Positions 1 to 64,000 of a stretch of 64,000 nucleotides of DNA are shown here, piece after piece. Source of the DNA: Candidatus Zhuqueibacterota bacterium (GTDB lineage Bacteria > Zhuqueibacterota > Zhuqueibacteria > Thermofontimicrobiales > Thermofontimicrobiaceae); assembly GCA_049322915.1 (NCBI GenBank), contig JBMOPW010000021.1, forward strand, positions 1 through 64,000, written 5' to 3'. A program made the translations under genes and the position numbers. Positions within the stretch are counted from its first letter, which is position 1, and the number at the start of each line of letters is the position of its first letter. Below the pieces are notes generated by a model. That model was not told the DNA's origin and searched no databases. It saw only the letters and a list, made by a program, of their open reading frames with translations.

Positions 1-218
1 GATAACCTGAATGGTGCATAAATTTAAAATTCGAATATAAAACTGAGTTTGATTTTGCATATACATTCACACATTATGAAAACATAATGTTAAGTTGGGC
101 TATTGTAGAATTCATGAATAATTCAGGCTAAGGACAGCACTGAATAGGGATTTGGTGTCGAAGAAATAGCAAAATATTCTTCTCTGCGGTCGTTGAAAAT
201 TGAGGGGATAATAGAGAG

Positions 219-1691
219 GTGGTAGCTTTTATGATAAAAAAATGGGGCCGAAAGTTCTATCGGAGCGCGCTGCCAATTATCATTTTAATACTGGGTTGTA
301 CGATGAATCAGAATCGGGTGACGACACATTCGGCAGAAGCGTTGACGTTTTATCAGCAGGGAGTGAAAGATTATTACAACAATTATTTGAATCGGGCATT
401 TGACCATTTTACCAGAGCAATTCAAATCGATTCCTGTTTTGCCATGGCCTGTTGCCGGCTCAGCATGACATGTCACAATCTGGGGGATGCGCCAACGGCG
501 CAACGCTTCATGAAACGGGCGAAAACCTATATCACGTCAGTGACTCTTCAGGAAAAGCTATTGATCTCCATTTGCGAAGCAGAGTTGTCCGGCGATTCAA
601 AAGGACGGACAGTTCTGCTGCGCCAGTTCTATCAGAAATTTCCGGCAGATATGGAATGCCGCCTGTTGCTGGCAGCGGATTGCAACCAACGTCATCTCTA
701 CAATCAGGCTGAGGCGTACTTGTTGGAGATAGTAAAAGTCGATCCTGAAAATTTACCCGCTAATAAATTGTTAGCGGATACGTATTCGAAGTTCAATCAG
801 TTTGACAGAGCTAAAAAGCATATCCAGGTGTGTCTCGCCGCTGAGCCAGATGATGCCGATGCCATTGTTGCAATGGCGAAATTATATCAGCAGCAAGGGG
901 AGTACGATAAGGCGCAGCAAGCATATTATTCCGCAATAGAAATTTTGCCCTATTTTCAGAAAGCGCATCTGCAACTGGGAGACTTTTATTTGGAGATAAG
1001 TCAATTTGAAAAAGCGTTGCAGCAATTTCACCTGGCGTATGAATTGCTCCCGTCAACAGTGGCCAATCGGTCCATTGAGTACGCCAGAATCGCTGAAGTT
1101 TATATGTTGATGGGACGACTGGAAAAATCGACCCGGTCGGCGTTTCGGTCGCTCGATTTGGACAATCGAAATATCAAATCGTTGGCGGTACTGGGAAAAG
1201 TTCACTTGTTGGGAGACGAAATTGCAGAGGCCTGTGGAATTGCAGAGAAAATGAAGTCGATCATTGGTCAATCAGGAGAAGACGCGTCTGTCCCGGCAGC
1301 AGAATTCTATGATTTGCTTGGCGAGATTGCCTGCAAAAAGGGCGACTGGGATGGCGCACTGGAAAGCTTCCGGCTGGCGTGGCAAAACAGTCCTCACGAG
1401 AACGCGACTGAATATCAGATGAAACTGGCGCATACTTACTTGCGCGTGGGTGATTACCGGCAGGCGAAACATCATTGCAGCCAGATCATCCTGAGGAATC
1501 CCAATCATGCGCTTTCACATTTCATCCTGGCTCAGGCGTATGATGGTTTGAAAAATCATGATGCATCGGAACAGGAATTTTTCGAATTTATTTCGCTCTC
1601 AGAGGCAACCAACCGGTACGCGAATGAATTGGACTTTGCGCAGAAGCGAATTCTATTGGTAAACAGAAAGAACTTCGCAGTGAGGCGATAA
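219..1691 (+). CDS. Tetratricopeptide-repeat protein, probable lipoprotein
   Basis: Many TPR-like units (e.g. DAIVAMAKLYQQQGEYDKAQQAYYSAIEILP, AHLQLGDFYLEISQFEKALQQFHLAYELLP). A hydrophobic N-terminus ends in LILG-C (lipobox-like). The true start may be ATG 231. Confidence 0.8.
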   Translation: MVAFMIKKWGRKFYRSALPIIILILGCTMNQNRVTTHSAEALTFYQQGVKDYYNNYLNRAFDHFTRAIQIDSCFAMACCRLSMTCHNLGDAPTAQRFMKRAKTYITSVTLQEKLLISICEAELSGDSKGRTVLLRQFYQKFPADMECRLLLAADCNQRHLYNQAEAYLLEIVKVDPENLPANKLLADTYSKFNQFDRAKKHIQVCLAAEPDDADAIVAMAKLYQQQGEYDKAQQAYYSAIEILPYFQKAHLQLGDFYLEISQFEKALQQFHLAYELLPSTVANRSIEYARIAEVYMLMGRLEKSTRSAFRSLDLDNRNIKSLAVLGKVHLLGDEIAEACGIAEKMKSIIGQSGEDASVPAAEFYDLLGEIACKKGDWDGALESFRLAWQNSPHENATEYQMKLAHTYLRVGDYRQAKHHCSQIILRNPNHALSHFILAQAYDGLKNHDASEQEFFEFISLSEATNRYANELDFAQKRILLVNRKNFAVRR

Positions 1692-1699
1692 ATTTTTAC

Positions 1700-1728
1700 T
1701 TGCATTTTAGAAAAAGATTTCTTATAAT
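1700..1728 (+). promoter_or_regulatory. Sigma70-type promoter of rpmB
   Basis: TTGCAT (1700-1705), 17 bp spacer, TATAAT (1723-1728). Confidence 0.7.
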
Positions 1729-1791
1729 TAACGCTATGAAAAATTTATAAGATTCTTAATTATTTAGCTATGAAGGTGAAGGAGTCGTTTC

Positions 1792-1983
1792 ATGTCTAAA
1801 GTCTGTGTCGTATGCGGAAAGAAACCTCAAGTTGGAAATGAAGTGAGCCATGCTCATAATTTGACCAAACGTCGTTTTTATCCCAATTTACATAAGATGA
1901 AAATTGAAGTCGACGGGACAGTCAAGCGTTCCTATGTCTGTACCCATTGTTTGCGAGCCGGCAAGGTCAAAAAAGTGGTTTGA
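1792..1983 (+). CDS. rpmB: 50S ribosomal protein L28 (zinc-binding form with two CxxC motifs)
   Basis: [33 protein letters not shown]...[20 protein letters not shown] upstream. Confidence 0.97.
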
Positions 1984-2055
1984 TGCCCCTGGTTCGGTCG
2001 ACGATAGAGTGGCCTCATTAATTATTTTGGTTTCTACCAGATTATTGAAAAAATG

Positions 2056-2086
2056 ATGTACCATCTTTTATGGTACATTTTTTTTT
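2056..2086 (+). terminator. Intrinsic terminator after rpmB
   Basis: ATGTACCAT-ctttt-ATGGTACAT stem followed by a T-run. Confidence 0.75.
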
Positions 2087-2369
2087 CTCCCAAATTATAA
2101 AGCTGAAAGATCAGACACCAGCTTCGGTGAACAGGCGACAACCGGTGAACGGCGAAAGTGTTACCTGCCAGTAGACGCCGTCCATCCCTTTTGCTTCACG
2201 TCTGCCAGCGACGGTTTCACCTGTTTCAGGAACTGTCTGCTGCTGGAAATATCTGTATCGAATTCATCCCTCCAAAACGTCTACTGATTGGTTGCATTGA
2301 CAGCGACCACTCTCTGCGTTGCCCTCTATTAAAAGTCATTCGTCATTTTAAAAAAAAAATATTTTGGGC

Positions 2370-2398
2370 TTGACAATTTCAAAAATTTTATGTAACAT
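2370..2398 (+). promoter_or_regulatory. Sigma70-type promoter of the TonB-receptor locus
   Basis: TTGACA (2370-2375), 17 bp spacer, TAACAT (2393-2398); AT-rich upstream element. Confidence 0.65.
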
Positions 2399-2402
2399 TG
2401 CA

Positions 2403-2423
2403 TTAGTTCGGCCTCTTTACTAA
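2403..2423. promoter_or_regulatory. Candidate ROK-family repressor operator
   Basis: TTAGTTCGGCCTCTTTACTAA, a 21 bp imperfect palindrome (TTAGT...ACTAA) over the predicted transcription start. It resembles XylR/ROK-type operators, and a ROK repressor is encoded in the same locus. Confidence 0.5.
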
Positions 2424-2438
2424 CTAAGGGAGTCAGAA

Positions 2439-5345
2439 TTGAATCGCATAAAATACATCAAGCTTATCCTTTTTTCTTGCCTCTTCATTCACCCCATTTC
2501 ACTCTTTGCACAGCAAACAGGTAAAATCACCGGGCGGATTTTTGATACCGCAACAAAGGAGCCGTTAATTGGAGTCAATGTCCTCGTTGAGGGCACGTAC
2601 ATCGGCGCTGCCACAGATACCAAAGGCTGGTATGTCATTCTGAATGTGCCACCGGGGACGTACGCCCTGAACTGCATGTACATGGGCTACCAGAAGGTGA
2701 GTGTCGAGAATGTGGTGGTAAAAATTGATCGCACCACGCGAATCGATGTTCCGATGACAGCCACAGTGATGGAACTGGGCGAGGAGGTGGTCATCACGGC
2801 AGAGCGACCAATTGTGGAAATTGATAAAACATCCTCCTCCATTCATTACGAGGCAAAGGAGGTGCAAAATCTGCCGGTTGAAAATTTACGGAATGTCCTG
2901 CAGTTGTCGCCGGGCATCAGTAAAAATGCAGACGGTACGCTGAGCATCCGGGGCGGGGGTGCCTATGAAATTAACTATACGATAAATGGCATCAAGAGCA
3001 TGAACACCAACACCGGCGTTCCCGCGTACGGGACCGGTTCCAAATCTGAGAATAGCTGGAAATATGATATCAATCCATTGGCAGTGTCGCAAATGGAGGT
3101 GATCACTGGCGGTTTTAATGCAGAGTACGGCAACGCGCAATCCGGGGTGGTGAAAGTTGTCACCAAAGAGGGGGGGGCGAGATTCAATGGGGCTTTTCAG
3201 GTTGAATATCGACCGCCGGGAAAATATCACTGGGGCGAATATCTGTTTTCCAGGGATCAGTATGAATGGAAGAAATGGGGTGATTTTCAGAACTGGCTCA
3301 ATGAGCCCCAGTTCCGCGATTCCAGCGGGGCCGTGAGTAAGGCGGAGGCGCTGAGAAATTATCAGCTCTGGATGAAAAATCACACACCGTCGGAGGATAA
3401 TATTCTGGGCGTCTATGATTATCGGAAATCAGCATATACGCGGTACTTGTTCAGCTTCGGGGGCCCGCTGGGACGGAACTCCGATAAGATGAGTTTTTTC
3501 ATCACGGGCGAATTGAAGAATGCCCCAACGCGTCTCCCAACCAGGGAGCAAGTCCAGAAACTGGGGAATTATTCGCTGGTGATTTCTTATAAGCCCACTG
3601 CATCGCATCAATTCAAATTCACTAGCCTGTACCAGCATTTTTATTCCGGTATGGGTTCGGGCTCTGAAGATGTGCGCTGGGCTGGTTTGTGGGGGAGCTA
3701 TGGTGCAAAACGCAAGTACACCTTGATCTATGACTCGCCGCGTGAAGAGACCGTATTCGCTCAGAGTTTGAATTATAAGCGGATCTTTTCCTCCAAATCG
3801 TTTCTCGACGCCACAGTGACCCATCAAAATGAAATTCTCTACGCATTGCAAACACCAACGCCAGCCATTGACAAGGATGTTCAGCTTCATCCCGATCCGG
3901 AAGATCGCCTTCTGGAAGACCGCGGGCCATGGAACGAGAAATATCGTGAATATTACACCTGGTCCAGTCTGTACAATCAGGCGTCGGTGACTCATTTCTA
4001 TGAGGGAAAACTCAATTTCACCCATCAGCTCACGACCACCAATTTACTCAAAGCCGGCATCGAAGCGTCGTTGATGGAGCAGGATTATAATGCATCGTCT
4101 TCTTTGTGCGTGGCAGCGTTTATCTGGCGAACCGGTTTTGCAACCAATTATAAAGCAAATACCTGGTATCTGGCCGGGTATATTCAGGACAAGCTCGAAT
4201 TTGCCGGCATGGTGGCCAATCTCGGGCTTCGAACAGAAACCTACAATTTTGGAGTGGATGCGCCCGCAGATAAATATAATGTATTTTATCCGGCGCTGGG
4301 CAGTCCCGGCATTGGCCTACCGGAATGGGAGCCGTCCCGGACGTTCACCACGGTTTCGCCGCGGCTTGGCATTTCATTCCCCATCGGACAGACCACCGCA
4401 TTCCGCGTGCAGTACGGACACTTTCGTTCCATGCCAACAATCAACCAGGCATTGGATAACCAGACCTACAACGGCTGGGGGAGTTACGGGAATCCCAATT
4501 TGAAGCCCAATCTGAGCGTCAATTACGAAGTGGGCGTCCAGCAAAACTTATGGGACACGCATCAATTGGATATCGTCACCTATTATAATGACCTGAAAGA
4601 TCAGATTTCCCTTGTTTACATCAAAAGTTCAACCGGCAGTCAGGTGAAGCCAGATGATTTGAAGGGCACCTACATCAGTTACGAGAATAACGGCTATGGA
4701 AATTCGCGGGGAATTGAAATCAGTTTTTCCAGTCGCAGTCAGGGGTACTGGAATTATCGGCTGGCTTACACGCTAAGTCAGACCAACTATGGCTATTATG
4801 GCGTGTACCTGAATCGGCAGGATTTGACCGAGGAATTGGAGCAAAAATATAGCTATTCTGCCAGCGATTACCTGGCCCCGGAGGACCGAACCCATCGGTT
4901 CAACGGCGCGCTGACGTACAGCCTGCCGGCCAGCGGCGGAATTAACATTCTTGGTTTCCATCCGCTTGAAAATTCATCGACCAGTTTAATCCTCACGGTG
5001 CGCAGCGGACTTGCCTACTTCTGGTCGCCGGCCTATCAATATGATTATAAAATTGAATCGAACCGCCGGTATCCCATGGAGTCCCAGACCGATCTTCGAT
5101 TCGAGAAGACGCAGAAGATTGGTTCGCTCACGTTCAAAGCCAGCATCCGAATTTTGAATTTGCTCAATAATGCTCATCTCACTCCGATCACGGTTCAGGA
5201 AGAATTGGACCGCTGGGTATTGCGCAGCGCCACTTTCGCCGATGCGGATGATGATCCCACTCGCGATGTGAGAATTTATAACTATTTCCAGGTCTATCGG
5301 AATGTCCCCCGGCAGGTGTTCTTTTCATTCGGGGTGAATTTTTAA
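2439..5345 (+). CDS. TonB-dependent receptor
   Basis: Signal peptide; carboxypeptidase-regulatory-like N-domain (TGKITGRIFD...EPLIGVNV...GAATD); plug motif (EVITGGFNAEYGNAQSGVV); C-terminal Phe (FSFGVNF). TTG start with AAGGGAG RBS. Confidence 0.92.
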   Translation: MNRIKYIKLILFSCLFIHPISLFAQQTGKITGRIFDTATKEPLIGVNVLVEGTYIGAATDTKGWYVILNVPPGTYALNCMYMGYQKVSVENVVVKIDRTTRIDVPMTATVMELGEEVVITAERPIVEIDKTSSSIHYEAKEVQNLPVENLRNVLQLSPGISKNADGTLSIRGGGAYEINYTINGIKSMNTNTGVPAYGTGSKSENSWKYDINPLAVSQMEVITGGFNAEYGNAQSGVVKVVTKEGGARFNGAFQVEYRPPGKYHWGEYLFSRDQYEWKKWGDFQNWLNEPQFRDSSGAVSKAEALRNYQLWMKNHTPSEDNILGVYDYRKSAYTRYLFSFGGPLGRNSDKMSFFITGELKNAPTRLPTREQVQKLGNYSLVISYKPTASHQFKFTSLYQHFYSGMGSGSEDVRWAGLWGSYGAKRKYTLIYDSPREETVFAQSLNYKRIFSSKSFLDATVTHQNEILYALQTPTPAIDKDVQLHPDPEDRLLEDRGPWNEKYREYYTWSSLYNQASVTHFYEGKLNFTHQLTTTNLLKAGIEASLMEQDYNASSSLCVAAFIWRTGFATNYKANTWYLAGYIQDKLEFAGMVANLGLRTETYNFGVDAPADKYNVFYPALGSPGIGLPEWEPSRTFTTVSPRLGISFPIGQTTAFRVQYGHFRSMPTINQALDNQTYNGWGSYGNPNLKPNLSVNYEVGVQQNLWDTHQLDIVTYYNDLKDQISLVYIKSSTGSQVKPDDLKGTYISYENNGYGNSRGIEISFSSRSQGYWNYRLAYTLSQTNYGYYGVYLNRQDLTEELEQKYSYSASDYLAPEDRTHRFNGALTYSLPASGGINILGFHPLENSSTSLILTVRSGLAYFWSPAYQYDYKIESNRRYPMESQTDLRFEKTQKIGSLTFKASIRILNLLNNAHLTPITVQEELDRWVLRSATFADADDDPTRDVRIYNYFQVYRNVPRQVFFSFGVNF

Positions 5346-5394
5346 TGGTCACGAAACACTGCGCGTTCCGTGCAGCTCACTTTTTTTAAAGCCA

Positions 5395-7443
5395 ATGAAA
5401 ATGAAAACCATTCATACCCTTCTTTATGCTGGCCTTGTTTCCCTGACATGGCTGATTGTCTTCACGTCCGGGTTTGAAACAGGCCTGGCGCAGGAGAAAC
5501 TTTACACCATCAATCTGACACGCGGCAAGCTGTGGCATTCATTTTACATGTCGCAGGAATGTGAACCCATGGCGGACTGGGGACGCAAGACCTATGGCCT
5601 GGATTGGCCCGGCTACAGCACTGAAGAGGTGAAGCAAAACATCGGCGGGAGCAATAGCTATCTTGTGGCCGGCGGTTTTTTCATCACGGCGCTGAACGAC
5701 ACGGGCAATGTCTGGGGCTGGGATAATTTCGCAACGCACGGCACCGATGTCGGGTACGAGGGCGACCAGTTTCGCTACCTCGTTTCGAAGGATGAAAACA
5801 ATGCGCCCATTCATCGGCGGCGATGGAACAACGGGGAGAACTACTGGTTGCAACTCAATCCCCGCGAGGCCGAAGATGTGATCGAATCCCAGTGGGAAAT
5901 GAACGGCGCGTGGTATCAGCCCTGGGATAATCAAAATATGCCAGTCGCGGTGAAGCGCACCGTGCGGCAATGGTCTGGCTCCCAGGCCGATGAAAATTAT
6001 GTCATCATCGACTACACGGTTCGCAATACCCAGCGCCGGGATGCTCTGAACGGAGTGTATCTCCTTTTCAATTATGCGCTGTCGCCCAACCATCGCGGCT
6101 GGAATCTGACCTTTTCGAACTTCCCTGATGGCGCCAGAAATACCCATAGCAGCTACGATGCCGACGACCGCCTGCTGCTCGCGTTTGCCGGGGATTTCAT
6201 CGCAACGCCCGGGCTGGACGAGTCCTTCGATTTTTTCAATCATGTCGTGTATGACCCGATACGCGATGAAAATACTCTTTCGCCTGAGTTCATCGCGCCC
6301 GGCTTTATGGGCATTAAATTTCTCTATGTCTCGCCCGACTCCAATGGCGTTGAAAATTCGATCCGCTTTGCCTGGTCAGCGGCGGCCCCGACCAATGACC
6401 ACTCCGGCCCATTCCTCGGAATTGCCGGGCTGGACAGCAAATATGAAGCCATGGCCAATCCGACCCTGCTGTCCGAAGCATTCGACGATGCCAGTGATCC
6501 CCGCATGGGGCAAAATCGGCTCTATGCCAACTTTTCCGTGGGGCCGTTCAACATTCCCCACCGCGATTCCATTAAAATTGTCGTTGCTGAATTCGTCGGA
6601 GGCATGAATTACGAGGACGCCATCAAAGAGAACACGACCCGGGACGATGTGCTCGCGGCCGGGGACTCGGCCGTGGCCTATTTGAACGAGCGCGTCGCTT
6701 TCAATTACAATCACGGGTACACGGTTCCCATGCCGCCGCCGGCGCCGGCTTTTTCAGTTTACCCCAGCAGCGCCGAGGGCCAGGTCGCCAATGTCGTTGC
6801 CTTTGACAATGCGGTCGAGTCTGTGGCGGATCCGCATCAGGGCGCTCCGGATATTGTCGGGTATCGCATCTATCGCTCCGGCAGCTATCCGTTTGGGCCG
6901 TGGCTGCGCGTGGCCGAAATCCCGGTCGGCGATCCGCAGTTCTTCAACGCCGATTCTCAGAAATACATGTTCATCGACACCGCGGTGCCCCTGGGCTATG
7001 GTTTTTATTACGCCGTCACCAGCTACGACAGCGGGCATGATGCCTGGACTGTCGATCCCGCGGTTTCAGTGCCGTCGCTGGAATCGTCCATTTTCGCCAA
7101 TCGCACGCACACAGCATTTTACACCACGCTGCAACCGACAAAATCGGAACTGGACCGCGTGACAGTTGTTCCGAATCCGTTCTACCGAAGCTCCGGCTTC
7201 CAGTTGGCGGGCGACACCAAATTGATCCAGTTTGTCAATCTTTCCGAACAATGCACGATACGAATTTACACCGTCCGCGGAGATCTGGTGAAAACCGTGC
7301 ATCACTCCGATGCGACGTCCGGGGTAGCGACCTGGAATCAAATCAGCGATTACGGTCAGTATGTCAAAAGCGGCATGTATTTTTTCCACGTCTCCAATTC
7401 CCGCGGCGTGGTTAAAACTGGCAAGTTTGCAATCATAAATTGA
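5395..7443 (+). CDS. Secreted FN3-like protein with FlgD/T9SS-like C-terminal sorting domain (TBDR partner)
   Basis: Signal peptide; PMPPPAP linker; FN3-like GYRIYRS...YYAVTSYD; C-terminus VTVVPNPF...IRIYTVRGDLVK...WNQ...SGMYFFHV...GKFAIIN. Confidence 0.75.
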   Translation: MKMKTIHTLLYAGLVSLTWLIVFTSGFETGLAQEKLYTINLTRGKLWHSFYMSQECEPMADWGRKTYGLDWPGYSTEEVKQNIGGSNSYLVAGGFFITALNDTGNVWGWDNFATHGTDVGYEGDQFRYLVSKDENNAPIHRRRWNNGENYWLQLNPREAEDVIESQWEMNGAWYQPWDNQNMPVAVKRTVRQWSGSQADENYVIIDYTVRNTQRRDALNGVYLLFNYALSPNHRGWNLTFSNFPDGARNTHSSYDADDRLLLAFAGDFIATPGLDESFDFFNHVVYDPIRDENTLSPEFIAPGFMGIKFLYVSPDSNGVENSIRFAWSAAAPTNDHSGPFLGIAGLDSKYEAMANPTLLSEAFDDASDPRMGQNRLYANFSVGPFNIPHRDSIKIVVAEFVGGMNYEDAIKENTTRDDVLAAGDSAVAYLNERVAFNYNHGYTVPMPPPAPAFSVYPSSAEGQVANVVAFDNAVESVADPHQGAPDIVGYRIYRSGSYPFGPWLRVAEIPVGDPQFFNADSQKYMFIDTAVPLGYGFYYAVTSYDSGHDAWTVDPAVSVPSLESSIFANRTHTAFYTTLQPTKSELDRVTVVPNPFYRSSGFQLAGDTKLIQFVNLSEQCTIRIYTVRGDLVKTVHHSDATSGVATWNQISDYGQYVKSGMYFFHVSNSRGVVKTGKFAIIN

Positions 7444-7450
7444 GAAAAAA

Positions 7451-8422
7451 ATGAAGACTCACAGTTTGAATGCGAAACCAATGTTGTTGCTATTCACTCT
7501 GCTGGCCATGTTCTCTGCCGGGCGCGGACAGGATTTTCAAAAAACAGGCACGACCGGATTCGTATTTCTGGAATTGCCGGTCGTGGCCCGTTCCGCGGCA
7601 ATGGGGGAGACCGGCATCACGCTGCCCGATGCCGGCGCTGCCGGCCTGTTCATCAATCCGGCGCTCATCCCGTTGAGCACGAATCGGTTGGGGCTGAATG
7701 TGTCCTTTGCCGACTGGTACGTGGAAACGACCCATCAGGCAGTGGGTCTGATTTACAAAATTCCCGCCATTGGCACGGTTGGATTTCAGGCCACCTATTT
7801 TGATTTCGGCGAGATGAATAAAACCGTGAATCCTTCCGCTTCGGAGACAGGGTCGTACATCGATCTGGGCACATTCTCGGCCGGCGCATATTTCGTGGGA
7901 GTCTCCTTCGGCCGTTCTCTCACGGACAAATTCTCTTTCGGCGCTTCGCTGAAATACATCCGCGAAACGATAGACCAGTATCATGCGGATAATGGGACCA
8001 TCGATATGGGATTTGTGTACCTGACTGGTTTTCGAAGCCTTCGTATCGGAGCGTTCCTGCAGAATTTCGGCCTGGAAGCGAAGTACGCCACTGAGAAATT
8101 CAAGATGCCGCAGCAATTGAAAATGGGATTGTCCGGCGAGGTCTGGGGTAACCTCGCTGACGACAATCACCTGACTGTGCTCGTCGAGGCTGCTCACCCC
8201 AATGACGCCGATGAGCGAATTTTGTTGGGCGCGGAATCGGTCCTGATGAAAGCCCTGGTGCTGCGCGCCGGATACAAATTTGGCTTTGATGAGGAAAATC
8301 TATGCCTTGGCGCCGGGCTGCGTCTGCGCCTGGCCGGTCGGCATGCCGGCATTGATTTTTCTTACATGAATCATAAACATCTGGATACAACGCTTCGGTA
8401 CACGTTCACGATGGAGTTGTAA
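7451..8422 (+). CDS. PorV/PorQ-family outer-membrane beta-barrel
   Basis: Signal peptide followed by the PorV-like N-terminal motif GTTGFVFLELPVVARSAAMGE...FINPA; amphipathic beta-strands. Confidence 0.85.
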   Translation: MKTHSLNAKPMLLLFTLLAMFSAGRGQDFQKTGTTGFVFLELPVVARSAAMGETGITLPDAGAAGLFINPALIPLSTNRLGLNVSFADWYVETTHQAVGLIYKIPAIGTVGFQATYFDFGEMNKTVNPSASETGSYIDLGTFSAGAYFVGVSFGRSLTDKFSFGASLKYIRETIDQYHADNGTIDMGFVYLTGFRSLRIGAFLQNFGLEAKYATEKFKMPQQLKMGLSGEVWGNLADDNHLTVLVEAAHPNDADERILLGAESVLMKALVLRAGYKFGFDEENLCLGAGLRLRLAGRHAGIDFSYMNHKHLDTTLRYTFTMEL

Positions 8423-8425
8423 CTC

Positions 8426-9247
8426 ATGAGATCAGATTCCGTTAAACTGTTTCCCAATGCCCTGCTGCTTGCGGCGGTATTGCTATTGCACCCGCCAGCT
8501 CCGGCTCAGGAAAATTCGATCAAGCTGAAAATCCTGAGCGATTTTCAGGCGCAAAACAGCGTCTACAGGGTGGAAGAAGCCCGCGGCTTTGGACTCGGTT
8601 CCCAAATGAATTTTCCGCTGACGCAACATCTCGATTTTTGCCTGCACGTGAATTACGACTATCTGTGGCTCTCGCAGAACGATGTGCTGGACGAGTGGAA
8701 TTGGGACTATTGGGAACAGACCTACATCGATTTTCTGCCTGGCACTGAGCCTGAAATTGTCAATCAAACCCTCCGCTATACCAGCACTGACAGCATTTAC
8801 TCCGCCACGTTCGAGCCGGAACAGCGATTGAAAGAATTGCGGCTGTTCGCCGGCGTTGAATATCAGATACCCATCACGGAAAAACTGACGTGTTACGCCG
8901 GGTTGAGCGCCGGGGTGAGCCTGTTTTTCAGGGAACTGCACATGAAAGAGCACTGGATCAAGCGATTCAAGGTCGATACCCTTTCCACTGAAAAATTTGA
9001 TTACGATTATCAATTCGACCTGCTCCACTTTGCTCCGACGAAAAAAGGGACGATCCTTTTTGGCGCGCCGTCCCTGGGAGTGAGGTATTTCCTCAATGAG
9101 ACCGTGGATATGGACGTGTCCGTTCACTCGCTGTTTTATTACCATGAAAACCAAATCGCCGGCATCATCGTCTCCAGCGGCGGAGAAGAATGGTATCCGC
9201 TGAAATCCAAAACCCAGGTGAAAATCGGGTTGACATTTAAATATTGA
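8426..9247 (+). CDS. Outer-membrane beta-barrel protein, unknown function
   Basis: Signal peptide; alternating beta-strand pattern; aromatic terminus (KIGLTFKY); starts 3 bp after the upstream gene. Confidence 0.65.
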   Translation: MRSDSVKLFPNALLLAAVLLLHPPAPAQENSIKLKILSDFQAQNSVYRVEEARGFGLGSQMNFPLTQHLDFCLHVNYDYLWLSQNDVLDEWNWDYWEQTYIDFLPGTEPEIVNQTLRYTSTDSIYSATFEPEQRLKELRLFAGVEYQIPITEKLTCYAGLSAGVSLFFRELHMKEHWIKRFKVDTLSTEKFDYDYQFDLLHFAPTKKGTILFGAPSLGVRYFLNETVDMDVSVHSLFYYHENQIAGIIVSSGGEEWYPLKSKTQVKIGLTFKY

Positions 9248-9259
9248 TACGGGTACACC

Positions 9260-9901
9260 ATGCAGAAATACTTGATTATCTTGTTATTTGTATTGGCACT
9301 TTGCCCCATGAGCTCCGGCCAGGAAATCGGGCAATGGGGCGTTTCCATTCAGGGCGATTATTCTCAACCCATTGCCGGATTGTCGGATTGGTTTGCAGCC
9401 GCGCCGGGATTGGGCATTTCCCTGGGACAGCAGCGCAATGAGCACTGGTTCATCGAAGCCAGAATCGAATGGGCCCGGTTCGACGACGAAAACCTCACCG
9501 GCTATGTCGCCGACCACGTTGAGCTTTCGCTGGAGCACTTCGGATTGGTCTTCAACGGCCGTTATCAATTGGGACAGCTCGCCCTGCTGAAGCCTTACCT
9601 GAGTCTCGCCGGCGGTCTGTTTAGGTGGCGCGGGATTCGCGGCGCGGTTCAGGCGGATTCCACGGTCTCGCCGTATGTGCCGTTCATTGAAGAAAAGAAG
9701 CTGGAGGAGCAAAACTGGGGATTCTGCAGCGGGATAGGCGCCGAAGTGACGCTGCTGCCATCGCTCTCCCTGGATGTGCATGCCTATTATCGGTTTATCA
9801 TAGGCGATCTCTGGCCGACGCTTCAGCCGAATATCGAACTGGAGGGGGTGTCCGGTTTCCAGACCGTGAATGTGGCGCTGGCGCTGCGCTACTATTTTTA
9901 A
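9260..9901 (+). CDS. Small (OmpA/OMP_b-brl-like) outer-membrane beta-barrel
   Basis: Signal peptide; KPYLSLAGG and GIGAEV strands; terminal ALRYYF. Confidence 0.7.
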   Translation: MQKYLIILLFVLALCPMSSGQEIGQWGVSIQGDYSQPIAGLSDWFAAAPGLGISLGQQRNEHWFIEARIEWARFDDENLTGYVADHVELSLEHFGLVFNGRYQLGQLALLKPYLSLAGGLFRWRGIRGAVQADSTVSPYVPFIEEKKLEEQNWGFCSGIGAEVTLLPSLSLDVHAYYRFIIGDLWPTLQPNIELEGVSGFQTVNVALALRYYF

Positions 9902-10123
9902 AATCGCCGCCCTTGTTTCGTAGGTCGGGCAATGATTGCTGAGTTTCCGGAAAAGCCGTTTTCATGCGTGCGCGACCGGCGCTGTTCTCAGTCCGCGCGG
10001 TCAATCATCCGGCGCGAACCGCCGGTTCAATTTGATTGTCCCCCGTGGTGAATCAAATTTCGCCAATAGTAATATGAATGACGAGGGAAAATTTTGGAGT
10101 CTTTATTATTATTGGAGATACGC

Positions 10124-10151
10124 GTAGTGGACGGTCGCGACCGTCCACTAC
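10124..10151. repeat. GTAG-type REP palindrome
   Basis: Perfect 28 bp palindrome GTAGTGGACGGTCGCGACCGTCCACTAC in an intergenic gap. Confidence 0.75.
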
Positions 10152-10261
10152 AGACACAAAAAAGTATTGATTTCAATGCACACGCTGTCAACTAAGCATT
10201 CATATTAGTGGACGTGAAAAATAATTAGCGAATTTTTGGCCAAGTAACCATAGGAGTCATT

Positions 10262-12229
10262 ATGAAAAAAATGTTGCTGCTGTTATTTTTATGCGGAGCG
10301 TTGACCAGCTCCGGTTTTGGTCAGTATTTTTTAAACTGGGCCAGTTACGATTACATCAAAGCCGGCACGGATATCACCCGAAGCGTGGCGTACAATCCCA
10401 TCACAGACCACGTGCTTGTGGCCACCCGCTATTTCGGCGTCCCGGATATCATCATTCTGGACGCAGCCACAGGAGATTCCCTGGGCAGATTGGATACAGA
10501 CAATATGTGGAATGGAACCTATCCCATCAACATGGTCTCGGTCGCGGACGACGGGACGATTTATGCCACGAATTTGTCCGCGCCGCAATACACACCCGGT
10601 TCCACGCTGATGATCTACCGCTTTGCCAATGAAACGGCGCCAATGGAAACCGTGGCGGATGACGCACTGGATGGCGCGCGATACGGCGATTCTTTTGCCG
10701 CTGTGGGAACCGGCGCCGGGAAATATCTGTACGTCTCCGGCATGGGCAACTCCAATATCGCTGTGTTCCGCGACGAAGGCGGGGCCTCGCTGATTTTTGA
10801 TTCCTATCTGCCATTGCCCGTTCCAAGCGCGGCGCGGCATGGTATTTCGCCAGTTTCTCCCGGCGGTAAAGTGTGGATCAATGGCGCCGATACCGGGAAT
10901 CCAGCGCCGCAATTGCTGAATTCCGACGGAACGGTCATCACGGTTGTGCCCGATTCGTTGGCCTCTGCCGGCGGTACGTCCTGCATCCGGCATTTGGAGT
11001 TGGGGAATTACAAACTGATTGTCGTGTCCAATGCCTGGGGCGTCACAGTACGTTGTGTGCGCTATTTCGAGGACGAATTGGGCACTGTCACCTTCGATTA
11101 CTTCGGCGAAGATTCGGATTCCACCATGTTGTTTTACAATGGCGCGACCTACAATACCAACTTCAACGCCACAGCATCTCTGGATTACGATTCCAAACGT
11201 CATGCGATCATTTCGCTGTTCGGCTACAACAGCGTCGCGTCCGTGAGCATGGATTCGCTGCTGAAAGCCAGTACGCCGCGCTCGGATTCAATGACCATCA
11301 GCATCGACGGCAGCAATGACTTTTTCCCGACAGATCATGTCGGCGCCAGCAACGGCCGGGACATGTACCTCACCTGGTCCGAGGGCAAGGTCTTTGTAGG
11401 GGTGACCGGTTTCACCCTCATCGATCCGACTGGTAAGAACAGGATGTATGCGGTTTTTGATCTGGATCCCGATGGCACGAATGGATCTGCGACATCGCCG
11501 GAAGACGCTGGCGGCATCACCGCTTTCCCGTTTCTGGCGGATGTCGTGTACATGATCGAGTCCTGGAATGAGCCGGGATGGATGATTGGCACTATTTATA
11601 AATGGAATGGTTCGCAATGGACGAAAACCGAGTTCGATGGCAATATGGCCGCTCAGGGCGCGCTTGCAGCAGCCGCTGAGGGTGGTAGAAAATTGGCCGA
11701 ATTGGCCGCTATCAAAAATGCACCCGGCATTGGCGCCGACGTCCGCAACCTGGGGCTGTTAGTGTACGTCGCGGAAGCCAGCCCGACCGGACAGGTGCTT
11801 GCCGCCTTTCCATCCCGGAACGCCACTGTGACAGGCGCTAATTTCACCCATTATTTTTACGCGGATAGTCTCGGCAGCGGCATGTTCCCGGCAGATACCA
11901 GTGATGTGAAAATCCGAAGCGGGTCCACCGGCGTGGACGATGGCAACGATGGTGGGGTGATCGCTGATTATGCGCTGCATCAAAACTACCCCAATCCGTT
12001 CAATCCATCCACGACCATTCGATTCGGGATGTCAAAACCAGGCTTGGCAGCGATTGAGATTTATGACATCACAGGAAAACGCGTCCGGAGCCTGTTGCAC
12101 AAACGGCTGAACGCCGGCCTGCATGATGTGAATTTCTCCGGCGAGGGCCTGAGCAGCGGCGTCTATTTTTATCGGCTTAAAATTGCGGATGCCATTGTTG
12201 AAACCCGGAAGATGCTGTTTTTGAAATAA
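10262..12229 (+). CDS. Secreted DUF4623-like protein with T9SS type A sorting domain
   Basis: Signal peptide; repeat unit RSVAYNP..DHVLVATR...ILDAATGDSLGRLD...VSVADDG.IYATNL; CTD LHQNYPNPFNPSTTIRF...SSGVYFYRL...RKMLFLK. Confidence 0.8.
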   Translation: MKKMLLLLFLCGALTSSGFGQYFLNWASYDYIKAGTDITRSVAYNPITDHVLVATRYFGVPDIIILDAATGDSLGRLDTDNMWNGTYPINMVSVADDGTIYATNLSAPQYTPGSTLMIYRFANETAPMETVADDALDGARYGDSFAAVGTGAGKYLYVSGMGNSNIAVFRDEGGASLIFDSYLPLPVPSAARHGISPVSPGGKVWINGADTGNPAPQLLNSDGTVITVVPDSLASAGGTSCIRHLELGNYKLIVVSNAWGVTVRCVRYFEDELGTVTFDYFGEDSDSTMLFYNGATYNTNFNATASLDYDSKRHAIISLFGYNSVASVSMDSLLKASTPRSDSMTISIDGSNDFFPTDHVGASNGRDMYLTWSEGKVFVGVTGFTLIDPTGKNRMYAVFDLDPDGTNGSATSPEDAGGITAFPFLADVVYMIESWNEPGWMIGTIYKWNGSQWTKTEFDGNMAAQGALAAAAEGGRKLAELAAIKNAPGIGADVRNLGLLVYVAEASPTGQVLAAFPSRNATVTGANFTHYFYADSLGSGMFPADTSDVKIRSGSTGVDDGNDGGVIADYALHQNYPNPFNPSTTIRFGMSKPGLAAIEIYDITGKRVRSLLHKRLNAGLHDVNFSGEGLSSGVYFYRLKIADAIVETRKMLFLK

Positions 12230-12491
12230 GGATAAATGCCGTTCTCCAAATGCCCTGCGCGTAAAGCGAGTAACAGAATGAAGCATGCGCCGGGCATGTT
12301 GCAATGCGGTTTTCATTTTCGGGAGCATACGTTTCAATCCATTCACTGCGCCGGTAAATATCCAGAGCTTTCATGTAGCTGAATAGATTTTAATGATAGC
12401 TGATTCATCAGAAAAACGAGAAAGGAGGTAATCAGAAAAATTTTGTTCAGGTGATAAAGACTGAAATATAACAACAATTTTTGGAGGACTT

Positions 12492-15400
12492 ATGAAACAA
12501 TTTTTAACGGTAGTTTTATTCGTTTTTGTAGCAGCTAGTATGGCATTTGGCGGAGTTGAACTGACGACCGTGTGGGAAAAGTCCGCGTCCCATGGGACTC
12601 TGCCATCGTGGTTCGATACCACGGATAAGACGCGTGGATTGGATTACGGCAACGTGGGCGGAAACGACCGGCTCTACGTCGTGAGCCGCCACAACGGCAA
12701 CTTCATCTATATTCTCAACCCTGCGACTGGCGACTCGTTGGGAAGGCTCGATAACACCGGCATTACCGGCGGAACCTATCAAGTCAGCGATGTTGCCGTG
12801 TCTCAGGATGGAGTCATTTTTGTCTGCAATCTGGCTGTCGGCGGGACATTCATCGTGTACAAATGGACGGATGAAACAGCCGCTCCGGTGCAGGTCATCA
12901 CGTATGACGCGACCGGAAAAAGGCTGGGCGATAAGATGTCCATCTCCGGCGCTGCCTCGGACAATTCGCTGGTGATCTGGGCTGCTTCAGCCAATTCCAA
13001 CGATGTGGTGAAATTTACAACGGCCGATAACGGCGCCACATTCACGCCGGAAACGATCAATGTCGGCAGGACTGGCGGCAGCGCTTCGGTTGACCTTGTG
13101 ACCGATGGGTCCGGCGATTTTTATTACAATGCCACCAGTCAGCACGTGTTCAAATATGCGTCGACAGGCGCGCTACTCGGCGAAGTCCCCGGCGAGGTCG
13201 TGGCGACTGGCTCCAATGCCATCCGCTACATCACGACTACCGGGAATCTGGAATATTTCGCCACGTTCCAATTCGGCACCGGCAACCAGAACGCCCGAAT
13301 CGTCCGCGTTCCCAATGGCGATCTGGCGAGCGCGTCGAGCTACAGTCTCACGTCAGCGCTCGGCAGCAACAGCAACGCCAATGGCGCCGGCGATGTGGCC
13401 ATCAAAGACAATGGTGATGGGACCTTCAATGTTTTTGTGCTGGCCACCAACAATGGTTTGGGCGTCTATCAGATAAAATTCCCTGTGCCGGCCATTGATC
13501 CGATTAATATGACGCTGGATTGGGAATCTGATATTAATGATTATGCTTTTTTCAAAAACGATAACAATACGCGCGGCATTGGATTCAATCCCATGACCGA
13601 TCATCTGCTGGTGGCTTCACGAACCGGCGGGACGTTCATTTACGCTATTGATGCGGCGACCGGCGCTGTGGTCGATACGCTGGATATGACCGGCGTCAGC
13701 GGCGGCACCCTGCATCTCATGAAAGTGTCCGTGGACTCCAAAGGCGTCATCTATGCCTGCAATCTGGCTCTGGCCAATGGCGAGTTCAAAATGTATCGGT
13801 GGGCTGATGAGAAAGCTGTTCCCACCCAGGCGTTTGCCGGGATTGTCACTGGCCGAACCGGTGATTCATTCAGCCTCAGCGGCGATAGCCTCAACACCAT
13901 CATCTACGCCAGCGGCACCGGCAATGCTCAGGTTGAAGTATTCACCACCGCTGATGGGCTGATGTTCACAAAGGGGACGGCGATCCCGGTCGCCAGCGGC
14001 GCTGCCCGCGGAGGTATTTCCGCCATCACGACAGATGTCAATTCGGACGTCTGGATCAATGGCACCGGCACACAGGTGCAGCGCGTTGCAGCCAATGGCG
14101 CCGTGGTGACAGCCATCGATGGAGCGATCATCGCAGCGTCGTGGATGAATGTGGCTTTTATCGAGTCGGCCACCGGCGCGAAGCTGCTGCTGGTCAATGC
14201 CAATGACGTGGCCGGGGACAGGCGAAAATTACAGGTGTGGGATATCACCTCCTCGGAAACGGCGCCGGTTTTATGGGCTGCCGGCGAAACGTCCTATCTG
14301 GAATTTACCAATGGCAATGCATGCGGCGAAATCATTGCCCGTGACAATGGCGACGGCACATTTAAAGTGTATCAAATGGCCAGCAACAATGCCATTGCCA
14401 CGTGGACCCTGCAGATCCCTGAAGTCATTTCTGTCATGACAATCGCCGAAGCCAAAGTGGATGCCAATGGCGATTTTGTACCGGACTTGCTGGATCAGGA
14501 AGTGACGATCAAGGGTATCATCACCACTCCCAATTACAGCTCCACTTCACAATATTACATGCAGGATGAGACCGCCGGCATTCAGGTCTACGGAATTGCG
14601 CTGACGCCCGCCCTGAATATTGGCGATGAAATTATCGTCGCCGGTAAAATTGATCAGTACCGCGGCGCCACGGAAATTGTGGAATTTACCGCCGAAACAG
14701 TGACTCTCCTCAGCACCGGTAATGTCGTTGAACCGCTTGTTACCACAATCGGCGAGCTCTCGGAGGCTGTTGAAGGTGTCCTTGTCCGGATCAACGGCGT
14801 GAAAATGATCGATCCCACGCAATGGCCGGCTGAGACGAAAAATGGCAATGTCTACATCACAGATGGTGTGGACACGACCTATGTTTTCATTGATAAAGAA
14901 ACCAACCTGGACGGATGGACGCCGCCGGTGGGCAAGTTTGATCTCATTGCAGTGTGCGAGCAATTCACCTACAGCGAACCGGCCAACGACGGCTATTCCC
15001 TGCGAGGCACATTGCAGGAACATTTCATCCCATTGCCCATCGTCGAGCTTCCGCTGTTCGACGGCGCTACTGACGGCACATTGGATCTGGAATGGGTGCT
15101 CAATACCTACACCGGCCCTGGAAAAATTAATGTCGCTGACTCCACGGCAAGCGCCTGGGGCAGCCATGTGATCACCTACTGGGATTCCACCGGCTCCGGC
15201 CTGGTTCATGTCAAAGATGCGTTATTTGCCGATTACACCATCTCCGCTGATTTTTACCTTGTCGCGGAGCCTGCTTCAGCGACTCTGTATTCGGGTCTCG
15301 GCATACGAATGTCCCATGATGAATTGAAGTATTTCCGGTTCATCTACCGCAATGCTTCTTCGGACAATGGCCAATTGTGGCTGCAAGGTTCGCTGGGATC

Positions 15401-17483
15401 CGGCTCATATTATATTGACAAAAAATGGAAACCTGAAGTGGACTTTGCGCCCATCACGACCGGCTGGCATAATCTGAAAGTCACGGTTGTGGACAATCTC
15501 TACTGGACATTTTTAGATGGCGTTCTCCTGCCAGGCTGTCCGTTCGAGGATACCGATCGTATCCTGGCTGAGGGCTATCCCGGCATTTACAAGTATGCGT
15601 CCAAAGAAGGAACCATTTATTTCGATAATTTCACAGTCACAGAACCGGTGATTCCGCCTGTTCCTGAACCGGAACCACTCTATCCGTTGTGGGCGAAAAC
15701 CCAGGCCGCCGGTAACTATCCGGCTTATATGTCCACAGCAAATTACACGCGCGGCATGGCCTACGGCAACGTGAATGGCGCGGATCGCGTCTACGTGGTG
15801 ACGCGAACGGGTGTGCACCGAATTGTCATCCACGACGCCATGACCGGCGATAGCCTCGGTGTGATCGCCAAACCGACCCAGGCTGAAGGTGTGGGATTGT
15901 TCCATATCAACGCGGTGGATGTCTCGGACGACGGCATGATTTTCGTCTCCAACATGACGCTCAATTGCGACGCGACCAATCCGTTCCGCGTGTATAGCTG
16001 GAACAGTGAGTCTGCAGAAGCGCAGACAGCTATTTCGTACGACGCCGGCATTGGAAGAATGGGCGATATGTTCAGTGTCTACGGCAGCGCCAGCGATAAC
16101 TCGCTGACCATTTACGCCGCAGTCGCCAGCAGCAATAAAATCGTCAGGTTCACCACAGCGGATAACGGCGTCAGTTTCACGCCGCAGGTGATTGAACTGG
16201 CGTCCGGCGGTTTCGGCTCGCTGCCCAATGTGGCCCAGACCAAAGAGGGGACGCTGTACGTCAAATCCTATGGCAATCCATTGTTCCAACTGGATGCGGC
16301 GACCGGCGCCATGGATACCGTTTCCAGTGAAGTTGTCGGGACCGGCGCTTCCAAAATCAAATCGTTCAATGCCGGGGATAACGAATACCTGATCGTCTAT
16401 TACCCGGATCTGCCCGGCGCTGGCGATGCAGAAAAGATGGCCATTGTGGACGTGACTGATGGCCCTCAAAAGGCGCTGGTCGTTTATGAATCGGCTTCCA
16501 TTGGCGCCTTTGCCAACGGCAACGGCACTGGCTCGGTGGATGTGAAATCGATCTCCGCTGACCAGCATCTGTTCTTCATCATGGGCACCAATAATGGCGT
16601 GGCCGCATTTTCCAATGACAGCGAATTCGTCATTGCCAATCTGGATACGTTATTCTACGGCAACACCCCGGTGCTTCATCCCAATCCGTACGGTGACGGT
16701 TATATTGTCGGCACCAATAGCTATGGCGATCTCGGCAAATACCAGCGGTTCGATTTCATCGCCGGGGACGAACTGACCGGATTCAAGATGTACTTTGCAG
16801 CAAAATCCATCACCGGCCAAGCAGATACCCTGGATCTGGTGGTCAAGCTCGTGGCTGAAAATGGCGGTCCCGGCGCTACAATTGCAGCGCTGAAAACCAC
16901 CACGGACGTGCTGGATACCACCGGTATGGGCAATATTTTCTTCCTGAAAAATCCCATTTCGCTGGATGGCCCGGTATTCATCGGGTTCGAGTGGTCGTCG
17001 AAAGTCGATGATGCGTTTGCTCTGTTCGCTGATGCGAACGGCGAAGGCGACAATGCCGGCCGCTCCTGGGAAAAATTCGCCGATGGAGCGTACAATGATT
17101 TCGGCGGTATTCTGAATCCCAGTTTCGCATGGAATGTCGACGTCGATTTGTGGATCGCCGCCTATTACATCGAAGGCGTTGTTTCGTCTGTGAATAAACC
17201 CGCTGCGGTCGTCATTCCGGAAGGATTTGAATTGGGCCAGAATTATCCCAACCCATTCAATCCATCGACCTCGATCAGTCTGGCTATCCCGGTAAATTGC
17301 GAAGTGGATATCGCTGTCTACAATCTACTGGGTCAGAAAGTAGCGGATGTCTTCCAGGGAAGACTCAACGCTGGCTATCATAAATTCCAGTTCATGGCAA
17401 AGAATTTGACCAGTGGCATTTATTTCTACAAAGTGAAAGCTGGCAGTTTTGAAACTGTGAAGAAAATGACATTGATTAAGTAA
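12492..17483 (+). CDS. Large modular secreted protein: 3 DUF4623-like repeats, OB-fold-like and lectin-like modules, T9SS type A CTD
   Basis: Three ~300 aa units beginning RGLDYG / RGIGFNP / RGMAYG. Central TIAEAKVD...VTIKGIIT...YMQDETAGIQVY OB-fold-like region. PVIPPVPEPEP linker. CTD LGQNYPNPFNPST...SGIYFYKV...KKMTLIK. GGAGG RBS. Confidence 0.8.
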   Translation: MKQFLTVVLFVFVAASMAFGGVELTTVWEKSASHGTLPSWFDTTDKTRGLDYGNVGGNDRLYVVSRHNGNFIYILNPATGDSLGRLDNTGITGGTYQVSDVAVSQDGVIFVCNLAVGGTFIVYKWTDETAAPVQVITYDATGKRLGDKMSISGAASDNSLVIWAASANSNDVVKFTTADNGATFTPETINVGRTGGSASVDLVTDGSGDFYYNATSQHVFKYASTGALLGEVPGEVVATGSNAIRYITTTGNLEYFATFQFGTGNQNARIVRVPNGDLASASSYSLTSALGSNSNANGAGDVAIKDNGDGTFNVFVLATNNGLGVYQIKFPVPAIDPINMTLDWESDINDYAFFKNDNNTRGIGFNPMTDHLLVASRTGGTFIYAIDAATGAVVDTLDMTGVSGGTLHLMKVSVDSKGVIYACNLALANGEFKMYRWADEKAVPTQAFAGIVTGRTGDSFSLSGDSLNTIIYASGTGNAQVEVFTTADGLMFTKGTAIPVASGAARGGISAITTDVNSDVWINGTGTQVQRVAANGAVVTAIDGAIIAASWMNVAFIESATGAKLLLVNANDVAGDRRKLQVWDITSSETAPVLWAAGETSYLEFTNGNACGEIIARDNGDGTFKVYQMASNNAIATWTLQIPEVISVMTIAEAKVDANGDFVPDLLDQEVTIKGIITTPNYSSTSQYYMQDETAGIQVYGIALTPALNIGDEIIVAGKIDQYRGATEIVEFTAETVTLLSTGNVVEPLVTTIGELSEAVEGVLVRINGVKMIDPTQWPAETKNGNVYITDGVDTTYVFIDKETNLDGWTPPVGKFDLIAVCEQFTYSEPANDGYSLRGTLQEHFIPLPIVELPLFDGATDGTLDLEWVLNTYTGPGKINVADSTASAWGSHVITYWDSTGSGLVHVKDALFADYTISADFYLVAEPASATLYSGLGIRMSHDELKYFRFIYRNASSDNGQLWLQGSLGSGSYYIDKKWKPEVDFAPITTGWHNLKVTVVDNLYWTFLDGVLLPGCPFEDTDRILAEGYPGIYKYASKEGTIYFDNFTVTEPVIPPVPEPEPLYPLWAKTQAAGNYPAYMSTANYTRGMAYGNVNGADRVYVVTRTGVHRIVIHDAMTGDSLGVIAKPTQAEGVGLFHINAVDVSDDGMIFVSNMTLNCDATNPFRVYSWNSESAEAQTAISYDAGIGRMGDMFSVYGSASDNSLTIYAAVASSNKIVRFTTADNGVSFTPQVIELASGGFGSLPNVAQTKEGTLYVKSYGNPLFQLDAATGAMDTVSSEVVGTGASKIKSFNAGDNEYLIVYYPDLPGAGDAEKMAIVDVTDGPQKALVVYESASIGAFANGNGTGSVDVKSISADQHLFFIMGTNNGVAAFSNDSEFVIANLDTLFYGNTPVLHPNPYGDGYIVGTNSYGDLGKYQRFDFIAGDELTGFKMYFAAKSITGQADTLDLVVKLVAENGGPGATIAALKTTTDVLDTTGMGNIFFLKNPISLDGPVFIGFEWSSKVDDAFALFADANGEGDNAGRSWEKFADGAYNDFGGILNPSFAWNVDVDLWIAAYYIEGVVSSVNKPAAVVIPEGFELGQNYPNPFNPSTSISLAIPVNCEVDIAVYNLLGQKVADVFQGRLNAGYHKFQFMAKNLTSGIYFYKVKAGSFETVKKMTLIK

Positions 17484-17924
17484 ACGAATGAAAAATGAAA
17501 CAGCGCGTACATTGCGCCGTTTCGAATCGTGATCATAATGGGGCGTATGGAACGTCGTTGAAGTGCATTTCATACGCCCCTGTGTTAAGCGCAGCGGCGT
17601 CGCTTTTCCTGGCTAGAAGTTCGCCGAAAAATTCATCCGATAATACTCCTGGCTGAAGGTACTTCATTCATCGGTGGGATGTGAGAGTCGCCGGAAAAGG
17701 CTGGCGACCCGATCCCGGAACAGCGCTTGGGCGTGAAGCGCAACGTGAGTCAACTATGAGAAATGATTCTCAATCCGCTCTTTCGATTTGAACAAAACAG
17801 CGCTCGCCGTCGTTAAGCATTATCGCGGTGATGCTCCGACGCAGCAATCATCGCATGCACGGCAGGCAACCCCAGCCGGGTGATGGCGGCCGTCAGAAAC
17901 AAGGTATTCTAACTGAGAAAATTC

Positions 17925-19775
17925 ATGAATAAATTATTATTATATATCTGTCTCTTTGGTCTTTATGCAGCGCACATCCATGCCCAGCCAACGGAATTCC
18001 GCGGGGTCTGGATTGCCTGGGCTGGCGACAATGTTCCCACCAAAACCCGCATTGCGGAAATGATGGACGACCTGGCAGCGCATAACATGAACACGGTCTA
18101 CGTGGATGTGTGGCGCTTCGGCTATCCCTATTTTCGCAGCCAGGTCTATCATCAATTGACCGGATTGTACACCGACCCGGCCATCGAAGCCGGCCGCGAT
18201 GTGCTGGCGGAGATGATCGCAGAGGGGCATCGCGCCGGGCTCCATGTCGAAGCGTGGTTCGAATACGGATTCGTCGCCTGTCAGGGCACTATCGAGCATC
18301 TCTATCTGGCGCACCCGGAGTGGTTTGCCAAAAAGCGGGACGGCTCTGTGTTGTTCAACGGCGATTACCGCTACAAGTGGCTCAGCCATTGCAATCCGCA
18401 CGCGCAGCAATTCCTCATCGACCTGGCTCAGGAGGTCGCCCTGAATTACGATGTGGATGGCATCGAAATGGATCGGATCCGATACCCGGAATTGGATTGC
18501 GGCTATGATTCGGTCACTGTGGCGCTGTACAAGCAGGCCCATGCCGGGGCGCCGCCGCCGCAAAATACCAGTCACTCCGGCTGGAAGGCCTGGCGCGCGG
18601 AAAAGCTCACAGAATTCTCCGCCATATTTTATGACTCCATCAAAGCTGTTCGGCCCGATCTGCCGGTGAGCAACGCGCCCATTGTTTATCCCTATGGTTA
18701 TGATAATTTTTGCCAGGACTGGCGGCCGTGGATTAACAGCAATTATCTCGATGTCGTTTCGCCGCAGGTGTATCGCGCCACCAACGACTCGTACACCTAC
18801 GATTTGAATATTCAGCTTTCATACGTGAACGACCGATCTAAATTTTACCCGGGACTCACGTCCATCACGGACAACGACCTGGTGCCGACGAGCGAAATTC
18901 TTGCCATGATTAAAACTACGCGCAATCGCGGTTTGATCGGCCATGTGATCTGGTTTTACGACGCGCTTGCCGATGATCTGCCGGCGTTGAAAGCCGCTGT
19001 GTACCAGCAAAAGGCCCACGTCCCGGGCATGCCGGAAGACTGGCGCCGTCCGGCCATCATCATCAATGAGAGCGATGCGCCGGTCGCCCGATCAGCGGGC
19101 TGGACTGAATATACCGCCCTGTCCGGATTCGCAGGCGGGTGTCTCTATGCCAGCGATCCGGGCGACGTCTGGATCGATTATTCGGCCGACGTCAGCGAAT
19201 CCGGCTGGTACGAGTTGTACAATTACAATATCTTCCACTGGAATGCCGCGAAGGCCGCGCCGTTTCTGGTGTATCACGCAGCCGGGATCGATACCGTGCA
19301 GGTCGATTTGAGCGTCTCAGGCCAGTCGCGCTGGTTCAAACTCGGCGATTATTTTTTCGATGCCGGCAATTCGAAAAAAATAGTGCGACTCGCGCCCGGC
19401 GATCAGAGCGGCCGAATTGTGTTCGCGGACGCGCTGATGCTGCTGAACAGCAATCGTCTCAGCGGGACAAGCGCGGTGACTGAGCCGGAAAAAAAAACTG
19501 AAAATACGCCGATAGATATTGTATTGAGTCAGAATTATCCCAATCCGTTCAATGGCGCGACGAGGATACAATTTGAAATTGCCCGGCGGAGCAGGGTGAC
19601 GCTGGAATTATTCGATGTGCTGGGCAATCGGGTTCGGCTGTGGCGCCAGGGCGAACTGAATCCCGGCATGCATTCGATTCATGTCGAACCTGGCGATTTG
19701 CCCGGGGGAATTTATTTCTATCGATTGAAAGCCGGGCAGACGGCGCAAACACGAAAGATGGTGCTGGTCAAATAA
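17925..19775 (+). CDS. Glycoside hydrolase-like 10 (GHL10/YddW-type) protein with golvesin-like domain and T9SS CTD
   Basis: EFRGVWI, LHVEAWFEYG, YDVDGIEMDRIRYP, QDWRPW, SPQVY; golvesin-like SGWYELY...RWFKLGDYFFDAG; CTD SQNYPNPFN...RKMVLVK. Confidence 0.85.
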   Translation: MNKLLLYICLFGLYAAHIHAQPTEFRGVWIAWAGDNVPTKTRIAEMMDDLAAHNMNTVYVDVWRFGYPYFRSQVYHQLTGLYTDPAIEAGRDVLAEMIAEGHRAGLHVEAWFEYGFVACQGTIEHLYLAHPEWFAKKRDGSVLFNGDYRYKWLSHCNPHAQQFLIDLAQEVALNYDVDGIEMDRIRYPELDCGYDSVTVALYKQAHAGAPPPQNTSHSGWKAWRAEKLTEFSAIFYDSIKAVRPDLPVSNAPIVYPYGYDNFCQDWRPWINSNYLDVVSPQVYRATNDSYTYDLNIQLSYVNDRSKFYPGLTSITDNDLVPTSEILAMIKTTRNRGLIGHVIWFYDALADDLPALKAAVYQQKAHVPGMPEDWRRPAIIINESDAPVARSAGWTEYTALSGFAGGCLYASDPGDVWIDYSADVSESGWYELYNYNIFHWNAAKAAPFLVYHAAGIDTVQVDLSVSGQSRWFKLGDYFFDAGNSKKIVRLAPGDQSGRIVFADALMLLNSNRLSGTSAVTEPEKKTENTPIDIVLSQNYPNPFNGATRIQFEIARRSRVTLELFDVLGNRVRLWRQGELNPGMHSIHVEPGDLPGGIYFYRLKAGQTAQTRKMVLVK

Positions 19776-19776
19776 A

Positions 19777-21018
19777 ATGGATGAAAAAGCGGATATCTTG
19801 TTAGTCAAGCGGCTGAATGAAATTCGGCTGCTGAATCTCATCCGGGAGCAGGGACCGATCTCCAGGAATGAATTGGCCCGGAAATCTGACATTTCCAAAG
19901 TGGCAGTTTCCGACATCATCAACCGGCTCATCAAGTCCGGCTATGTGCTGGAAATTGGCAAAGGTCAGTCCACGAGTCGCGGCGGCAAGCGCCCGATCAT
20001 GCTGAAGCTCAACCCTGTGAATGGCTACGTCGTTGGAATCGAAATCAAGCGGAGGCATACCACTGTCGCGCTGGCAGATATCGAGTCCACGATTGTGGAC
20101 ATGGCCCAGGTGGAATACGATATTGGGATCCAGTTCGAGGCGTGCATTCCGAGGATCATCGCGGTGATTGAAGCGCTGTTGCAGAACAATCAGATCGATG
20201 CCCGCAAGCTGGTGAGCATCGGCATCGGCATCCCCGGATTTGTGGATTACATCGCCGGCCAGTTGATGTTCGCGGATACACTGCAGGGCTGGGCGCACAA
20301 GCCCCTGGCCGGACAATTTGCCGAAAATTTTCATACGCCGGTCATTGTGGAAAATGATGTGAATGCCATTACCCTGGGCGAGAATCTAATCGGCGCAGGC
20401 AAAGGCTGGTCCAATCTGATTTGCATCTGGATCGGCGAGGGCATTGGCGCCGGCATCATCATGGACGGCCAGCTCATTCGCGGGGCAACCGGGAATGCCG
20501 GCGAAATTGGCTACACCGAGCTGGGCTTTCTCATTCAACAAAAAAGCCGGATCAAAAACCTATTTCATGGCGAACAGTATTTCGGAGAAATATTATCTGA
20601 AGCCAATTTGTTCGGATGCTGCAACGCGAGCGCGGCCTCTTCTCCCGACGGGACAGGGGAATTGACGCTCGAAGCCTTGTTGGCGAAGGCCGAGTCCGGC
20701 GATGCCGGGATTCGGGAAATTCTCGAAGAGTATGGCTATCTGGTCGCTGTGCTGTGTATGAATCTGATCAAGACGGTCAATCCGGGATTGATCATCCTCA
20801 GCGGGCGCGTGATGGAGCATTCCAATTTTCTGCTGGAAACGATCCGGGCGAGCGTTCAAAAATCGATGGTCAATATCCCATTTCAACCCAGTTCCCTGGT
20901 TCGGGGAAAATTGAAAAAAGAGGCCGGCGTACAGGGCGCAATCGCATTGGCGCTGCAAACCATTTTCGAACCGCCGGTGAAACAGAGCAAAAATCACCTG
21001 AGACATACGACCGCATAA
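19777..21018 (+). CDS. ROK-family transcriptional repressor (NagC/XylR-like)
   Basis: N-terminal HTH (GPISRNELARKSDISKVAVSDII...STSRGGKRP); GIGIPG, VENDVNA, GEGIGAGII, GNAGEIG. Confidence 0.92.
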   Translation: MDEKADILLVKRLNEIRLLNLIREQGPISRNELARKSDISKVAVSDIINRLIKSGYVLEIGKGQSTSRGGKRPIMLKLNPVNGYVVGIEIKRRHTTVALADIESTIVDMAQVEYDIGIQFEACIPRIIAVIEALLQNNQIDARKLVSIGIGIPGFVDYIAGQLMFADTLQGWAHKPLAGQFAENFHTPVIVENDVNAITLGENLIGAGKGWSNLICIWIGEGIGAGIIMDGQLIRGATGNAGEIGYTELGFLIQQKSRIKNLFHGEQYFGEILSEANLFGCCNASAASSPDGTGELTLEALLAKAESGDAGIREILEEYGYLVAVLCMNLIKTVNPGLIILSGRVMEHSNFLLETIRASVQKSMVNIPFQPSSLVRGKLKKEAGVQGAIALALQTIFEPPVKQSKNHLRHTTA

Positions 21019-21036
21019 TCCAAAAAGGAGACGACA

Positions 21037-21951
21037 TTGCTGGAGCAACAACCGCGACCTAAAATTACCGGGACGTTTTTAGATGAGATAACCCACGACA
21101 TCCCGTCGAACAACTGGGGCAGGGAAGAATGGCTGCGCGAATTTGATGTCATGAAATCGATTGGCATGGACACGGTCATTATCATTCGCGCCGGGTACAG
21201 GAACTCCGTGATTTTCTCCTCGAAGGTGATTGACGGGTTTCTGGTGAACGAGGAAGATCTGGCGCGGCTCTTTTTCGAGGCGGCGGACCAGCGAAAAATG
21301 AAGCTGTTCTTCGGCATCTACGATTCAGGCCGCTACTGGATGGAGAACGACTGGAAGAAAGAGGCGGACATTAATCTAAAATTCATCGATGAAGTCTGGG
21401 ACCGTTATGGCAGGCACGAATCGTTTTACGGCTGGTACCTGACGCACGAAGTGAGCCAGGGCGAGAATAGTTACATTCAGTTGGTGACGACCATTGCCGA
21501 CTATTGCAAACGCATCACCCCGGGCAAATCCACATTGATTTCGCCGTATTACCACGGCGCCAAACACAACGCTGCCAGCGCAATTTCAGTGGCCCAGCAC
21601 GAAAAAATCTGGCGGGAAATCTTCAGGGAGATCAACGGCTACATCGATATTTGCGCGTTCCAGGACGGCCATGTCCATTTTCACGAACTGGAAACATGGA
21701 TGCAGGTGACGCGACACCTGGCCGATGAGTTTGGAATGACCATGTGGTCCAATTGCGAATCGTTCGACCGCGACATGCCCATTCGATTTTTGCCCATTGA
21801 CTGGCGCAAGATGAAAGCGAAACTGGTGGCAACCTGCCCGTACGTCGAAAAGATCATCACGTTTGAATTCCCCCATTTCATGAGCCCCAACTCCCTGTGG
21901 CCATCGGCCGGGAATTTGTTCCGGCGCTACCGCGAGTTTTTGGACGAATGA
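21037..21951 (+). CDS. DUF4434-like putative glycoside hydrolase (cytoplasmic TIM barrel)
   Basis: ITGTFLDEITHDIPSNNWG, FYGWYLTHE, AFQDG, WSNCESFDRDMPIRFLPI; no signal peptide; TTG start with AAGGAG RBS. Confidence 0.75.
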   Translation: MLEQQPRPKITGTFLDEITHDIPSNNWGREEWLREFDVMKSIGMDTVIIIRAGYRNSVIFSSKVIDGFLVNEEDLARLFFEAADQRKMKLFFGIYDSGRYWMENDWKKEADINLKFIDEVWDRYGRHESFYGWYLTHEVSQGENSYIQLVTTIADYCKRITPGKSTLISPYYHGAKHNAASAISVAQHEKIWREIFREINGYIDICAFQDGHVHFHELETWMQVTRHLADEFGMTMWSNCESFDRDMPIRFLPIDWRKMKAKLVATCPYVEKIITFEFPHFMSPNSLWPSAGNLFRRYREFLDE

Positions 21952-21974
21952 AACACAGCGGCCGAGTGCCCTGT

Positions 21975-23168
21975 TTACTCCTCCAGCAATTTCCAACAAT
22001 ACCACTGCATTCGGGGAATATGAAACGGTCCTTTCCAGATATTCCCTTTGAGCGGCACGGAGAGTCGGCCGTCCCGATGCAGATAGCCGAACCATTCGCC
22101 ATATTCCGGATCCGGGAAATGGCGATAGGTCCAATCGTGAATGAGCTGATGCCATGCGCTGTATTTCCGATCCCCGGTGAGCTGATGGGCCAGCAACGTC
22201 GCGATGATGGTTTCGACATGGGGCCACCAGAATTTCATATCATGCCAATATTCCTGCACCGGCAAATTCCTGACGTCGCGGAAATAATACATCCCGCCAT
22301 ATTCTTTGTCCCAGCCGCGCTCCCACATCCAGTCCAGCATGGTGCAGCCGGTGCGAATCAGTTCCGCGTCATTATTCCTGTGCTTCGCCTCGTGCAGAAT
22401 GAACCAGGCCCCTTCAATGGCATGGCCGGGATTCAGCGTCCTTCCTTCGAAATGATCTAAAAATTCGCCGTTGGGTCCCACAGTCTCCAGCACCGCGCGC
22501 AGCTCGTGATTCATAAAATCAGCGCGAATCTCCCCGATGCTGCGGTCGATCCATTCGGTGTATTTTGGCGCGTCCAGACAATCGCGCAACACCTGAGCCG
22601 TGGCGATGAGGATCATGGGGACGCTCATGCCTTTCATGGGCCGCGTGCGCGAATCATATTTGGCCGGAATCAGCCCCGGCGTGGTGAGGTAGCGAATGAT
22701 GAGCTGGAAGATGGCTTCGGCGCGTTCCGCAATTTCCGCGTCGCCGCTGGCTTTGGCATAGGCGGCCAATGCAATGGCGGCAAACGTTTCGGTGAAAATG
22801 TATCGCCTCTTTCGCACCGGCGCGCCTTCGCGGGTCACCTGAAAGAACATGCGGCCATCGCTGTCAAATCCGTGCTTGAGGATGAAGTCGACGCCGTGCC
22901 TGGCCAGATCCAGCCATTCCTGTTTTTTCTCAACCGTGTTGTACAGCGTGGACAGCAGCCAGGTGAATCGGCAGTTCTGCCACATGCCTTTGTCCGTGTC
23001 AATGACCGAGCCGTCCCGATCCAGGCAAAACATGAACCCGCCATATTCCTCATCCACCGAATGCCGTATCCAGAACGGCAGCACATCGTTCAGCAGTCCA
23101 TCGCGATAGAGAGATTTCAGATCGTTTTTTCGTTGGTCAGTCAGGTAGGGTTTTTGTAACTTATCCAT
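21975..23168 (-). CDS. N-acylglucosamine 2-epimerase (AGE family; Bacteroides-type NanE)
   Basis: LPFWIRHSVDEEYGG, DTDKGMWQNCR, NPGHAIEGAWF, KFWWPHVE, GEWFGYLHRDG, KGPFHIPR. Confidence 0.93.
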   Translation of the reverse strand: MDKLQKPYLTDQRKNDLKSLYRDGLLNDVLPFWIRHSVDEEYGGFMFCLDRDGSVIDTDKGMWQNCRFTWLLSTLYNTVEKKQEWLDLARHGVDFILKHGFDSDGRMFFQVTREGAPVRKRRYIFTETFAAIALAAYAKASGDAEIAERAEAIFQLIIRYLTTPGLIPAKYDSRTRPMKGMSVPMILIATAQVLRDCLDAPKYTEWIDRSIGEIRADFMNHELRAVLETVGPNGEFLDHFEGRTLNPGHAIEGAWFILHEAKHRNNDAELIRTGCTMLDWMWERGWDKEYGGMYYFRDVRNLPVQEYWHDMKFWWPHVETIIATLLAHQLTGDRKYSAWHQLIHDWTYRHFPDPEYGEWFGYLHRDGRLSVPLKGNIWKGPFHIPRMQWYCWKLLEE

Positions 23169-23339
23169 TATGGCCTTTCGCTTGATTTACAAAAGCACTA
23201 TAAATTTCAACGTTACTATTCAGGCATGAATTATTGCCGCAAAGACGCCAGGTCACGAAGTGACACGAAGATGTCCCTTCTTTTATTCAATCTGCTACTG
23301 CGCTATTCGATATTTTTTATTAAAACCAATATGTAACGA

Positions 23340-23491
23340 CTCAGGTTGGCTGGCTCAGAGTTCCGGGTTCGAAGCTATAATCCTTTCATTTTTAAAATTT
23401 GTCAATGAATATTCTTTTAACCCGGAACCAGGAGCCTTGAAACCCAGAACGCAGAACCCAGAACCTTGAACCCCTGAACCCTGAACCTGAG
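23340..23491. repeat. Inverted-repeat element with heptamer tandem repeats (MITE/STRR-like)
   Basis: Ends CTCAGGTT / AACCTGAG; inner GTTCCGGGTT / AACCCGGAAC; degenerate GAACCCT/GAACCCA/GAACCTT array at about 23425-23490; AT-rich core. Confidence 0.6.
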
Positions 23492-23553
23492 CAATGCCAG
23501 CTTTTCAAAATCGATTATTTCACATATCCAACTGCCGTGTCCGGGCTGACAGG

Positions 23554-24465
23554 TCAAGTTCGACCCCAATCAAAAAATCCCAGGGACACAAATTTCTGCT
23601 GCATGGCCTGTTCCTGCTCCAAGGTGAGCGCCACGAGGGGCAGGCGTGGAGGCCCACAGTCCCAGCCCAGGAATTTCATGGCGGTTTTGAACGCGGCCAT
23701 GCCGCCACATTCATTCAATAGGCGAATCAATTGAACGGACAAAAGCTGAAGTCGCTGCGCTTCGGCGAGGTCGTGATTTTGAAATGCCTCCAGAATGCGA
23801 TGATAGAGCGGCGCGGCGAAATTATATGTGGCGCCCACAGCGCCCCGGGCGCCGGTAATGAGCGCGCTGGCGAGCATTTCGTCGAGGCCGAATAACAGGT
23901 CGTAACGCTGGTTATCGAAATTCAGACACGCCTGAAATTCGTGAATCGCCGCGTTGCTGTATTTAATGCCGGCCAGGTTGGCGAGCCTGTCCCGGCTTTT
24001 GTGCAGGAATTCCACCATGTCCATGTTCACGCCGGTCAACGCCGGGATGTGATAGTAATAGATGGGCAGCCCGGGAGCGCCGGCGCTGATGATGGCCAGA
24101 CAATCCACTAAAACATCGGGGGCATTGATTTTGAAATAATTCGGAGGAAACGCGGCGATGGCGTCGGCGCGGATTTGCTGGGCGTGGGCTGCCAGCGCTT
24201 GCGCCTCGGCAAGGCTTTGATGCCCCACCTGAACAATGACCGGCAGTCGACCTCTGGCTGCGGCGACGTAAGCTTCCGCTGTTTCTTTCCGTTCCTGGCT
24301 GGTCAACGATGCGCCTTCCCCTGTGCTGCCGCAAACGTACAGGCCGGCAATTTTTTCTTCGATCAAAAATTCGACCATTGGCTCGACCATGTTCAATCGG
24401 AGAGAGCCATCCTCGAACATGGGCGTGAATACGGCGGCAATCAATCCCTGAAATTTATACGACAT
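23554..24465 (-). CDS. nanA: N-acetylneuraminate lyase (DHDPS family)
   Basis: GLYVCGSTGEG, YYYHIP, GIKYS (Schiff-base Lys), GAVGATYNF. Start reassigned to ATG 24465, which overlaps the upstream TGA (TGATG). Sialic-acid gene context. Confidence 0.88.
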   Translation of the reverse strand: MSYKFQGLIAAVFTPMFEDGSLRLNMVEPMVEFLIEEKIAGLYVCGSTGEGASLTSQERKETAEAYVAAARGRLPVIVQVGHQSLAEAQALAAHAQQIRADAIAAFPPNYFKINAPDVLVDCLAIISAGAPGLPIYYYHIPALTGVNMDMVEFLHKSRDRLANLAGIKYSNAAIHEFQACLNFDNQRYDLLFGLDEMLASALITGARGAVGATYNFAAPLYHRILEAFQNHDLAEAQRLQLLSVQLIRLLNECGGMAAFKTAMKFLGWDCGPPRLPLVALTLEQEQAMQQKFVSLGFFDWGRT

Positions 24466-26483
24466 CAGCGGCGTTCCTTTGTCGTGACGGTGCGCGGCCA
24501 GGCATCGGTGCGGAATGAAGACGCCGGCAATCCTTCCATGTTGAAGAGATTGGGCTCGGCCGCATTGCTCCATCCGAAGCGGACAGCGATGGGTTCCGGG
24601 ACCTCTTCGCTGAAAACAACCACGCTGCTGCCTTCGATGTTCGCTTTCGCCGGAAAAAAGACGCTGTCCCTGCCGGCAATGGTAAAATGCGTCAATTCAT
24701 CGCCGATGCAATAAAGGCCGGAGGCCGCGTGATCGAAGTGGATGCGAATGCGGTTCTGCCCGATTTCATGGGAAGCGTACAACGGCCCGGAATGGACAAT
24801 GCCATCCAGCTCGTAGGTTTTGGCCAGCGCCCACAGCGCCAGTCTGTTCCCGACCTCGACTTTGCGTCGCGGGTGAATGTCCGTTTTATTTCCCAGGTCG
24901 GACGTCACGACCATGCCTGTATTGGGCACGCTGAGAGTTTTGAATTGCGCTTCCCTGAGTTCCGCGGCCAGCGGTTCATCCCGATAAGCGAAGGGCGCGA
25001 TTTGAACAAAGTAAAACGGGAAGTCGCCCTGCTGCCACTGCTCGCGCCAATTTTTGATCATGGCCGGGAATAGCCGGGAATACAGCTCCGCATTGGAAAC
25101 ATTGGATTCTCCCTGATACCAGATGACGCCCCTGAAACCGAATGGCACGAACGGCGCGATCATGGCATTGTACAGCATGGTCGGCGTTTGATGGCGATTA
25201 TCCGCCAGCGAGGTGGGCCGCTCCGGCAGCGTTGTGTAATCGATGCAGATTTTAAAGCGCCAGTCCCCATTCAGCGGAATGGCGTCGGTTCGATTCCCAT
25301 CAGGCGGGGCCATTTTCAACTGGTGCGGATGGCCGTACAGTCCGCCTTCCAGGTATTCGTTGCTGATGAGCAGCAGCAGGGTATTGGCCCCGGGCCTGAC
25401 CAGATTGGCTGGAATCGTGTAGACCCTCGGTACTGTCCAATCGTCAGTCCGTGTGTGCTCGCCAATTTTTTTTCCGTTGAACCAGGTCACATCCATTTCA
25501 TCGATGGGGCCAAGCTCCAGCACGTAGTCCTTTTTTGCCGCGGATGGCGGGATGGTGATCACTTTGCGGAACCAGACCGAACCGACAAATCCGGCCAGCT
25601 CGGTACGGGTCCAGCCGTTGGGCACGGTGATGCTGTGCCAGGACGTATCGCTCAACTCCGGCGCCGCCCATCGGTTCACCTGCTTCAACGCCTTTTCCGT
25701 GCGCGCCTGCACCAGCTTATCCCAGTTTTCTTTTTCTTTGAAATATGATTGGCGCTTTTGAGCCACGACCGTCTGCAAGGAATCCAACTGAAGCACACGA
25801 TCTCTGAATTCGAGAAATTCCAGAAGCGCCGATTTGCTCGTCCAGGCTTCCGCAGCCGAACCGCCCCAGCAGGTCTCAATGAGTCCAATGGGGACGCGCA
25901 GTCGGCTGTGCAGCTCTTTCCCGAAGAAATAGGCCACTGCGCTGAAGCGAGCCACGGATTGGGGATTGCATTCCTGCCAGTTGCCGGTCACATCGTACAG
26001 CGGGGACGTGGAAGCGCCCCGTTCCGTCAGAAACAGGCGAATGCCCGGGTGATTCGCTGTCGCTATTTCAAACCGGAAATTCTGCGCGCCGGCGAAATAC
26101 GAGGCCACGCTGTCGACGGGCATTTCCATATTGGATTGGCCGGAGCAGAGCCAGACCTCGCCGAAGAGCGCCTGCCGGATGGTGATGGTGGTGTCGCCTG
26201 TCACGGTGATGGTGAACGGGCCGCCCGCAGCGGTCGTTTTCAGGTAGGCCTTCCAGTCGCCGGCCGCATCCGCCGCAGTCACAACCGGCTCTGGCAGCCA
26301 ACTTGCCTGAATGGAAACCGCACTGCCCGGTTTTGCCTTGCCCCAGATGGGTGCGGTGAAATTTTGCTGCAACACCATTCGGTCGCTGAAGAAGGCCGGC
26401 AGTCGCAGCGTTGCTTTTTCAGCAGAAAATCCGGAAACGGCAGTCAGCAGGATAAGAATGAAAAAGAAGGATTTTGTTCGCAT
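24465..26483 (-). CDS. Sialate O-acetylesterase (SASA family) with internal sugar-binding domain
   Basis: FSDRMVLQQ, GEVWLCSGQSNM, LYNAMIAP, WYQGESN, DIHP; signal peptide from MRTKSFF (26483). Confidence 0.9.
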   Translation of the reverse strand: MRTKSFFFILILLTAVSGFSAEKATLRLPAFFSDRMVLQQNFTAPIWGKAKPGSAVSIQASWLPEPVVTAADAAGDWKAYLKTTAAGGPFTITVTGDTTITIRQALFGEVWLCSGQSNMEMPVDSVASYFAGAQNFRFEIATANHPGIRLFLTERGASTSPLYDVTGNWQECNPQSVARFSAVAYFFGKELHSRLRVPIGLIETCWGGSAAEAWTSKSALLEFLEFRDRVLQLDSLQTVVAQKRQSYFKEKENWDKLVQARTEKALKQVNRWAAPELSDTSWHSITVPNGWTRTELAGFVGSVWFRKVITIPPSAAKKDYVLELGPIDEMDVTWFNGKKIGEHTRTDDWTVPRVYTIPANLVRPGANTLLLLISNEYLEGGLYGHPHQLKMAPPDGNRTDAIPLNGDWRFKICIDYTTLPERPTSLADNRHQTPTMLYNAMIAPFVPFGFRGVIWYQGESNVSNAELYSRLFPAMIKNWREQWQQGDFPFYFVQIAPFAYRDEPLAAELREAQFKTLSVPNTGMVVTSDLGNKTDIHPRRKVEVGNRLALWALAKTYELDGIVHSGPLYASHEIGQNRIRIHFDHAASGLYCIGDELTHFTIAGRDSVFFPAKANIEGSSVVVFSEEVPEPIAVRFGWSNAAEPNLFNMEGLPASSFRTDAWPRTVTTKERR

Positions 26484-26564
26484 TGTAGAATTCCTTGTAT
26501 TGTTAATCACTAACCATGATTAGACTTTTAAATGGCTGAAAACAATAAAAAATCGGAAAGAGAC

Positions 26565-26782
26565 TGTCCCGAAGGGACAATCGGCAATAGCCCGGGAATT
26601 TATTCCCGGGACAAAATTAAATGATATTGTGATGAAGTCCCGCAAGGGACGATTGAGATTTTAAACAACCGACTCCTTGTTTCCCATTTTTCATTCGTCC
26701 CTGTCTGGACTTGAATTTATTTTCTCAATTCCATCCCCCGACTTGAAAGTTGGGGCTATTCTCAAACTGTCCCTTTGCGACA
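26565..26782. repeat. REP/REPIN-like nested inverted-repeat element (IS200/IS605-RAYT type)
   Basis: TGTCCCGAAGGGACA..AATAGCCCGGGAATTTATTCCCGGG..AGTCCCGCAAGGGACGATTGA, mirrored by TCATTCGTCCCTGTCTGGACT..CCCCGACTTGAAAGTTGGGGCTATT..TGTCCCTTTGCGACA. Confidence 0.75.
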
Positions 26783-26863
26783 TTCACAATGACTCACGTT
26801 TTATATTTTGTCCACCAAGTTCAGGACTGTACATACTCACTAATTTACCAATCACCACTCCCC

Positions 26864-29125
26864 TCACTCCACCACAATTTCATCGATGAAAATCCACGCT
26901 TTGCCTCCGACGCCGATGTGCCAGCCCGGGCATTTCAGCCGTGAACTGGCGAAGACTTTGATGTACCGCGCGGATTTCCCGCTGACCTCGGTTTGAAATT
27001 GCTGCGTGAATGCTTCCGGTTGGGTATCCGGAATTGTATTTTTCACCTGATTCACCAGGTCAAAATGTTCGCCATCCTCGGAAATGGAAAATTCAACGAA
27101 CTCCGGCAACCAGATCCAGGCATACCACTGCTGCAGGAACGTTGTCTGAATACGCTGGATGGGGTGACTCTGCCCCAGATCGATGATCGCTTCCAGATGC
27201 TCATCCTCAAAGCCGAGCCAATTGTAATGATAATCGTTCGGGCCGTGCAGCCCATTGGTCAGGGCTGAACCGCCTCCGACCGGGTATTTTTCGCTGTGCC
27301 GGGTATTCAGCGTGACCGGTTTCCCAAACGCCAGATTACCTTGAACGCTCACACGCAGCAGTTGCTGAACCGACTTTAAATAATGCTGCGGCGTTGTCCC
27401 ATTTTCTTCCAGCAGCCTGATGCCGGCTTTTTCGGCCTGGCGCACGAAATTCTCCAACCGCTGCCGCATGGCCGGTTTCACGGTCCAGCCTTTCTCAGAC
27501 TTGTCAAAGTAGGATAAGTCCGCATTGACATCCCGCAGGGAAATATCGAGAATGGCGAATTCCAGGGGCAGCCGGGCGGTCTTCACCCGCTCGGAAAATT
27601 CCGGCTGGTCGCGCACCGCAGCCTCGGCCCTGTCGAACAACTCCGAATAGGCCGCAATGAGCTCCGGGCGCAGGTAGCTGTCGATGCCATCATAGGGGTA
27701 GCCGTAAATATTTAAATTATCGTGGGATGCTTCCAGCGCATCATGCATGGCGTCGATGTACTTTCGAATGTACGGGCCGGCCGCGCCATAATAGCCGTTG
27801 AGAAAATCGGTCATGATTGCATCCACATCCGCATCCGGATTCCACAGCAGTTTGGCAATGATGTACGTGCGCAGCTCACCGAATTCACCGATGTTCGCGC
27901 CGCAGCCCTGCTGGAACATCATCCGCACGCGATTCTTGGCAAAGAACCGGATATTGGGCTGAAGCACGCGCAGGTTGGGAAACGGACTCACCATGTTCCG
28001 GAACTGAACCACGTAATCCCACATCAAAATGGTGTCGGTGAGTTTCGCCCACGCTTCAATGTCCCGTCGGAAATCTGCGCTGGTGGAATCCGTGGCAATG
28101 GCCTCGCTGCGATTGCATTCGATGCTGCACAGCATGATATTGACATTCGGTTTCGGCGTAACGCCGGTCGGCGCGCTGCGGGAATACTGATAAGCCAGCG
28201 TGGATATGGTCTTATCCGGGAACTCCGCTGCCACGCGATTGACAAAATCAACCAGCGTCCCGGAACTGCCCCCGAATTTTTGATTCAGCTTTTGGCATGC
28301 CTCGCACTGGCATTCGTTGTAATTGTCGTTTTGGGAGACAGACCAGTAATGCGCCTCCGGCTGCTTTTCAATGAGGTCTCGCAGGTTCTTCACCAGAATG
28401 GAGAAGACGTCCGGATTGCTCAGACATAACTGTCCATTGGGAATTCGTTTTCCGCCCAACAGAGAAAAATACTCCGGGTGCGTTTTGAAATATGTCCCGG
28501 CCGGCACAAGTCTTTGAAACGTGTGAACCCACATGCCCCAGTCCTCCAGCCTGTCGGCGCGCGAATGCAGCTTGTGCCATTCGCTGTAGCCGCGATCCAT
28601 GGCCTCGAGATAGTGGATTTCGCGATAATGAAAGTACGGCGCCTGGGTATCGTTGATTGGGTTGATTTTAATTTCTTCGTTGCGGGGAATGAGGCTCACT
28701 GTTGCGCTGTATTTTCGGCAGCCCAGAGAGGTTTCGATGAACGAATACACGCCGCAGAGGGCGCCCTTCCTTTTTCCGCCGATGATGACCAATTTGTCGT
28801 TGAACGTTTTGATGGTGAATCCGTCATCGCCCAGACTATCGGCCGCAGCGCGCTCCTGCCGATTCGTCTCGCCAATGATGATTTCGAATTTGCCGGTCGC
28901 CGTAGTGTCGGATTGAATGGGAATCTCCGCCCCTGAAATTTGCTTGATGTACGTTTGCAATTCCGAAGCCGCCTGCCGTTCGATGGGCGTGGCGCTCTCC
29001 GAAATGATGATGCTGTATCTGGTCGTCCGGTTTTTCGTCAATTCCAGCACATGAATATCGGAGCAGTGATGAGAAAAAAGATTTGTAAGAAAAACAATCA
29101 GCAACAATCGGAATTTTAAGGGCAT
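26864..29125 (-). CDS. DUF4838-like putative glycoside hydrolase with C-terminal F5/8 type C (discoidin) domain
   Basis: GH67/GH20-like N-domain (AASELQTYIKQISGA...DDGFTIK); VHTFQRL, HPEYF, QLCLSNP, SVSQND, CQCEAC, STLAYQY; C-terminal WLGFE...IIDLG...ARYIKV...WIFIDEIVVE. Start likely MPLK (29125). Confidence 0.75.
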   Translation of the reverse strand: MPLKFRLLLIVFLTNLFSHHCSDIHVLELTKNRTTRYSIIISESATPIERQAASELQTYIKQISGAEIPIQSDTTATGKFEIIIGETNRQERAAADSLGDDGFTIKTFNDKLVIIGGKRKGALCGVYSFIETSLGCRKYSATVSLIPRNEEIKINPINDTQAPYFHYREIHYLEAMDRGYSEWHKLHSRADRLEDWGMWVHTFQRLVPAGTYFKTHPEYFSLLGGKRIPNGQLCLSNPDVFSILVKNLRDLIEKQPEAHYWSVSQNDNYNECQCEACQKLNQKFGGSSGTLVDFVNRVAAEFPDKTISTLAYQYSRSAPTGVTPKPNVNIMLCSIECNRSEAIATDSTSADFRRDIEAWAKLTDTILMWDYVVQFRNMVSPFPNLRVLQPNIRFFAKNRVRMMFQQGCGANIGEFGELRTYIIAKLLWNPDADVDAIMTDFLNGYYGAAGPYIRKYIDAMHDALEASHDNLNIYGYPYDGIDSYLRPELIAAYSELFDRAEAAVRDQPEFSERVKTARLPLEFAILDISLRDVNADLSYFDKSEKGWTVKPAMRQRLENFVRQAEKAGIRLLEENGTTPQHYLKSVQQLLRVSVQGNLAFGKPVTLNTRHSEKYPVGGGSALTNGLHGPNDYHYNWLGFEDEHLEAIIDLGQSHPIQRIQTTFLQQWYAWIWLPEFVEFSISEDGEHFDLVNQVKNTIPDTQPEAFTQQFQTEVSGKSARYIKVFASSRLKCPGWHIGVGGKAWIFIDEIVVE

Positions 29126-29242
29126 GGTTTGTCCCTGATCTGGTGAAAGGAAAATGAGTCTGATAAATTGCAGCAACCGAATTGACTCATGGCCTAATTA
29201 ATAATTCGAGTAATTCGTGGTCAGTACTAAAGAACTCAACTA

Positions 29243-30118
29243 TTAAAACACAACCTCCGAAACCACCGGATAATGATCTGAAATATAAACTCCATCCTTT
29301 AAAATATTCAGCGTTTCATGGGTCATCACTTTTACGCGGGGATTCACAAAAATGAAATCGATCTCCTGTGTGCCCCCGGGGTCAGTGAATCCGTTGAATG
29401 TGTTTTTGATGCCTGCATGGGGCATTGCGGAGATGGTCCTGGAATCTTTCAAAACAACGTCATCGGGCAGGACGCCGGTCAGTATTTTATAGGCGCTGTC
29501 CTGCGCTGTACAGTTGAAATCACCGGTGAGGATGATCGGTTTTTCTCCGGCAACGGCTTTCATTAAATTCAGCAGCAGCCGGGCGCTCCGGATTCTGGCC
29601 AATTCGCTGATGTGGTCAAAATGGGTATTGAAAACATAGAACTCTCTGTCGCACGTCTTATCCCTGAGACGGACATAAGTGACAATGCGCGTGCAGGCGG
29701 TGTCCCAGCTTTTACTGCTGGGCGCGGTGGGCGTTTCCGAAAGCCACAGCGTGGAATCCCCCATATTCTCGAAGCGATCCCGGAGAAAAAAAATCGGCGT
29801 AAATTCACCGGCGCTCTTCCCATCATCCCTGCCGACGCCGCACCAGTCGTAATCGAAAAGCAGCGAGTCCAGATCGTCGAGTTGGCTTTTCAATACCTCC
29901 TGCATGCCGATGATGTCGATGTCCCGCTCCAGAATGGCGCCGGCAGCGAGCGCCTTGCGATTGGGCCAGGCATTCACTCCGTCGTTCGGGTTGTTGTAGC
30001 GGATATTGAACGTCATCACGCTGAGTTCGCTATCGAGTTGGGGCGTGGCGCAGGAATTCAGCAACAGAAGAGATGCGCATAGAATGAATCCGAAATAGAA
30101 GAAGGTTTTCATGGGCAT
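29243..30118 (-). CDS. Endonuclease/exonuclease/phosphatase (EEP) family lipoprotein
   Basis: MTFNIRY, GMQE, NTHFDH, GDFN, IDFI, SDHYPV; lipobox LLNS-C. Confidence 0.9.
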   Translation of the reverse strand: MPMKTFFYFGFILCASLLLLNSCATPQLDSELSVMTFNIRYNNPNDGVNAWPNRKALAAGAILERDIDIIGMQEVLKSQLDDLDSLLFDYDWCGVGRDDGKSAGEFTPIFFLRDRFENMGDSTLWLSETPTAPSSKSWDTACTRIVTYVRLRDKTCDREFYVFNTHFDHISELARIRSARLLLNLMKAVAGEKPIILTGDFNCTAQDSAYKILTGVLPDDVVLKDSRTISAMPHAGIKNTFNGFTDPGGTQEIDFIFVNPRVKVMTHETLNILKDGVYISDHYPVVSEVVF

Positions 30119-30234
30119 GGATTCCTTAAATTGTTGTTGCAGTTCAATGAAATAAAATTCAGAAAAGTGCTACTGTTCACGGGCCTGTCGATTGAAACCG
30201 GGCCTGTCTTGTGACATTGCCGGCGCGCGGCTGG

Positions 30235-31278
30235 CTACCGTCCCTCATTTTCCAGATCGATTTTGCGCCACTCGTCGAAAATGACCAGTGCGGTCTCCGG
30301 GTTGGCGCCGGCGCCGAACTCGAACTCGGCGATGAGGCCGCCGTTCGGGTCGTACAGATGTTTTGCCATCTCGCGCACGGCATCGCGACCATCCTGGGGA
30401 TTGGCAGAGGGCAACACATGCTGGCGGTCGATTTCTCCCCAGAAAGTGATTTTGCCCTTCACGCGACGGCTCAGATCGGCCATGTCCATGCAGAACAGTT
30501 GTGAATTAATGGCATCCACGCCGATTTCGACAAGGTCATCGTAGATTTCAGAAATGAACCCGTCCGAGTGCATGAAGACGAACTTGCCCCGGGCATGGGC
30601 GATGTCGCAATAGTCTTTATACAGCGGTTTGAACAGCTCGCGCCAGATCCTCGGCGGAATGAGCAACTGATTTTGCGCGCCCCAGTCGTCCATGAACATG
30701 AGCGCGTCGACATCCATCTGCGCCCAGAATTCCAATTCTTTCACGTAGAACGCATGAATTTTCCGGAGCAGATCCCCACCGCCTTGTTCCGGCATCATCA
30801 TATCGACCATAGCATTCTCTGTACCGCGCACAAACTGGTAGCGTTCCCAGGGACGGGGACAGCAGTTGGCAAGGACAAAGCGATTGGTGCTATCGTAAAA
30901 ACGGCGAATCTGGTCCCTGGCTGGCTGGAGCGCCGTCGGTAGTTGATCGTAAGGTGGTTTCACCTGTTTCCGGTCGGCGATGTCCAAAAGCTGCGGCGTC
31001 TCCACTTCGCCAATCACACCTTCCTGGATGTTCCTGAATTTGCAGCCCCATTCATCGGTGAAATAGCCGATCTGGTAAGGATCGCCTTTCACGCGCGGCG
31101 AGGCCGGATAGAAATAATCCGGACGCACAAAATCATTGGGATAGAGTTCTTCAATTTTCTTAACCGTATCCGGGTAGCGCATCCCGGCCCAGGGCAGTAG
31201 CCAGAGATCGCGGGGCGTTCGTTCCGGGCGTTCAAATTTTAGGCAGCGGGTGACAATTTCCCGCGGGGTTTGCGGCAT
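30235..31278 (-). CDS. Uroporphyrinogen decarboxylase / MtaA-CmuA methyltransferase family protein
   Basis: TPREIV, TDEWG, FMDDWGAQ, WRELFKPLY, MHSDG, FWGEIDRQ. Confidence 0.8.
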   Translation of the reverse strand: MPQTPREIVTRCLKFERPERTPRDLWLLPWAGMRYPDTVKKIEELYPNDFVRPDYFYPASPRVKGDPYQIGYFTDEWGCKFRNIQEGVIGEVETPQLLDIADRKQVKPPYDQLPTALQPARDQIRRFYDSTNRFVLANCCPRPWERYQFVRGTENAMVDMMMPEQGGGDLLRKIHAFYVKELEFWAQMDVDALMFMDDWGAQNQLLIPPRIWRELFKPLYKDYCDIAHARGKFVFMHSDGFISEIYDDLVEIGVDAINSQLFCMDMADLSRRVKGKITFWGEIDRQHVLPSANPQDGRDAVREMAKHLYDPNGGLIAEFEFGAGANPETALVIFDEWRKIDLENEGR

Positions 31279-31430
31279 GGGTTCTCCTGCGAATTTTTAT
31301 CAATCATCAAAACGAGGCAGCGGAGAGTCCCCGGAATATCGTCCGGGAACTCATCGTCCAATAACTCGTCGTAAGGTCTGAATGGGTTGTAACGTGTCGG
31401 CCAAGCGCAAGTAGCATCAGCCGACGGCCG

Positions 31431-33914
31431 TCACTTTCCGGCTTTATCGGAATAAAACAGCACCGGGGCCGGGATAATCTGCCTGGCAATGCCCGGGCCT
31501 GCATAGCGCACCATCAATCCCAGTCCGTATTCCTTTTGAAAATAGTCGACTGAAATGAGATGATACCCGGCCTTCAACGCAATTTTTCCGGATTCTTCGC
31601 GCATGCCGTGAATGCCGTCGTTGGTGACAACCGGCTTCGCGTCAATCGACAGCGCAGAGCCATCGTCGGATTCTGTGAAAAATGTGTAGACACCATCGGC
31701 TGGAATGCGAAGGAAGCCTTCGAATCGCAGGCCAAAATTTTTATCCACCGGCGAAGGCGTCAGATCGAAGGACGCGCAGGTTTTAACCGCGGCCGCTTTC
31801 AGCGTCGAAAAATCGGGCAGGCTGTCCCACGCCCCTTCGAAGTAGTGGACGACCAGGCCCGGTTTTGGTTTGGATAGCTTCAGGGCAGGCATTAACTCCA
31901 CTTTTTGGCAGGTGAATTGGCTCACCCGGCTGCGGATATTCTCCGGCCAGATTGTCACCGCGTTGATCGTTGTGGTCTGTGAAAATTCCAGTGGCGCTGA
32001 ATACAGGGGCGAAGTCGCGCCGGGGAGGCTGCCATCCAGGCTGTAATGGATTTCACCGCCGGCGCTGCCCGTCAGTTTGACCACCGCCTTTTTCAGAAAA
32101 ACGTCGTCGGTGGATTCAAATTCCGGGGACAGATACCCGTGGTTCATTTTCTTCACCGTCTCCGTATCCATTTTAATGACAGCCCGATCGTACGTCATCA
32201 GGCCATTCACTTCTATTTCCACGTCGGTTGTTTGCGTGTACACAGCCGCTGCCAGACCGTTTTTCCTGAGCGGCTGCAATTTTCGGCACAGGATTTCGTA
32301 GGCTTCGGTCAATTGCTCGGCTGTCTTGTACCCACGATAGCCCCAATTTTTCTCCTTGCGCCACGAATGATCCAGCAGAGGCAAACCAAGCCCGCCGTAT
32401 TCGCCCAAAACTGCTGCGCGAAATGGCTCATTGGCTGGCGCAGCCGGGCCGGGGTAGGCATGAATATCGTTCACGTCGCCGGTATTGCGGTCGGTCCAGC
32501 CGCTGGCATTGTTGACCAGCCGCGTGGAATCGTACTGCTTGATCCAGGCGACAATGCCCTCTGTGTCGAACTGCCCCCACCCTTCATTGAACGGCACCCA
32601 CATCACAATGCTGGGGTGATTGTAGCGTCCATCGATGAGCTGCTGCAATTCCTGTTTGAACTGGGCCGCCGATTCTTCCGTCCTGATGATGTCCGGATCA
32701 TTGGGGCCGATGTAAGCATCCCCGGAAGGCATATCCTGCCACACCATCAATCCCAGCTTATCGCACCAATAATACCAGCGCGCCGGCTCGATCTTCACAT
32801 GCTTGCGCGCCATGTTGAACCCGAGCTGCCGGGTTACTTCGATGTCATAACGCAGGGCTTCGTCGGTAGGCGCGGTGTACAGGCCATCCGGCCACCAGCC
32901 CTGATCCAGCGGCCCGTGATGAAATAATGGTGTGTCGTTGAGGAACAGGCGTTTAGCGCCATCCGGCGCCTGCTCGACGGAGATTTTTCGCATCCCGAAA
33001 TAGCTGGTAACCTCGTCCATCTTTGTATCGCTCTGATAAATGGTGATTTCAAGGCCGTATAAGAATGGCGAGTCCGGCGACCAGAGTTTGGCTTCTTCAT
33101 CGAGATAAATATCGATGGTCTCGTCCCAGAGACTTTCCGCCTCAATGGCGACCTGATCTCCGTCTTTCACTTTGATCTGGACGCGTTGATTTTCCCTGTC
33201 CCCTGTGGTGACGAGGTTCAGAGATAAAATGCTGTCATCGATATTCGTCCGGATTTTAAATGACTCAATGTGCGTCTCTGCCAGCGGCTCCAGCCAGACT
33301 GTCTGCCAGATGCCGGTGACTGAGGTGTACCAGATGCCGCCGGGTTTGGCAACCTGTTTCCCGCGCGGCTGCGCGCCGCTATCGATGGGATCCCACACGC
33401 GCAGGACAATTTCATTGTCTTCGGATTTCAGCGCGTGGGTGATGTCGTAACTGAATGCATCATAGCCGCCGCGATGGCGTCCGATGGCGTGATCATTGAC
33501 CCACACCGTAGTCTCCCAATCCACAGCGCCGAAATTCAGGTGGACATGTTTTCCAGCCCAGCCGGGAGCAAGCGTGAACGTTCGCCGGTACCACAGACAG
33601 TTTTCAGCGCCGACCGGTTTTTTCACGCCGGACAGAGCGGATTCAACCGGAAACGGCACAAGAATTTCACCATCAAAATCAGCCGGGCAATCTTCAGCGA
33701 CAGGACGAATGGCATATTCCCACAGGCCATTGAGGTTTTGCCACTCGTTTCGGACAAGCTGCGGCCGCGGGTATTCCGGCAAAGGATTTTCCGGATTGAC
33801 CTGCGGCGTCCAGCGAGTAATGATGTCGCCGGGGACCAGCGCCCAGGAGTTCTGCTTCGAGCAGTTGGAGAAAAATAGCATACATAACATTCCCGGAATC
33901 ATAAGGTAATTCAT
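31431..33914 (-). CDS. GH2 glycoside hydrolase lipoprotein with chitobiase/HEX C-terminal-like and PA14 domains
   Basis: PLPEYPRPQ, NLNGLW, LDQGWWPDG, RKHVK, WVPFNEGWGQ, LGEYGG; YSLDGSLP; PA14 FFTESDDGS. GGAGG RBS before ATG 33914. Confidence 0.9.
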   Translation of the reverse strand: MNYLMIPGMLCMLFFSNCSKQNSWALVPGDIITRWTPQVNPENPLPEYPRPQLVRNEWQNLNGLWEYAIRPVAEDCPADFDGEILVPFPVESALSGVKKPVGAENCLWYRRTFTLAPGWAGKHVHLNFGAVDWETTVWVNDHAIGRHRGGYDAFSYDITHALKSEDNEIVLRVWDPIDSGAQPRGKQVAKPGGIWYTSVTGIWQTVWLEPLAETHIESFKIRTNIDDSILSLNLVTTGDRENQRVQIKVKDGDQVAIEAESLWDETIDIYLDEEAKLWSPDSPFLYGLEITIYQSDTKMDEVTSYFGMRKISVEQAPDGAKRLFLNDTPLFHHGPLDQGWWPDGLYTAPTDEALRYDIEVTRQLGFNMARKHVKIEPARWYYWCDKLGLMVWQDMPSGDAYIGPNDPDIIRTEESAAQFKQELQQLIDGRYNHPSIVMWVPFNEGWGQFDTEGIVAWIKQYDSTRLVNNASGWTDRNTGDVNDIHAYPGPAAPANEPFRAAVLGEYGGLGLPLLDHSWRKEKNWGYRGYKTAEQLTEAYEILCRKLQPLRKNGLAAAVYTQTTDVEIEVNGLMTYDRAVIKMDTETVKKMNHGYLSPEFESTDDVFLKKAVVKLTGSAGGEIHYSLDGSLPGATSPLYSAPLEFSQTTTINAVTIWPENIRSRVSQFTCQKVELMPALKLSKPKPGLVVHYFEGAWDSLPDFSTLKAAAVKTCASFDLTPSPVDKNFGLRFEGFLRIPADGVYTFFTESDDGSALSIDAKPVVTNDGIHGMREESGKIALKAGYHLISVDYFQKEYGLGLMVRYAGPGIARQIIPAPVLFYSDKAGK

Positions 33915-34145
33915 CGTTCCTCCAGTTAACAAATCATCGATCCGTTTATTTAACTTCATGAATCTACAGAAATTTTAATCTGTACTATTCAATCGAACTT
34001 CAATGAATATAAATGCCCCATTGAAATACTCTGAGACTATTATGGGCAAAAGCCCTTGACCTCGGAGAAATTTCTCCGGATTCCGGTTCTCAGGAACGAG
34101 GTGGATCAGAGATGGTGACTTCTGTTCTTTGAGTCGGTTTGGTCA

Positions 34146-37424
<3,279 letters not shown>

Positions 37425-37506
37425 TTAGTAAATTTCATTTGAAATTACCTGTTACCCATGGAAGCGATTTTATTCGGTCGGGATAATTCATTCCATTGAA
37501 ATCAAG

Positions 37507-39911
37507 CTATTTTAAAATCAAATGGCTTTCCAGCGCATATGTCTGCCCCGGTTCAACCTTGATGTCAGCAACAGTGTCACGATAGCGTATTTTACACTCA
37601 CCCCTGATTCGGGAGCGAAGTGAGACTTTGCTCAGCCGGCCCGCTCGCCAGGTCATATCGATGACAAATCCGCCGCGGGCGCACAAGCCGGTGACCTCAC
37701 CATCAGGCCAGGCGGAAGGCAGCGCCGGGAGTAGATGGATCTCTCCTGTGTGGGATTGCAGCAGCATTTCCGCGATGCCGGCGCAGCCGCCGAAATTGCC
37801 ATCGATTTGAAACGGCGGATGTGCACAAAATAAGTTGGGAAATGTGCCGCCGGCATTCAAGTAGTCATACTCCTGGCTCGTTGTCGGGCGAAGCAGCGTG
37901 TGCAGCATTTGATGGGCGCGATCCCCTTCATGCAGTCTCGCACGAAAGCTGATTTTCCAGGCCAACGACCAACCGGTGCCGCCATCGCCGCGCGCTTCCA
38001 GCGAGGTTCGCGCTGCCCGCGCGAGTTCGGGCGTATGTTGCAACGTAATCTGCCTGCCCGGGTGCAACGCAAAAAGATGGGACAGATGCCGATGTTTGTT
38101 CTCCGGATCGTCGCGGTCTTCTATCCATTCCTGCAACTGACCCCAGCGCCCGATTTTTGGCGGTGCTATTTTCTCCCTGGCTGCCGCAATTCGCTCTGTC
38201 AGGGGATCCTGAAGATTGAGAATCGTGCGCGCTTCGAGAATATTGGTGAACAAATCCCATACTATCTGATGATCCATTGAAGCGCCGGCGGAAATGCCGC
38301 CCTGCTCCATGGAGTAGGAGGGAGCGGAAACCAGGCAGCCGTCCTCGTTCTCGATGAGATTATCCAGCCAGAATTCAGCGGCCTCTTTCATCAGTGGCAA
38401 CGCTGTTTCGCGGAGATAGACAGAGTCCCGGGTGAAGGCGAAATGCTCCCATACATGCTGGCATAACCAGGCTGCGCCGACAGGGAAAAACCCCCAGGGG
38501 AAATCCCAGCCGGGCGCAGTGAAGCCGAACGTGTTGAGCATGGTGCAGGCAATCCACCCTTTCGCGTTGAAATGCTCCCGCGCAGATAAACGGCCCGGAA
38601 CGCGCAGGCTTTCCACAAAGTCGATCAGGGGCAGGTGGCATTCGGAAAGATTCGTCACTTCAGCCGGCCAGTAATTCATTTCAACGTTGATATCAGTATG
38701 ATAATCGCATGCCCAGGGCGGATTATTGGAATGATTCCATTTGCCCTGCAAATTTGCCGGCAGAGTCCCCGGTCGGGAACTGGAAATGAGCAGGTATCGC
38801 CCGAACTGGAAATAGAGCGCTTCTAACTGCGGATCAAGGACGCCGGCGTTGTAGTCAATCAATCGTTGGTCCGTGGATTTGTCACCGGCAGTTGATTTGC
38901 CCAATTGCAGGCGCAGCCGATGAAACAGGTTTTGATAATCAGCCACGTGCTTTTCTAAAATCTGTTCGAAGGATTGAGTCGAAATTTTTGTTATCACATC
39001 CCGATTCAGGGCGGAAAAATTGCGACCTCTGTAATTCGGATGGATTGGCAAATAGTCCGTCGCAGCGGAAAAATAAATGGTCACATGGTCTGCATGCAAA
39101 ATCCGGATTGAATTCTCTGAAAAATGTATTTCTCCATGTCCAATCTCGAACCTCATTCGCGCTTCGAATTTCATGCCATTGTCTGTCACTTCGCCCAGGA
39201 TCACCAGTTGATTGTCCGAAAACGATTGCTCCATGATGTGATGATCTGTCGGGAAGCGGATCTGATAGTTTGTCCCGCCCGGATCGTTGCTATCAAAATG
39301 AAAAACGAGCGCTCTGGCCGGGTAGCTCGCAAAGTACGTGCGGTTATACTCGATGTCCCCGCATGTATAACGGACAGAACCGACCGCGCGATTCAGATCG
39401 AGCTCTCGCCTGTAATTCGTCGGATGACCGGCATGGTCGACGCGGACGAGCAAATCGCCCAGCGACTGATACGCTCCATAGTCGCCGTAACTGAGCGTGG
39501 CGTTTTCGGTGTGAATGATGCCAGTCAATTTTTGATTGGCCAGGTTATGGGCTTCATCATATTTTTTTTTTGACGGAGCAGGTCCCGCACGCGGGGTAGA
39601 AAATTATGTGCGCCGGTTCGGTTCCCCCCGTTGTATTGCAGATGACTCCCCGGTCCGCCTGCCCAGAGCGATTCTTCATTCAATTGAATTCGTTCCTCTT
39701 GCACGCCGCCAAAAAACATCGCGCCTAAATAGCCATTGCCGATGGGCAGGGCTTCGGTCATCCATTCTGCAGCCGGCCTGGTGTACCAGAGTTTGAGATT
39801 CTCGTTTTTCACTTCTTTTCCACAAAACAGAAATGAAAGGATTGACAGGAGAAATATAATTTTAAAATGGAGAATGGTTCTTTGCGCGCAATTTAAAGAT
39901 GTAAAATTCAT
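37507..39911 (-). pseudogene. GH95 alpha-1,2-L-fucosidase split by a frameshift in an A10 run
   Basis: The 5' ORF (39525-39911) carries the GH95 N-terminus (LWYTRPA..W..EALPIGNG..IQLNEESLWAGGP). The 3' ORF (37507-39528) carries GAYQSLGDL, FQFGRYLLISSSR, NLQGKWN, INVEMNYW, HRHLSHL, PPFQIDGNFG. The frames switch at T10, 39562-39571. Confidence 0.88.
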
Positions 39912-39942
39912 AGGGCAAATGTTTTCTGTGGATTCAAAAAGT

Positions 39943-40023
39943 GAACACTGATGACACGGATGATGCAGATTAACGCGGAAAAAAATCTGTGGAAATCCGC
40001 GCGCTCTGTGTCATCCGCGTGCT
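39943..40023. repeat. Short inverted-repeat element (CACGGAT-type)
   Basis: GAACACTGATGACACGGATGATGCAGAT...ATCCGCGCGCTCTGTGTCATCCGCGTGC; the arms are imperfectly complementary. Confidence 0.6.
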
Positions 40024-40043
40024 ATGTTTTTATCAGTGCCGGA

Positions 40044-42869
40044 CTATTTAATGATGACAACTTCTTCCCCGGCATACATAACCACTTCATCTGGTTCATT
40101 GCACTCTTCAACGCCGACGCCGTGATTCGCGCCGACCCACACAATGTTAAATGTCCGCTCCGTTAGCATGCCCGGAAATGCGCCCTGCCGTTTGCCAATA
40201 ATGAGCGTTTTTTCTTTTTCATTCCAGCGAAAAGGAATGGTGGCATAAACGCCGCGTTCGTAATTGTACGTGTCGTTTTCATCCTCGTACAGCGTGAACT
40301 CAGCGTCCGAGCCGGGATAGATGCGCAACTCGATGGGCTCCTCCGGCGTCTCATCCGAATACTGTTTGAAAGGCCCAAGAGGCAGGATCGAGCCGGCTTT
40401 GATGTACAGCGGCATGATGTCAATGGGCGTTTCCCGGGTAATAGCTTTTCCGCCGGCGATTTTTTCTCCGGTCCAGAAATCGAACCAGCCCTTCGTCTCC
40501 GGCAAGTAGAGTTGACTGGATTTTTCTTTTTCCAGTGAGTTGCCGGAAAGAACCGATGTCGGAGTCTTCCAGACCAGTTTGAAAAGAGCGTCGACTTCGC
40601 CCTGAAAATACTCGACTTTTATCGCGTACTTCGTGTTCCCCGCAAGGGTCAGTTTGTGGGAATAATAGCTGACTCCCTGGCATTTCCACGAGTCGATGAT
40701 GAGTTGGTCATTCAGCCAGACGCGAACGCCATCATCGACAATCGCGCCGATTTCGTAGTCGCCGGCCTCGTTGCTCAGCAGAAAGCCATGCCAGCGTATG
40801 CTGTAATTGGAAGCCGGGCACCCGGCTGGCGCGCCGCCGCACCAGTTGAAATCCAGACAGCTATCGGTGCGGGTATTGACCAATTCGTCGAAGTCGACGC
40901 CTTTGAAATAGTGGCCGACCAGCCCGCCCGGCGCATCCTCCGGTGAAAACAGATTCTCTGTCGGAATGACGTCGCCCGAGGTCTGCGGCTCGTAATACAT
41001 CGCCTCGGTGACCGGCATCGCTAGGATAGCCGGCCCGAACATGAACTGATTGTCGATGGCGTAGCATTTCCTGTCATCCGGGAAATCCATAGCCAGGCCG
41101 CGCATCAAAGTATACCCGCTGTGCGTTATCTGCCAGGCGATGGAATAAATGTAGGGCAGAAGCCGATAGCGCAAATGGTCAAATTTCACAAGGCTGTCGT
41201 AGGCCCAATCGCCAGGCTCGCCGAACCGCCACACCTCGCGCGGGGTGCCTGTTCCGTGGGAGCGGAAAATCGGAGTGAATGCGCCGAACTGAAACCAGCG
41301 CACGTACAGTTCGCGATAGGCAGGATCGTCCACGCCGCGATTGTACAATCCGCCGCGGCCGCTGGGAAAGAACGCGCCAATATCGTGGGACCAGTAGGGA
41401 ATGCCGGCCATGCAGAAATTGATCCCGGCGGAAATCTGCTTCCGAAAGACATCCCAGTTGGCGGAGATATCGCCGGACCAGGTGCCGGCTGCAAATTTTT
41501 GCTGTCCGGCAAAAGCGGATCGGGTCAAAGTGAACACGCGTTTTTGAGATGAAAATCGCCGCTGGTCTTCGTAGGCGCCTTTGGTCGTCATGTAGGAATA
41601 GGTGTTCAGGTAGCGCGCCATGGTCCCCATGGCGTTCCTGCCGCAATCCTTGATCTCCTTCTCGGTGATCTCCTGTGTGTCAGTATTGGGAAATTCCGGC
41701 TCGGTGGCGTCCATCCAGAGCGCGTCCACGCCCACGGACAGCAATCCTTTTTTGACGTGTTTGAAATAGATGTCCCGCGCCTCTTCGCTATAGGCGTCAT
41801 AAACGTCCCCGCCGGCCCAATGCTCGTTATCGAAAAGGTAGCCTTTGGATTTGAGCTCTTTGTTCAGCGCAGTTTTTTTGCCAATCATGGGCCAGATGGA
41901 CACCATCAGATGGACGTGATATTTTTCATGCAGCAGTTGAATCATCTCGGCCGGGTTTGGGAAAATCGATTCGTCCCATTCCATAGAACTCCAGTATTCA
42001 TTTTCACCCCAGTAGCGCCAGTCCTGCACCATGTTGTCAATGGGAATGTTGCGCCGGCGATACTCCGCGGTTGTGGCGAGGAGTTCCTTTCGATCCACAT
42101 ACCGCTCTTTGCTCTGCCAGTAGCCGTAGGCCCATTTGCCCAGCAAGGGCGCCTGACCGGTGATTCGGCGGTAGCCGGCAATCACTTCGTCCATTTTTTT
42201 CCCTGCGACGAAATAGTAGTCGATCTGATCCGCTACCTCGGACCAGAACGACATGCCATCATCGCCATCGTGAAACATTGTCCGGGAATAGTTATCCCAC
42301 AGAATGCCGTAGTTGTTCGTTGACACGAGGAAGGGAATGACGGCCACTTTATTGGCCTGGACCAGCAGCACGTCGTGTCCGCGATAATTCATAACGCCGT
42401 CCTGGTATTGACCTAATCCGTACAGACCTTCGTCCCCGCTGAGTTGAAACCGCGATTCGGCATGCCACGTCTTTTCGCCGAGCACACGGGCCGGGGTCAG
42501 TCTGTGCGGCGCCGGCGCTTGTTCGCGCAACAGCACTGCGCCGGAACTATCACGGAATTGAATAACGCCGCTGTGCGCGTTTACTTCGATTTTTAGCAAT
42601 TCGGTCTCGAAGACAATTTCCTCTCCAATCCTGGAAGAAGTCCAGTTCACCGGCGTCCACGCCTCGTTGGCGATGAGGCTCTGCCGGGAGAGGAATGATT
42701 TCTTTTCGGCAAAAATGACGCGAACAATTCCGGGCGAACAGATCTGGATTTTCAAAAATCCTTCGGGCACGGGGATAATGCTGCTGTCGCTGCGCTGACC
42801 GTGCGCTATCTGGACAAACCCGAAAAAGAGAAAGATCAAAACCAGGGAGGATAAAAGCACGTATGGCAT
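40044..42869 (-). CDS. GH31 alpha-xylosidase-like glycosidase with inserted PA14 domain
   Basis: GLYGLGQ, WQSKERY, VQDWRYW, ALWMDATEPE (nucleophile), TWSGDI, WFQFGAF, RSHG; PA14 insert (YSIRWHG...VDDGVRVWL). Confidence 0.9.
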   Translation of the reverse strand: MPYVLLSSLVLIFLFFGFVQIAHGQRSDSSIIPVPEGFLKIQICSPGIVRVIFAEKKSFLSRQSLIANEAWTPVNWTSSRIGEEIVFETELLKIEVNAHSGVIQFRDSSGAVLLREQAPAPHRLTPARVLGEKTWHAESRFQLSGDEGLYGLGQYQDGVMNYRGHDVLLVQANKVAVIPFLVSTNNYGILWDNYSRTMFHDGDDGMSFWSEVADQIDYYFVAGKKMDEVIAGYRRITGQAPLLGKWAYGYWQSKERYVDRKELLATTAEYRRRNIPIDNMVQDWRYWGENEYWSSMEWDESIFPNPAEMIQLLHEKYHVHLMVSIWPMIGKKTALNKELKSKGYLFDNEHWAGGDVYDAYSEEARDIYFKHVKKGLLSVGVDALWMDATEPEFPNTDTQEITEKEIKDCGRNAMGTMARYLNTYSYMTTKGAYEDQRRFSSQKRVFTLTRSAFAGQQKFAAGTWSGDISANWDVFRKQISAGINFCMAGIPYWSHDIGAFFPSGRGGLYNRGVDDPAYRELYVRWFQFGAFTPIFRSHGTGTPREVWRFGEPGDWAYDSLVKFDHLRYRLLPYIYSIAWQITHSGYTLMRGLAMDFPDDRKCYAIDNQFMFGPAILAMPVTEAMYYEPQTSGDVIPTENLFSPEDAPGGLVGHYFKGVDFDELVNTRTDSCLDFNWCGGAPAGCPASNYSIRWHGFLLSNEAGDYEIGAIVDDGVRVWLNDQLIIDSWKCQGVSYYSHKLTLAGNTKYAIKVEYFQGEVDALFKLVWKTPTSVLSGNSLEKEKSSQLYLPETKGWFDFWTGEKIAGGKAITRETPIDIMPLYIKAGSILPLGPFKQYSDETPEEPIELRIYPGSDAEFTLYEDENDTYNYERGVYATIPFRWNEKEKTLIIGKRQGAFPGMLTERTFNIVWVGANHGVGVEECNEPDEVVMYAGEEVVIIK

Positions 42870-42951
42870 CGTATCTCCAATGTTATTTTATGAAAACGTC
42901 GGATTTAAAATCTTCACACTCCTGCAAGGAAGCGCCGGGTGGGCGCGACAC

Positions 42952-44403
42952 TCATTTGATTTTGGAAATTTTAAAAACCCATGCATACTGGCAGGGAGGA
43001 TTTTTTCGGATGTGCTCCGGAATCGTCGCGAAAAATCCTGATCCCACCTTTTCCCACGCCAACGCGGTGTTGGTTCCGACGAACATCACTGTCGCGTCAT
43101 CAGCCGGGGAAATAGTCGCCAGCCAGATTTTCGACGGCGTCGTCGGTTCATTTTCATCCGCCAGATAAATCGCGTACACAGCGCCGTCGCGCTGCCGGGT
43201 GAGACAGATTTTGCCCTCTTTGTAGGGAGCGATGGGACGAGTGCTGTAAATGGCCTCGCTGTTCACTTTCATCCAATCGCCGATTTGCCTGAGCCGCTCG
43301 TAGGCGTCCGGCTGCCAGGCGCCATCCGGGCCGGGACCGATATTGAGCAGCAGATTCCCGCCTTTGGACACAATATCCACCAGCAGATGAATGAGATTGT
43401 GGGCGGAGCGATAGCTCGCGTTCGGTGAATAAGACCAGCCGCCGCCCATGATGATGCATGATTCCCACGGATAGGGGAGCATGCGGTCCGGTACCTGGTT
43501 TTCCGGGGTGAGGTAATTTTGAAATTTCCCCGGAACAGCCCGATCCACCACGATCAAACCAGGCTGTTTCTCCCGCGCCTTTTGCACCATCGCCGGCATG
43601 TTGATATCCTGATTCTGAATGCGGCTGAATTTGTAGTCCGGGCTGTTGATGTAGCGGACAATTTCCTCGCGCGTCATGGGTTGCACCCAGCCGCCGTCCA
43701 GCCAGAGTATGTCCATAGGTCCGAAATTGCTCATCAATTCATCGATCTGACCTTGGGTGAAATCGACGAATTTCTGCCAGCGATCCGGGTAGGTCTGAAT
43801 ATCGTAATTAGCATTTCGATCGGGCGTGGCGAAATTGGGCCACCAATAATATTCCGAGTGCCAATCCGGCTTGGAAAAATAAGCGCCGGTCATGAAACCT
43901 TTGTCTCTGAAAGCATTGAAAATTTCTTTGGCAATATTCGCCCGCGGATTCGATGAAAACGGGCACTCCGAATGGGTCACGCGATAATCGGTGAGTTTCG
44001 TGTCGAACATGCAGAAACCATCGTGGTGTTTCGTGGTGAACACGACGTATTTCATGCCGGCGGCATGGGCGGCTTCGGCCCATTTCTGCGGATCGAATTT
44101 CACCGGGTTGAATGTCTTTTTCAAATCTTCGTATTTCTTTTTATATTCTGTATAGTCGTCCAGGGAGCGGCGACACCAGCCCTCGTCCTCCGCGCAGATG
44201 GACCACGATTCCACAATGCCCCACTGGCTGTAGGTTCCCCAGTGCATGAGCAGGCCGAATTTGGCATCCTGCCACTTATCCAGCTTTTTCAAAACGAGCG
44301 GATCGGTCTCCGGCACATAGGTCTGCCCATGATGCTGGGCCGCCGCCGGAAGGATGATTTGCAGCAGTGCGAACGCTGTGAACAACATGGCAAATCGGGT
44401 CAT
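42952..44403 (-). CDS. GH29 alpha-L-fucosidase
   Basis: DAKFGLLMHWG, FNPVKFDP, VFTTKHHDGF, ILWLDGGW, WESC, GGNLLLNIGP; signal peptide. Confidence 0.93.
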   Translation of the reverse strand: MTRFAMLFTAFALLQIILPAAAQHHGQTYVPETDPLVLKKLDKWQDAKFGLLMHWGTYSQWGIVESWSICAEDEGWCRRSLDDYTEYKKKYEDLKKTFNPVKFDPQKWAEAAHAAGMKYVVFTTKHHDGFCMFDTKLTDYRVTHSECPFSSNPRANIAKEIFNAFRDKGFMTGAYFSKPDWHSEYYWWPNFATPDRNANYDIQTYPDRWQKFVDFTQGQIDELMSNFGPMDILWLDGGWVQPMTREEIVRYINSPDYKFSRIQNQDINMPAMVQKAREKQPGLIVVDRAVPGKFQNYLTPENQVPDRMLPYPWESCIIMGGGWSYSPNASYRSAHNLIHLLVDIVSKGGNLLLNIGPGPDGAWQPDAYERLRQIGDWMKVNSEAIYSTRPIAPYKEGKICLTRQRDGAVYAIYLADENEPTTPSKIWLATISPADDATVMFVGTNTALAWEKVGSGFFATIPEHIRKNPPCQYAWVFKISKIK

Positions 44404-44455
44404 AGTTTTTTCCTCTGTAAAATTCTCGCGATTCCGGAATGGTTCATCATTGCGC

Positions 44456-45664
44456 TCAGGATGGCTGGAACAAGGGTTTCCCTTCGAGCAATTTCTTCAG
44501 CCGAAGCAGCGCTTCGACATAATAATAATCGGCGTAGGCAACGTTGACATCGATGTCGGCTTGGCCGGGTACGCTGCCATTGCTGTGCAGCAGAAGGCAT
44601 TGGTATTTGCCTGACGTCGCCAGATAGTCGCTGGTGGAGAGCGCTTTGAGCAAATTCACCGCGGTCTGGTAATAGCGATTTTTCAATCCGGTCGAGTCGG
44701 CGTAGGTGCTCAATTCCAGCAGCCCGGAGGCGGCAATGGCCGCAGCAGAAGCCTCTCTGGGTTCATGCGGAATATTCGGCGCGTCGAAATCCCAATATGG
44801 GATGAAGTCCGCCGGCAGCCGCTGAATGAACCGATCAAATGTCTTCTGAGCAATGGCCAGATAGCGCCTGTCCCGGGTAAATCGGTACATCATGGTGTAG
44901 CCGTATCCGCCCCAGGCCTGGCCGCGCGCCCACATGGATTCATCGGAATAGCCCTGATGCGTCTTCTTTTCCATGACGGCGCCGGTCTGCGGATTGTAAT
45001 TCAGGACATGGTAGGAACTGAAATCCGGCCGGAAATGATTGGCCAGCGTGACGTCCGAATGGCGGATGGCAATGTCCCTGAATTTAGGGTCGCCGCTCGC
45101 CTGCGACGCCCAGCAGAGCAGTTCCAGATTCATCATGTTGTCGATGATGGTCAGGTGATTTTCCGGGGCAGAGTCCCATGATTTTATGGCGCCGACATTG
45201 GAATTGAATCGAGTGATGAGGCTCTCCGCGCCCTGCAATAGAATCGCTTTGTAAGCCTCATCGCCGGTGAGACGGTAACCGTTGCCGAAACTACAGTAGA
45301 GCATGAATCCCACATCGTGGCTGCTGGTGTTGAATTTCTCCTGTTCCAGCGCCGCATTCCATTTCCGCGCGGACTGGAGCCATTGCTGCTCCCCGGAGTA
45401 GTCGTAAAAATACCACAAAATTCCCGGGAAGAAACCGCTCACCCAATCGCTGGTGCTCTTTTGAACCCACGTCCCGTCTGCTTTGTTATGGATAGGCATG
45501 CGGGTTGTGTCGGTCAGGGAATTCACCGCTTTGGTATATTGCGCCATAGCGGACGTGAGGAGCGCATCGCAATCGAACCGGTTCGGCCAGACCGTCGCGG
45601 TTTCATCAGCGCAGCGACTCCCCTGCATGAAGAGAAACAGTGCAAGGAATATCATTTTCTTCAT
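44456..45664 (-). CDS. GH88 unsaturated glucuronyl hydrolase
   Basis: DWVSGFFPG, HDVGF, IIDNMMNLE, WARGQAWG, PYWDF, YADYYYVEAL. Start reassigned to MKKMIF (45664), with an AGGAG RBS. Confidence 0.9.
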   Translation of the reverse strand: MKKMIFLALFLFMQGSRCADETATVWPNRFDCDALLTSAMAQYTKAVNSLTDTTRMPIHNKADGTWVQKSTSDWVSGFFPGILWYFYDYSGEQQWLQSARKWNAALEQEKFNTSSHDVGFMLYCSFGNGYRLTGDEAYKAILLQGAESLITRFNSNVGAIKSWDSAPENHLTIIDNMMNLELLCWASQASGDPKFRDIAIRHSDVTLANHFRPDFSSYHVLNYNPQTGAVMEKKTHQGYSDESMWARGQAWGGYGYTMMYRFTRDRRYLAIAQKTFDRFIQRLPADFIPYWDFDAPNIPHEPREASAAAIAASGLLELSTYADSTGLKNRYYQTAVNLLKALSTSDYLATSGKYQCLLLHSNGSVPGQADIDVNVAYADYYYVEALLRLKKLLEGKPLFQPS

Positions 45665-45795
45665 CACGCAATTCTCCTGTTTTTCCAGCCATGAGATAGC
45701 TCTGCAATCGTTTTCAGATAACGGATGCGTTCCCGGTGTTCCGTTTTTGCGCGCGTTGAGAGACAAATCGGTCCGCTTCGCCGGGATCAGCTCGG

Positions 45796-47256
45796 CTATC
45801 GGTTCGCCCAAAAAAATCCGCTCAAAAATGCCAGCCGCGAAATATCTGCGAGCATGTCCGGATTGATTCGGTAAATCGTGTCCCCTGTCTTATGATAATG
45901 AAGATGCGGCCCGTTGGAATAGAACGAAGCGCATTGGACGCCGTTCCAGAAGAACGGCGCAAAGTCCGATGACCGCACGCCCACATGGTTGATTTCCCAC
46001 GTGCTTCGAAGCGTATGCACGAACTGGTCGGCCTGCTGCAGAATTTCTTTGAACCCGACCGCATTGGCGCTGAAGCCGCAACTCGTTCCATCCCCGGGAC
46101 CGACCATGTCAAAATTGAACATGCTGTCCAGTTTTTTGAACGACGCCGGCACGTGGGCCACGAAATAGGTGGAGCCGATCAGCCCCACTTCTTCGCCGCC
46201 GAACAGGACGAACGCCACGGATCGCTTTGGCTTTGTATCCAGTTGGGAAAACGCCTCGGCGATTTCCATGACCACGGCGCTGCCGCTGGCGTTGTCGTTT
46301 GCGCCGGCAAAAAGCATATTCAGATGCAATCCACAATGATCGAAGTGAGCGCCATAGACGAGGCACTCATTTTTGAGCTGCGGGTCCGAGCCCTCTACAA
46401 AGCCGATGATATTGTAGCCGGTGGCGTCGGGAAAATGGCGGGACTGCACGGCGAAGTGCATTTCCGAATGAAGTTGAAACGATAGCGGCCGGTTGTAGGT
46501 GGTCAGCACCTTCTTCAAATCGGCGCAGGTGACATTTTTCTCCTCAAAAATTACATCGGCAATTTTCTCGGTGATCATGGCCGGGGTGAATCCTTTGATC
46601 CAATCGCCATTGGGATTGGCGATGGCTTCCGGATAGATGTAGAAAATCCCCAGCGCGCCCCGCTCTTTGGCCGTTGCCATGCGATGGCGATGGTGGTCGT
46701 ATTTCTCGAATTGGTTCTGGTCTTGTCCCGGCGTGCCGCGAAAACACAGGATGAACTTGCCGGCAACGTCGATGCCGGCGTAGTCGTCATAGCCCAGTTC
46801 CGGGGCGGAGATGCCCCAGCCGGCAAACACCAGCGCGGCCCGGTTGTACCCGTTATCGGAAAACAGCAACGGCAGAAAATCGGCGCCGGCGGTGAGTGGA
46901 ATTTCTGCTGCCGATTCGCCCTCTTTTTTGACGTGAAATAACGTCATCGTTGCGGTGTCGATCAGCGTGTAGGGTGAGGGATAGGCCTGCAAATAGCCCT
47001 GAGAGGGACTTATCGGTTTCAATCCCCACTGGCGGAATTTCTCAGCAGCCCATGTGGCAGCGGCGGTGTAGCCTTCGTGCCCGGTCAGCCGACCGGCAAA
47101 TTCAGGCAAAGCCAGCGTTTTGCAGTAATTGTACGGGTCCATGGGCTGAATCGAGTCAAATCCTTTCTGGAGATTTTTATCCAATTCGCCGGAGAGAGCA
47201 ACAGAGGCCATCGCGAAAAACAGGAGGCCCCTGATTGACACATGGTTGAAATTCAT
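45796..47256 (-). CDS. M28 family metallopeptidase with PA domain
   Basis: GAHFDH, GANDNASG, GEEVGLIGS, NFDMVG, SDF, YHKTGD; PA domain (LVFAGWGI..DDYAGIDVAGK). Confidence 0.9.
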   Translation of the reverse strand: MNFNHVSIRGLLFFAMASVALSGELDKNLQKGFDSIQPMDPYNYCKTLALPEFAGRLTGHEGYTAAATWAAEKFRQWGLKPISPSQGYLQAYPSPYTLIDTATMTLFHVKKEGESAAEIPLTAGADFLPLLFSDNGYNRAALVFAGWGISAPELGYDDYAGIDVAGKFILCFRGTPGQDQNQFEKYDHHRHRMATAKERGALGIFYIYPEAIANPNGDWIKGFTPAMITEKIADVIFEEKNVTCADLKKVLTTYNRPLSFQLHSEMHFAVQSRHFPDATGYNIIGFVEGSDPQLKNECLVYGAHFDHCGLHLNMLFAGANDNASGSAVVMEIAEAFSQLDTKPKRSVAFVLFGGEEVGLIGSTYFVAHVPASFKKLDSMFNFDMVGPGDGTSCGFSANAVGFKEILQQADQFVHTLRSTWEINHVGVRSSDFAPFFWNGVQCASFYSNGPHLHYHKTGDTIYRINPDMLADISRLAFLSGFFWANR

Positions 47257-47279
47257 TTCGCCACCTTCCTTACGGTAAA

Positions 47280-50200
47280 ATTAGGTACCATATTTATAAT
47301 ACATCAAATTCTATCGCCACTTAAAAGATAATTCCCTATTGCAGGAATGTCTTTTTTATAATAATCAATATTCTGAAAGCTTACATGATTTACTTTCTTT
47401 ATTTTTTGCATAATACTATTGTTCTTGGACTTCATCACCTGATTGCCTTGTGAATTTCTACTCTCTTTGGGATTTATATGAGCCGTATTAAATATCAAAA
47501 TTTTTTTAATAGAACTTATGGCAACAAGCTCTACATCTTCTTTTAAATGATCTATATATACAATTTTTGAATTATTGTTATAAGCATTTTTCAATCTTTT
47601 TCGTTGCGTTTCGGTCTCATAACTCTTCATAAATATTTTAGCAACTTTCCCATTTTCAAAACCGAATAACATATAACCAGAAAAATCAGAAGTGCTTGTG
47701 ATGTAAATTGGTTTTTCATCTTTTTCAAAATTAATTGAATCTAAAATATGTTGTTTACTATAATAAGAATTGTTTGCTATTTTATAAACATTATATTTGT
47801 CTGTAAAAACTAGAATTTCAGATTGCCTGACATTTTTTGGTTCAATTGCAGCTAGTGGATGAGGCCTATTATTATGCAGTGTGGCGAAACTTAAATTATT
47901 ATTATGAGGTTGAGAGTCCTTAGTTGTTTCTTCATGTTCTATATCGTTTTTATCATCGATAATTTTTTCTGTTGTTTGATGGTTTGGTTTTGAGTTCAAA
48001 ATTTTCCAAAGCGGTTCCAGCGCTTTAATTCGATTTGAATAGTATTCTCCACCTTTTATTCTGAAAAATTGCCAGCCACATCTTTCTAATACTTTCTGAC
48101 GCATTAAATCATTTTGAAATTGTTCAGCACCATGCCAAATATCACCATCACATTCGATTGCTATTTTAGTTCCGTCAGGTAATATTGCCACCAAGTCAAC
48201 CCGATATTTCCCTTTGGCAACTTCATATTGAGGAATGACTGAATAACTACGGCTAACAATATCATTATATACATCGACTTCAAACCAACTTTCAAAAGGA
48301 GGTGGTTGTTCTCCCATTTTCTTAACTTTTGGAATTGGTATCAGCCTTTTCCAACCTTCTTGAATATTTTTAAAGTTGATAAAATGATCTAAAAGTTTAT
48401 AGCGTAAGTCATTCGTATTATTAATATCCTCCATTTGAACTGAATGAAACAACCAGATTTGTTCAATTGCCCGACTCACAGCAACATTAAATCGACGTTC
48501 ATCTTCTGGACGTGTAAGTGCACTTCGGTTATGATTATGGGCTGTTACAAGGCTAAGAAAAATGATATCACGTTCATCACCTTGAAAGCTAGCTGAATTA
48601 CCACATACTATTTTTCTTTCTTTAAATTGTTTTTCTCCAATTCGTTGTAATAATAAATTTTCAATTAATGCCCCTTGTGCATTACCCTGTAAACATATCA
48701 CTCCAACAGTTTTGTTATCATATCGCTTATCACTTATAAGCTCTGAAAATGTATCAACAATTCTTTCAGCCTCAACTTTATTTCTAATGTTTTGATATTG
48801 ACCTTCAACAAAACCATTTTGACAAAAAACATGTTTTAATGGCTCTAATCTATTTTCAGAATATTGTTTTAATGGATATAAACCTTTACCGTCAGGTGCA
48901 TAGAATAACTTATTCGAAAATTCAATAATTTCAGGCATACATCTAAAATGTTCTCTCAAAACTGTTAGTCCTTCACAGAACAATTTTGCATGGTCAAAAA
49001 AGCTAAACGCAATATCAAAGAAATTGGCGAAGGGTATTCCTTTCAAATGTTTATTGATAAAAGGAGCCATTGCGTCCGCATTTACACCTACATACTCTGG
49101 CGAGGTCTGTTTATCATCACCCACAATGATTATATTTTTTGAAATGTAAAGCAAAAAAATGGCGTCAGGACCTAATTGGCTTGCTTCGTCAATAATCACA
49201 TAATCGTACATCCCTTGTTCTGGTGATATGGTTTCACTCACTTTGTACAAAGGCATAATCCAGCAAGGAACTGTTGTCTTACAATGGTCCATCTGATTTT
49301 GTGCTTCTTTGCGAAACCTTAACGCTCTTTTTCCTTTACCTGTTTTTCCTATCTTTCTAACTGCTTGCACCCAGGCTTCTAAATATTGACGTAGTGACCT
49401 GTTATTTTGCAAATTGGTTAATACATGAACCCATGCTTTTAGAGAAGCTATTTTTGAAACAAGTTTTTCTTCTCTTTCATCATAAGAAAACAGATCTGCC
49501 ATTAAATCGTTTTCATAACCCTCATCTAATAACTTTTTAATTTCACTTTCTGCATGCTTAAAATGTATTGCTTCGTTTAAATTGGTAATGTTATTTATAT
49601 CAAATGTATCGTTTATTATTTCATCAACAAGAATTGGTACATAAGTTTTTAGTTCGTTTTCCAATTTTTTAAAATCATCGTATTGCTGTTTCTGAGACTT
49701 TAGCTGATCAACTTTTGTTAAAAGTTGCTCAAATTTAAATACATCCAATTCTAAGATGGTTTTCTTAATATCAAGTGCTATTGGATGAAATTCATCATCA
49801 GATAAATAAAAACAAATTCGGTCCTTTCGACTATTGAAATCGTTGTCTAATTTCAGAATGTAATTCCTTTCAACATCTTCGATGTATTTCTTTATTGTAT
49901 TACTATTATATCCTTGAATGGTTAAGGATGAATAGATTTGTATTTCAGCCACCAAACTTTTAGCTCTTTTTAAATTATCTAAAAGGTCATTCGTATCCAA
50001 GCAAAGTTGAGAAAATGCCTCAAAATATTCAAAGTAGTTTTTTGATAAATTTTGTATATTAGCATTCCAAATTTTAGCCAGGTCTTGAAATACTTGACGT
50101 ATTCTTATATCTTCAATGACAGATGAAAATTCCCATTTAGTATCACAAGGACTTCCATTAACTATAACAGAATTTTTAAAATAGAGTTTTTCTTTTATCT

Positions 50201-52547
50201 CTTTTGGGAGAAACGGTTTCTTCAATTCAAATAATGCACCATCCAGTTTATTACCTGATTTTAAATAATGCAATAATTTATTGGCATCATTTTTTAAGGT
50301 TATCCAACTTTTGTTCGGTGGATAACGAATTTCTATATTTTTATCTAAAGATTTTAAATCGATTTTTTTTAATATATCTATTAGCTTTTTTGTATCTTTC
50401 AATTTTTGTTCCCAATTGAAATTGCTATTTTGAACATCTTGAATTATCAATGCTTTTTTAGAATGTGTATTCTTCTCAATTGAAAGACATATTTCATAAA
50501 GAGAATCCAAAAACTCTTTTGTTTTTGAGAAATCGCTACATTTTACAATGTTTAAAGAATTGTAAGAAATATTCTTTTCAATAATGTATTTTCTAATTTC
50601 TACATACTTTTCAAATTCTGAAAAGGTAAAAATCTCGTTTTTATCAGGAATTTTATAATCGAACTTATTACAATCAATCTCTTTATAATGTTGTGTTAAG
50701 CCAATAAAATTTTCAACCTGTTGAAAGATATCAGAATTTGAAATATTAAAATACTCATCCTTAAACCAATTAAATTTAATAGTATCATGCTCAATTTTTT
50801 CGGCAATCTGAGTTAACGTCCCTTGATAGTATTTATTTATTTCCAGTTTTCTTGTGTTTTTTTCTTTTATTTTTAGCAGTTCATTTGTCTTATCAGCTCG
50901 CTTTTCTTTTAAAGTAAGCAGTTCTTTTTCAAATCTATCTTTCTCTTTATAATGGTCGGATAGATTAGTATTTGAAAGTTTATCATTAATTGAGTTTACA
51001 CTCGTTTCGAGGTCTTGAATCGATGCAGAGTCTCCACTAAGCAAGTTGACAGACAGACTTTTAAAATCATCTGGCAATTTTTCTTTTAAAACTTCAAGGG
51101 CACGTTTTGTATATGCTGTTATTAAAATTTTCTTCCCATTGGCTAAGAAATGGCAAATAAGATTGGCAATAGTATGTGATTTACCCGTTCCAGGAGGACC
51201 TTGTACTAATACTTTGTTGTTTCGATTCGCTTTTTTAATAATTTCAATTTGTTCATCATTGTATTTTTTCGGAAAGTAAATTATATCATTTTTCTTAGAA
51301 TCTAATGTATCGAAATCACCATTATTATTTGGATTGTACTCATTAAGGTCAATAATATCATTTAATGCTGGGATGTCGGTTTCATCTGATTTTTCTATGT
51401 CGGCAATTATTTTTTCATATAAGGCGGTAAAGCTTCTTGTGTTTCGCTTGCGTAACATTAATGCAGGTGCATAGAAGATTGTTGGTCTTTTGGGAGCATC
51501 TTTTGGCTTAATTATTTCATCCTTAAAAAGGCCATCTGGACTAAACCTGTCAGCAATTATTTGAATAGTTTCTTTATTCTGTTTATCAAAGAGACTTGCT
51601 GCAATATTTTTCTCGTTGATAAATTCGATTGCTTTTCTTTCAGCTTCAATAATATCATTGGAATTAAATCGTTCAAATAGATCAATAATTGAATCAGTTT
51701 CGATTTGTATATCATTTGATAAACTTGGTGCAATTGTTGGTCTTACAGGGTCTTCAAAATTTATCTCTACTCTTTGAGTTAGAATATGTCTACAAATCAA
51801 TGGTGATTCATCATTTGCTTTAAAATTTAATAAGCCCAATCCCATTAGAAGTTCATATTCTTCACCAAATTGCTGTGATTTATTGTTTATTAAAAACAGT
51901 TTTTTGTATATCGAATTTACTTCAATATAAGCTTTGTATTGAATTTCATAATTTTTGTATTCTTCCCAATACATTTCTGAATCTTCAAACCATTTGGTAT
52001 TAATGTATTCATCAAATTCTTCTTTGATTTTTGGATTATCCACCAAATAGAATTTATTATTATCATCAATAAAAATGTATTCATTTAAAATGGGAAATTC
52101 CTCTTTATTAAGTAGTGAGTCTTCTACTATCCATTTTTCTAAATTGGGCGGCGGAGGCGGAAATTTTGGTAATTCAGGCTCTAATGGCTTAGAAATTTTA
52201 ATCCAATAGTCAGCATCTTTATTGAAATCTTCATCAAGAATACAATCAATTAATTCATTTTTTGGAATATCTGATAACCATATTATATCGATATATTGGC
52301 TTGGAGCATTAATTATATCTCTTACCGCTTTGCTCCTTATCTTTGAAAATTCTAAAAGATAATTAAATACTTGAAGATACTTTTCTTTTTTCATAGCTGC
52401 ATCCAATTGTTGAGTTGCATATAAGTTCTTCAATCCTTTTTTGTAGCTTTATTGCAATTAAAACGAAAGAATAATTATTTTTTAAACAGAACTTATTGTA
52501 TAGTTTTTTCAAAACTTACAATTTATATTTATTATTAAGCACCGAAC
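47280..52547. mobile_element. Horizontally acquired single-gene AT-rich island (no integrase or transposase)
   Basis: GC drops abruptly (roughly 25-30% by eye, against >50% in flanking genes), with sharp edges on both sides of one ORF. Confidence 0.7.
47304..52433 (-). CDS. SF1 (Upf1/DNA2-like) helicase + DUF559/Vsr-like endonuclease + GyrA/ParC CTD-like domain; putative anti-phage protein on an AT-rich island
   Basis: QGPPGTGKS, IIDEASQ, VGDDKQ, LREHFRC, FQGDERD, RRFNVAVSRA; nuclease FESWFE..PQY..YRVDLV..IAIECDG..WH..RQKVLERCGWQFFRI; the C-terminal ~170 aa resemble a type II topoisomerase A-subunit CTD. Start is TTG 52433 or ATG 52394. Confidence 0.88.
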   Translation of the reverse strand: MKNLYATQQLDAAMKKEKYLQVFNYLLEFSKIRSKAVRDIINAPSQYIDIIWLSDIPKNELIDCILDEDFNKDADYWIKISKPLEPELPKFPPPPPNLEKWIVEDSLLNKEEFPILNEYIFIDDNNKFYLVDNPKIKEEFDEYINTKWFEDSEMYWEEYKNYEIQYKAYIEVNSIYKKLFLINNKSQQFGEEYELLMGLGLLNFKANDESPLICRHILTQRVEINFEDPVRPTIAPSLSNDIQIETDSIIDLFERFNSNDIIEAERKAIEFINEKNIAASLFDKQNKETIQIIADRFSPDGLFKDEIIKPKDAPKRPTIFYAPALMLRKRNTRSFTALYEKIIADIEKSDETDIPALNDIIDLNEYNPNNNGDFDTLDSKKNDIIYFPKKYNDEQIEIIKKANRNNKVLVQGPPGTGKSHTIANLICHFLANGKKILITAYTKRALEVLKEKLPDDFKSLSVNLLSGDSASIQDLETSVNSINDKLSNTNLSDHYKEKDRFEKELLTLKEKRADKTNELLKIKEKNTRKLEINKYYQGTLTQIAEKIEHDTIKFNWFKDEYFNISNSDIFQQVENFIGLTQHYKEIDCNKFDYKIPDKNEIFTFSEFEKYVEIRKYIIEKNISYNSLNIVKCSDFSKTKEFLDSLYEICLSIEKNTHSKKALIIQDVQNSNFNWEQKLKDTKKLIDILKKIDLKSLDKNIEIRYPPNKSWITLKNDANKLLHYLKSGNKLDGALFELKKPFLPKEIKEKLYFKNSVIVNGSPCDTKWEFSSVIEDIRIRQVFQDLAKIWNANIQNLSKNYFEYFEAFSQLCLDTNDLLDNLKRAKSLVAEIQIYSSLTIQGYNSNTIKKYIEDVERNYILKLDNDFNSRKDRICFYLSDDEFHPIALDIKKTILELDVFKFEQLLTKVDQLKSQKQQYDDFKKLENELKTYVPILVDEIINDTFDINNITNLNEAIHFKHAESEIKKLLDEGYENDLMADLFSYDEREEKLVSKIASLKAWVHVLTNLQNNRSLRQYLEAWVQAVRKIGKTGKGKRALRFRKEAQNQMDHCKTTVPCWIMPLYKVSETISPEQGMYDYVIIDEASQLGPDAIFLLYISKNIIIVGDDKQTSPEYVGVNADAMAPFINKHLKGIPFANFFDIAFSFFDHAKLFCEGLTVLREHFRCMPEIIEFSNKLFYAPDGKGLYPLKQYSENRLEPLKHVFCQNGFVEGQYQNIRNKVEAERIVDTFSELISDKRYDNKTVGVICLQGNAQGALIENLLLQRIGEKQFKERKIVCGNSASFQGDERDIIFLSLVTAHNHNRSALTRPEDERRFNVAVSRAIEQIWLFHSVQMEDINNTNDLRYKLLDHFINFKNIQEGWKRLIPIPKVKKMGEQPPPFESWFEVDVYNDIVSRSYSVIPQYEVAKGKYRVDLVAILPDGTKIAIECDGDIWHGAEQFQNDLMRQKVLERCGWQFFRIKGGEYYSNRIKALEPLWKILNSKPNHQTTEKIIDDKNDIEHEETTKDSQPHNNNLSFATLHNNRPHPLAAIEPKNVRQSEILVFTDKYNVYKIANNSYYSKQHILDSINFEKDEKPIYITSTSDFSGYMLFGFENGKVAKIFMKSYETETQRKRLKNAYNNNSKIVYIDHLKEDVELVAISSIKKILIFNTAHINPKESRNSQGNQVMKSKNNSIMQKIKKVNHVSFQNIDYYKKDIPAIGNYLLSGDRI

Positions 52548-52642
52548 ATTTTGTTTGAACCTGCCAGCGGACTGGGCGACCGTTGACGGCAGTCTAGTAC
52601 GTGAAATCAAAGCCCATAATCAGAACAGAATACCGCTCATGA

Positions 52643-54340
52643 TCACTTCTGTTCGAACACCACTTTTCCGCCGACGATGGTCATATCGACTCTGGCTTTC
52701 ATGATCTGATCTTCGGGCAGGGTCAATAAATCCTCGCGAAAAATGACCATGTCTGCCAGATGGCCCGGCTTGATTTTGCCTTTGCGGTCTTCCATGAATT
52801 GGGCGTAGGCCGAGCCGGCCGTGTACAACGCAATGGCTTCCTCCATGGTGAGTTTTTGCGCCGGGAACCAGCCATCGCCGGGTTCGCCGGCCCGGTCTTT
52901 GCGCGTGACGGCGGCGTACAGCCCTTCCAGCGGATCGAGCGGTTCAACCGGGTAATCTGTCCCAAAGGCGATTTTCGCGCCGGCATCGAGCAGGCTGCGC
53001 CAGGCATAGGCGTATTTGCTGCGTTCGTGCCCGATGCGTTTTTCGCAGAATCGTTTGTCCGTGATGCAGTGAGTCGGCTGCATGGACGCAACGACGCCCA
53101 ATTCCGCGAATCGGGGGATATCTTCGGCGGTCAAAATCTGCGCGTGCTCGCTGCGATGCCGGCTATCCCGCGCGCCGTTCACCTGCCGGGCTTTTTGAAA
53201 TGCATCGAGAATCCATCGGTTCGCTTTGGGGCCAATGGCGTGGATGCCAATCTGAAATCCCAGCGTATCGCAGGCGAGGACCTGCTTTTCCAATTCTTCA
53301 TAAGACATTTGCGGCAGCCCGGTATTGCCCGGCGCGTCATCGAAAGGCTCAAAGAGCATCATGGTGCCGGAACCGAGCGTACCGTCCATGAACCCTTTGA
53401 GGTAGCCGAAGCGAATCCAGTTGCCGGTCTGTGGGTATTTTTTTCGCAGCGAATCGTACTGGCTCAATCGTTCGGCGTCCGCTGTCAATCTGCCTGCCAC
53501 ATCCACGCGCATGGTCAATTTTCCGGCGTCAAATAACTGCTGATAGAATTCAGCATCGCCGCCGCCCGGGTGCTGAATGCTGGTCACGCCAAGCCGGGCT
53601 GCCATTTCCATGGCTGCCTGCCAGCCGTGCTCATTTCGTCGGGCAATTTCCTCCGGCGTGCGTTGCACTTTCACGGCGCCATAGGTGAGCAGTTCTTCTG
53701 CGGCTTCTTTGAAAATACCGGTCGGCTCGCCGGTCACCGGGTCTTTCATGATTTCACCGCCTTCCGGATTGGGCGTGTCTCTGGTGATGCCGGATTTTTT
53801 TATGACGTAGCTGTTCACCAGCACCGAGTGCCCATCGGCGCGACTGAGCACCACCGGGTTGTTGGGCGAGACCGGATCGATCAACTCTTTGGTCGGCCAC
53901 TGCCGGGTGATGAACATTTCATGCTCCCAGCGGCCGCCGCGAATGAGTTCCCCCGGCAAGGAGCGTTGCACCCGCTCGCGAACCCGCTCTGTGATGACGG
54001 CCGGATCGGTGGTGTAGCGCAAATCGATGTAGTCCGGGTTGATTGCCGCCCAATGCGCATGGGCGTCGTTGAAACCGGGTATCACCAGTCGCCCGCCGGC
54101 GTCGATGACACGGGTTGAACCCGGCGCGATGTATGAGTCAATTTTCTTGTTGGAACCGACAGCGACAATGTCCTCACCAATCACGGCGACTGCTTCAGCC
54201 CTGGGATTGTCCGAATCGATGGTGAGTATCCGGGCATTTTTAATGACCAGATCCGCTGGACGGCTGGCGCGGTTCTCGCAACCCCATATCAGAAGCGGGA
54301 CAAGGGCGAGTATTAACAATGAAAAAAAATTTCTTCGCAT
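52643..54340 (-). CDS. Amidohydrolase 3 family (YtcJ-like) lipoprotein
   Basis: PGFNDAHAH, DGHSVLVNS, LKGFMDG, HAIG, RHRSEHAQ, ASMQPTH, FGTDYPV; lipobox LIWG-C. GGAGG RBS before ATG 54340. Confidence 0.9.
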   Translation of the reverse strand: MRRNFFSLLILALVPLLIWGCENRASRPADLVIKNARILTIDSDNPRAEAVAVIGEDIVAVGSNKKIDSYIAPGSTRVIDAGGRLVIPGFNDAHAHWAAINPDYIDLRYTTDPAVITERVRERVQRSLPGELIRGGRWEHEMFITRQWPTKELIDPVSPNNPVVLSRADGHSVLVNSYVIKKSGITRDTPNPEGGEIMKDPVTGEPTGIFKEAAEELLTYGAVKVQRTPEEIARRNEHGWQAAMEMAARLGVTSIQHPGGGDAEFYQQLFDAGKLTMRVDVAGRLTADAERLSQYDSLRKKYPQTGNWIRFGYLKGFMDGTLGSGTMMLFEPFDDAPGNTGLPQMSYEELEKQVLACDTLGFQIGIHAIGPKANRWILDAFQKARQVNGARDSRHRSEHAQILTAEDIPRFAELGVVASMQPTHCITDKRFCEKRIGHERSKYAYAWRSLLDAGAKIAFGTDYPVEPLDPLEGLYAAVTRKDRAGEPGDGWFPAQKLTMEEAIALYTAGSAYAQFMEDRKGKIKPGHLADMVIFREDLLTLPEDQIMKARVDMTIVGGKVVFEQK

Positions 54341-54459
54341 AAGACCTCCTTCATCAAAAATGACAGAAAACGGACCGGTGGCCGGCTGCACCCTGGACGC
54401 GTTCCAGAGTCAATTTTTCATTTCAACTCTGTTTTTCTGTGAGCCATGCCCGGACCCTG

Positions 54460-55260
54460 TCACGTGCGATTTTGTACACGCTGAAAAACCGCATCGTGCG
54501 GGAACTGCTCGTCGATGGGGGACTGCGCCAGATCAGCTAAAAATTCACCGATACGCCGGCACACCAGTTCCAGATAGCGCGCGCCTTTTTCAGCCGAAGC
54601 GCCGGACGGATCGCCCACCGCGCAGTAGTCATTCAATCTGGAAAAACGACGGCTGGTCTTCACCCAGTTTTTTTTCAACGCCTCGAACCGAAACGCCCTG
54701 GGCAGCGCAATCTGCGCTTTGTCCAGTTCGACCAGGTCCGGGAAGAGGGCCAGCGCAATGGATGTCTCAAATTCCCCGGCATGGTCGTCCGGCTTCTCAA
54801 AAATTTCTGAGTAGGTATCAAAACCGACCTTCCACCAATCGCACAGGAAAATATGCACATCCAGATCGCATTGCAACTGACGCATCAGAGGATCAAAATT
54901 ATTGCCGCCATGTCCGTTGATGAGCACAATTTTCCGAATGCCATAGTGCTTGAGGGAAACGATAATATCCTTCACCATCGCATCCAGCGTGGCCTGGGAG
55001 ACGTGAATCGCCAGGGGAAAATCCATCAAATTGCAGTCGACGCCAAAGGGGAGGGTTGGCAGGCAGATAACAGACTGGCATTTTTCCCACGCCAATTGGC
55101 ACGACTGTTTGGCGACGTAATCGGTATGCAAAAAATCCTGACCTTCCGGCAAATGCAGATTGTGCGGCTCAATGGCGCCGACCGGCAGGACAGCCACTTC
55201 CAGTTTGGCCGCCGTTAATCGATCCAGATTTGTCCGGCTGATATCCCATGGTTGAATCAA
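54460..55260 (-). CDS. Creatininase-family amidohydrolase
   Basis: LPVGAIEPHNLHLPEGQD, INGHGGN, HAGEFETS, GDPSGASAEKG. Confidence 0.9.
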   Translation of the reverse strand: MIQPWDISRTNLDRLTAAKLEVAVLPVGAIEPHNLHLPEGQDFLHTDYVAKQSCQLAWEKCQSVICLPTLPFGVDCNLMDFPLAIHVSQATLDAMVKDIIVSLKHYGIRKIVLINGHGGNNFDPLMRQLQCDLDVHIFLCDWWKVGFDTYSEIFEKPDDHAGEFETSIALALFPDLVELDKAQIALPRAFRFEALKKNWVKTSRRFSRLNDYCAVGDPSGASAEKGARYLELVCRRIGEFLADLAQSPIDEQFPHDAVFQRVQNRT

Positions 55261-55420
55261 TGTGTGACCTTCCCATTCTGATTAAGCTACTACCGGGCTG
55301 AATATATACCCAGGGCGGGGAATGGATTGTTCATCGTTCGGGGCGAATATCCCGAACGATCGGTTGGCAAGTTTAGCGTACTACAAATGAAAAAACAATT
55401 CCCTGGATTGAAATGTAAAC

Positions 55421-57742
55421 TTAGTTATTTGTCGCCCGGTGATACCGCGTCGCCGGCACCTGTTGTTTGGAGAGCCCCGGGCCTTCGTACGATAATCTGA
55501 GCATGGCATTGGCCCCGGCCTGAAGGTACAGCAATTTGAATGGATGAAGCCCGCTCGTCAGTTGAATCGATCCGCGTCGTTCCTGCAGGCTGTGAACACC
55601 GTCGTTCGACACCACTTCGGTTTCGTCGATGAATAATTTGGAGCCGTCGTCCGACATGAGATAGAAGAGGTACTGGCCATCGGCAGCAATTTCCAACTGA
55701 CCTTCAAAGACAATCATGAATTGCTCCGGCCGATGTTCAATTTCCGACAATCCGATGTCATAGACTTTCCCCTCGCGCACGGTGCGCAGCATGGAATAAT
55801 CCATGACGCGATCCCAGTTGCCTTCGTAGTAGCGGTAATGAATGCCATTGACAGCCGGATCCACGCGAATGAATCGGGAAGTATCCGGCCGGCTCACGCG
55901 ACCATTTCTCAAATAGGTCTGAGCGATGAGCGTGGTCGATTCGTTGATTTCTATCGGTTCGGAACAGACTGGAGATGACTCGGTTGGCGCGGAGCCGTCC
56001 ACTGTGTAACGAACGAGGCTTCCTGCAACGGGCGGCTTTAAATGGACATGAATCGGTTTCAGAACGATGGTCTGGCTGGTTGTTCCCACCGGTGTGGGCA
56101 CGCGGAAATGAATATCCATCGCCGCCAATCGGTCAAAATGAGCCGAGAGCCGCTGCTGAAAATCTTCGTAGTCCTTTTTATTTTTCTGTGTCCAGACCAC
56201 TTCGGCGAGCGCGGCCATCCGCGGATGGGCCATGTATTCGGCGTGCGCCGGCGTGGGAATGTACTCGGTCCAGATATTGCCCTGAGCGCCAAGGATGTGT
56301 TTCACTTTGTCCTTTTCCAGATCGTCCGGCACAGGCTCGAACTCATAGACCTTTACCAGCGGAAGAAAGCCGCCAATGGCGAGGGGCTCCCCGCGACTGG
56401 CCTGGTAATAGTCGAAGTAGCAGTAGGAGGTCGGCGTCATAACCACATCGTGTCCGCTGTTGGCCGCCTCGATGCCGCCCTGCATGCCGCGCCAGGACAT
56501 GACCGTCGCATTGGGCGCCAGTCCGCCCTCGAGTATTTCGTCCCAACCGATGAGCCGCTTGCCTTTATCGTTGAGAAATTTCTCAATTCGCTTGACGAAG
56601 TAACTCTGCAATTCGTTCTCGTCCTTCAATCCTTCGGATTTAATTCGGGCCTGACACGCGGGGCATTCTTTCCAGCGCATTTTATTCGCTTCGTCGCCGC
56701 CAATGTGAATGAATTCCGATGGAAAAAGCGCAATCACTTCAGACAATACGTCTTCCAGAAATCGGAATGTCTCCTCTTTGCCCGCGCAGTAAATATCGAC
56801 GATGGGCCAGTAGCCGCCGGGAAGCACGGTGTAGGGGCCGCCGGTGCATGAATACTGTGGATAGGCAGCAAGCGCCGCCACAGCATGTCCCGGCATTTCA
56901 ATCTCAGGAACGACGGTGACGAATCGGCTTTTGGCATATTCGACAATTTCGCGGATTTCGTCCTGGGTGTAGAATCCGCCGTAGGTCGCCGATTCTTCCG
57001 GTCGCTGCGGTTCGCGGTCGTTCCAGTGGCGGTCCTCACGGTCGACCCGCCAGGCGCCGACCTCGGTCAATTTGGGATATTTTTTAATTTCAATGCGCCA
57101 GCCCTGGTCTTCGGTGAGATGCCAGTGGAACGTGTTCATTTTGTGGTAGGCGATCTGGTCGATGTAGCGTTTGACAAACTCTTTGGGAAAGAAATGCCGG
57201 CAGACATCCAGATGCATGCCGCGCCAGACAAATCGGGGCGCATCGCTGATCGTGACGCAGGGTGCTGTCCACTGTTCCCGAACCACGGGCGCATCGCTTT
57301 CGATTTCCGGCGGGAATAGCTGTCGCAACGTCTGGACGCCGTAAAACAATCCGGCCGGCTGATTGGCCAGAATTTCAATCCGCTGCGTCCGCACGGTCAA
57401 TCGATAGCCTTCATTGCCGAGGTCCAATGGCGGCTGCGCCAGGGAAAGGAAAATGCCGGGCGCATTTTTTTCTGTCGGTTCAGCAATGGGGGAGAGCGTT
57501 GTGGCATACCCGGTGGCGGTGTTCAAAATTGAAGCCAGATATTCGCCAATCTGCCGGAGTTGCAGATCGTCATTTTTGAGATAGATCTTTGTATCCGGTT
57601 GAAGAATGAATTCGCCACGGGTCTGATCGACACTCAGCGGCCGGGGGATGATGGAAATGGTGTCGCTATTTTTTCCCCCAATGCAACGCGCGGTGAGAAG
57701 GATAACCAACGGAAGCAATGTGAGCAGCACAAATTGTTTCAT
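55421..57742 (-). CDS. GH20 beta-N-acetylhexosaminidase with chitobiase-C and PA14 domains
   Basis: DAPRFVWRGMHLDVCRHF, HWHLTEDQGWR, PEIEMPGH, HIGGDE, GNIWTEY; RYTVDGSAP; PA14 MSDDGS. Start reassigned to MKQFV (57742). Confidence 0.93.
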   Translation of the reverse strand: MKQFVLLTLLPLVILLTARCIGGKNSDTISIIPRPLSVDQTRGEFILQPDTKIYLKNDDLQLRQIGEYLASILNTATGYATTLSPIAEPTEKNAPGIFLSLAQPPLDLGNEGYRLTVRTQRIEILANQPAGLFYGVQTLRQLFPPEIESDAPVVREQWTAPCVTISDAPRFVWRGMHLDVCRHFFPKEFVKRYIDQIAYHKMNTFHWHLTEDQGWRIEIKKYPKLTEVGAWRVDREDRHWNDREPQRPEESATYGGFYTQDEIREIVEYAKSRFVTVVPEIEMPGHAVAALAAYPQYSCTGGPYTVLPGGYWPIVDIYCAGKEETFRFLEDVLSEVIALFPSEFIHIGGDEANKMRWKECPACQARIKSEGLKDENELQSYFVKRIEKFLNDKGKRLIGWDEILEGGLAPNATVMSWRGMQGGIEAANSGHDVVMTPTSYCYFDYYQASRGEPLAIGGFLPLVKVYEFEPVPDDLEKDKVKHILGAQGNIWTEYIPTPAHAEYMAHPRMAALAEVVWTQKNKKDYEDFQQRLSAHFDRLAAMDIHFRVPTPVGTTSQTIVLKPIHVHLKPPVAGSLVRYTVDGSAPTESSPVCSEPIEINESTTLIAQTYLRNGRVSRPDTSRFIRVDPAVNGIHYRYYEGNWDRVMDYSMLRTVREGKVYDIGLSEIEHRPEQFMIVFEGQLEIAADGQYLFYLMSDDGSKLFIDETEVVSNDGVHSLQERRGSIQLTSGLHPFKLLYLQAGANAMLRLSYEGPGLSKQQVPATRYHRATNN

Positions 57743-57871
57743 AGAACATCCTTTCATCTTTTGAAAAAGTCCATCGTGAAAAAGAGTACGCGAAATGACC
57801 CTCAGCGCTGACCGGCAACGAGACATTCGAAGTGACGAACCGACTCTCGTCGCATCGAATCGATTCCGGTA

Positions 57872-59056
57872 TTACTTGCGGCTGGTTGAAAACCGTTCGT
57901 CCAACTCAGCCAATGTGAAACGGACGGAAACAATGAACGGCTCCTCGCCTTCGACCCAATGGCCGTAGGTGGTGAGGACGAACATGTCGTCCGAAAGCAC
58001 CTCAACGCCGGGATAGGCGCAGTCCCATTCGTTTTTGTTGTCCATGAGTCGAACGCGATACTGGCCTTCCTGTCCGTTCACAATGTCCCGGTAACTGCCC
58101 ACCCAGGCGACCCAATCTCCCCGGGTTGGCGACTCGTGCGCCGTGTCCCGGAAAGAAATCACTAACCGGCCATCGGAAGCGTACTTGCCGGTATGCCTGT
58201 CCCCGGTGAGCGCTGCCGGAAGTTCGCGCGGCGCTGTCCATGTCTGACCTTCATCATCGGAAAAGATGACGAATGAGTTCCGCGTGCGGGTGTTTTCCCG
58301 CAGCAGAGCAGCCAATTGCCGCCCGTCCGGCGAGCGAAGGATCCCCGGCTCGCAGAGATGAACCGTGTCGGAGCGATGAACGACAACCGGGAATGACCAG
58401 GTCAATCCGCCGTCCCCTGAAATTGTCTGATACAGCGTCATGGTGCGCGAGTGTGTTCCGTGTTCGGTGAAGAAACGGCCATCGTCGTGGAACATGGCCA
58501 GGTAATTACCATCTCGCAAGGCCACGACGCTGCCCATGACGACGATGCCGCCCCAGTTGCCGATCGGCGAAAGCGGCGTCCAATCGAGGCCATCATTTTC
58601 CGATACAGCCATCCGCGCCGGGTACAGCCCTGAAAAAAGGATGAGCCGTTTCACTCCTTTACCATCAATGACGCGATGGATGGTGGGCGTTTCCAGCGAA
58701 GTCGCCCAGTTCTCAGGGACAGGCAGCCGCTCGCTCCACGTGAGACCGCCGTCCTCGCTGCGTTTCATCACAATCGCGCCGCGGCCGTGACCTTTGGGGT
58801 AGACGACGATGATAGTTTTGTCATCTTCCAGCAGCACCGTCGATGGGTGGCCGAGATACTGGCCTGTCTCACGATCCACAATAGTCTGCCGATGGTTTTC
58901 GCCGGCTATGTCAATGAGAGGGATGGAATAACCGCGCGGCAATGGCCTGTCCGCAACAAGTTGGGAAAGGCAGGGATGGAAACAGATCAGCATGATGATC
59001 GGAATGATGCCGGAGAGTGAGATTCGTTCAGGTACATCGCGGAACAACTTCTTCAT
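57872..59056 (-). CDS. BNR/Asp-box beta-propeller, sialidase (GH33)-like
   Basis: Four Asp-boxes (SEDGGLTW, SENDGLDW, SGDGGLTW, SDDEGQTW); LCEP, LLRE, CAYP; lacks the RIP motif. Start uncertain (59056 or 59086). Confidence 0.75.
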   Translation of the reverse strand: MKKLFRDVPERISLSGIIPIIMLICFHPCLSQLVADRPLPRGYSIPLIDIAGENHRQTIVDRETGQYLGHPSTVLLEDDKTIIVVYPKGHGRGAIVMKRSEDGGLTWSERLPVPENWATSLETPTIHRVIDGKGVKRLILFSGLYPARMAVSENDGLDWTPLSPIGNWGGIVVMGSVVALRDGNYLAMFHDDGRFFTEHGTHSRTMTLYQTISGDGGLTWSFPVVVHRSDTVHLCEPGILRSPDGRQLAALLRENTRTRNSFVIFSDDEGQTWTAPRELPAALTGDRHTGKYASDGRLVISFRDTAHESPTRGDWVAWVGSYRDIVNGQEGQYRVRLMDNKNEWDCAYPGVEVLSDDMFVLTTYGHWVEGEEPFIVSVRFTLAELDERFSTSRK

Positions 59057-59281
59057 ACAGAGACCTTGTATCGCTATAATTTTCAATTCTATTTTTTGTT
59101 GAAGACAGATTGCAGATTCGATGGAAATTGAAACGAGTAGGATATATCCAATAACTTCTTAATTATTGGTGAATTTGAAACTGGGGAAATATCCATAAAA
59201 TAATTTTAAATGTCAATAAAAAAATTGTGGCCGGGGGAAATTAAGCAGGAATTTTTTGAGGGCAGTCAGCGGAACCGTGAA

Positions 59282-59314
59282 TAAAAAAGGCACCCGGTTT
59301 CTCAGGTGCCTTTT
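59282..59314 (-). terminator. Intrinsic terminator (minus strand; possibly bidirectional)
   Basis: AAAAGGCACC-loop-GGTGCCTTTT; followed by TTTTTTATT on the minus strand. Confidence 0.8.
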
Positions 59315-59352
59315 GCTGAAGGAGGAAATTTATGAACAGAATGGGAAAGAAG
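59282..59352 (-). ncRNA. Candidate ~70 nt sRNA with anti-Shine-Dalgarno seed
   Basis: The minus strand reads ...CUGUUCAUAAAUUUCCUCCUUCAGC followed by the terminator. A sigma54-like TGGCAT-N5-TTGA lies upstream at 59378-59364. Confidence 0.4.
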
Positions 59353-59773
59353 GATTGGGTGGCTCAAATTCAATGCCAGTTCGGAAAAGGTACATTGCTC
59401 AGATTTTTCGTTTGATTTACACAGCAATACGCGAAGGTTGAAAAGAATGTTTCGAAGAAAATTGAGAAATTTTTGTAGGATTAGCTGACGCAGATTCATT
59501 GCAGCGTCGTTCGCACAGATGCAGGATAGGAAGTGCCGCGTGCATCGGCCGGCAGTCCGTGCAGATTCTGAGCATGGAGGAACCGTGCGGAGATGGCAGC
59601 CTCACCGGTTCGGAAAATGGGTGTTCGATGCGATTGAACGAAAAGAGGAATTTTGGATGAGTCGGGACTGACGATGCATCCAAAATTCCTCAGGGTGCGT
59701 CATTGCATGGTTCTCCGATGATGTGAAATTCTCCGAAACAGGTCGGCTGGCCTGAATCGGACAGAGCGCTGAT

Positions 59774-60283
59774 TTAGCCTTTGGGCTGTGCGTCTGTTTT
59801 GCCTTTATCGCCGGAAACAACGCCGGCTATTTTAGTGCCAAAGTAAAATGCAATCATCAATTGAAATGCTGTTAAAAGCGGATCAAGGATCTCTTTGATG
59901 CGGACATGTTCCTGTATATTCGTCAGGGCATACCCTTCCAGAAGCACGACGGTGAAAAGCAGTGTCACGGTAAGCACCGCCCTGAAAAGGCCGGGCGGAA
60001 GCCCGAGAGTTTCATGGAGGTAGGGACTATCTTCATGATCCAATGGCTGGTATTTGAGAATCATATAATATAGAAAGATGATGACAGTCAACAGCCAGAC
60101 GATGAGCAGCGAGAGCGCCATGGTGAGATAGGCGTTGCTCAGATTATTATTTTCCACTTTCGATGACAGGTAATGATGGGTGAAATACAGCGCGCAGGCT
60201 AAGAGTAAAATGATAAATATGGCAATGCTCCATTTGATCCGGAGTTGCGTTCGTTTTTTCATGTCAAAGGGTAGGGTTGTCAT
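59774..60283 (-). CDS. 4-TM membrane protein, possibly holin-like
   Basis: Four hydrophobic segments; TLGLPPGLFRAVL and LMIAFYFGTK motifs; AAGGAG RBS. Confidence 0.6.
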   Translation of the reverse strand: MTTLPFDMKKRTQLRIKWSIAIFIILLLACALYFTHHYLSSKVENNNLSNAYLTMALSLLIVWLLTVIIFLYYMILKYQPLDHEDSPYLHETLGLPPGLFRAVLTVTLLFTVVLLEGYALTNIQEHVRIKEILDPLLTAFQLMIAFYFGTKIAGVVSGDKGKTDAQPKG

Positions 60284-60307
60284 AGTGACTCCTTTTTTGA
60301 ATGATGA

Positions 60308-60736
60308 TTATAGTGCTAAAATGAAAATGATCACTGTTTCCAGAGCGATTGCTCCCCAAAAATATTTTTTCGTATGCTGGCACAGTACCTCTTGTTTGCG
60401 AGCCTGTTGCAGCTCGTCGGTTGTTTTATCGAGATTCTGTTTGGTGTGACTCAGGGTGGAGTCGTAGTTGGCCTCTTTGGCTTCATGGAGCTTGATGATC
60501 GAGTCCTGTTTGGCAATCTTGAACAGCAAAAGCTCAACGCGCTTCTCGCAGTTCTTGTATAATTCATTGACGGTGAGCGTGTTTTTGAACTGAGACTCGG
60601 AGATGATGTACACATTCACGTCCGGAACATAGTCGATTTTCGCGCCTTGCTCAAAGAATAAAGGGTATTGAGTCTGGGCGAATGTAGCGCCGAAACTCAA
60701 TACGATGAATAGAATGATGGAATAGGTTACTTTCAT
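60308..60736 (-). CDS. Exported coiled-coil protein with C-terminal membrane anchor
   Basis: Signal peptide MKVTYSIILFIVLSFGATFA; coiled-coil; terminal TM segment YFWGAIALETVIIFILAL. Start reassigned to 60736. Confidence 0.65.
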   Translation of the reverse strand: MKVTYSIILFIVLSFGATFAQTQYPLFFEQGAKIDYVPDVNVYIISESQFKNTLTVNELYKNCEKRVELLLFKIAKQDSIIKLHEAKEANYDSTLSHTKQNLDKTTDELQQARKQEVLCQHTKKYFWGAIALETVIIFILAL

Positions 60737-60761
60737 TTTTCGCCTCGTCGTATTAGAAATA

Positions 60762-61145
60762 TCATTTTCCAAAAGCTTCTCTGAATAGTTCAACCTGCTT
60801 TTCACGCGGCATTTGTTCAATTGCTTCCCGAATAGTGGAGCGCTGTTTCTCCAACAACTCGTATTTTTTCTCTATGATCTGGATGCTCTTTTCCAACTGA
60901 TTGATCTGCCACTGAAGCGTTTCTCGCTGCGTTGCCATTTTCGCCTGGTAGGACGATTCCTCTTTCTTCCGTCGGGCAATTTCAGCGTCAATCCCTGCCA
61001 GCCGCTTATGTAGCCCATGTCCGAACGGGAAAAGCGCAGCAAAACCGATGAGCACTTTTTGCCAATCGACCACCTTCCAGATTAACAGGTACAGGCCGGC
61101 CAGAACAACCAGGACTGCCAAAATAAAAAAGATTGTCCTTCGCAT
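60762..61145 (-). CDS. N-terminally membrane-anchored coiled-coil protein
   Basis: MRRTIFFILAVLVVLAGLYLLIW plus a second hydrophobic stretch, then a long heptad region; GGAG RBS. Confidence 0.65.
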   Translation of the reverse strand: MRRTIFFILAVLVVLAGLYLLIWKVVDWQKVLIGFAALFPFGHGLHKRLAGIDAEIARRKKEESSYQAKMATQRETLQWQINQLEKSIQIIEKKYELLEKQRSTIREAIEQMPREKQVELFREAFGK

Positions 61146-61276
61146 AACATGTTCTCCCAATTAAATTATAATACAGATGGTTATTTCAATACTCCGCAGT
61201 CAATTAGCGATACAATGGAGTGCGACACTTACATTCTCCGCATTCGCGTCATTGAGAACGTTCGAATTCTATCGCC

Positions 61277-62845
61277 TCATGCGCTCAGCGCATTGTACTT
61301 ATTCACATACGTCCGAAGGAGTCTGCCGTATTCTTCGGCGCGCGTCTGACCATTGTAACCCCTGGCGAATGCGATGAAATCCTGATTTTGAAGTGACGCG
61401 GTCAGGTCATTGCCCTGAATGTACAGGAACAGTCCGATAATCTGGTTTCGAATGTCATTTTGAAAATCATCAAACATTTGAAAGACCGTTGAATAGCCCA
61501 ATGTTCCGAAGTTCGCGCCCATAATTTGAGGACTGCCCATACTGATCGATTTGAGCGCGGCCGTTTCATCAAACTGTTGCGCCAGTTGCAGCGCAGCCCA
61601 CTCGGGTTGCTGTTGCCCGGTGTGCACCGGCTGCCAGTTGCCGGCGTCGGAATGGCGAAAATGATGCCCCTGCCAGGTGTTGGGTCGGTCGAATTTAAAA
61701 TGTTTATTGAACTGGCTTTCGTGATTCGCGCCCCAGTGGCGATAGAAATGATGATTCTCAAATCGGACGATGAGCCGACCGTCCGGGCCATATCCCTTGC
61801 CGCCGGACTCGACGCACAAAACCGCCAAACCAACGCCGGGATCGATATGATGGTGGGAGCAGATCTGCTTCATCAGCCCGCCGTATTTATTCCAGGCCGT
61901 GGCCATTTTCACCTGCTCATCGGAAAAGTTGCTGCCAATGGCAATGGACTCGCTGGCCGGTGGCCGCAAAGGATCATCGTCGTAAGAGGGGATGTCGCTA
62001 TTCGGCGCGCCCGTTTCACGAATATATTGCCGTGCGGCAAAACCGGATGCTGCGATTGGCTTCACTCGCAGCCAGTCAGATGTCACATCCAGCACTTTCA
62101 GCCCGGTGCCGGCTTTGAGCAGCGCGTAGGAAGGATACGTTGTTTTGGGCCCAGTCCGCAGTTGCAAATCGTTGGTGTTCACTGTCCCGGTTGTGATGGA
62201 ACCGCTGTCCGGTTCCTCAGAATCTATTTTGCGGATGAATTCCGAGCGGATGTACCCCTCATAAACGATGGTTTCAATTTCAGCCCAGTCATGGTCGATT
62301 TTTTTGACCTTCAGTTCCGTATTCTCCGGCAGCACGGCCGTGATTGGATAATTCACTCCGGCGCCGCTTCGCACGTTGACCAGCGGATCGTTCACCACCG
62401 CTTTGTAGAGGGCGTCCGGAACCGCGCCCCCGCCGTATACCTCAACCACCAGGTCTTTGAGGATGTATCCACTCAGACGTTTGGACTTCACCCGCGACCA
62501 TTCAGTTTTTTCCTCAAGAATTTCCAGCACTGTGCCTTTGTAGACTGTGGCCATAACGCCAAATTCATAGCTCGCCCCGCTTCGGATGTTCAAGGCATCC
62601 GGTTCGACAATGGCAAGCGCCGCGGAATGTCCACCATCGCCGGACTGTGGGGCGGTAAACGTCACCCAGGCGCGACTCACATACCCTTCAATCAGGCAAG
62701 CATCAATTTCAAACCATTCATCGATGGTGCTGACAATCGTCACCTGGGTGCCGCGCGCCAATTGAAAGATAACCGGAAAGCTGGTTCCAGTTCCCGAACG
62801 AACATTCAGGAAATCCGCATGAATAACTCCGTTTTTGAATGCCAT
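61277..62845 (-). CDS. 4x SH3b + N-acetylmuramidase (DUF3380 phage-type muramidase)
   Basis: SH3b repeats LNVRSG / LNIRSG / VNVRSG / LQLRTG; catalytic region VLCVESGG..IVRFENHHF, ALKSISMGSPQIMGANF, FARGYNG; no signal peptide. Start reassigned to MAFKNG (62845). Confidence 0.88.
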   Translation of the reverse strand: MAFKNGVIHADFLNVRSGTGTSFPVIFQLARGTQVTIVSTIDEWFEIDACLIEGYVSRAWVTFTAPQSGDGGHSAALAIVEPDALNIRSGASYEFGVMATVYKGTVLEILEEKTEWSRVKSKRLSGYILKDLVVEVYGGGAVPDALYKAVVNDPLVNVRSGAGVNYPITAVLPENTELKVKKIDHDWAEIETIVYEGYIRSEFIRKIDSEEPDSGSITTGTVNTNDLQLRTGPKTTYPSYALLKAGTGLKVLDVTSDWLRVKPIAASGFAARQYIRETGAPNSDIPSYDDDPLRPPASESIAIGSNFSDEQVKMATAWNKYGGLMKQICSHHHIDPGVGLAVLCVESGGKGYGPDGRLIVRFENHHFYRHWGANHESQFNKHFKFDRPNTWQGHHFRHSDAGNWQPVHTGQQQPEWAALQLAQQFDETAALKSISMGSPQIMGANFGTLGYSTVFQMFDDFQNDIRNQIIGLFLYIQGNDLTASLQNQDFIAFARGYNGQTRAEEYGRLLRTYVNKYNALSA

Positions 62846-62954
62846 GGTGTGAAGGCCTTTCTTTTCTGAAGAATAAAGATGAACTGAACCGGAAGATTTT
62901 TTCGAAGCGTAACGTTTAAAATTTTCAGGCAAGAAACATCAAACAGCCGTGGTT

Positions 62955-62983
62955 AATGTAACAATATTGTCAAGAAAAGTCAA
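62955..62983 (-). promoter_or_regulatory. Sigma70-type promoter of the muramidase cassette
   Basis: Minus strand: TTGACT, 17 bp spacer, TACATT with an extended TGn motif. Confidence 0.6.
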
Positions 62984-63273
62984 GTGAAAATTAAGGAGTC
63001 CCAGCCTCAGTCGCGCCGCTGAAATTCTTCCGGAGAATATAAAGGAATTAAAAAGTACTGCTCACGAAATCCCGCGCAGCTAAATGCCCAAATTTTGCCT
63101 TGACTTTGGTGTTTAAAATATTATCTTTTACAAATTATTCGACTGCGACAAAATTAACCCTGCAACGTCATTTAGTAAATTTATCACAATATGTTGAGTT
63201 TTTCATCTATCAAAAATAAAATATACAACGATAAAAAATCTATGTGACGTAGTAGGGTTAACAGAAGGGAAAA

Positions 63274-63753
63274 ATGAGAATGAGTGAGACGAGAGTCAAA
63301 CAACCGACATCGCGTGGTTGCTTCCTGTGCGGGCGTGAGAATAACTTCGGTTTGAAAATGGAGTGGTACAATAATTTGGAAAAAAATGTGGTGGAAGGCG
63401 AAATTATTGTCCCGGAGCATTTTAACGGGTATCCCGGCATTGTGCACGGCGGCATCGTCAGCGCTATTTTGGATGAGACTGCCGGTCGCGCAGTGATGCT
63501 CAATGGAGATTTCGATAATTTATTTGTGACGTTGAAATTGAATGTGACCTTCCGGACGTTCACTCCCACGCAGCAACCGCTCAAAGCTATTGGCTGGCTG
63601 GTGGGAACAGGAAACCGGAGCATGAAAGTCGCTGCGGAGCTGCGCCTTCCAGACGGCATTGTCACGGCTGAATGCGATGCGGTGGTAGTCAGAGCGCCCG
63701 ATGAAGTGAAAGCGCAATGGCAGCCAGAGGTCGATAGCTGGCGAGTCGAGTGA
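63274..63753 (+). CDS. PaaI-family (hotdog) thioesterase
   Basis: CFLCGRENNFGL, GYPGIVHGGIVSAILDE, VTLKLNVTF. Confidence 0.9.
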   Translation: MRMSETRVKQPTSRGCFLCGRENNFGLKMEWYNNLEKNVVEGEIIVPEHFNGYPGIVHGGIVSAILDETAGRAVMLNGDFDNLFVTLKLNVTFRTFTPTQQPLKAIGWLVGTGNRSMKVAAELRLPDGIVTAECDAVVVRAPDEVKAQWQPEVDSWRVE

Positions 63754-63807
63754 TGGTGTCCTTTGACCAAATTCACCGTCGATGCCAGAAATTTTCCAAA
63801 TAAATTC

Positions 63808-63836
63808 TTGACATTAAAAAAAAAATTTATTATATT
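63808..63836 (+). promoter_or_regulatory. Sigma70 promoter of tRNA-Met
   Basis: TTGACA (63808-63813), 17 bp spacer, TATATT (63831-63836). Confidence 0.8.
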
Positions 63837-63849
63837 CCTCGACCTAAAT

Positions 63850-63922
63850 CGCGGGGTGGAGCAGTTGGTAGCTCGTTGGGCTCATAACCCAAAGGCCGTA
63901 GGTTCGAATCCTACCCCCGCTA
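63850..63922 (+). tRNA. tRNA-Met(CAT), initiator (fMet)
   Basis: Cloverleaf with CAT anticodon at 63883-63885, three G-C pairs in the anticodon stem, C1:U72 mismatch and GGTTCGAATC T-arm. The 3' CCA is not encoded (CTA follows the discriminator). Confidence 0.97.
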
Positions 63923-63935
63923 CTAACTATAAATT

Positions 63936-63970
63936 AAGGGTTTAAATTGAATGATTTGAACCCTTTTTTT
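63936..63970 (+). terminator. Intrinsic terminator after tRNA-Met
   Basis: AAGGGTTTAAAT-loop-ATTTGAACCCTT followed by a T-run. Confidence 0.7.
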
Positions 63971-64000
63971 GTTTATTGCCTGGATTTTCCAACTCTATTT

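Follow-up and report, generated by a model that had tools for sequence, protein, structure and literature searches.

Glycan import in the FCB group of bacteria is understood almost wholly through the SusC–SusD systems of Bacteroidota. SusD has an alpha-helical fold and is, to our knowledge, essentially confined to Bacteroidota. How, then, are TonB-dependent transporters fed in the sister phyla (KSB1, Calditrichota, Marinimicrobia, Kryptonia and Ignavibacteria), which are abundant in sediments and oceans? A concrete and testable answer to this question may lie in a five-gene cassette found in a 64,000-nucleotide stretch of DNA from a Candidatus Zhuqueibacterota bacterium, hereafter the window. 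On balance, the cassette appears to be a conserved outer-membrane nutrient-uptake unit of FCB-group phyla outside Bacteroidota, in which a receptor is supplied with glycans by a T9SS-exported partner tethered to a barrel. As such, it probably constitutes a SusD-free route for glycan capture and import. A literature search found no published description of this cassette.

Organisation and conservation of the cassette

Five open reading frames on the + strand occupy positions 2439–9901 of the window, with intergenic gaps of 49, 7, 3 and 12 nt, in keeping with the five-gene layout and gaps of 3–49 bp of the original prediction; the next gene starts 360 nt further on. The first encodes a TonB-dependent receptor of 968 aa (2439..5345, +), recognised from its Pfam domains, and the second, defined from the reading frame and models, a partner of 682 aa whose signal peptide is without Cys (5395..7443, +). 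These are followed by an outer-membrane barrel of the PorV/PorQ family (323 aa; 7451..8422, +; NF033709) and by two small, accessory outer-membrane beta-barrels, of 273 aa (8426..9247, +), assigned from its Atlas structure, and 213 aa (9260..9901, +), assigned from Pfam OMP_b-brl. A weak promoter-like site, TTGACA and TAACAT with a 17-nt spacer (2370..2398, +; 10/12 matches in a consensus scan only), ends 41 nt before the receptor start, and upstream of it, at 2055–2079, is a 10-pair hairpin with a T run.

The two extra barrels expected after the PorV-like gene are indeed recognisable as such. The 213-aa protein matches OMP_b-brl with 29.4 bits (Pfam cut-off 28.7), and the 273-aa protein, which has zero Pfam or NCBIfam family matches, gives a barrel-like Atlas model akin to small OmpA_membrane/OMP_b-brl porin-family barrels (TM 0.61). 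None of the three barrels of the cassette gave a PorP/SprF family match at E values up to 0.01 in Pfam and NCBIfam. Moreover, the expected lack of both SusD and a lipoprotein lid is upheld, in that a profile scan of 33 selected ORFs of the window returned no SusD family match, and a canonical lipobox is carried by just 1–2 of the 58–63 members in each of the five cassette families. T9SS core genes were not seen within the window.

The arrangement recurs in 80 related loci used for comparison, the titles of which name KSB1, Calditrichota, Marinimicrobia/Fidelibacterota, Kryptonia or Ignavibacteria. In all 71 evaluable loci the gene immediately before the partner is a receptor orthologue, and in 79 of the 80 a PorV-like barrel immediately follows the partner, the exception being locus L048, where no barrel adjoins it. 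The count of triads across relatives that was proposed at the outset has accordingly come out in favour of a fixed order of receptor, partner and barrel, and a chance arrangement is excluded, since this order recurs in 80 loci. Of 69 evaluable loci, 60 have a homologue of the 273-aa barrel after the PorV-like gene, and homologues of the 213-aa barrel are found in 55 of 65 evaluable loci (56 of 65 with locus L018, where the gene reads through into the next ORF); both small barrels are absent from Kryptonia-type loci.

Two MAGs contain two complete triads each. The two triads of one MAG are 34, 34 and 39% identical in partner, barrel and receptor, respectively, and either one resembles its counterpart from other organisms more than it does the other. 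A tree of the barrels reproduces the cassette types as defined from the partners, with the 24 type 1 rows forming one branch at 100/100 support. The barrel is therefore a private paralogue, as had been proposed, and not a lone housekeeping PorV, since two MAGs each hold two complete and deeply diverged cassettes. Pairwise distances of the three core genes across 62 loci and the window are correlated with r of 0.91–0.97, the partner–receptor pair giving the highest value (r 0.97). Such correlations and matching trees agree with the co-evolution of cognate pairs that was anticipated, and they fall short of proving it, because any operon that is inherited whole gives the same.

The receptor and its glycan-degradation locus

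The receptor consists of a signal peptide, a CarbopepD_reg_2 domain (residues 30–118; Pfam E value 1.7e-17), a Plug domain (131–236; 4.2e-11) and a large barrel (TonB_dep_Rec_b-barrel; 2.1e-17). Its scores of 43.8 bits for Plug (cut-off 23.9) and 64.6 bits for TonB_dep_Rec_b-barrel (cut-off 27) place it among the TonB-dependent receptors. Assignment to SusC/RagA (TIGR04056) was rejected, with 72.3 bits against a cut-off of 368 and a match limited to model positions 2–217 of 981, which is the N-terminal part. There were zero matches to PDB sequences at E 1e-3.

From their gene content, the surroundings of the cassette are a glycan-degradation locus, with GH2, GH20, GH29, GH31 and GH95 enzymes, a sialate esterase, a NanA-like lyase, a GlcNAc 2-epimerase and a ROK regulator. 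Directly downstream are three secreted proteins, all with type A CTDs that score above cut-off, as first predicted. The 655-aa protein (10262..12229, +; Por_Secre_tail 35.5 bits, TIGR04183 38.2 bits) has a classic type A CTD and is a conserved companion, the homologues of which come after the barrels in type 1 loci. The 1663-aa multidomain protein (12492..17483, +), with DUF5018-like repeats, DUF5689 and a 3-keto-disaccharide-hydrolase-like lectin fold, has homologues in many loci. The third is a glycosidase-like enzyme of the GHL10 family (17925..19775, +; GHL10 4.4e-55) with a Golvesin_C domain, a homologue of which (at least 150 bits) occurs in 47 of the 53 loci of 15 kb or longer. This enzyme is likely to be the depolymerase that feeds the receptor.

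The partner and its CTD

The partner is a non-lipoprotein, as proposed, without Cys in its signal peptide; as for its length, first given as 682 aa, public copies start two codons later and have 680 aa. It is built from a beta-supersandwich at about residues 36–448 (nt 5500–6738), an FN3 domain at 453–560 (nt 6751–7074) and a CTD at 590–682 (nt 7162–7440), and it has no Pfam family beyond a sub-threshold CHU_C. AF2 models are of good quality both for the whole protein (pLDDT 82, pTM 0.82) and for the N-domain (pLDDT 90, pTM 0.91). In Foldseek, the N-domain resembles the sandwich domains at the N-termini of GH94, GH116 and GH149 enzymes (TMq 0.34–0.42), its matches being confined to the non-catalytic domains of those enzymes. 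The matches are moderate, with TMq about 0.4 and rmsd 8–13 Å, and no ligand-binding site was identified on the partner. Two assignments were tried and rejected. SusD/RagB is contradicted by the lack of a family match and of a signal-peptide Cys, by a lipobox in 1 of 63 members and by beta-rich models, and for PorZ (NF052228) the score is 35.5 bits against 260, from model positions 659–757 of 757 only, in other words from the CTD.

The CTD scores 35.5 bits with the PorZ CTD, 24.8 bits with the PorU CTD and 21.7 bits with TIGR04183 (cut-off 23), and no match to PF18962 (cut-off 27 bits) was listed. Across 22 CTDs of the partner family, the PorZ/PorU CTD models were matched in 19 and the type A model TIGR04183 in 15 at E up to 0.01. 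In contrast, TIGR04183 ranks first for each of the classic CTDs of the three neighbours, and PorZ is matched by none of them. The distinctness from these three downstream CTDs that was noted at the outset is real, with 23–26% identity and insertions of nine and three residues; a separate class is not implied, since the partner CTD still aligns at all type A motif positions (PNPF, G.Y.Y and a K near the C-terminus). By its sequence, the CTD looks like a divergent form of the type A domain, most like those of PorZ and PorU, with a score in the window just below the type A cut-off. Some members of the partner family are named ‘T9SS type A sorting domain-containing protein’ by NCBI. A type B assignment (CHU_C, PF13585) was discarded at 17.0 bits (E 0.0063; cut-off 27).

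The CTD is also the most conserved part of the partner, with a mean pairwise identity of 59.6% (n=63) against 43.3% for the N-domain. The reverse holds for neighbouring type A cargo, where identity is lower in the CTD than in the body (44.6% vs 49.5% and 33.4% vs 51.4%).

The barrel and its predicted complex with the CTD

The 323-aa barrel matches NF033709 with 171.4 bits (cut-off 90) over model positions 1–325 of 326, so that its membership of the PorV/PorQ family is clear. The description of it as PorV-like holds at this level and not for PorV itself, as PorQ (NF033711) scores 118.5 bits and PorV (NF033710) 79.3 bits. Both values are below the equivalog cut-offs, 220 and 250, respectively, and could be low from distance alone, because these models were presumably built mainly on Bacteroidota sequences. 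The Pfam PorV match, 22.6 bits, is likewise below its cut-off of 27. All 27 relatives of the barrel match NF033709, with PorQ and PorV as the next-best models in each; PorQ beats PorV in 27 of 27 (best E values 2.8e-40 vs 2e-25). The sole PDB sequence match is Flavobacterium johnsoniae PorV, 6h3i_F (E 1e-5).

Structure prediction for the barrel with partner residues 450–682 gave a complex score, which expresses the confidence of the model itself, of 0.93 in each of three runs, with at least 92% contact agreement and a partner pLDDT of at least 80; the best of three controls, none of them a non-cognate CTD, reached 0.01. Of 157 solved complexes, 116 attain the mark that was applied, as do 2 of 215 mismatched pairs; these counts hold only roughly here, because the alignments were self-made. 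The predicted interface takes in the invariant VVPNPF, RGDLV and GK motifs, together with a family-specific insertion and the invariant K677, reminiscent of the conserved Lys near the CTD C-terminus that touches PorV in the solved complexes described in PMC10994853. Conserved residues are modestly enriched at the interface on the CTD side (17/42 vs 11/51) and are not enriched on the barrel side (12/55 positions vs 50/242 others), both being hand counts. Solved structures of type A CTDs in complex with PorV loops exist, as that source describes (see also PDB 8gl6 and related entries), and the pass may therefore reflect likeness to them. Binding of the CTD to the barrel, the basis of any surface tethering of the partner, is supported as a prediction, given the complex score and the position of the CTD as the most conserved part of the partner. 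The multimer prediction that had been suggested as a check thereby agrees with its CTD–barrel part, for the cognate pair.

Relation to known systems

CTDs that are retained on cognate PorV-like barrels are known from PorZ–PorQ and PorU–PorV in the T9SS attachment complex of Porphyromonas gingivalis, as described in PMC10202324. The original prediction saw in the cassette a third kind of pairing. This does not survive the comparison, in which the CTD is most like PorZ/PorU (19/22) and the barrel most like PorQ (27/27); rather, judged by these likenesses, the pair looks like a known retained-CTD pairing put to new use, since such CTDs are already described (PMC10202324, as above). There are differences as well. 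Partner and barrel both score below the equivalog cut-offs for PorZ, PorQ and PorV, and in place of the PorZ or PorU body the partner has a supersandwich with FN3. The two genes are adjacent and keep a fixed place beside those for a TonB-dependent receptor and for enzymes acting on glycans, a single genome can have more than one such cassette, and the phyla lie outside Bacteroidota.

In the type B systems of F. johnsoniae and P. gingivalis, as PMC12618676 and PMC9143113 report them, the barrel from the adjoining gene sets the final location of the cargo. The cassette shares with them a cargo gene that adjoins its own barrel gene, and differs in its type A-like CTD, its PorV/PorQ-family barrel and the tie of its cargo to a transporter instead of adhesins. 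To the general PorV of the SprA translocon (6h3i; 8gl6), the cassette barrel is a sequence relative; it differs in length, with 323 aa where the PorV chain has 402 aa, and in being encoded together with one cargo only, whose CTD is that cargo's most conserved part. The likeness to SusC–SusD lies in a TonB-dependent transporter with a carboxypeptidase-regulatory-like N-terminus, followed directly by the gene of a surface partner, in a glycan-degradation locus. The receptor barrel is, in contrast, outside the SusC family (72 bits vs 368), and the partner, beta-rich and a non-lipoprotein, would reach the surface through T9SS and be held there by a barrel, any contact with the receptor being hypothetical.

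Proposed function

The core of the proposed system would be the TonB-dependent receptor, a surface protein exported by T9SS, and a PorQ/PorV-family barrel private to this surface protein. The partner would cross the inner membrane via Sec and the outer membrane via T9SS, using its CTD, which would be left uncut and bound to the cognate barrel, like the PorZ CTD on PorQ and the PorU CTD on PorV. A non-catalytic module of beta-supersandwich and FN3 would thus be held on the cell surface beside the receptor, where it would take glycan fragments from co-encoded T9SS-secreted enzymes (GHL10 and others) and hand them on, a role akin to that of SusD or surface glycan-binding lipoproteins in Bacteroidota. 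The two small barrels would be accessory parts, dispensed with in Kryptonia-type loci. In this scheme we infer the retention of the CTD, glycan binding by the partner and its physical cooperation with the receptor. More tentatively, and with some doubt, the receptor, partner, PorQ-like barrel and, where present, small barrels might form one stable machine, with a T9SS-delivered, glycan-binding, non-lipoprotein lid hinged on its own barrel over the transporter. If so, FCB phyla that lack SusD would have in it a counterpart of the SusCD utilisome that depends on T9SS.

The partner could instead be tethered to its barrel and act independently, as an unrecognised enzyme, adhesin or glycan-binding protein that makes no contact with the receptor, their linkage reflecting a common substrate pathway. 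This appears unlikely, and is still to be taken seriously. The evidence for tethering fits it equally; the N-domain has invariant or nearly invariant acidic residues (e.g. D70, E160, D199, D255 and E298), and its wider superfamily extends to long multidomain T9SS cargo, parts of which are glycosidase-like (P0248, P0255). Against these points stand the receptor directly upstream in 71 of 71 evaluable loci, a partner–receptor distance correlation higher than that of any other pair, and fold matches to non-catalytic domains only.

Less probable again is a barrel that is specific to the cassette and shuttles every one of its secreted proteins (GHL10, 655-aa and 1663-aa), the partner CTD being an ordinary cleaved signal. 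Classic type A cargo is always close by, even for the minimal Kryptonia cassette, where a type A protein is encoded just upstream of the receptor, and the complex prediction covered the cognate CTD alone. The partner CTD is, however, far more conserved than the CTDs of its neighbours and than its own body, and it resembles two CTDs known as retained; in F. johnsoniae, moreover, all type A CTDs are reported in PMC12618676 to use the general PorV.

It is very improbable that partner and barrel are simply this lineage's PorZ–PorQ equivalent, a housekeeping T9SS attachment complex that lies beside a receptor by chance. Among PDB folds, the whole model admittedly matches PorZ best (5m11, E 1.3e-6), in line with the PorZ-like CTD and PorQ-like barrel, but this match has a TM of 0.13 and stems from the portion with FN3 and CTD, the body of PorZ being different. 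Moreover, the diverged cassettes found in pairs in single MAGs each have their own receptor, and the constant companions are that receptor and the GHL10 enzyme, not T9SS genes.

It is scarcely credible that the barrel is a substrate channel of the FadL kind with no part in secretion, and the C-terminal domain of the partner a purely structural Ig-like domain. In favour of this reading, the Pfam PorV match is under its cut-off (22.6 vs 27 bits), and the PorV/PorQ family name is also given to proteins of bacteria without T9SS. Against it, the barrel has 171 bits with NF033709 against 90 and PorQ and PorV as next-best models in 27/27 relatives, the CTD matches no models other than those of T9SS CTDs, the organism clearly uses type A CTDs, and the complex prediction points the same way.

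A T9SS-exported partner that is tethered for glycan capture would take PorQ/PorV-like barrels beyond secretion housekeeping, to the permanent anchoring of nutrient-capture proteins. The combination of receptor, CTD protein and PorV/PorQ barrel is a genomic marker by which polysaccharide-utilisation loci can be sought outside Bacteroidota and, if the reading is true, the wider family of ~700-aa supersandwich proteins with PorZ-like CTDs would mark many more transporters, of other specificities. One of the loci, L076, is titled Ignavibacterium album, a hint that the cassette may be present in a species in culture.

Organisation of the cassette

The five genes at 2439-9901 (+ strand) lie close together, with intergenic gaps of 49, 7, 3 and 12 nt, and are separated from the next gene by 360 nt. 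The first (2439-5345, +) encodes a TonB-dependent receptor of 968 aa with an N-terminal carboxypeptidase-regulatory-like domain, a plug and a barrel; the SusC/RagA model covers only its N-terminal part, at 72 bits where the cut-off is 368, and a sequence search of PDB chains at E 1e-3 gave zero matches to it. The second (5395-7443, +) encodes the 682-aa protein referred to here as the partner, which has a C-terminal domain (CTD), a signal peptide without a cysteine, and no Pfam family. This is followed by a 323-aa barrel (7451-8422, +) that scores 171 bits with the NCBIfam PorV/PorQ family model (cut-off 90), falls under the equivalog cut-offs of both PorQ (118.5 vs 220) and PorV (79.3 vs 250), and has the PorV of F. 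johnsoniae as its sole sequence relative in the PDB (E 1e-5). Two small barrels complete the cassette, one of 273 aa (8426-9247, +) with an OmpA-membrane-like Atlas model and one of 213 aa (9260-9901, +) matching OMP_b-brl. The original description of the module as free of SusD and of a lipoprotein lid is borne out, in that none of the 33 scanned ORFs of the window is SusD-like and a canonical lipobox is rare: each cassette family, with 58-63 members, has just 1-2 that carry one, and this goes for all five families.

As pattern matches only, there are a consensus promoter-like site at 2370-2398, a terminator-like hairpin at 5359-5375 (7 pairs, then a T run), within the 49-nt gap between receptor and partner, and a further hairpin at 10009-10025. 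The hairpin at 5359-5375 may tune the ratio of the receptor to the downstream products.

Conservation of gene order

For the partner there are some 100 cluster representatives; the named ones derive from KSB1, Calditrichota, Marinimicrobia and Ignavibacteria, with not one of the whole set carrying a precomputed Pfam domain. Scanning species-representative genomes with the partner alignment A1 confirmed 180 relatives; the best 80 loci (numbers with the prefix L) were retained and their ORFs called, and the proteins of the window served as queries against them. One of these loci, L076, is titled Ignavibacterium album, such that a species in culture may be a carrier, and L020 and L073 stem from complete genomes. 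The gene order, whose conservation the original prediction had put forward as a test, recurs throughout this best 80 of 180: the receptor is immediately 5' of the partner in all 71 loci whose upstream sequence extends to 1 kb or more, and a PorV-like gene is immediately 3' in 79 of the 80. The single locus without the latter, L048, has the partner followed by reversed genes (7816 onward) for a caspase-like protein and a DUF5686 protein. The 273-aa barrel comes next in order in 60/69 loci and the 213-aa barrel after it in 55/65, or 56/65 if one counts L018 (13966-15795), where the reading frame of the second small barrel runs on into the ORF that follows.

The loci that lack the two small barrels are of the Kryptonia type (L032-L039, L072), such that the core of the cassette is the triad of receptor, partner and PorV-like barrel, with the two small barrels accessory to it. 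Diverged small barrels hidden in the Kryptonia-type loci were sought with profile HMMs of the barrel families at E 1e-3, with zero matches. In L035 the ORFs 3' of the PorV-like gene are housekeeping ones (methyltransferase, phosphoribosyltransferase, carbamoyltransferase), and a protein with a type A CTD is encoded just 5' of the receptor.

The most constant companion of the cassette is a GHL10-family enzyme, a homologue of which, at 150 bits or more, is found in 47 of the 53 loci that extend to at least 15 kb. Indeed, the linkage of enzyme and transporter outlasts rearrangement, as seen in the type 2 loci (L040, L041, L044, L052, L054), where a long GHL10 enzyme is directly 5' of the receptor and not 3' of the barrels. 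In the 848-aa enzyme of L040 (4385-6931), Golvesin_C is present in two stretches, together with a Big_5 domain and a type A CTD.

Joint inheritance and a dedicated barrel

Several MAGs have two loci each (L009 with L044, L031 with L058, and L011 with L048), and each of the first two pairs is made up of two complete triads. The original prediction had set its private barrel against the case of a genome's only, housekeeping porV; two complete triads in each of two MAGs, with barrels in L031 and L058 that share 34% identity, show that it is not the latter. The partners of these two loci are likewise 34% identical and their receptors 39%. For L031 and the window the values are 49, 47 and 58% (partner, barrel and receptor, respectively), and for L058 and L070 they are 65, 51 and 67%.

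Across 62 loci and the window, pairwise distances correlate at r = 0.91 for partner and barrel, 0.97 for partner and receptor, and 0.91 for receptor and barrel. In the maximum-likelihood tree of the barrel, a single branch with 100/100 support unites the 24 type 1 rows; as type 1 was defined on partner distances, only the barrels recover it independently. The main subclades of the barrel tree are found again in the partner tree, which is a quick version of the maximum-likelihood search. Earlier UPGMA groupings of partner and barrel, with an ARI of -0.02 at two clusters and 0.8 at three, are superseded by these trees. The genes for receptor, partner and barrel are, in other words, passed on, duplicated or transferred as one unit, and that the cassette is a single functional unit can be regarded as very nearly certain. 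Correlations and trees of this sort do not in themselves prove co-evolution at an interface, since any operon yields the same pattern. The MAG titles of L001, L010, L030, L041 and L043 (Cytophagia, Caldisericaceae, Acidobacteriota) clash with their placement in the trees, where their cassette proteins fall among rows of KSB1/Calditrichota or of the Ignavibacteria type; this may reflect loose taxonomic labels or transfer of the cassette.

Kinship of the CTD and its barrel

The partner CTD had been described at first as clearly different from those of the three downstream proteins. This holds for its sequence overall, which is 23-26% identical to the three local type A CTDs and contains insertions of 9 residues after PNPF and 3 residues around the invariant Trp, but not for its motifs, as PNPF, I.IY, G.Y.Y and the final K still align with the type A positions. 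Among NCBIfam models it scores highest with the CTD of PorZ (35.5 bits), then with that of PorU (24.8), then with the type A class model TIGR04183 (21.7, cut-off 23), and in a scan of the family PorZ and PorU were matched by 19 of 22 partner CTDs and TIGR04183 by 15 of 22. TIGR04183 ranks top for the three neighbouring CTDs, none of which matches PorZ. The barrel family, in turn, is nearer to PorQ than to PorV, all 27 members scanned matching both, with best E values of 2.8e-40 and 2e-25, respectively.

The CTD is, moreover, the most conserved part of the partner, with a mean pairwise identity of 59.6% vs 43.3% for the N-domain (n = 63). The corresponding values for CTD and body are 44.6% vs 49.5% in orthologues of the 655-aa protein encoded downstream (n = 28), and 33.4% vs 51.4% in orthologues of the GHL10 enzyme (n = 26). 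Judged from sequence, such a pattern is more in keeping with a module for lasting binding than with a signal that is discarded.

In this regard, the available text of PMC10202324 gives PorZ and PorU as the two type IX secretion system (T9SS) proteins that keep their CTDs, on PorQ and PorV, respectively, such that cognate barrels for retained CTDs are already known there; for type B CTDs, cognate barrels are known in the form of PorP/SprF-like shuttles (accessible parts of PMC12618676 and PMC9143113). A type A-like CTD with a PorV/PorQ paralogue of its own merits attention because every type A CTD of F. johnsoniae uses the general PorV, according to the same portion of PMC12618676. The known surface partners of TonB-dependent transporters are SusD and other lipoproteins, whereas the partner in the cassette is neither. 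Literature searches, subscription-only papers and supplements aside, turned up no account of a cassette of receptor, CTD protein and PorV/PorQ barrel; the Caldithrix abyssi genome paper, in its available text, names TonB solely for cobalamin and thiamine receptors (PMC5317091).

Predicted complex of CTD and barrel

Complex prediction used barrel residues 27-323, with the barrel alignment A2, and partner residues 450-682, with alignment A1. The pair scored 0.93 in 3/3 runs, against 0.01 for the best of three controls, which did not include a non-cognate CTD; at least 92% of contacts agree between runs and the pLDDT of the partner is at least 80. The mark of the tool is passed by 116/157 solved complexes and 2/215 mismatched pairs, counts that apply only roughly here because our own alignments were used. 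On the CTD side, the predicted interface comprises the VVPNPF, RGDLV and GKFAI motifs with the family-specific insertion, and on the barrel side the N-terminal segment 30-42 together with 90-93, 117-136, 172-179, 211-218, 252-253, 279-282 and 308-312. By hand count, conserved residues are modestly enriched at the interface on the CTD side and are not enriched on that of the barrel (12/55 vs 50/242 others). Solved structures place type A CTDs on the loops of PorV (PMC10994853, available text), and the pass may therefore mirror likeness to these. On balance, the barrel probably tethers the partner.

Partner body and proposed role

In the AF2 model of the whole partner (pLDDT 82, pTM 0.82), a signal helix is followed by three domains: one rich in beta structure (~90-440), an FN3 domain (453-560) and the CTD, which is a beta-sandwich (590-680). 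A Foldseek search of the PDB with this model ranks PorZ (5m11) first (E 1.3e-6, TM 0.13), followed by FN3 tandems and GH94 enzymes, with PorU (6za2) at rank 46; the sequence profile gave marginal matches only to PDB chains (Fn3 at E 0.073, PorU CTD at E 0.09). For the N-domain modelled alone (pLDDT 90, pTM 0.91), the matches are the sandwich domains at the N-terminus of GH94 phosphorylases, GH116, GH149 and cyclic glucan synthase (TMq 0.34-0.42), which we take to be non-catalytic parts of those enzymes. The partner has no counterpart of their catalytic domains, and its function is therefore, as far as the model indicates, more likely to be binding than catalysis.

An Atlas search with the N-domain found unnamed clusters only, without Pfam families. 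Its profile matches 134 of 1.84 billion representatives at E <=1e-3, and 13 of these reach E <=1e-30. Of 26 distant relatives scanned, the best match at the C-terminus is PorZ/PorU-like in 11 and a classic type A CTD in 10 (hand count); the N-domain fold thus marks out a broader superfamily of T9SS cargo, one without a name. Among its members (P0237-P0327), some also carry, in fusion, glycosidase-like parts of the F510_1955 type or NosD-like parts.

The cassette is most likely an outer-membrane uptake system. In the mechanism proposed, the T9SS would put the partner, a supersandwich-FN3 protein, on the cell surface, where its PorZ/PorU-like CTD would remain on the private PorQ-like barrel, and the protein so tethered would work for the TonB-dependent receptor next to it, probably through capture of oligosaccharides that co-encoded secreted enzymes set free. 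That the partner captures substrate for the receptor, or forms a lid on it, has at best an even chance of being correct.

Surroundings of the cassette

The next three genes, for the 655-aa protein, a 1663-aa protein and the GHL10-family enzyme, all encode classic type A CTDs, at 11972-12229, 17229-17483 and 19521-19775, respectively. The 655-aa (10262-12229) and 1663-aa (12492-17483) proteins share a similar N-terminal module, the latter also having three DUF5018-like stretches, and homologues of both are again beside the cassette in many loci. The E. coli enzyme DigH/YddW cleaves peptide-free peptidoglycan glycan strands. We take it to be a member of the GHL10 family, a membership left unconfirmed by the available text of PMC12288456.

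Beyond these three genes are a ROK regulator, DUF4434, GlcNAc 2-epimerase, a NanA-like lyase, sialate O-acetylesterase and DUF4838, as well as two GH2, GH95, GH31, a GH29 fucosidase, a GH88-like protein, an M28 peptidase, amidohydrolases, GH20 and a BNR protein. From such family matches a large glycan-degradation region is placed at 19777-59086; the locus is one of complex-glycan degradation, rich in amino-sugar, sialate and fucose functions, and the gene set of this region hints that its substrates are complex glycans with sialyl and fucosyl groups.

A low-GC island at 47304-52433 (- strand; GC 0.28-0.33 vs ~0.53 elsewhere) contains one ORF of 1709 aa with AAA_11/AAA_12 helicase and MTES_1575/DUF559 nuclease domains, matching the PADLOC candidate defence protein PDC-S37 (5.8e-60) and also MkoA and Hhe. 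It is probably a defence gene gained horizontally and inserted within the glycan locus. At the edge of the window, 61277-62932 (- strand) encodes a peptidoglycan hydrolase of 551 aa, in which four SH3_3 repeats accompany an N-acetylmuramidase domain.
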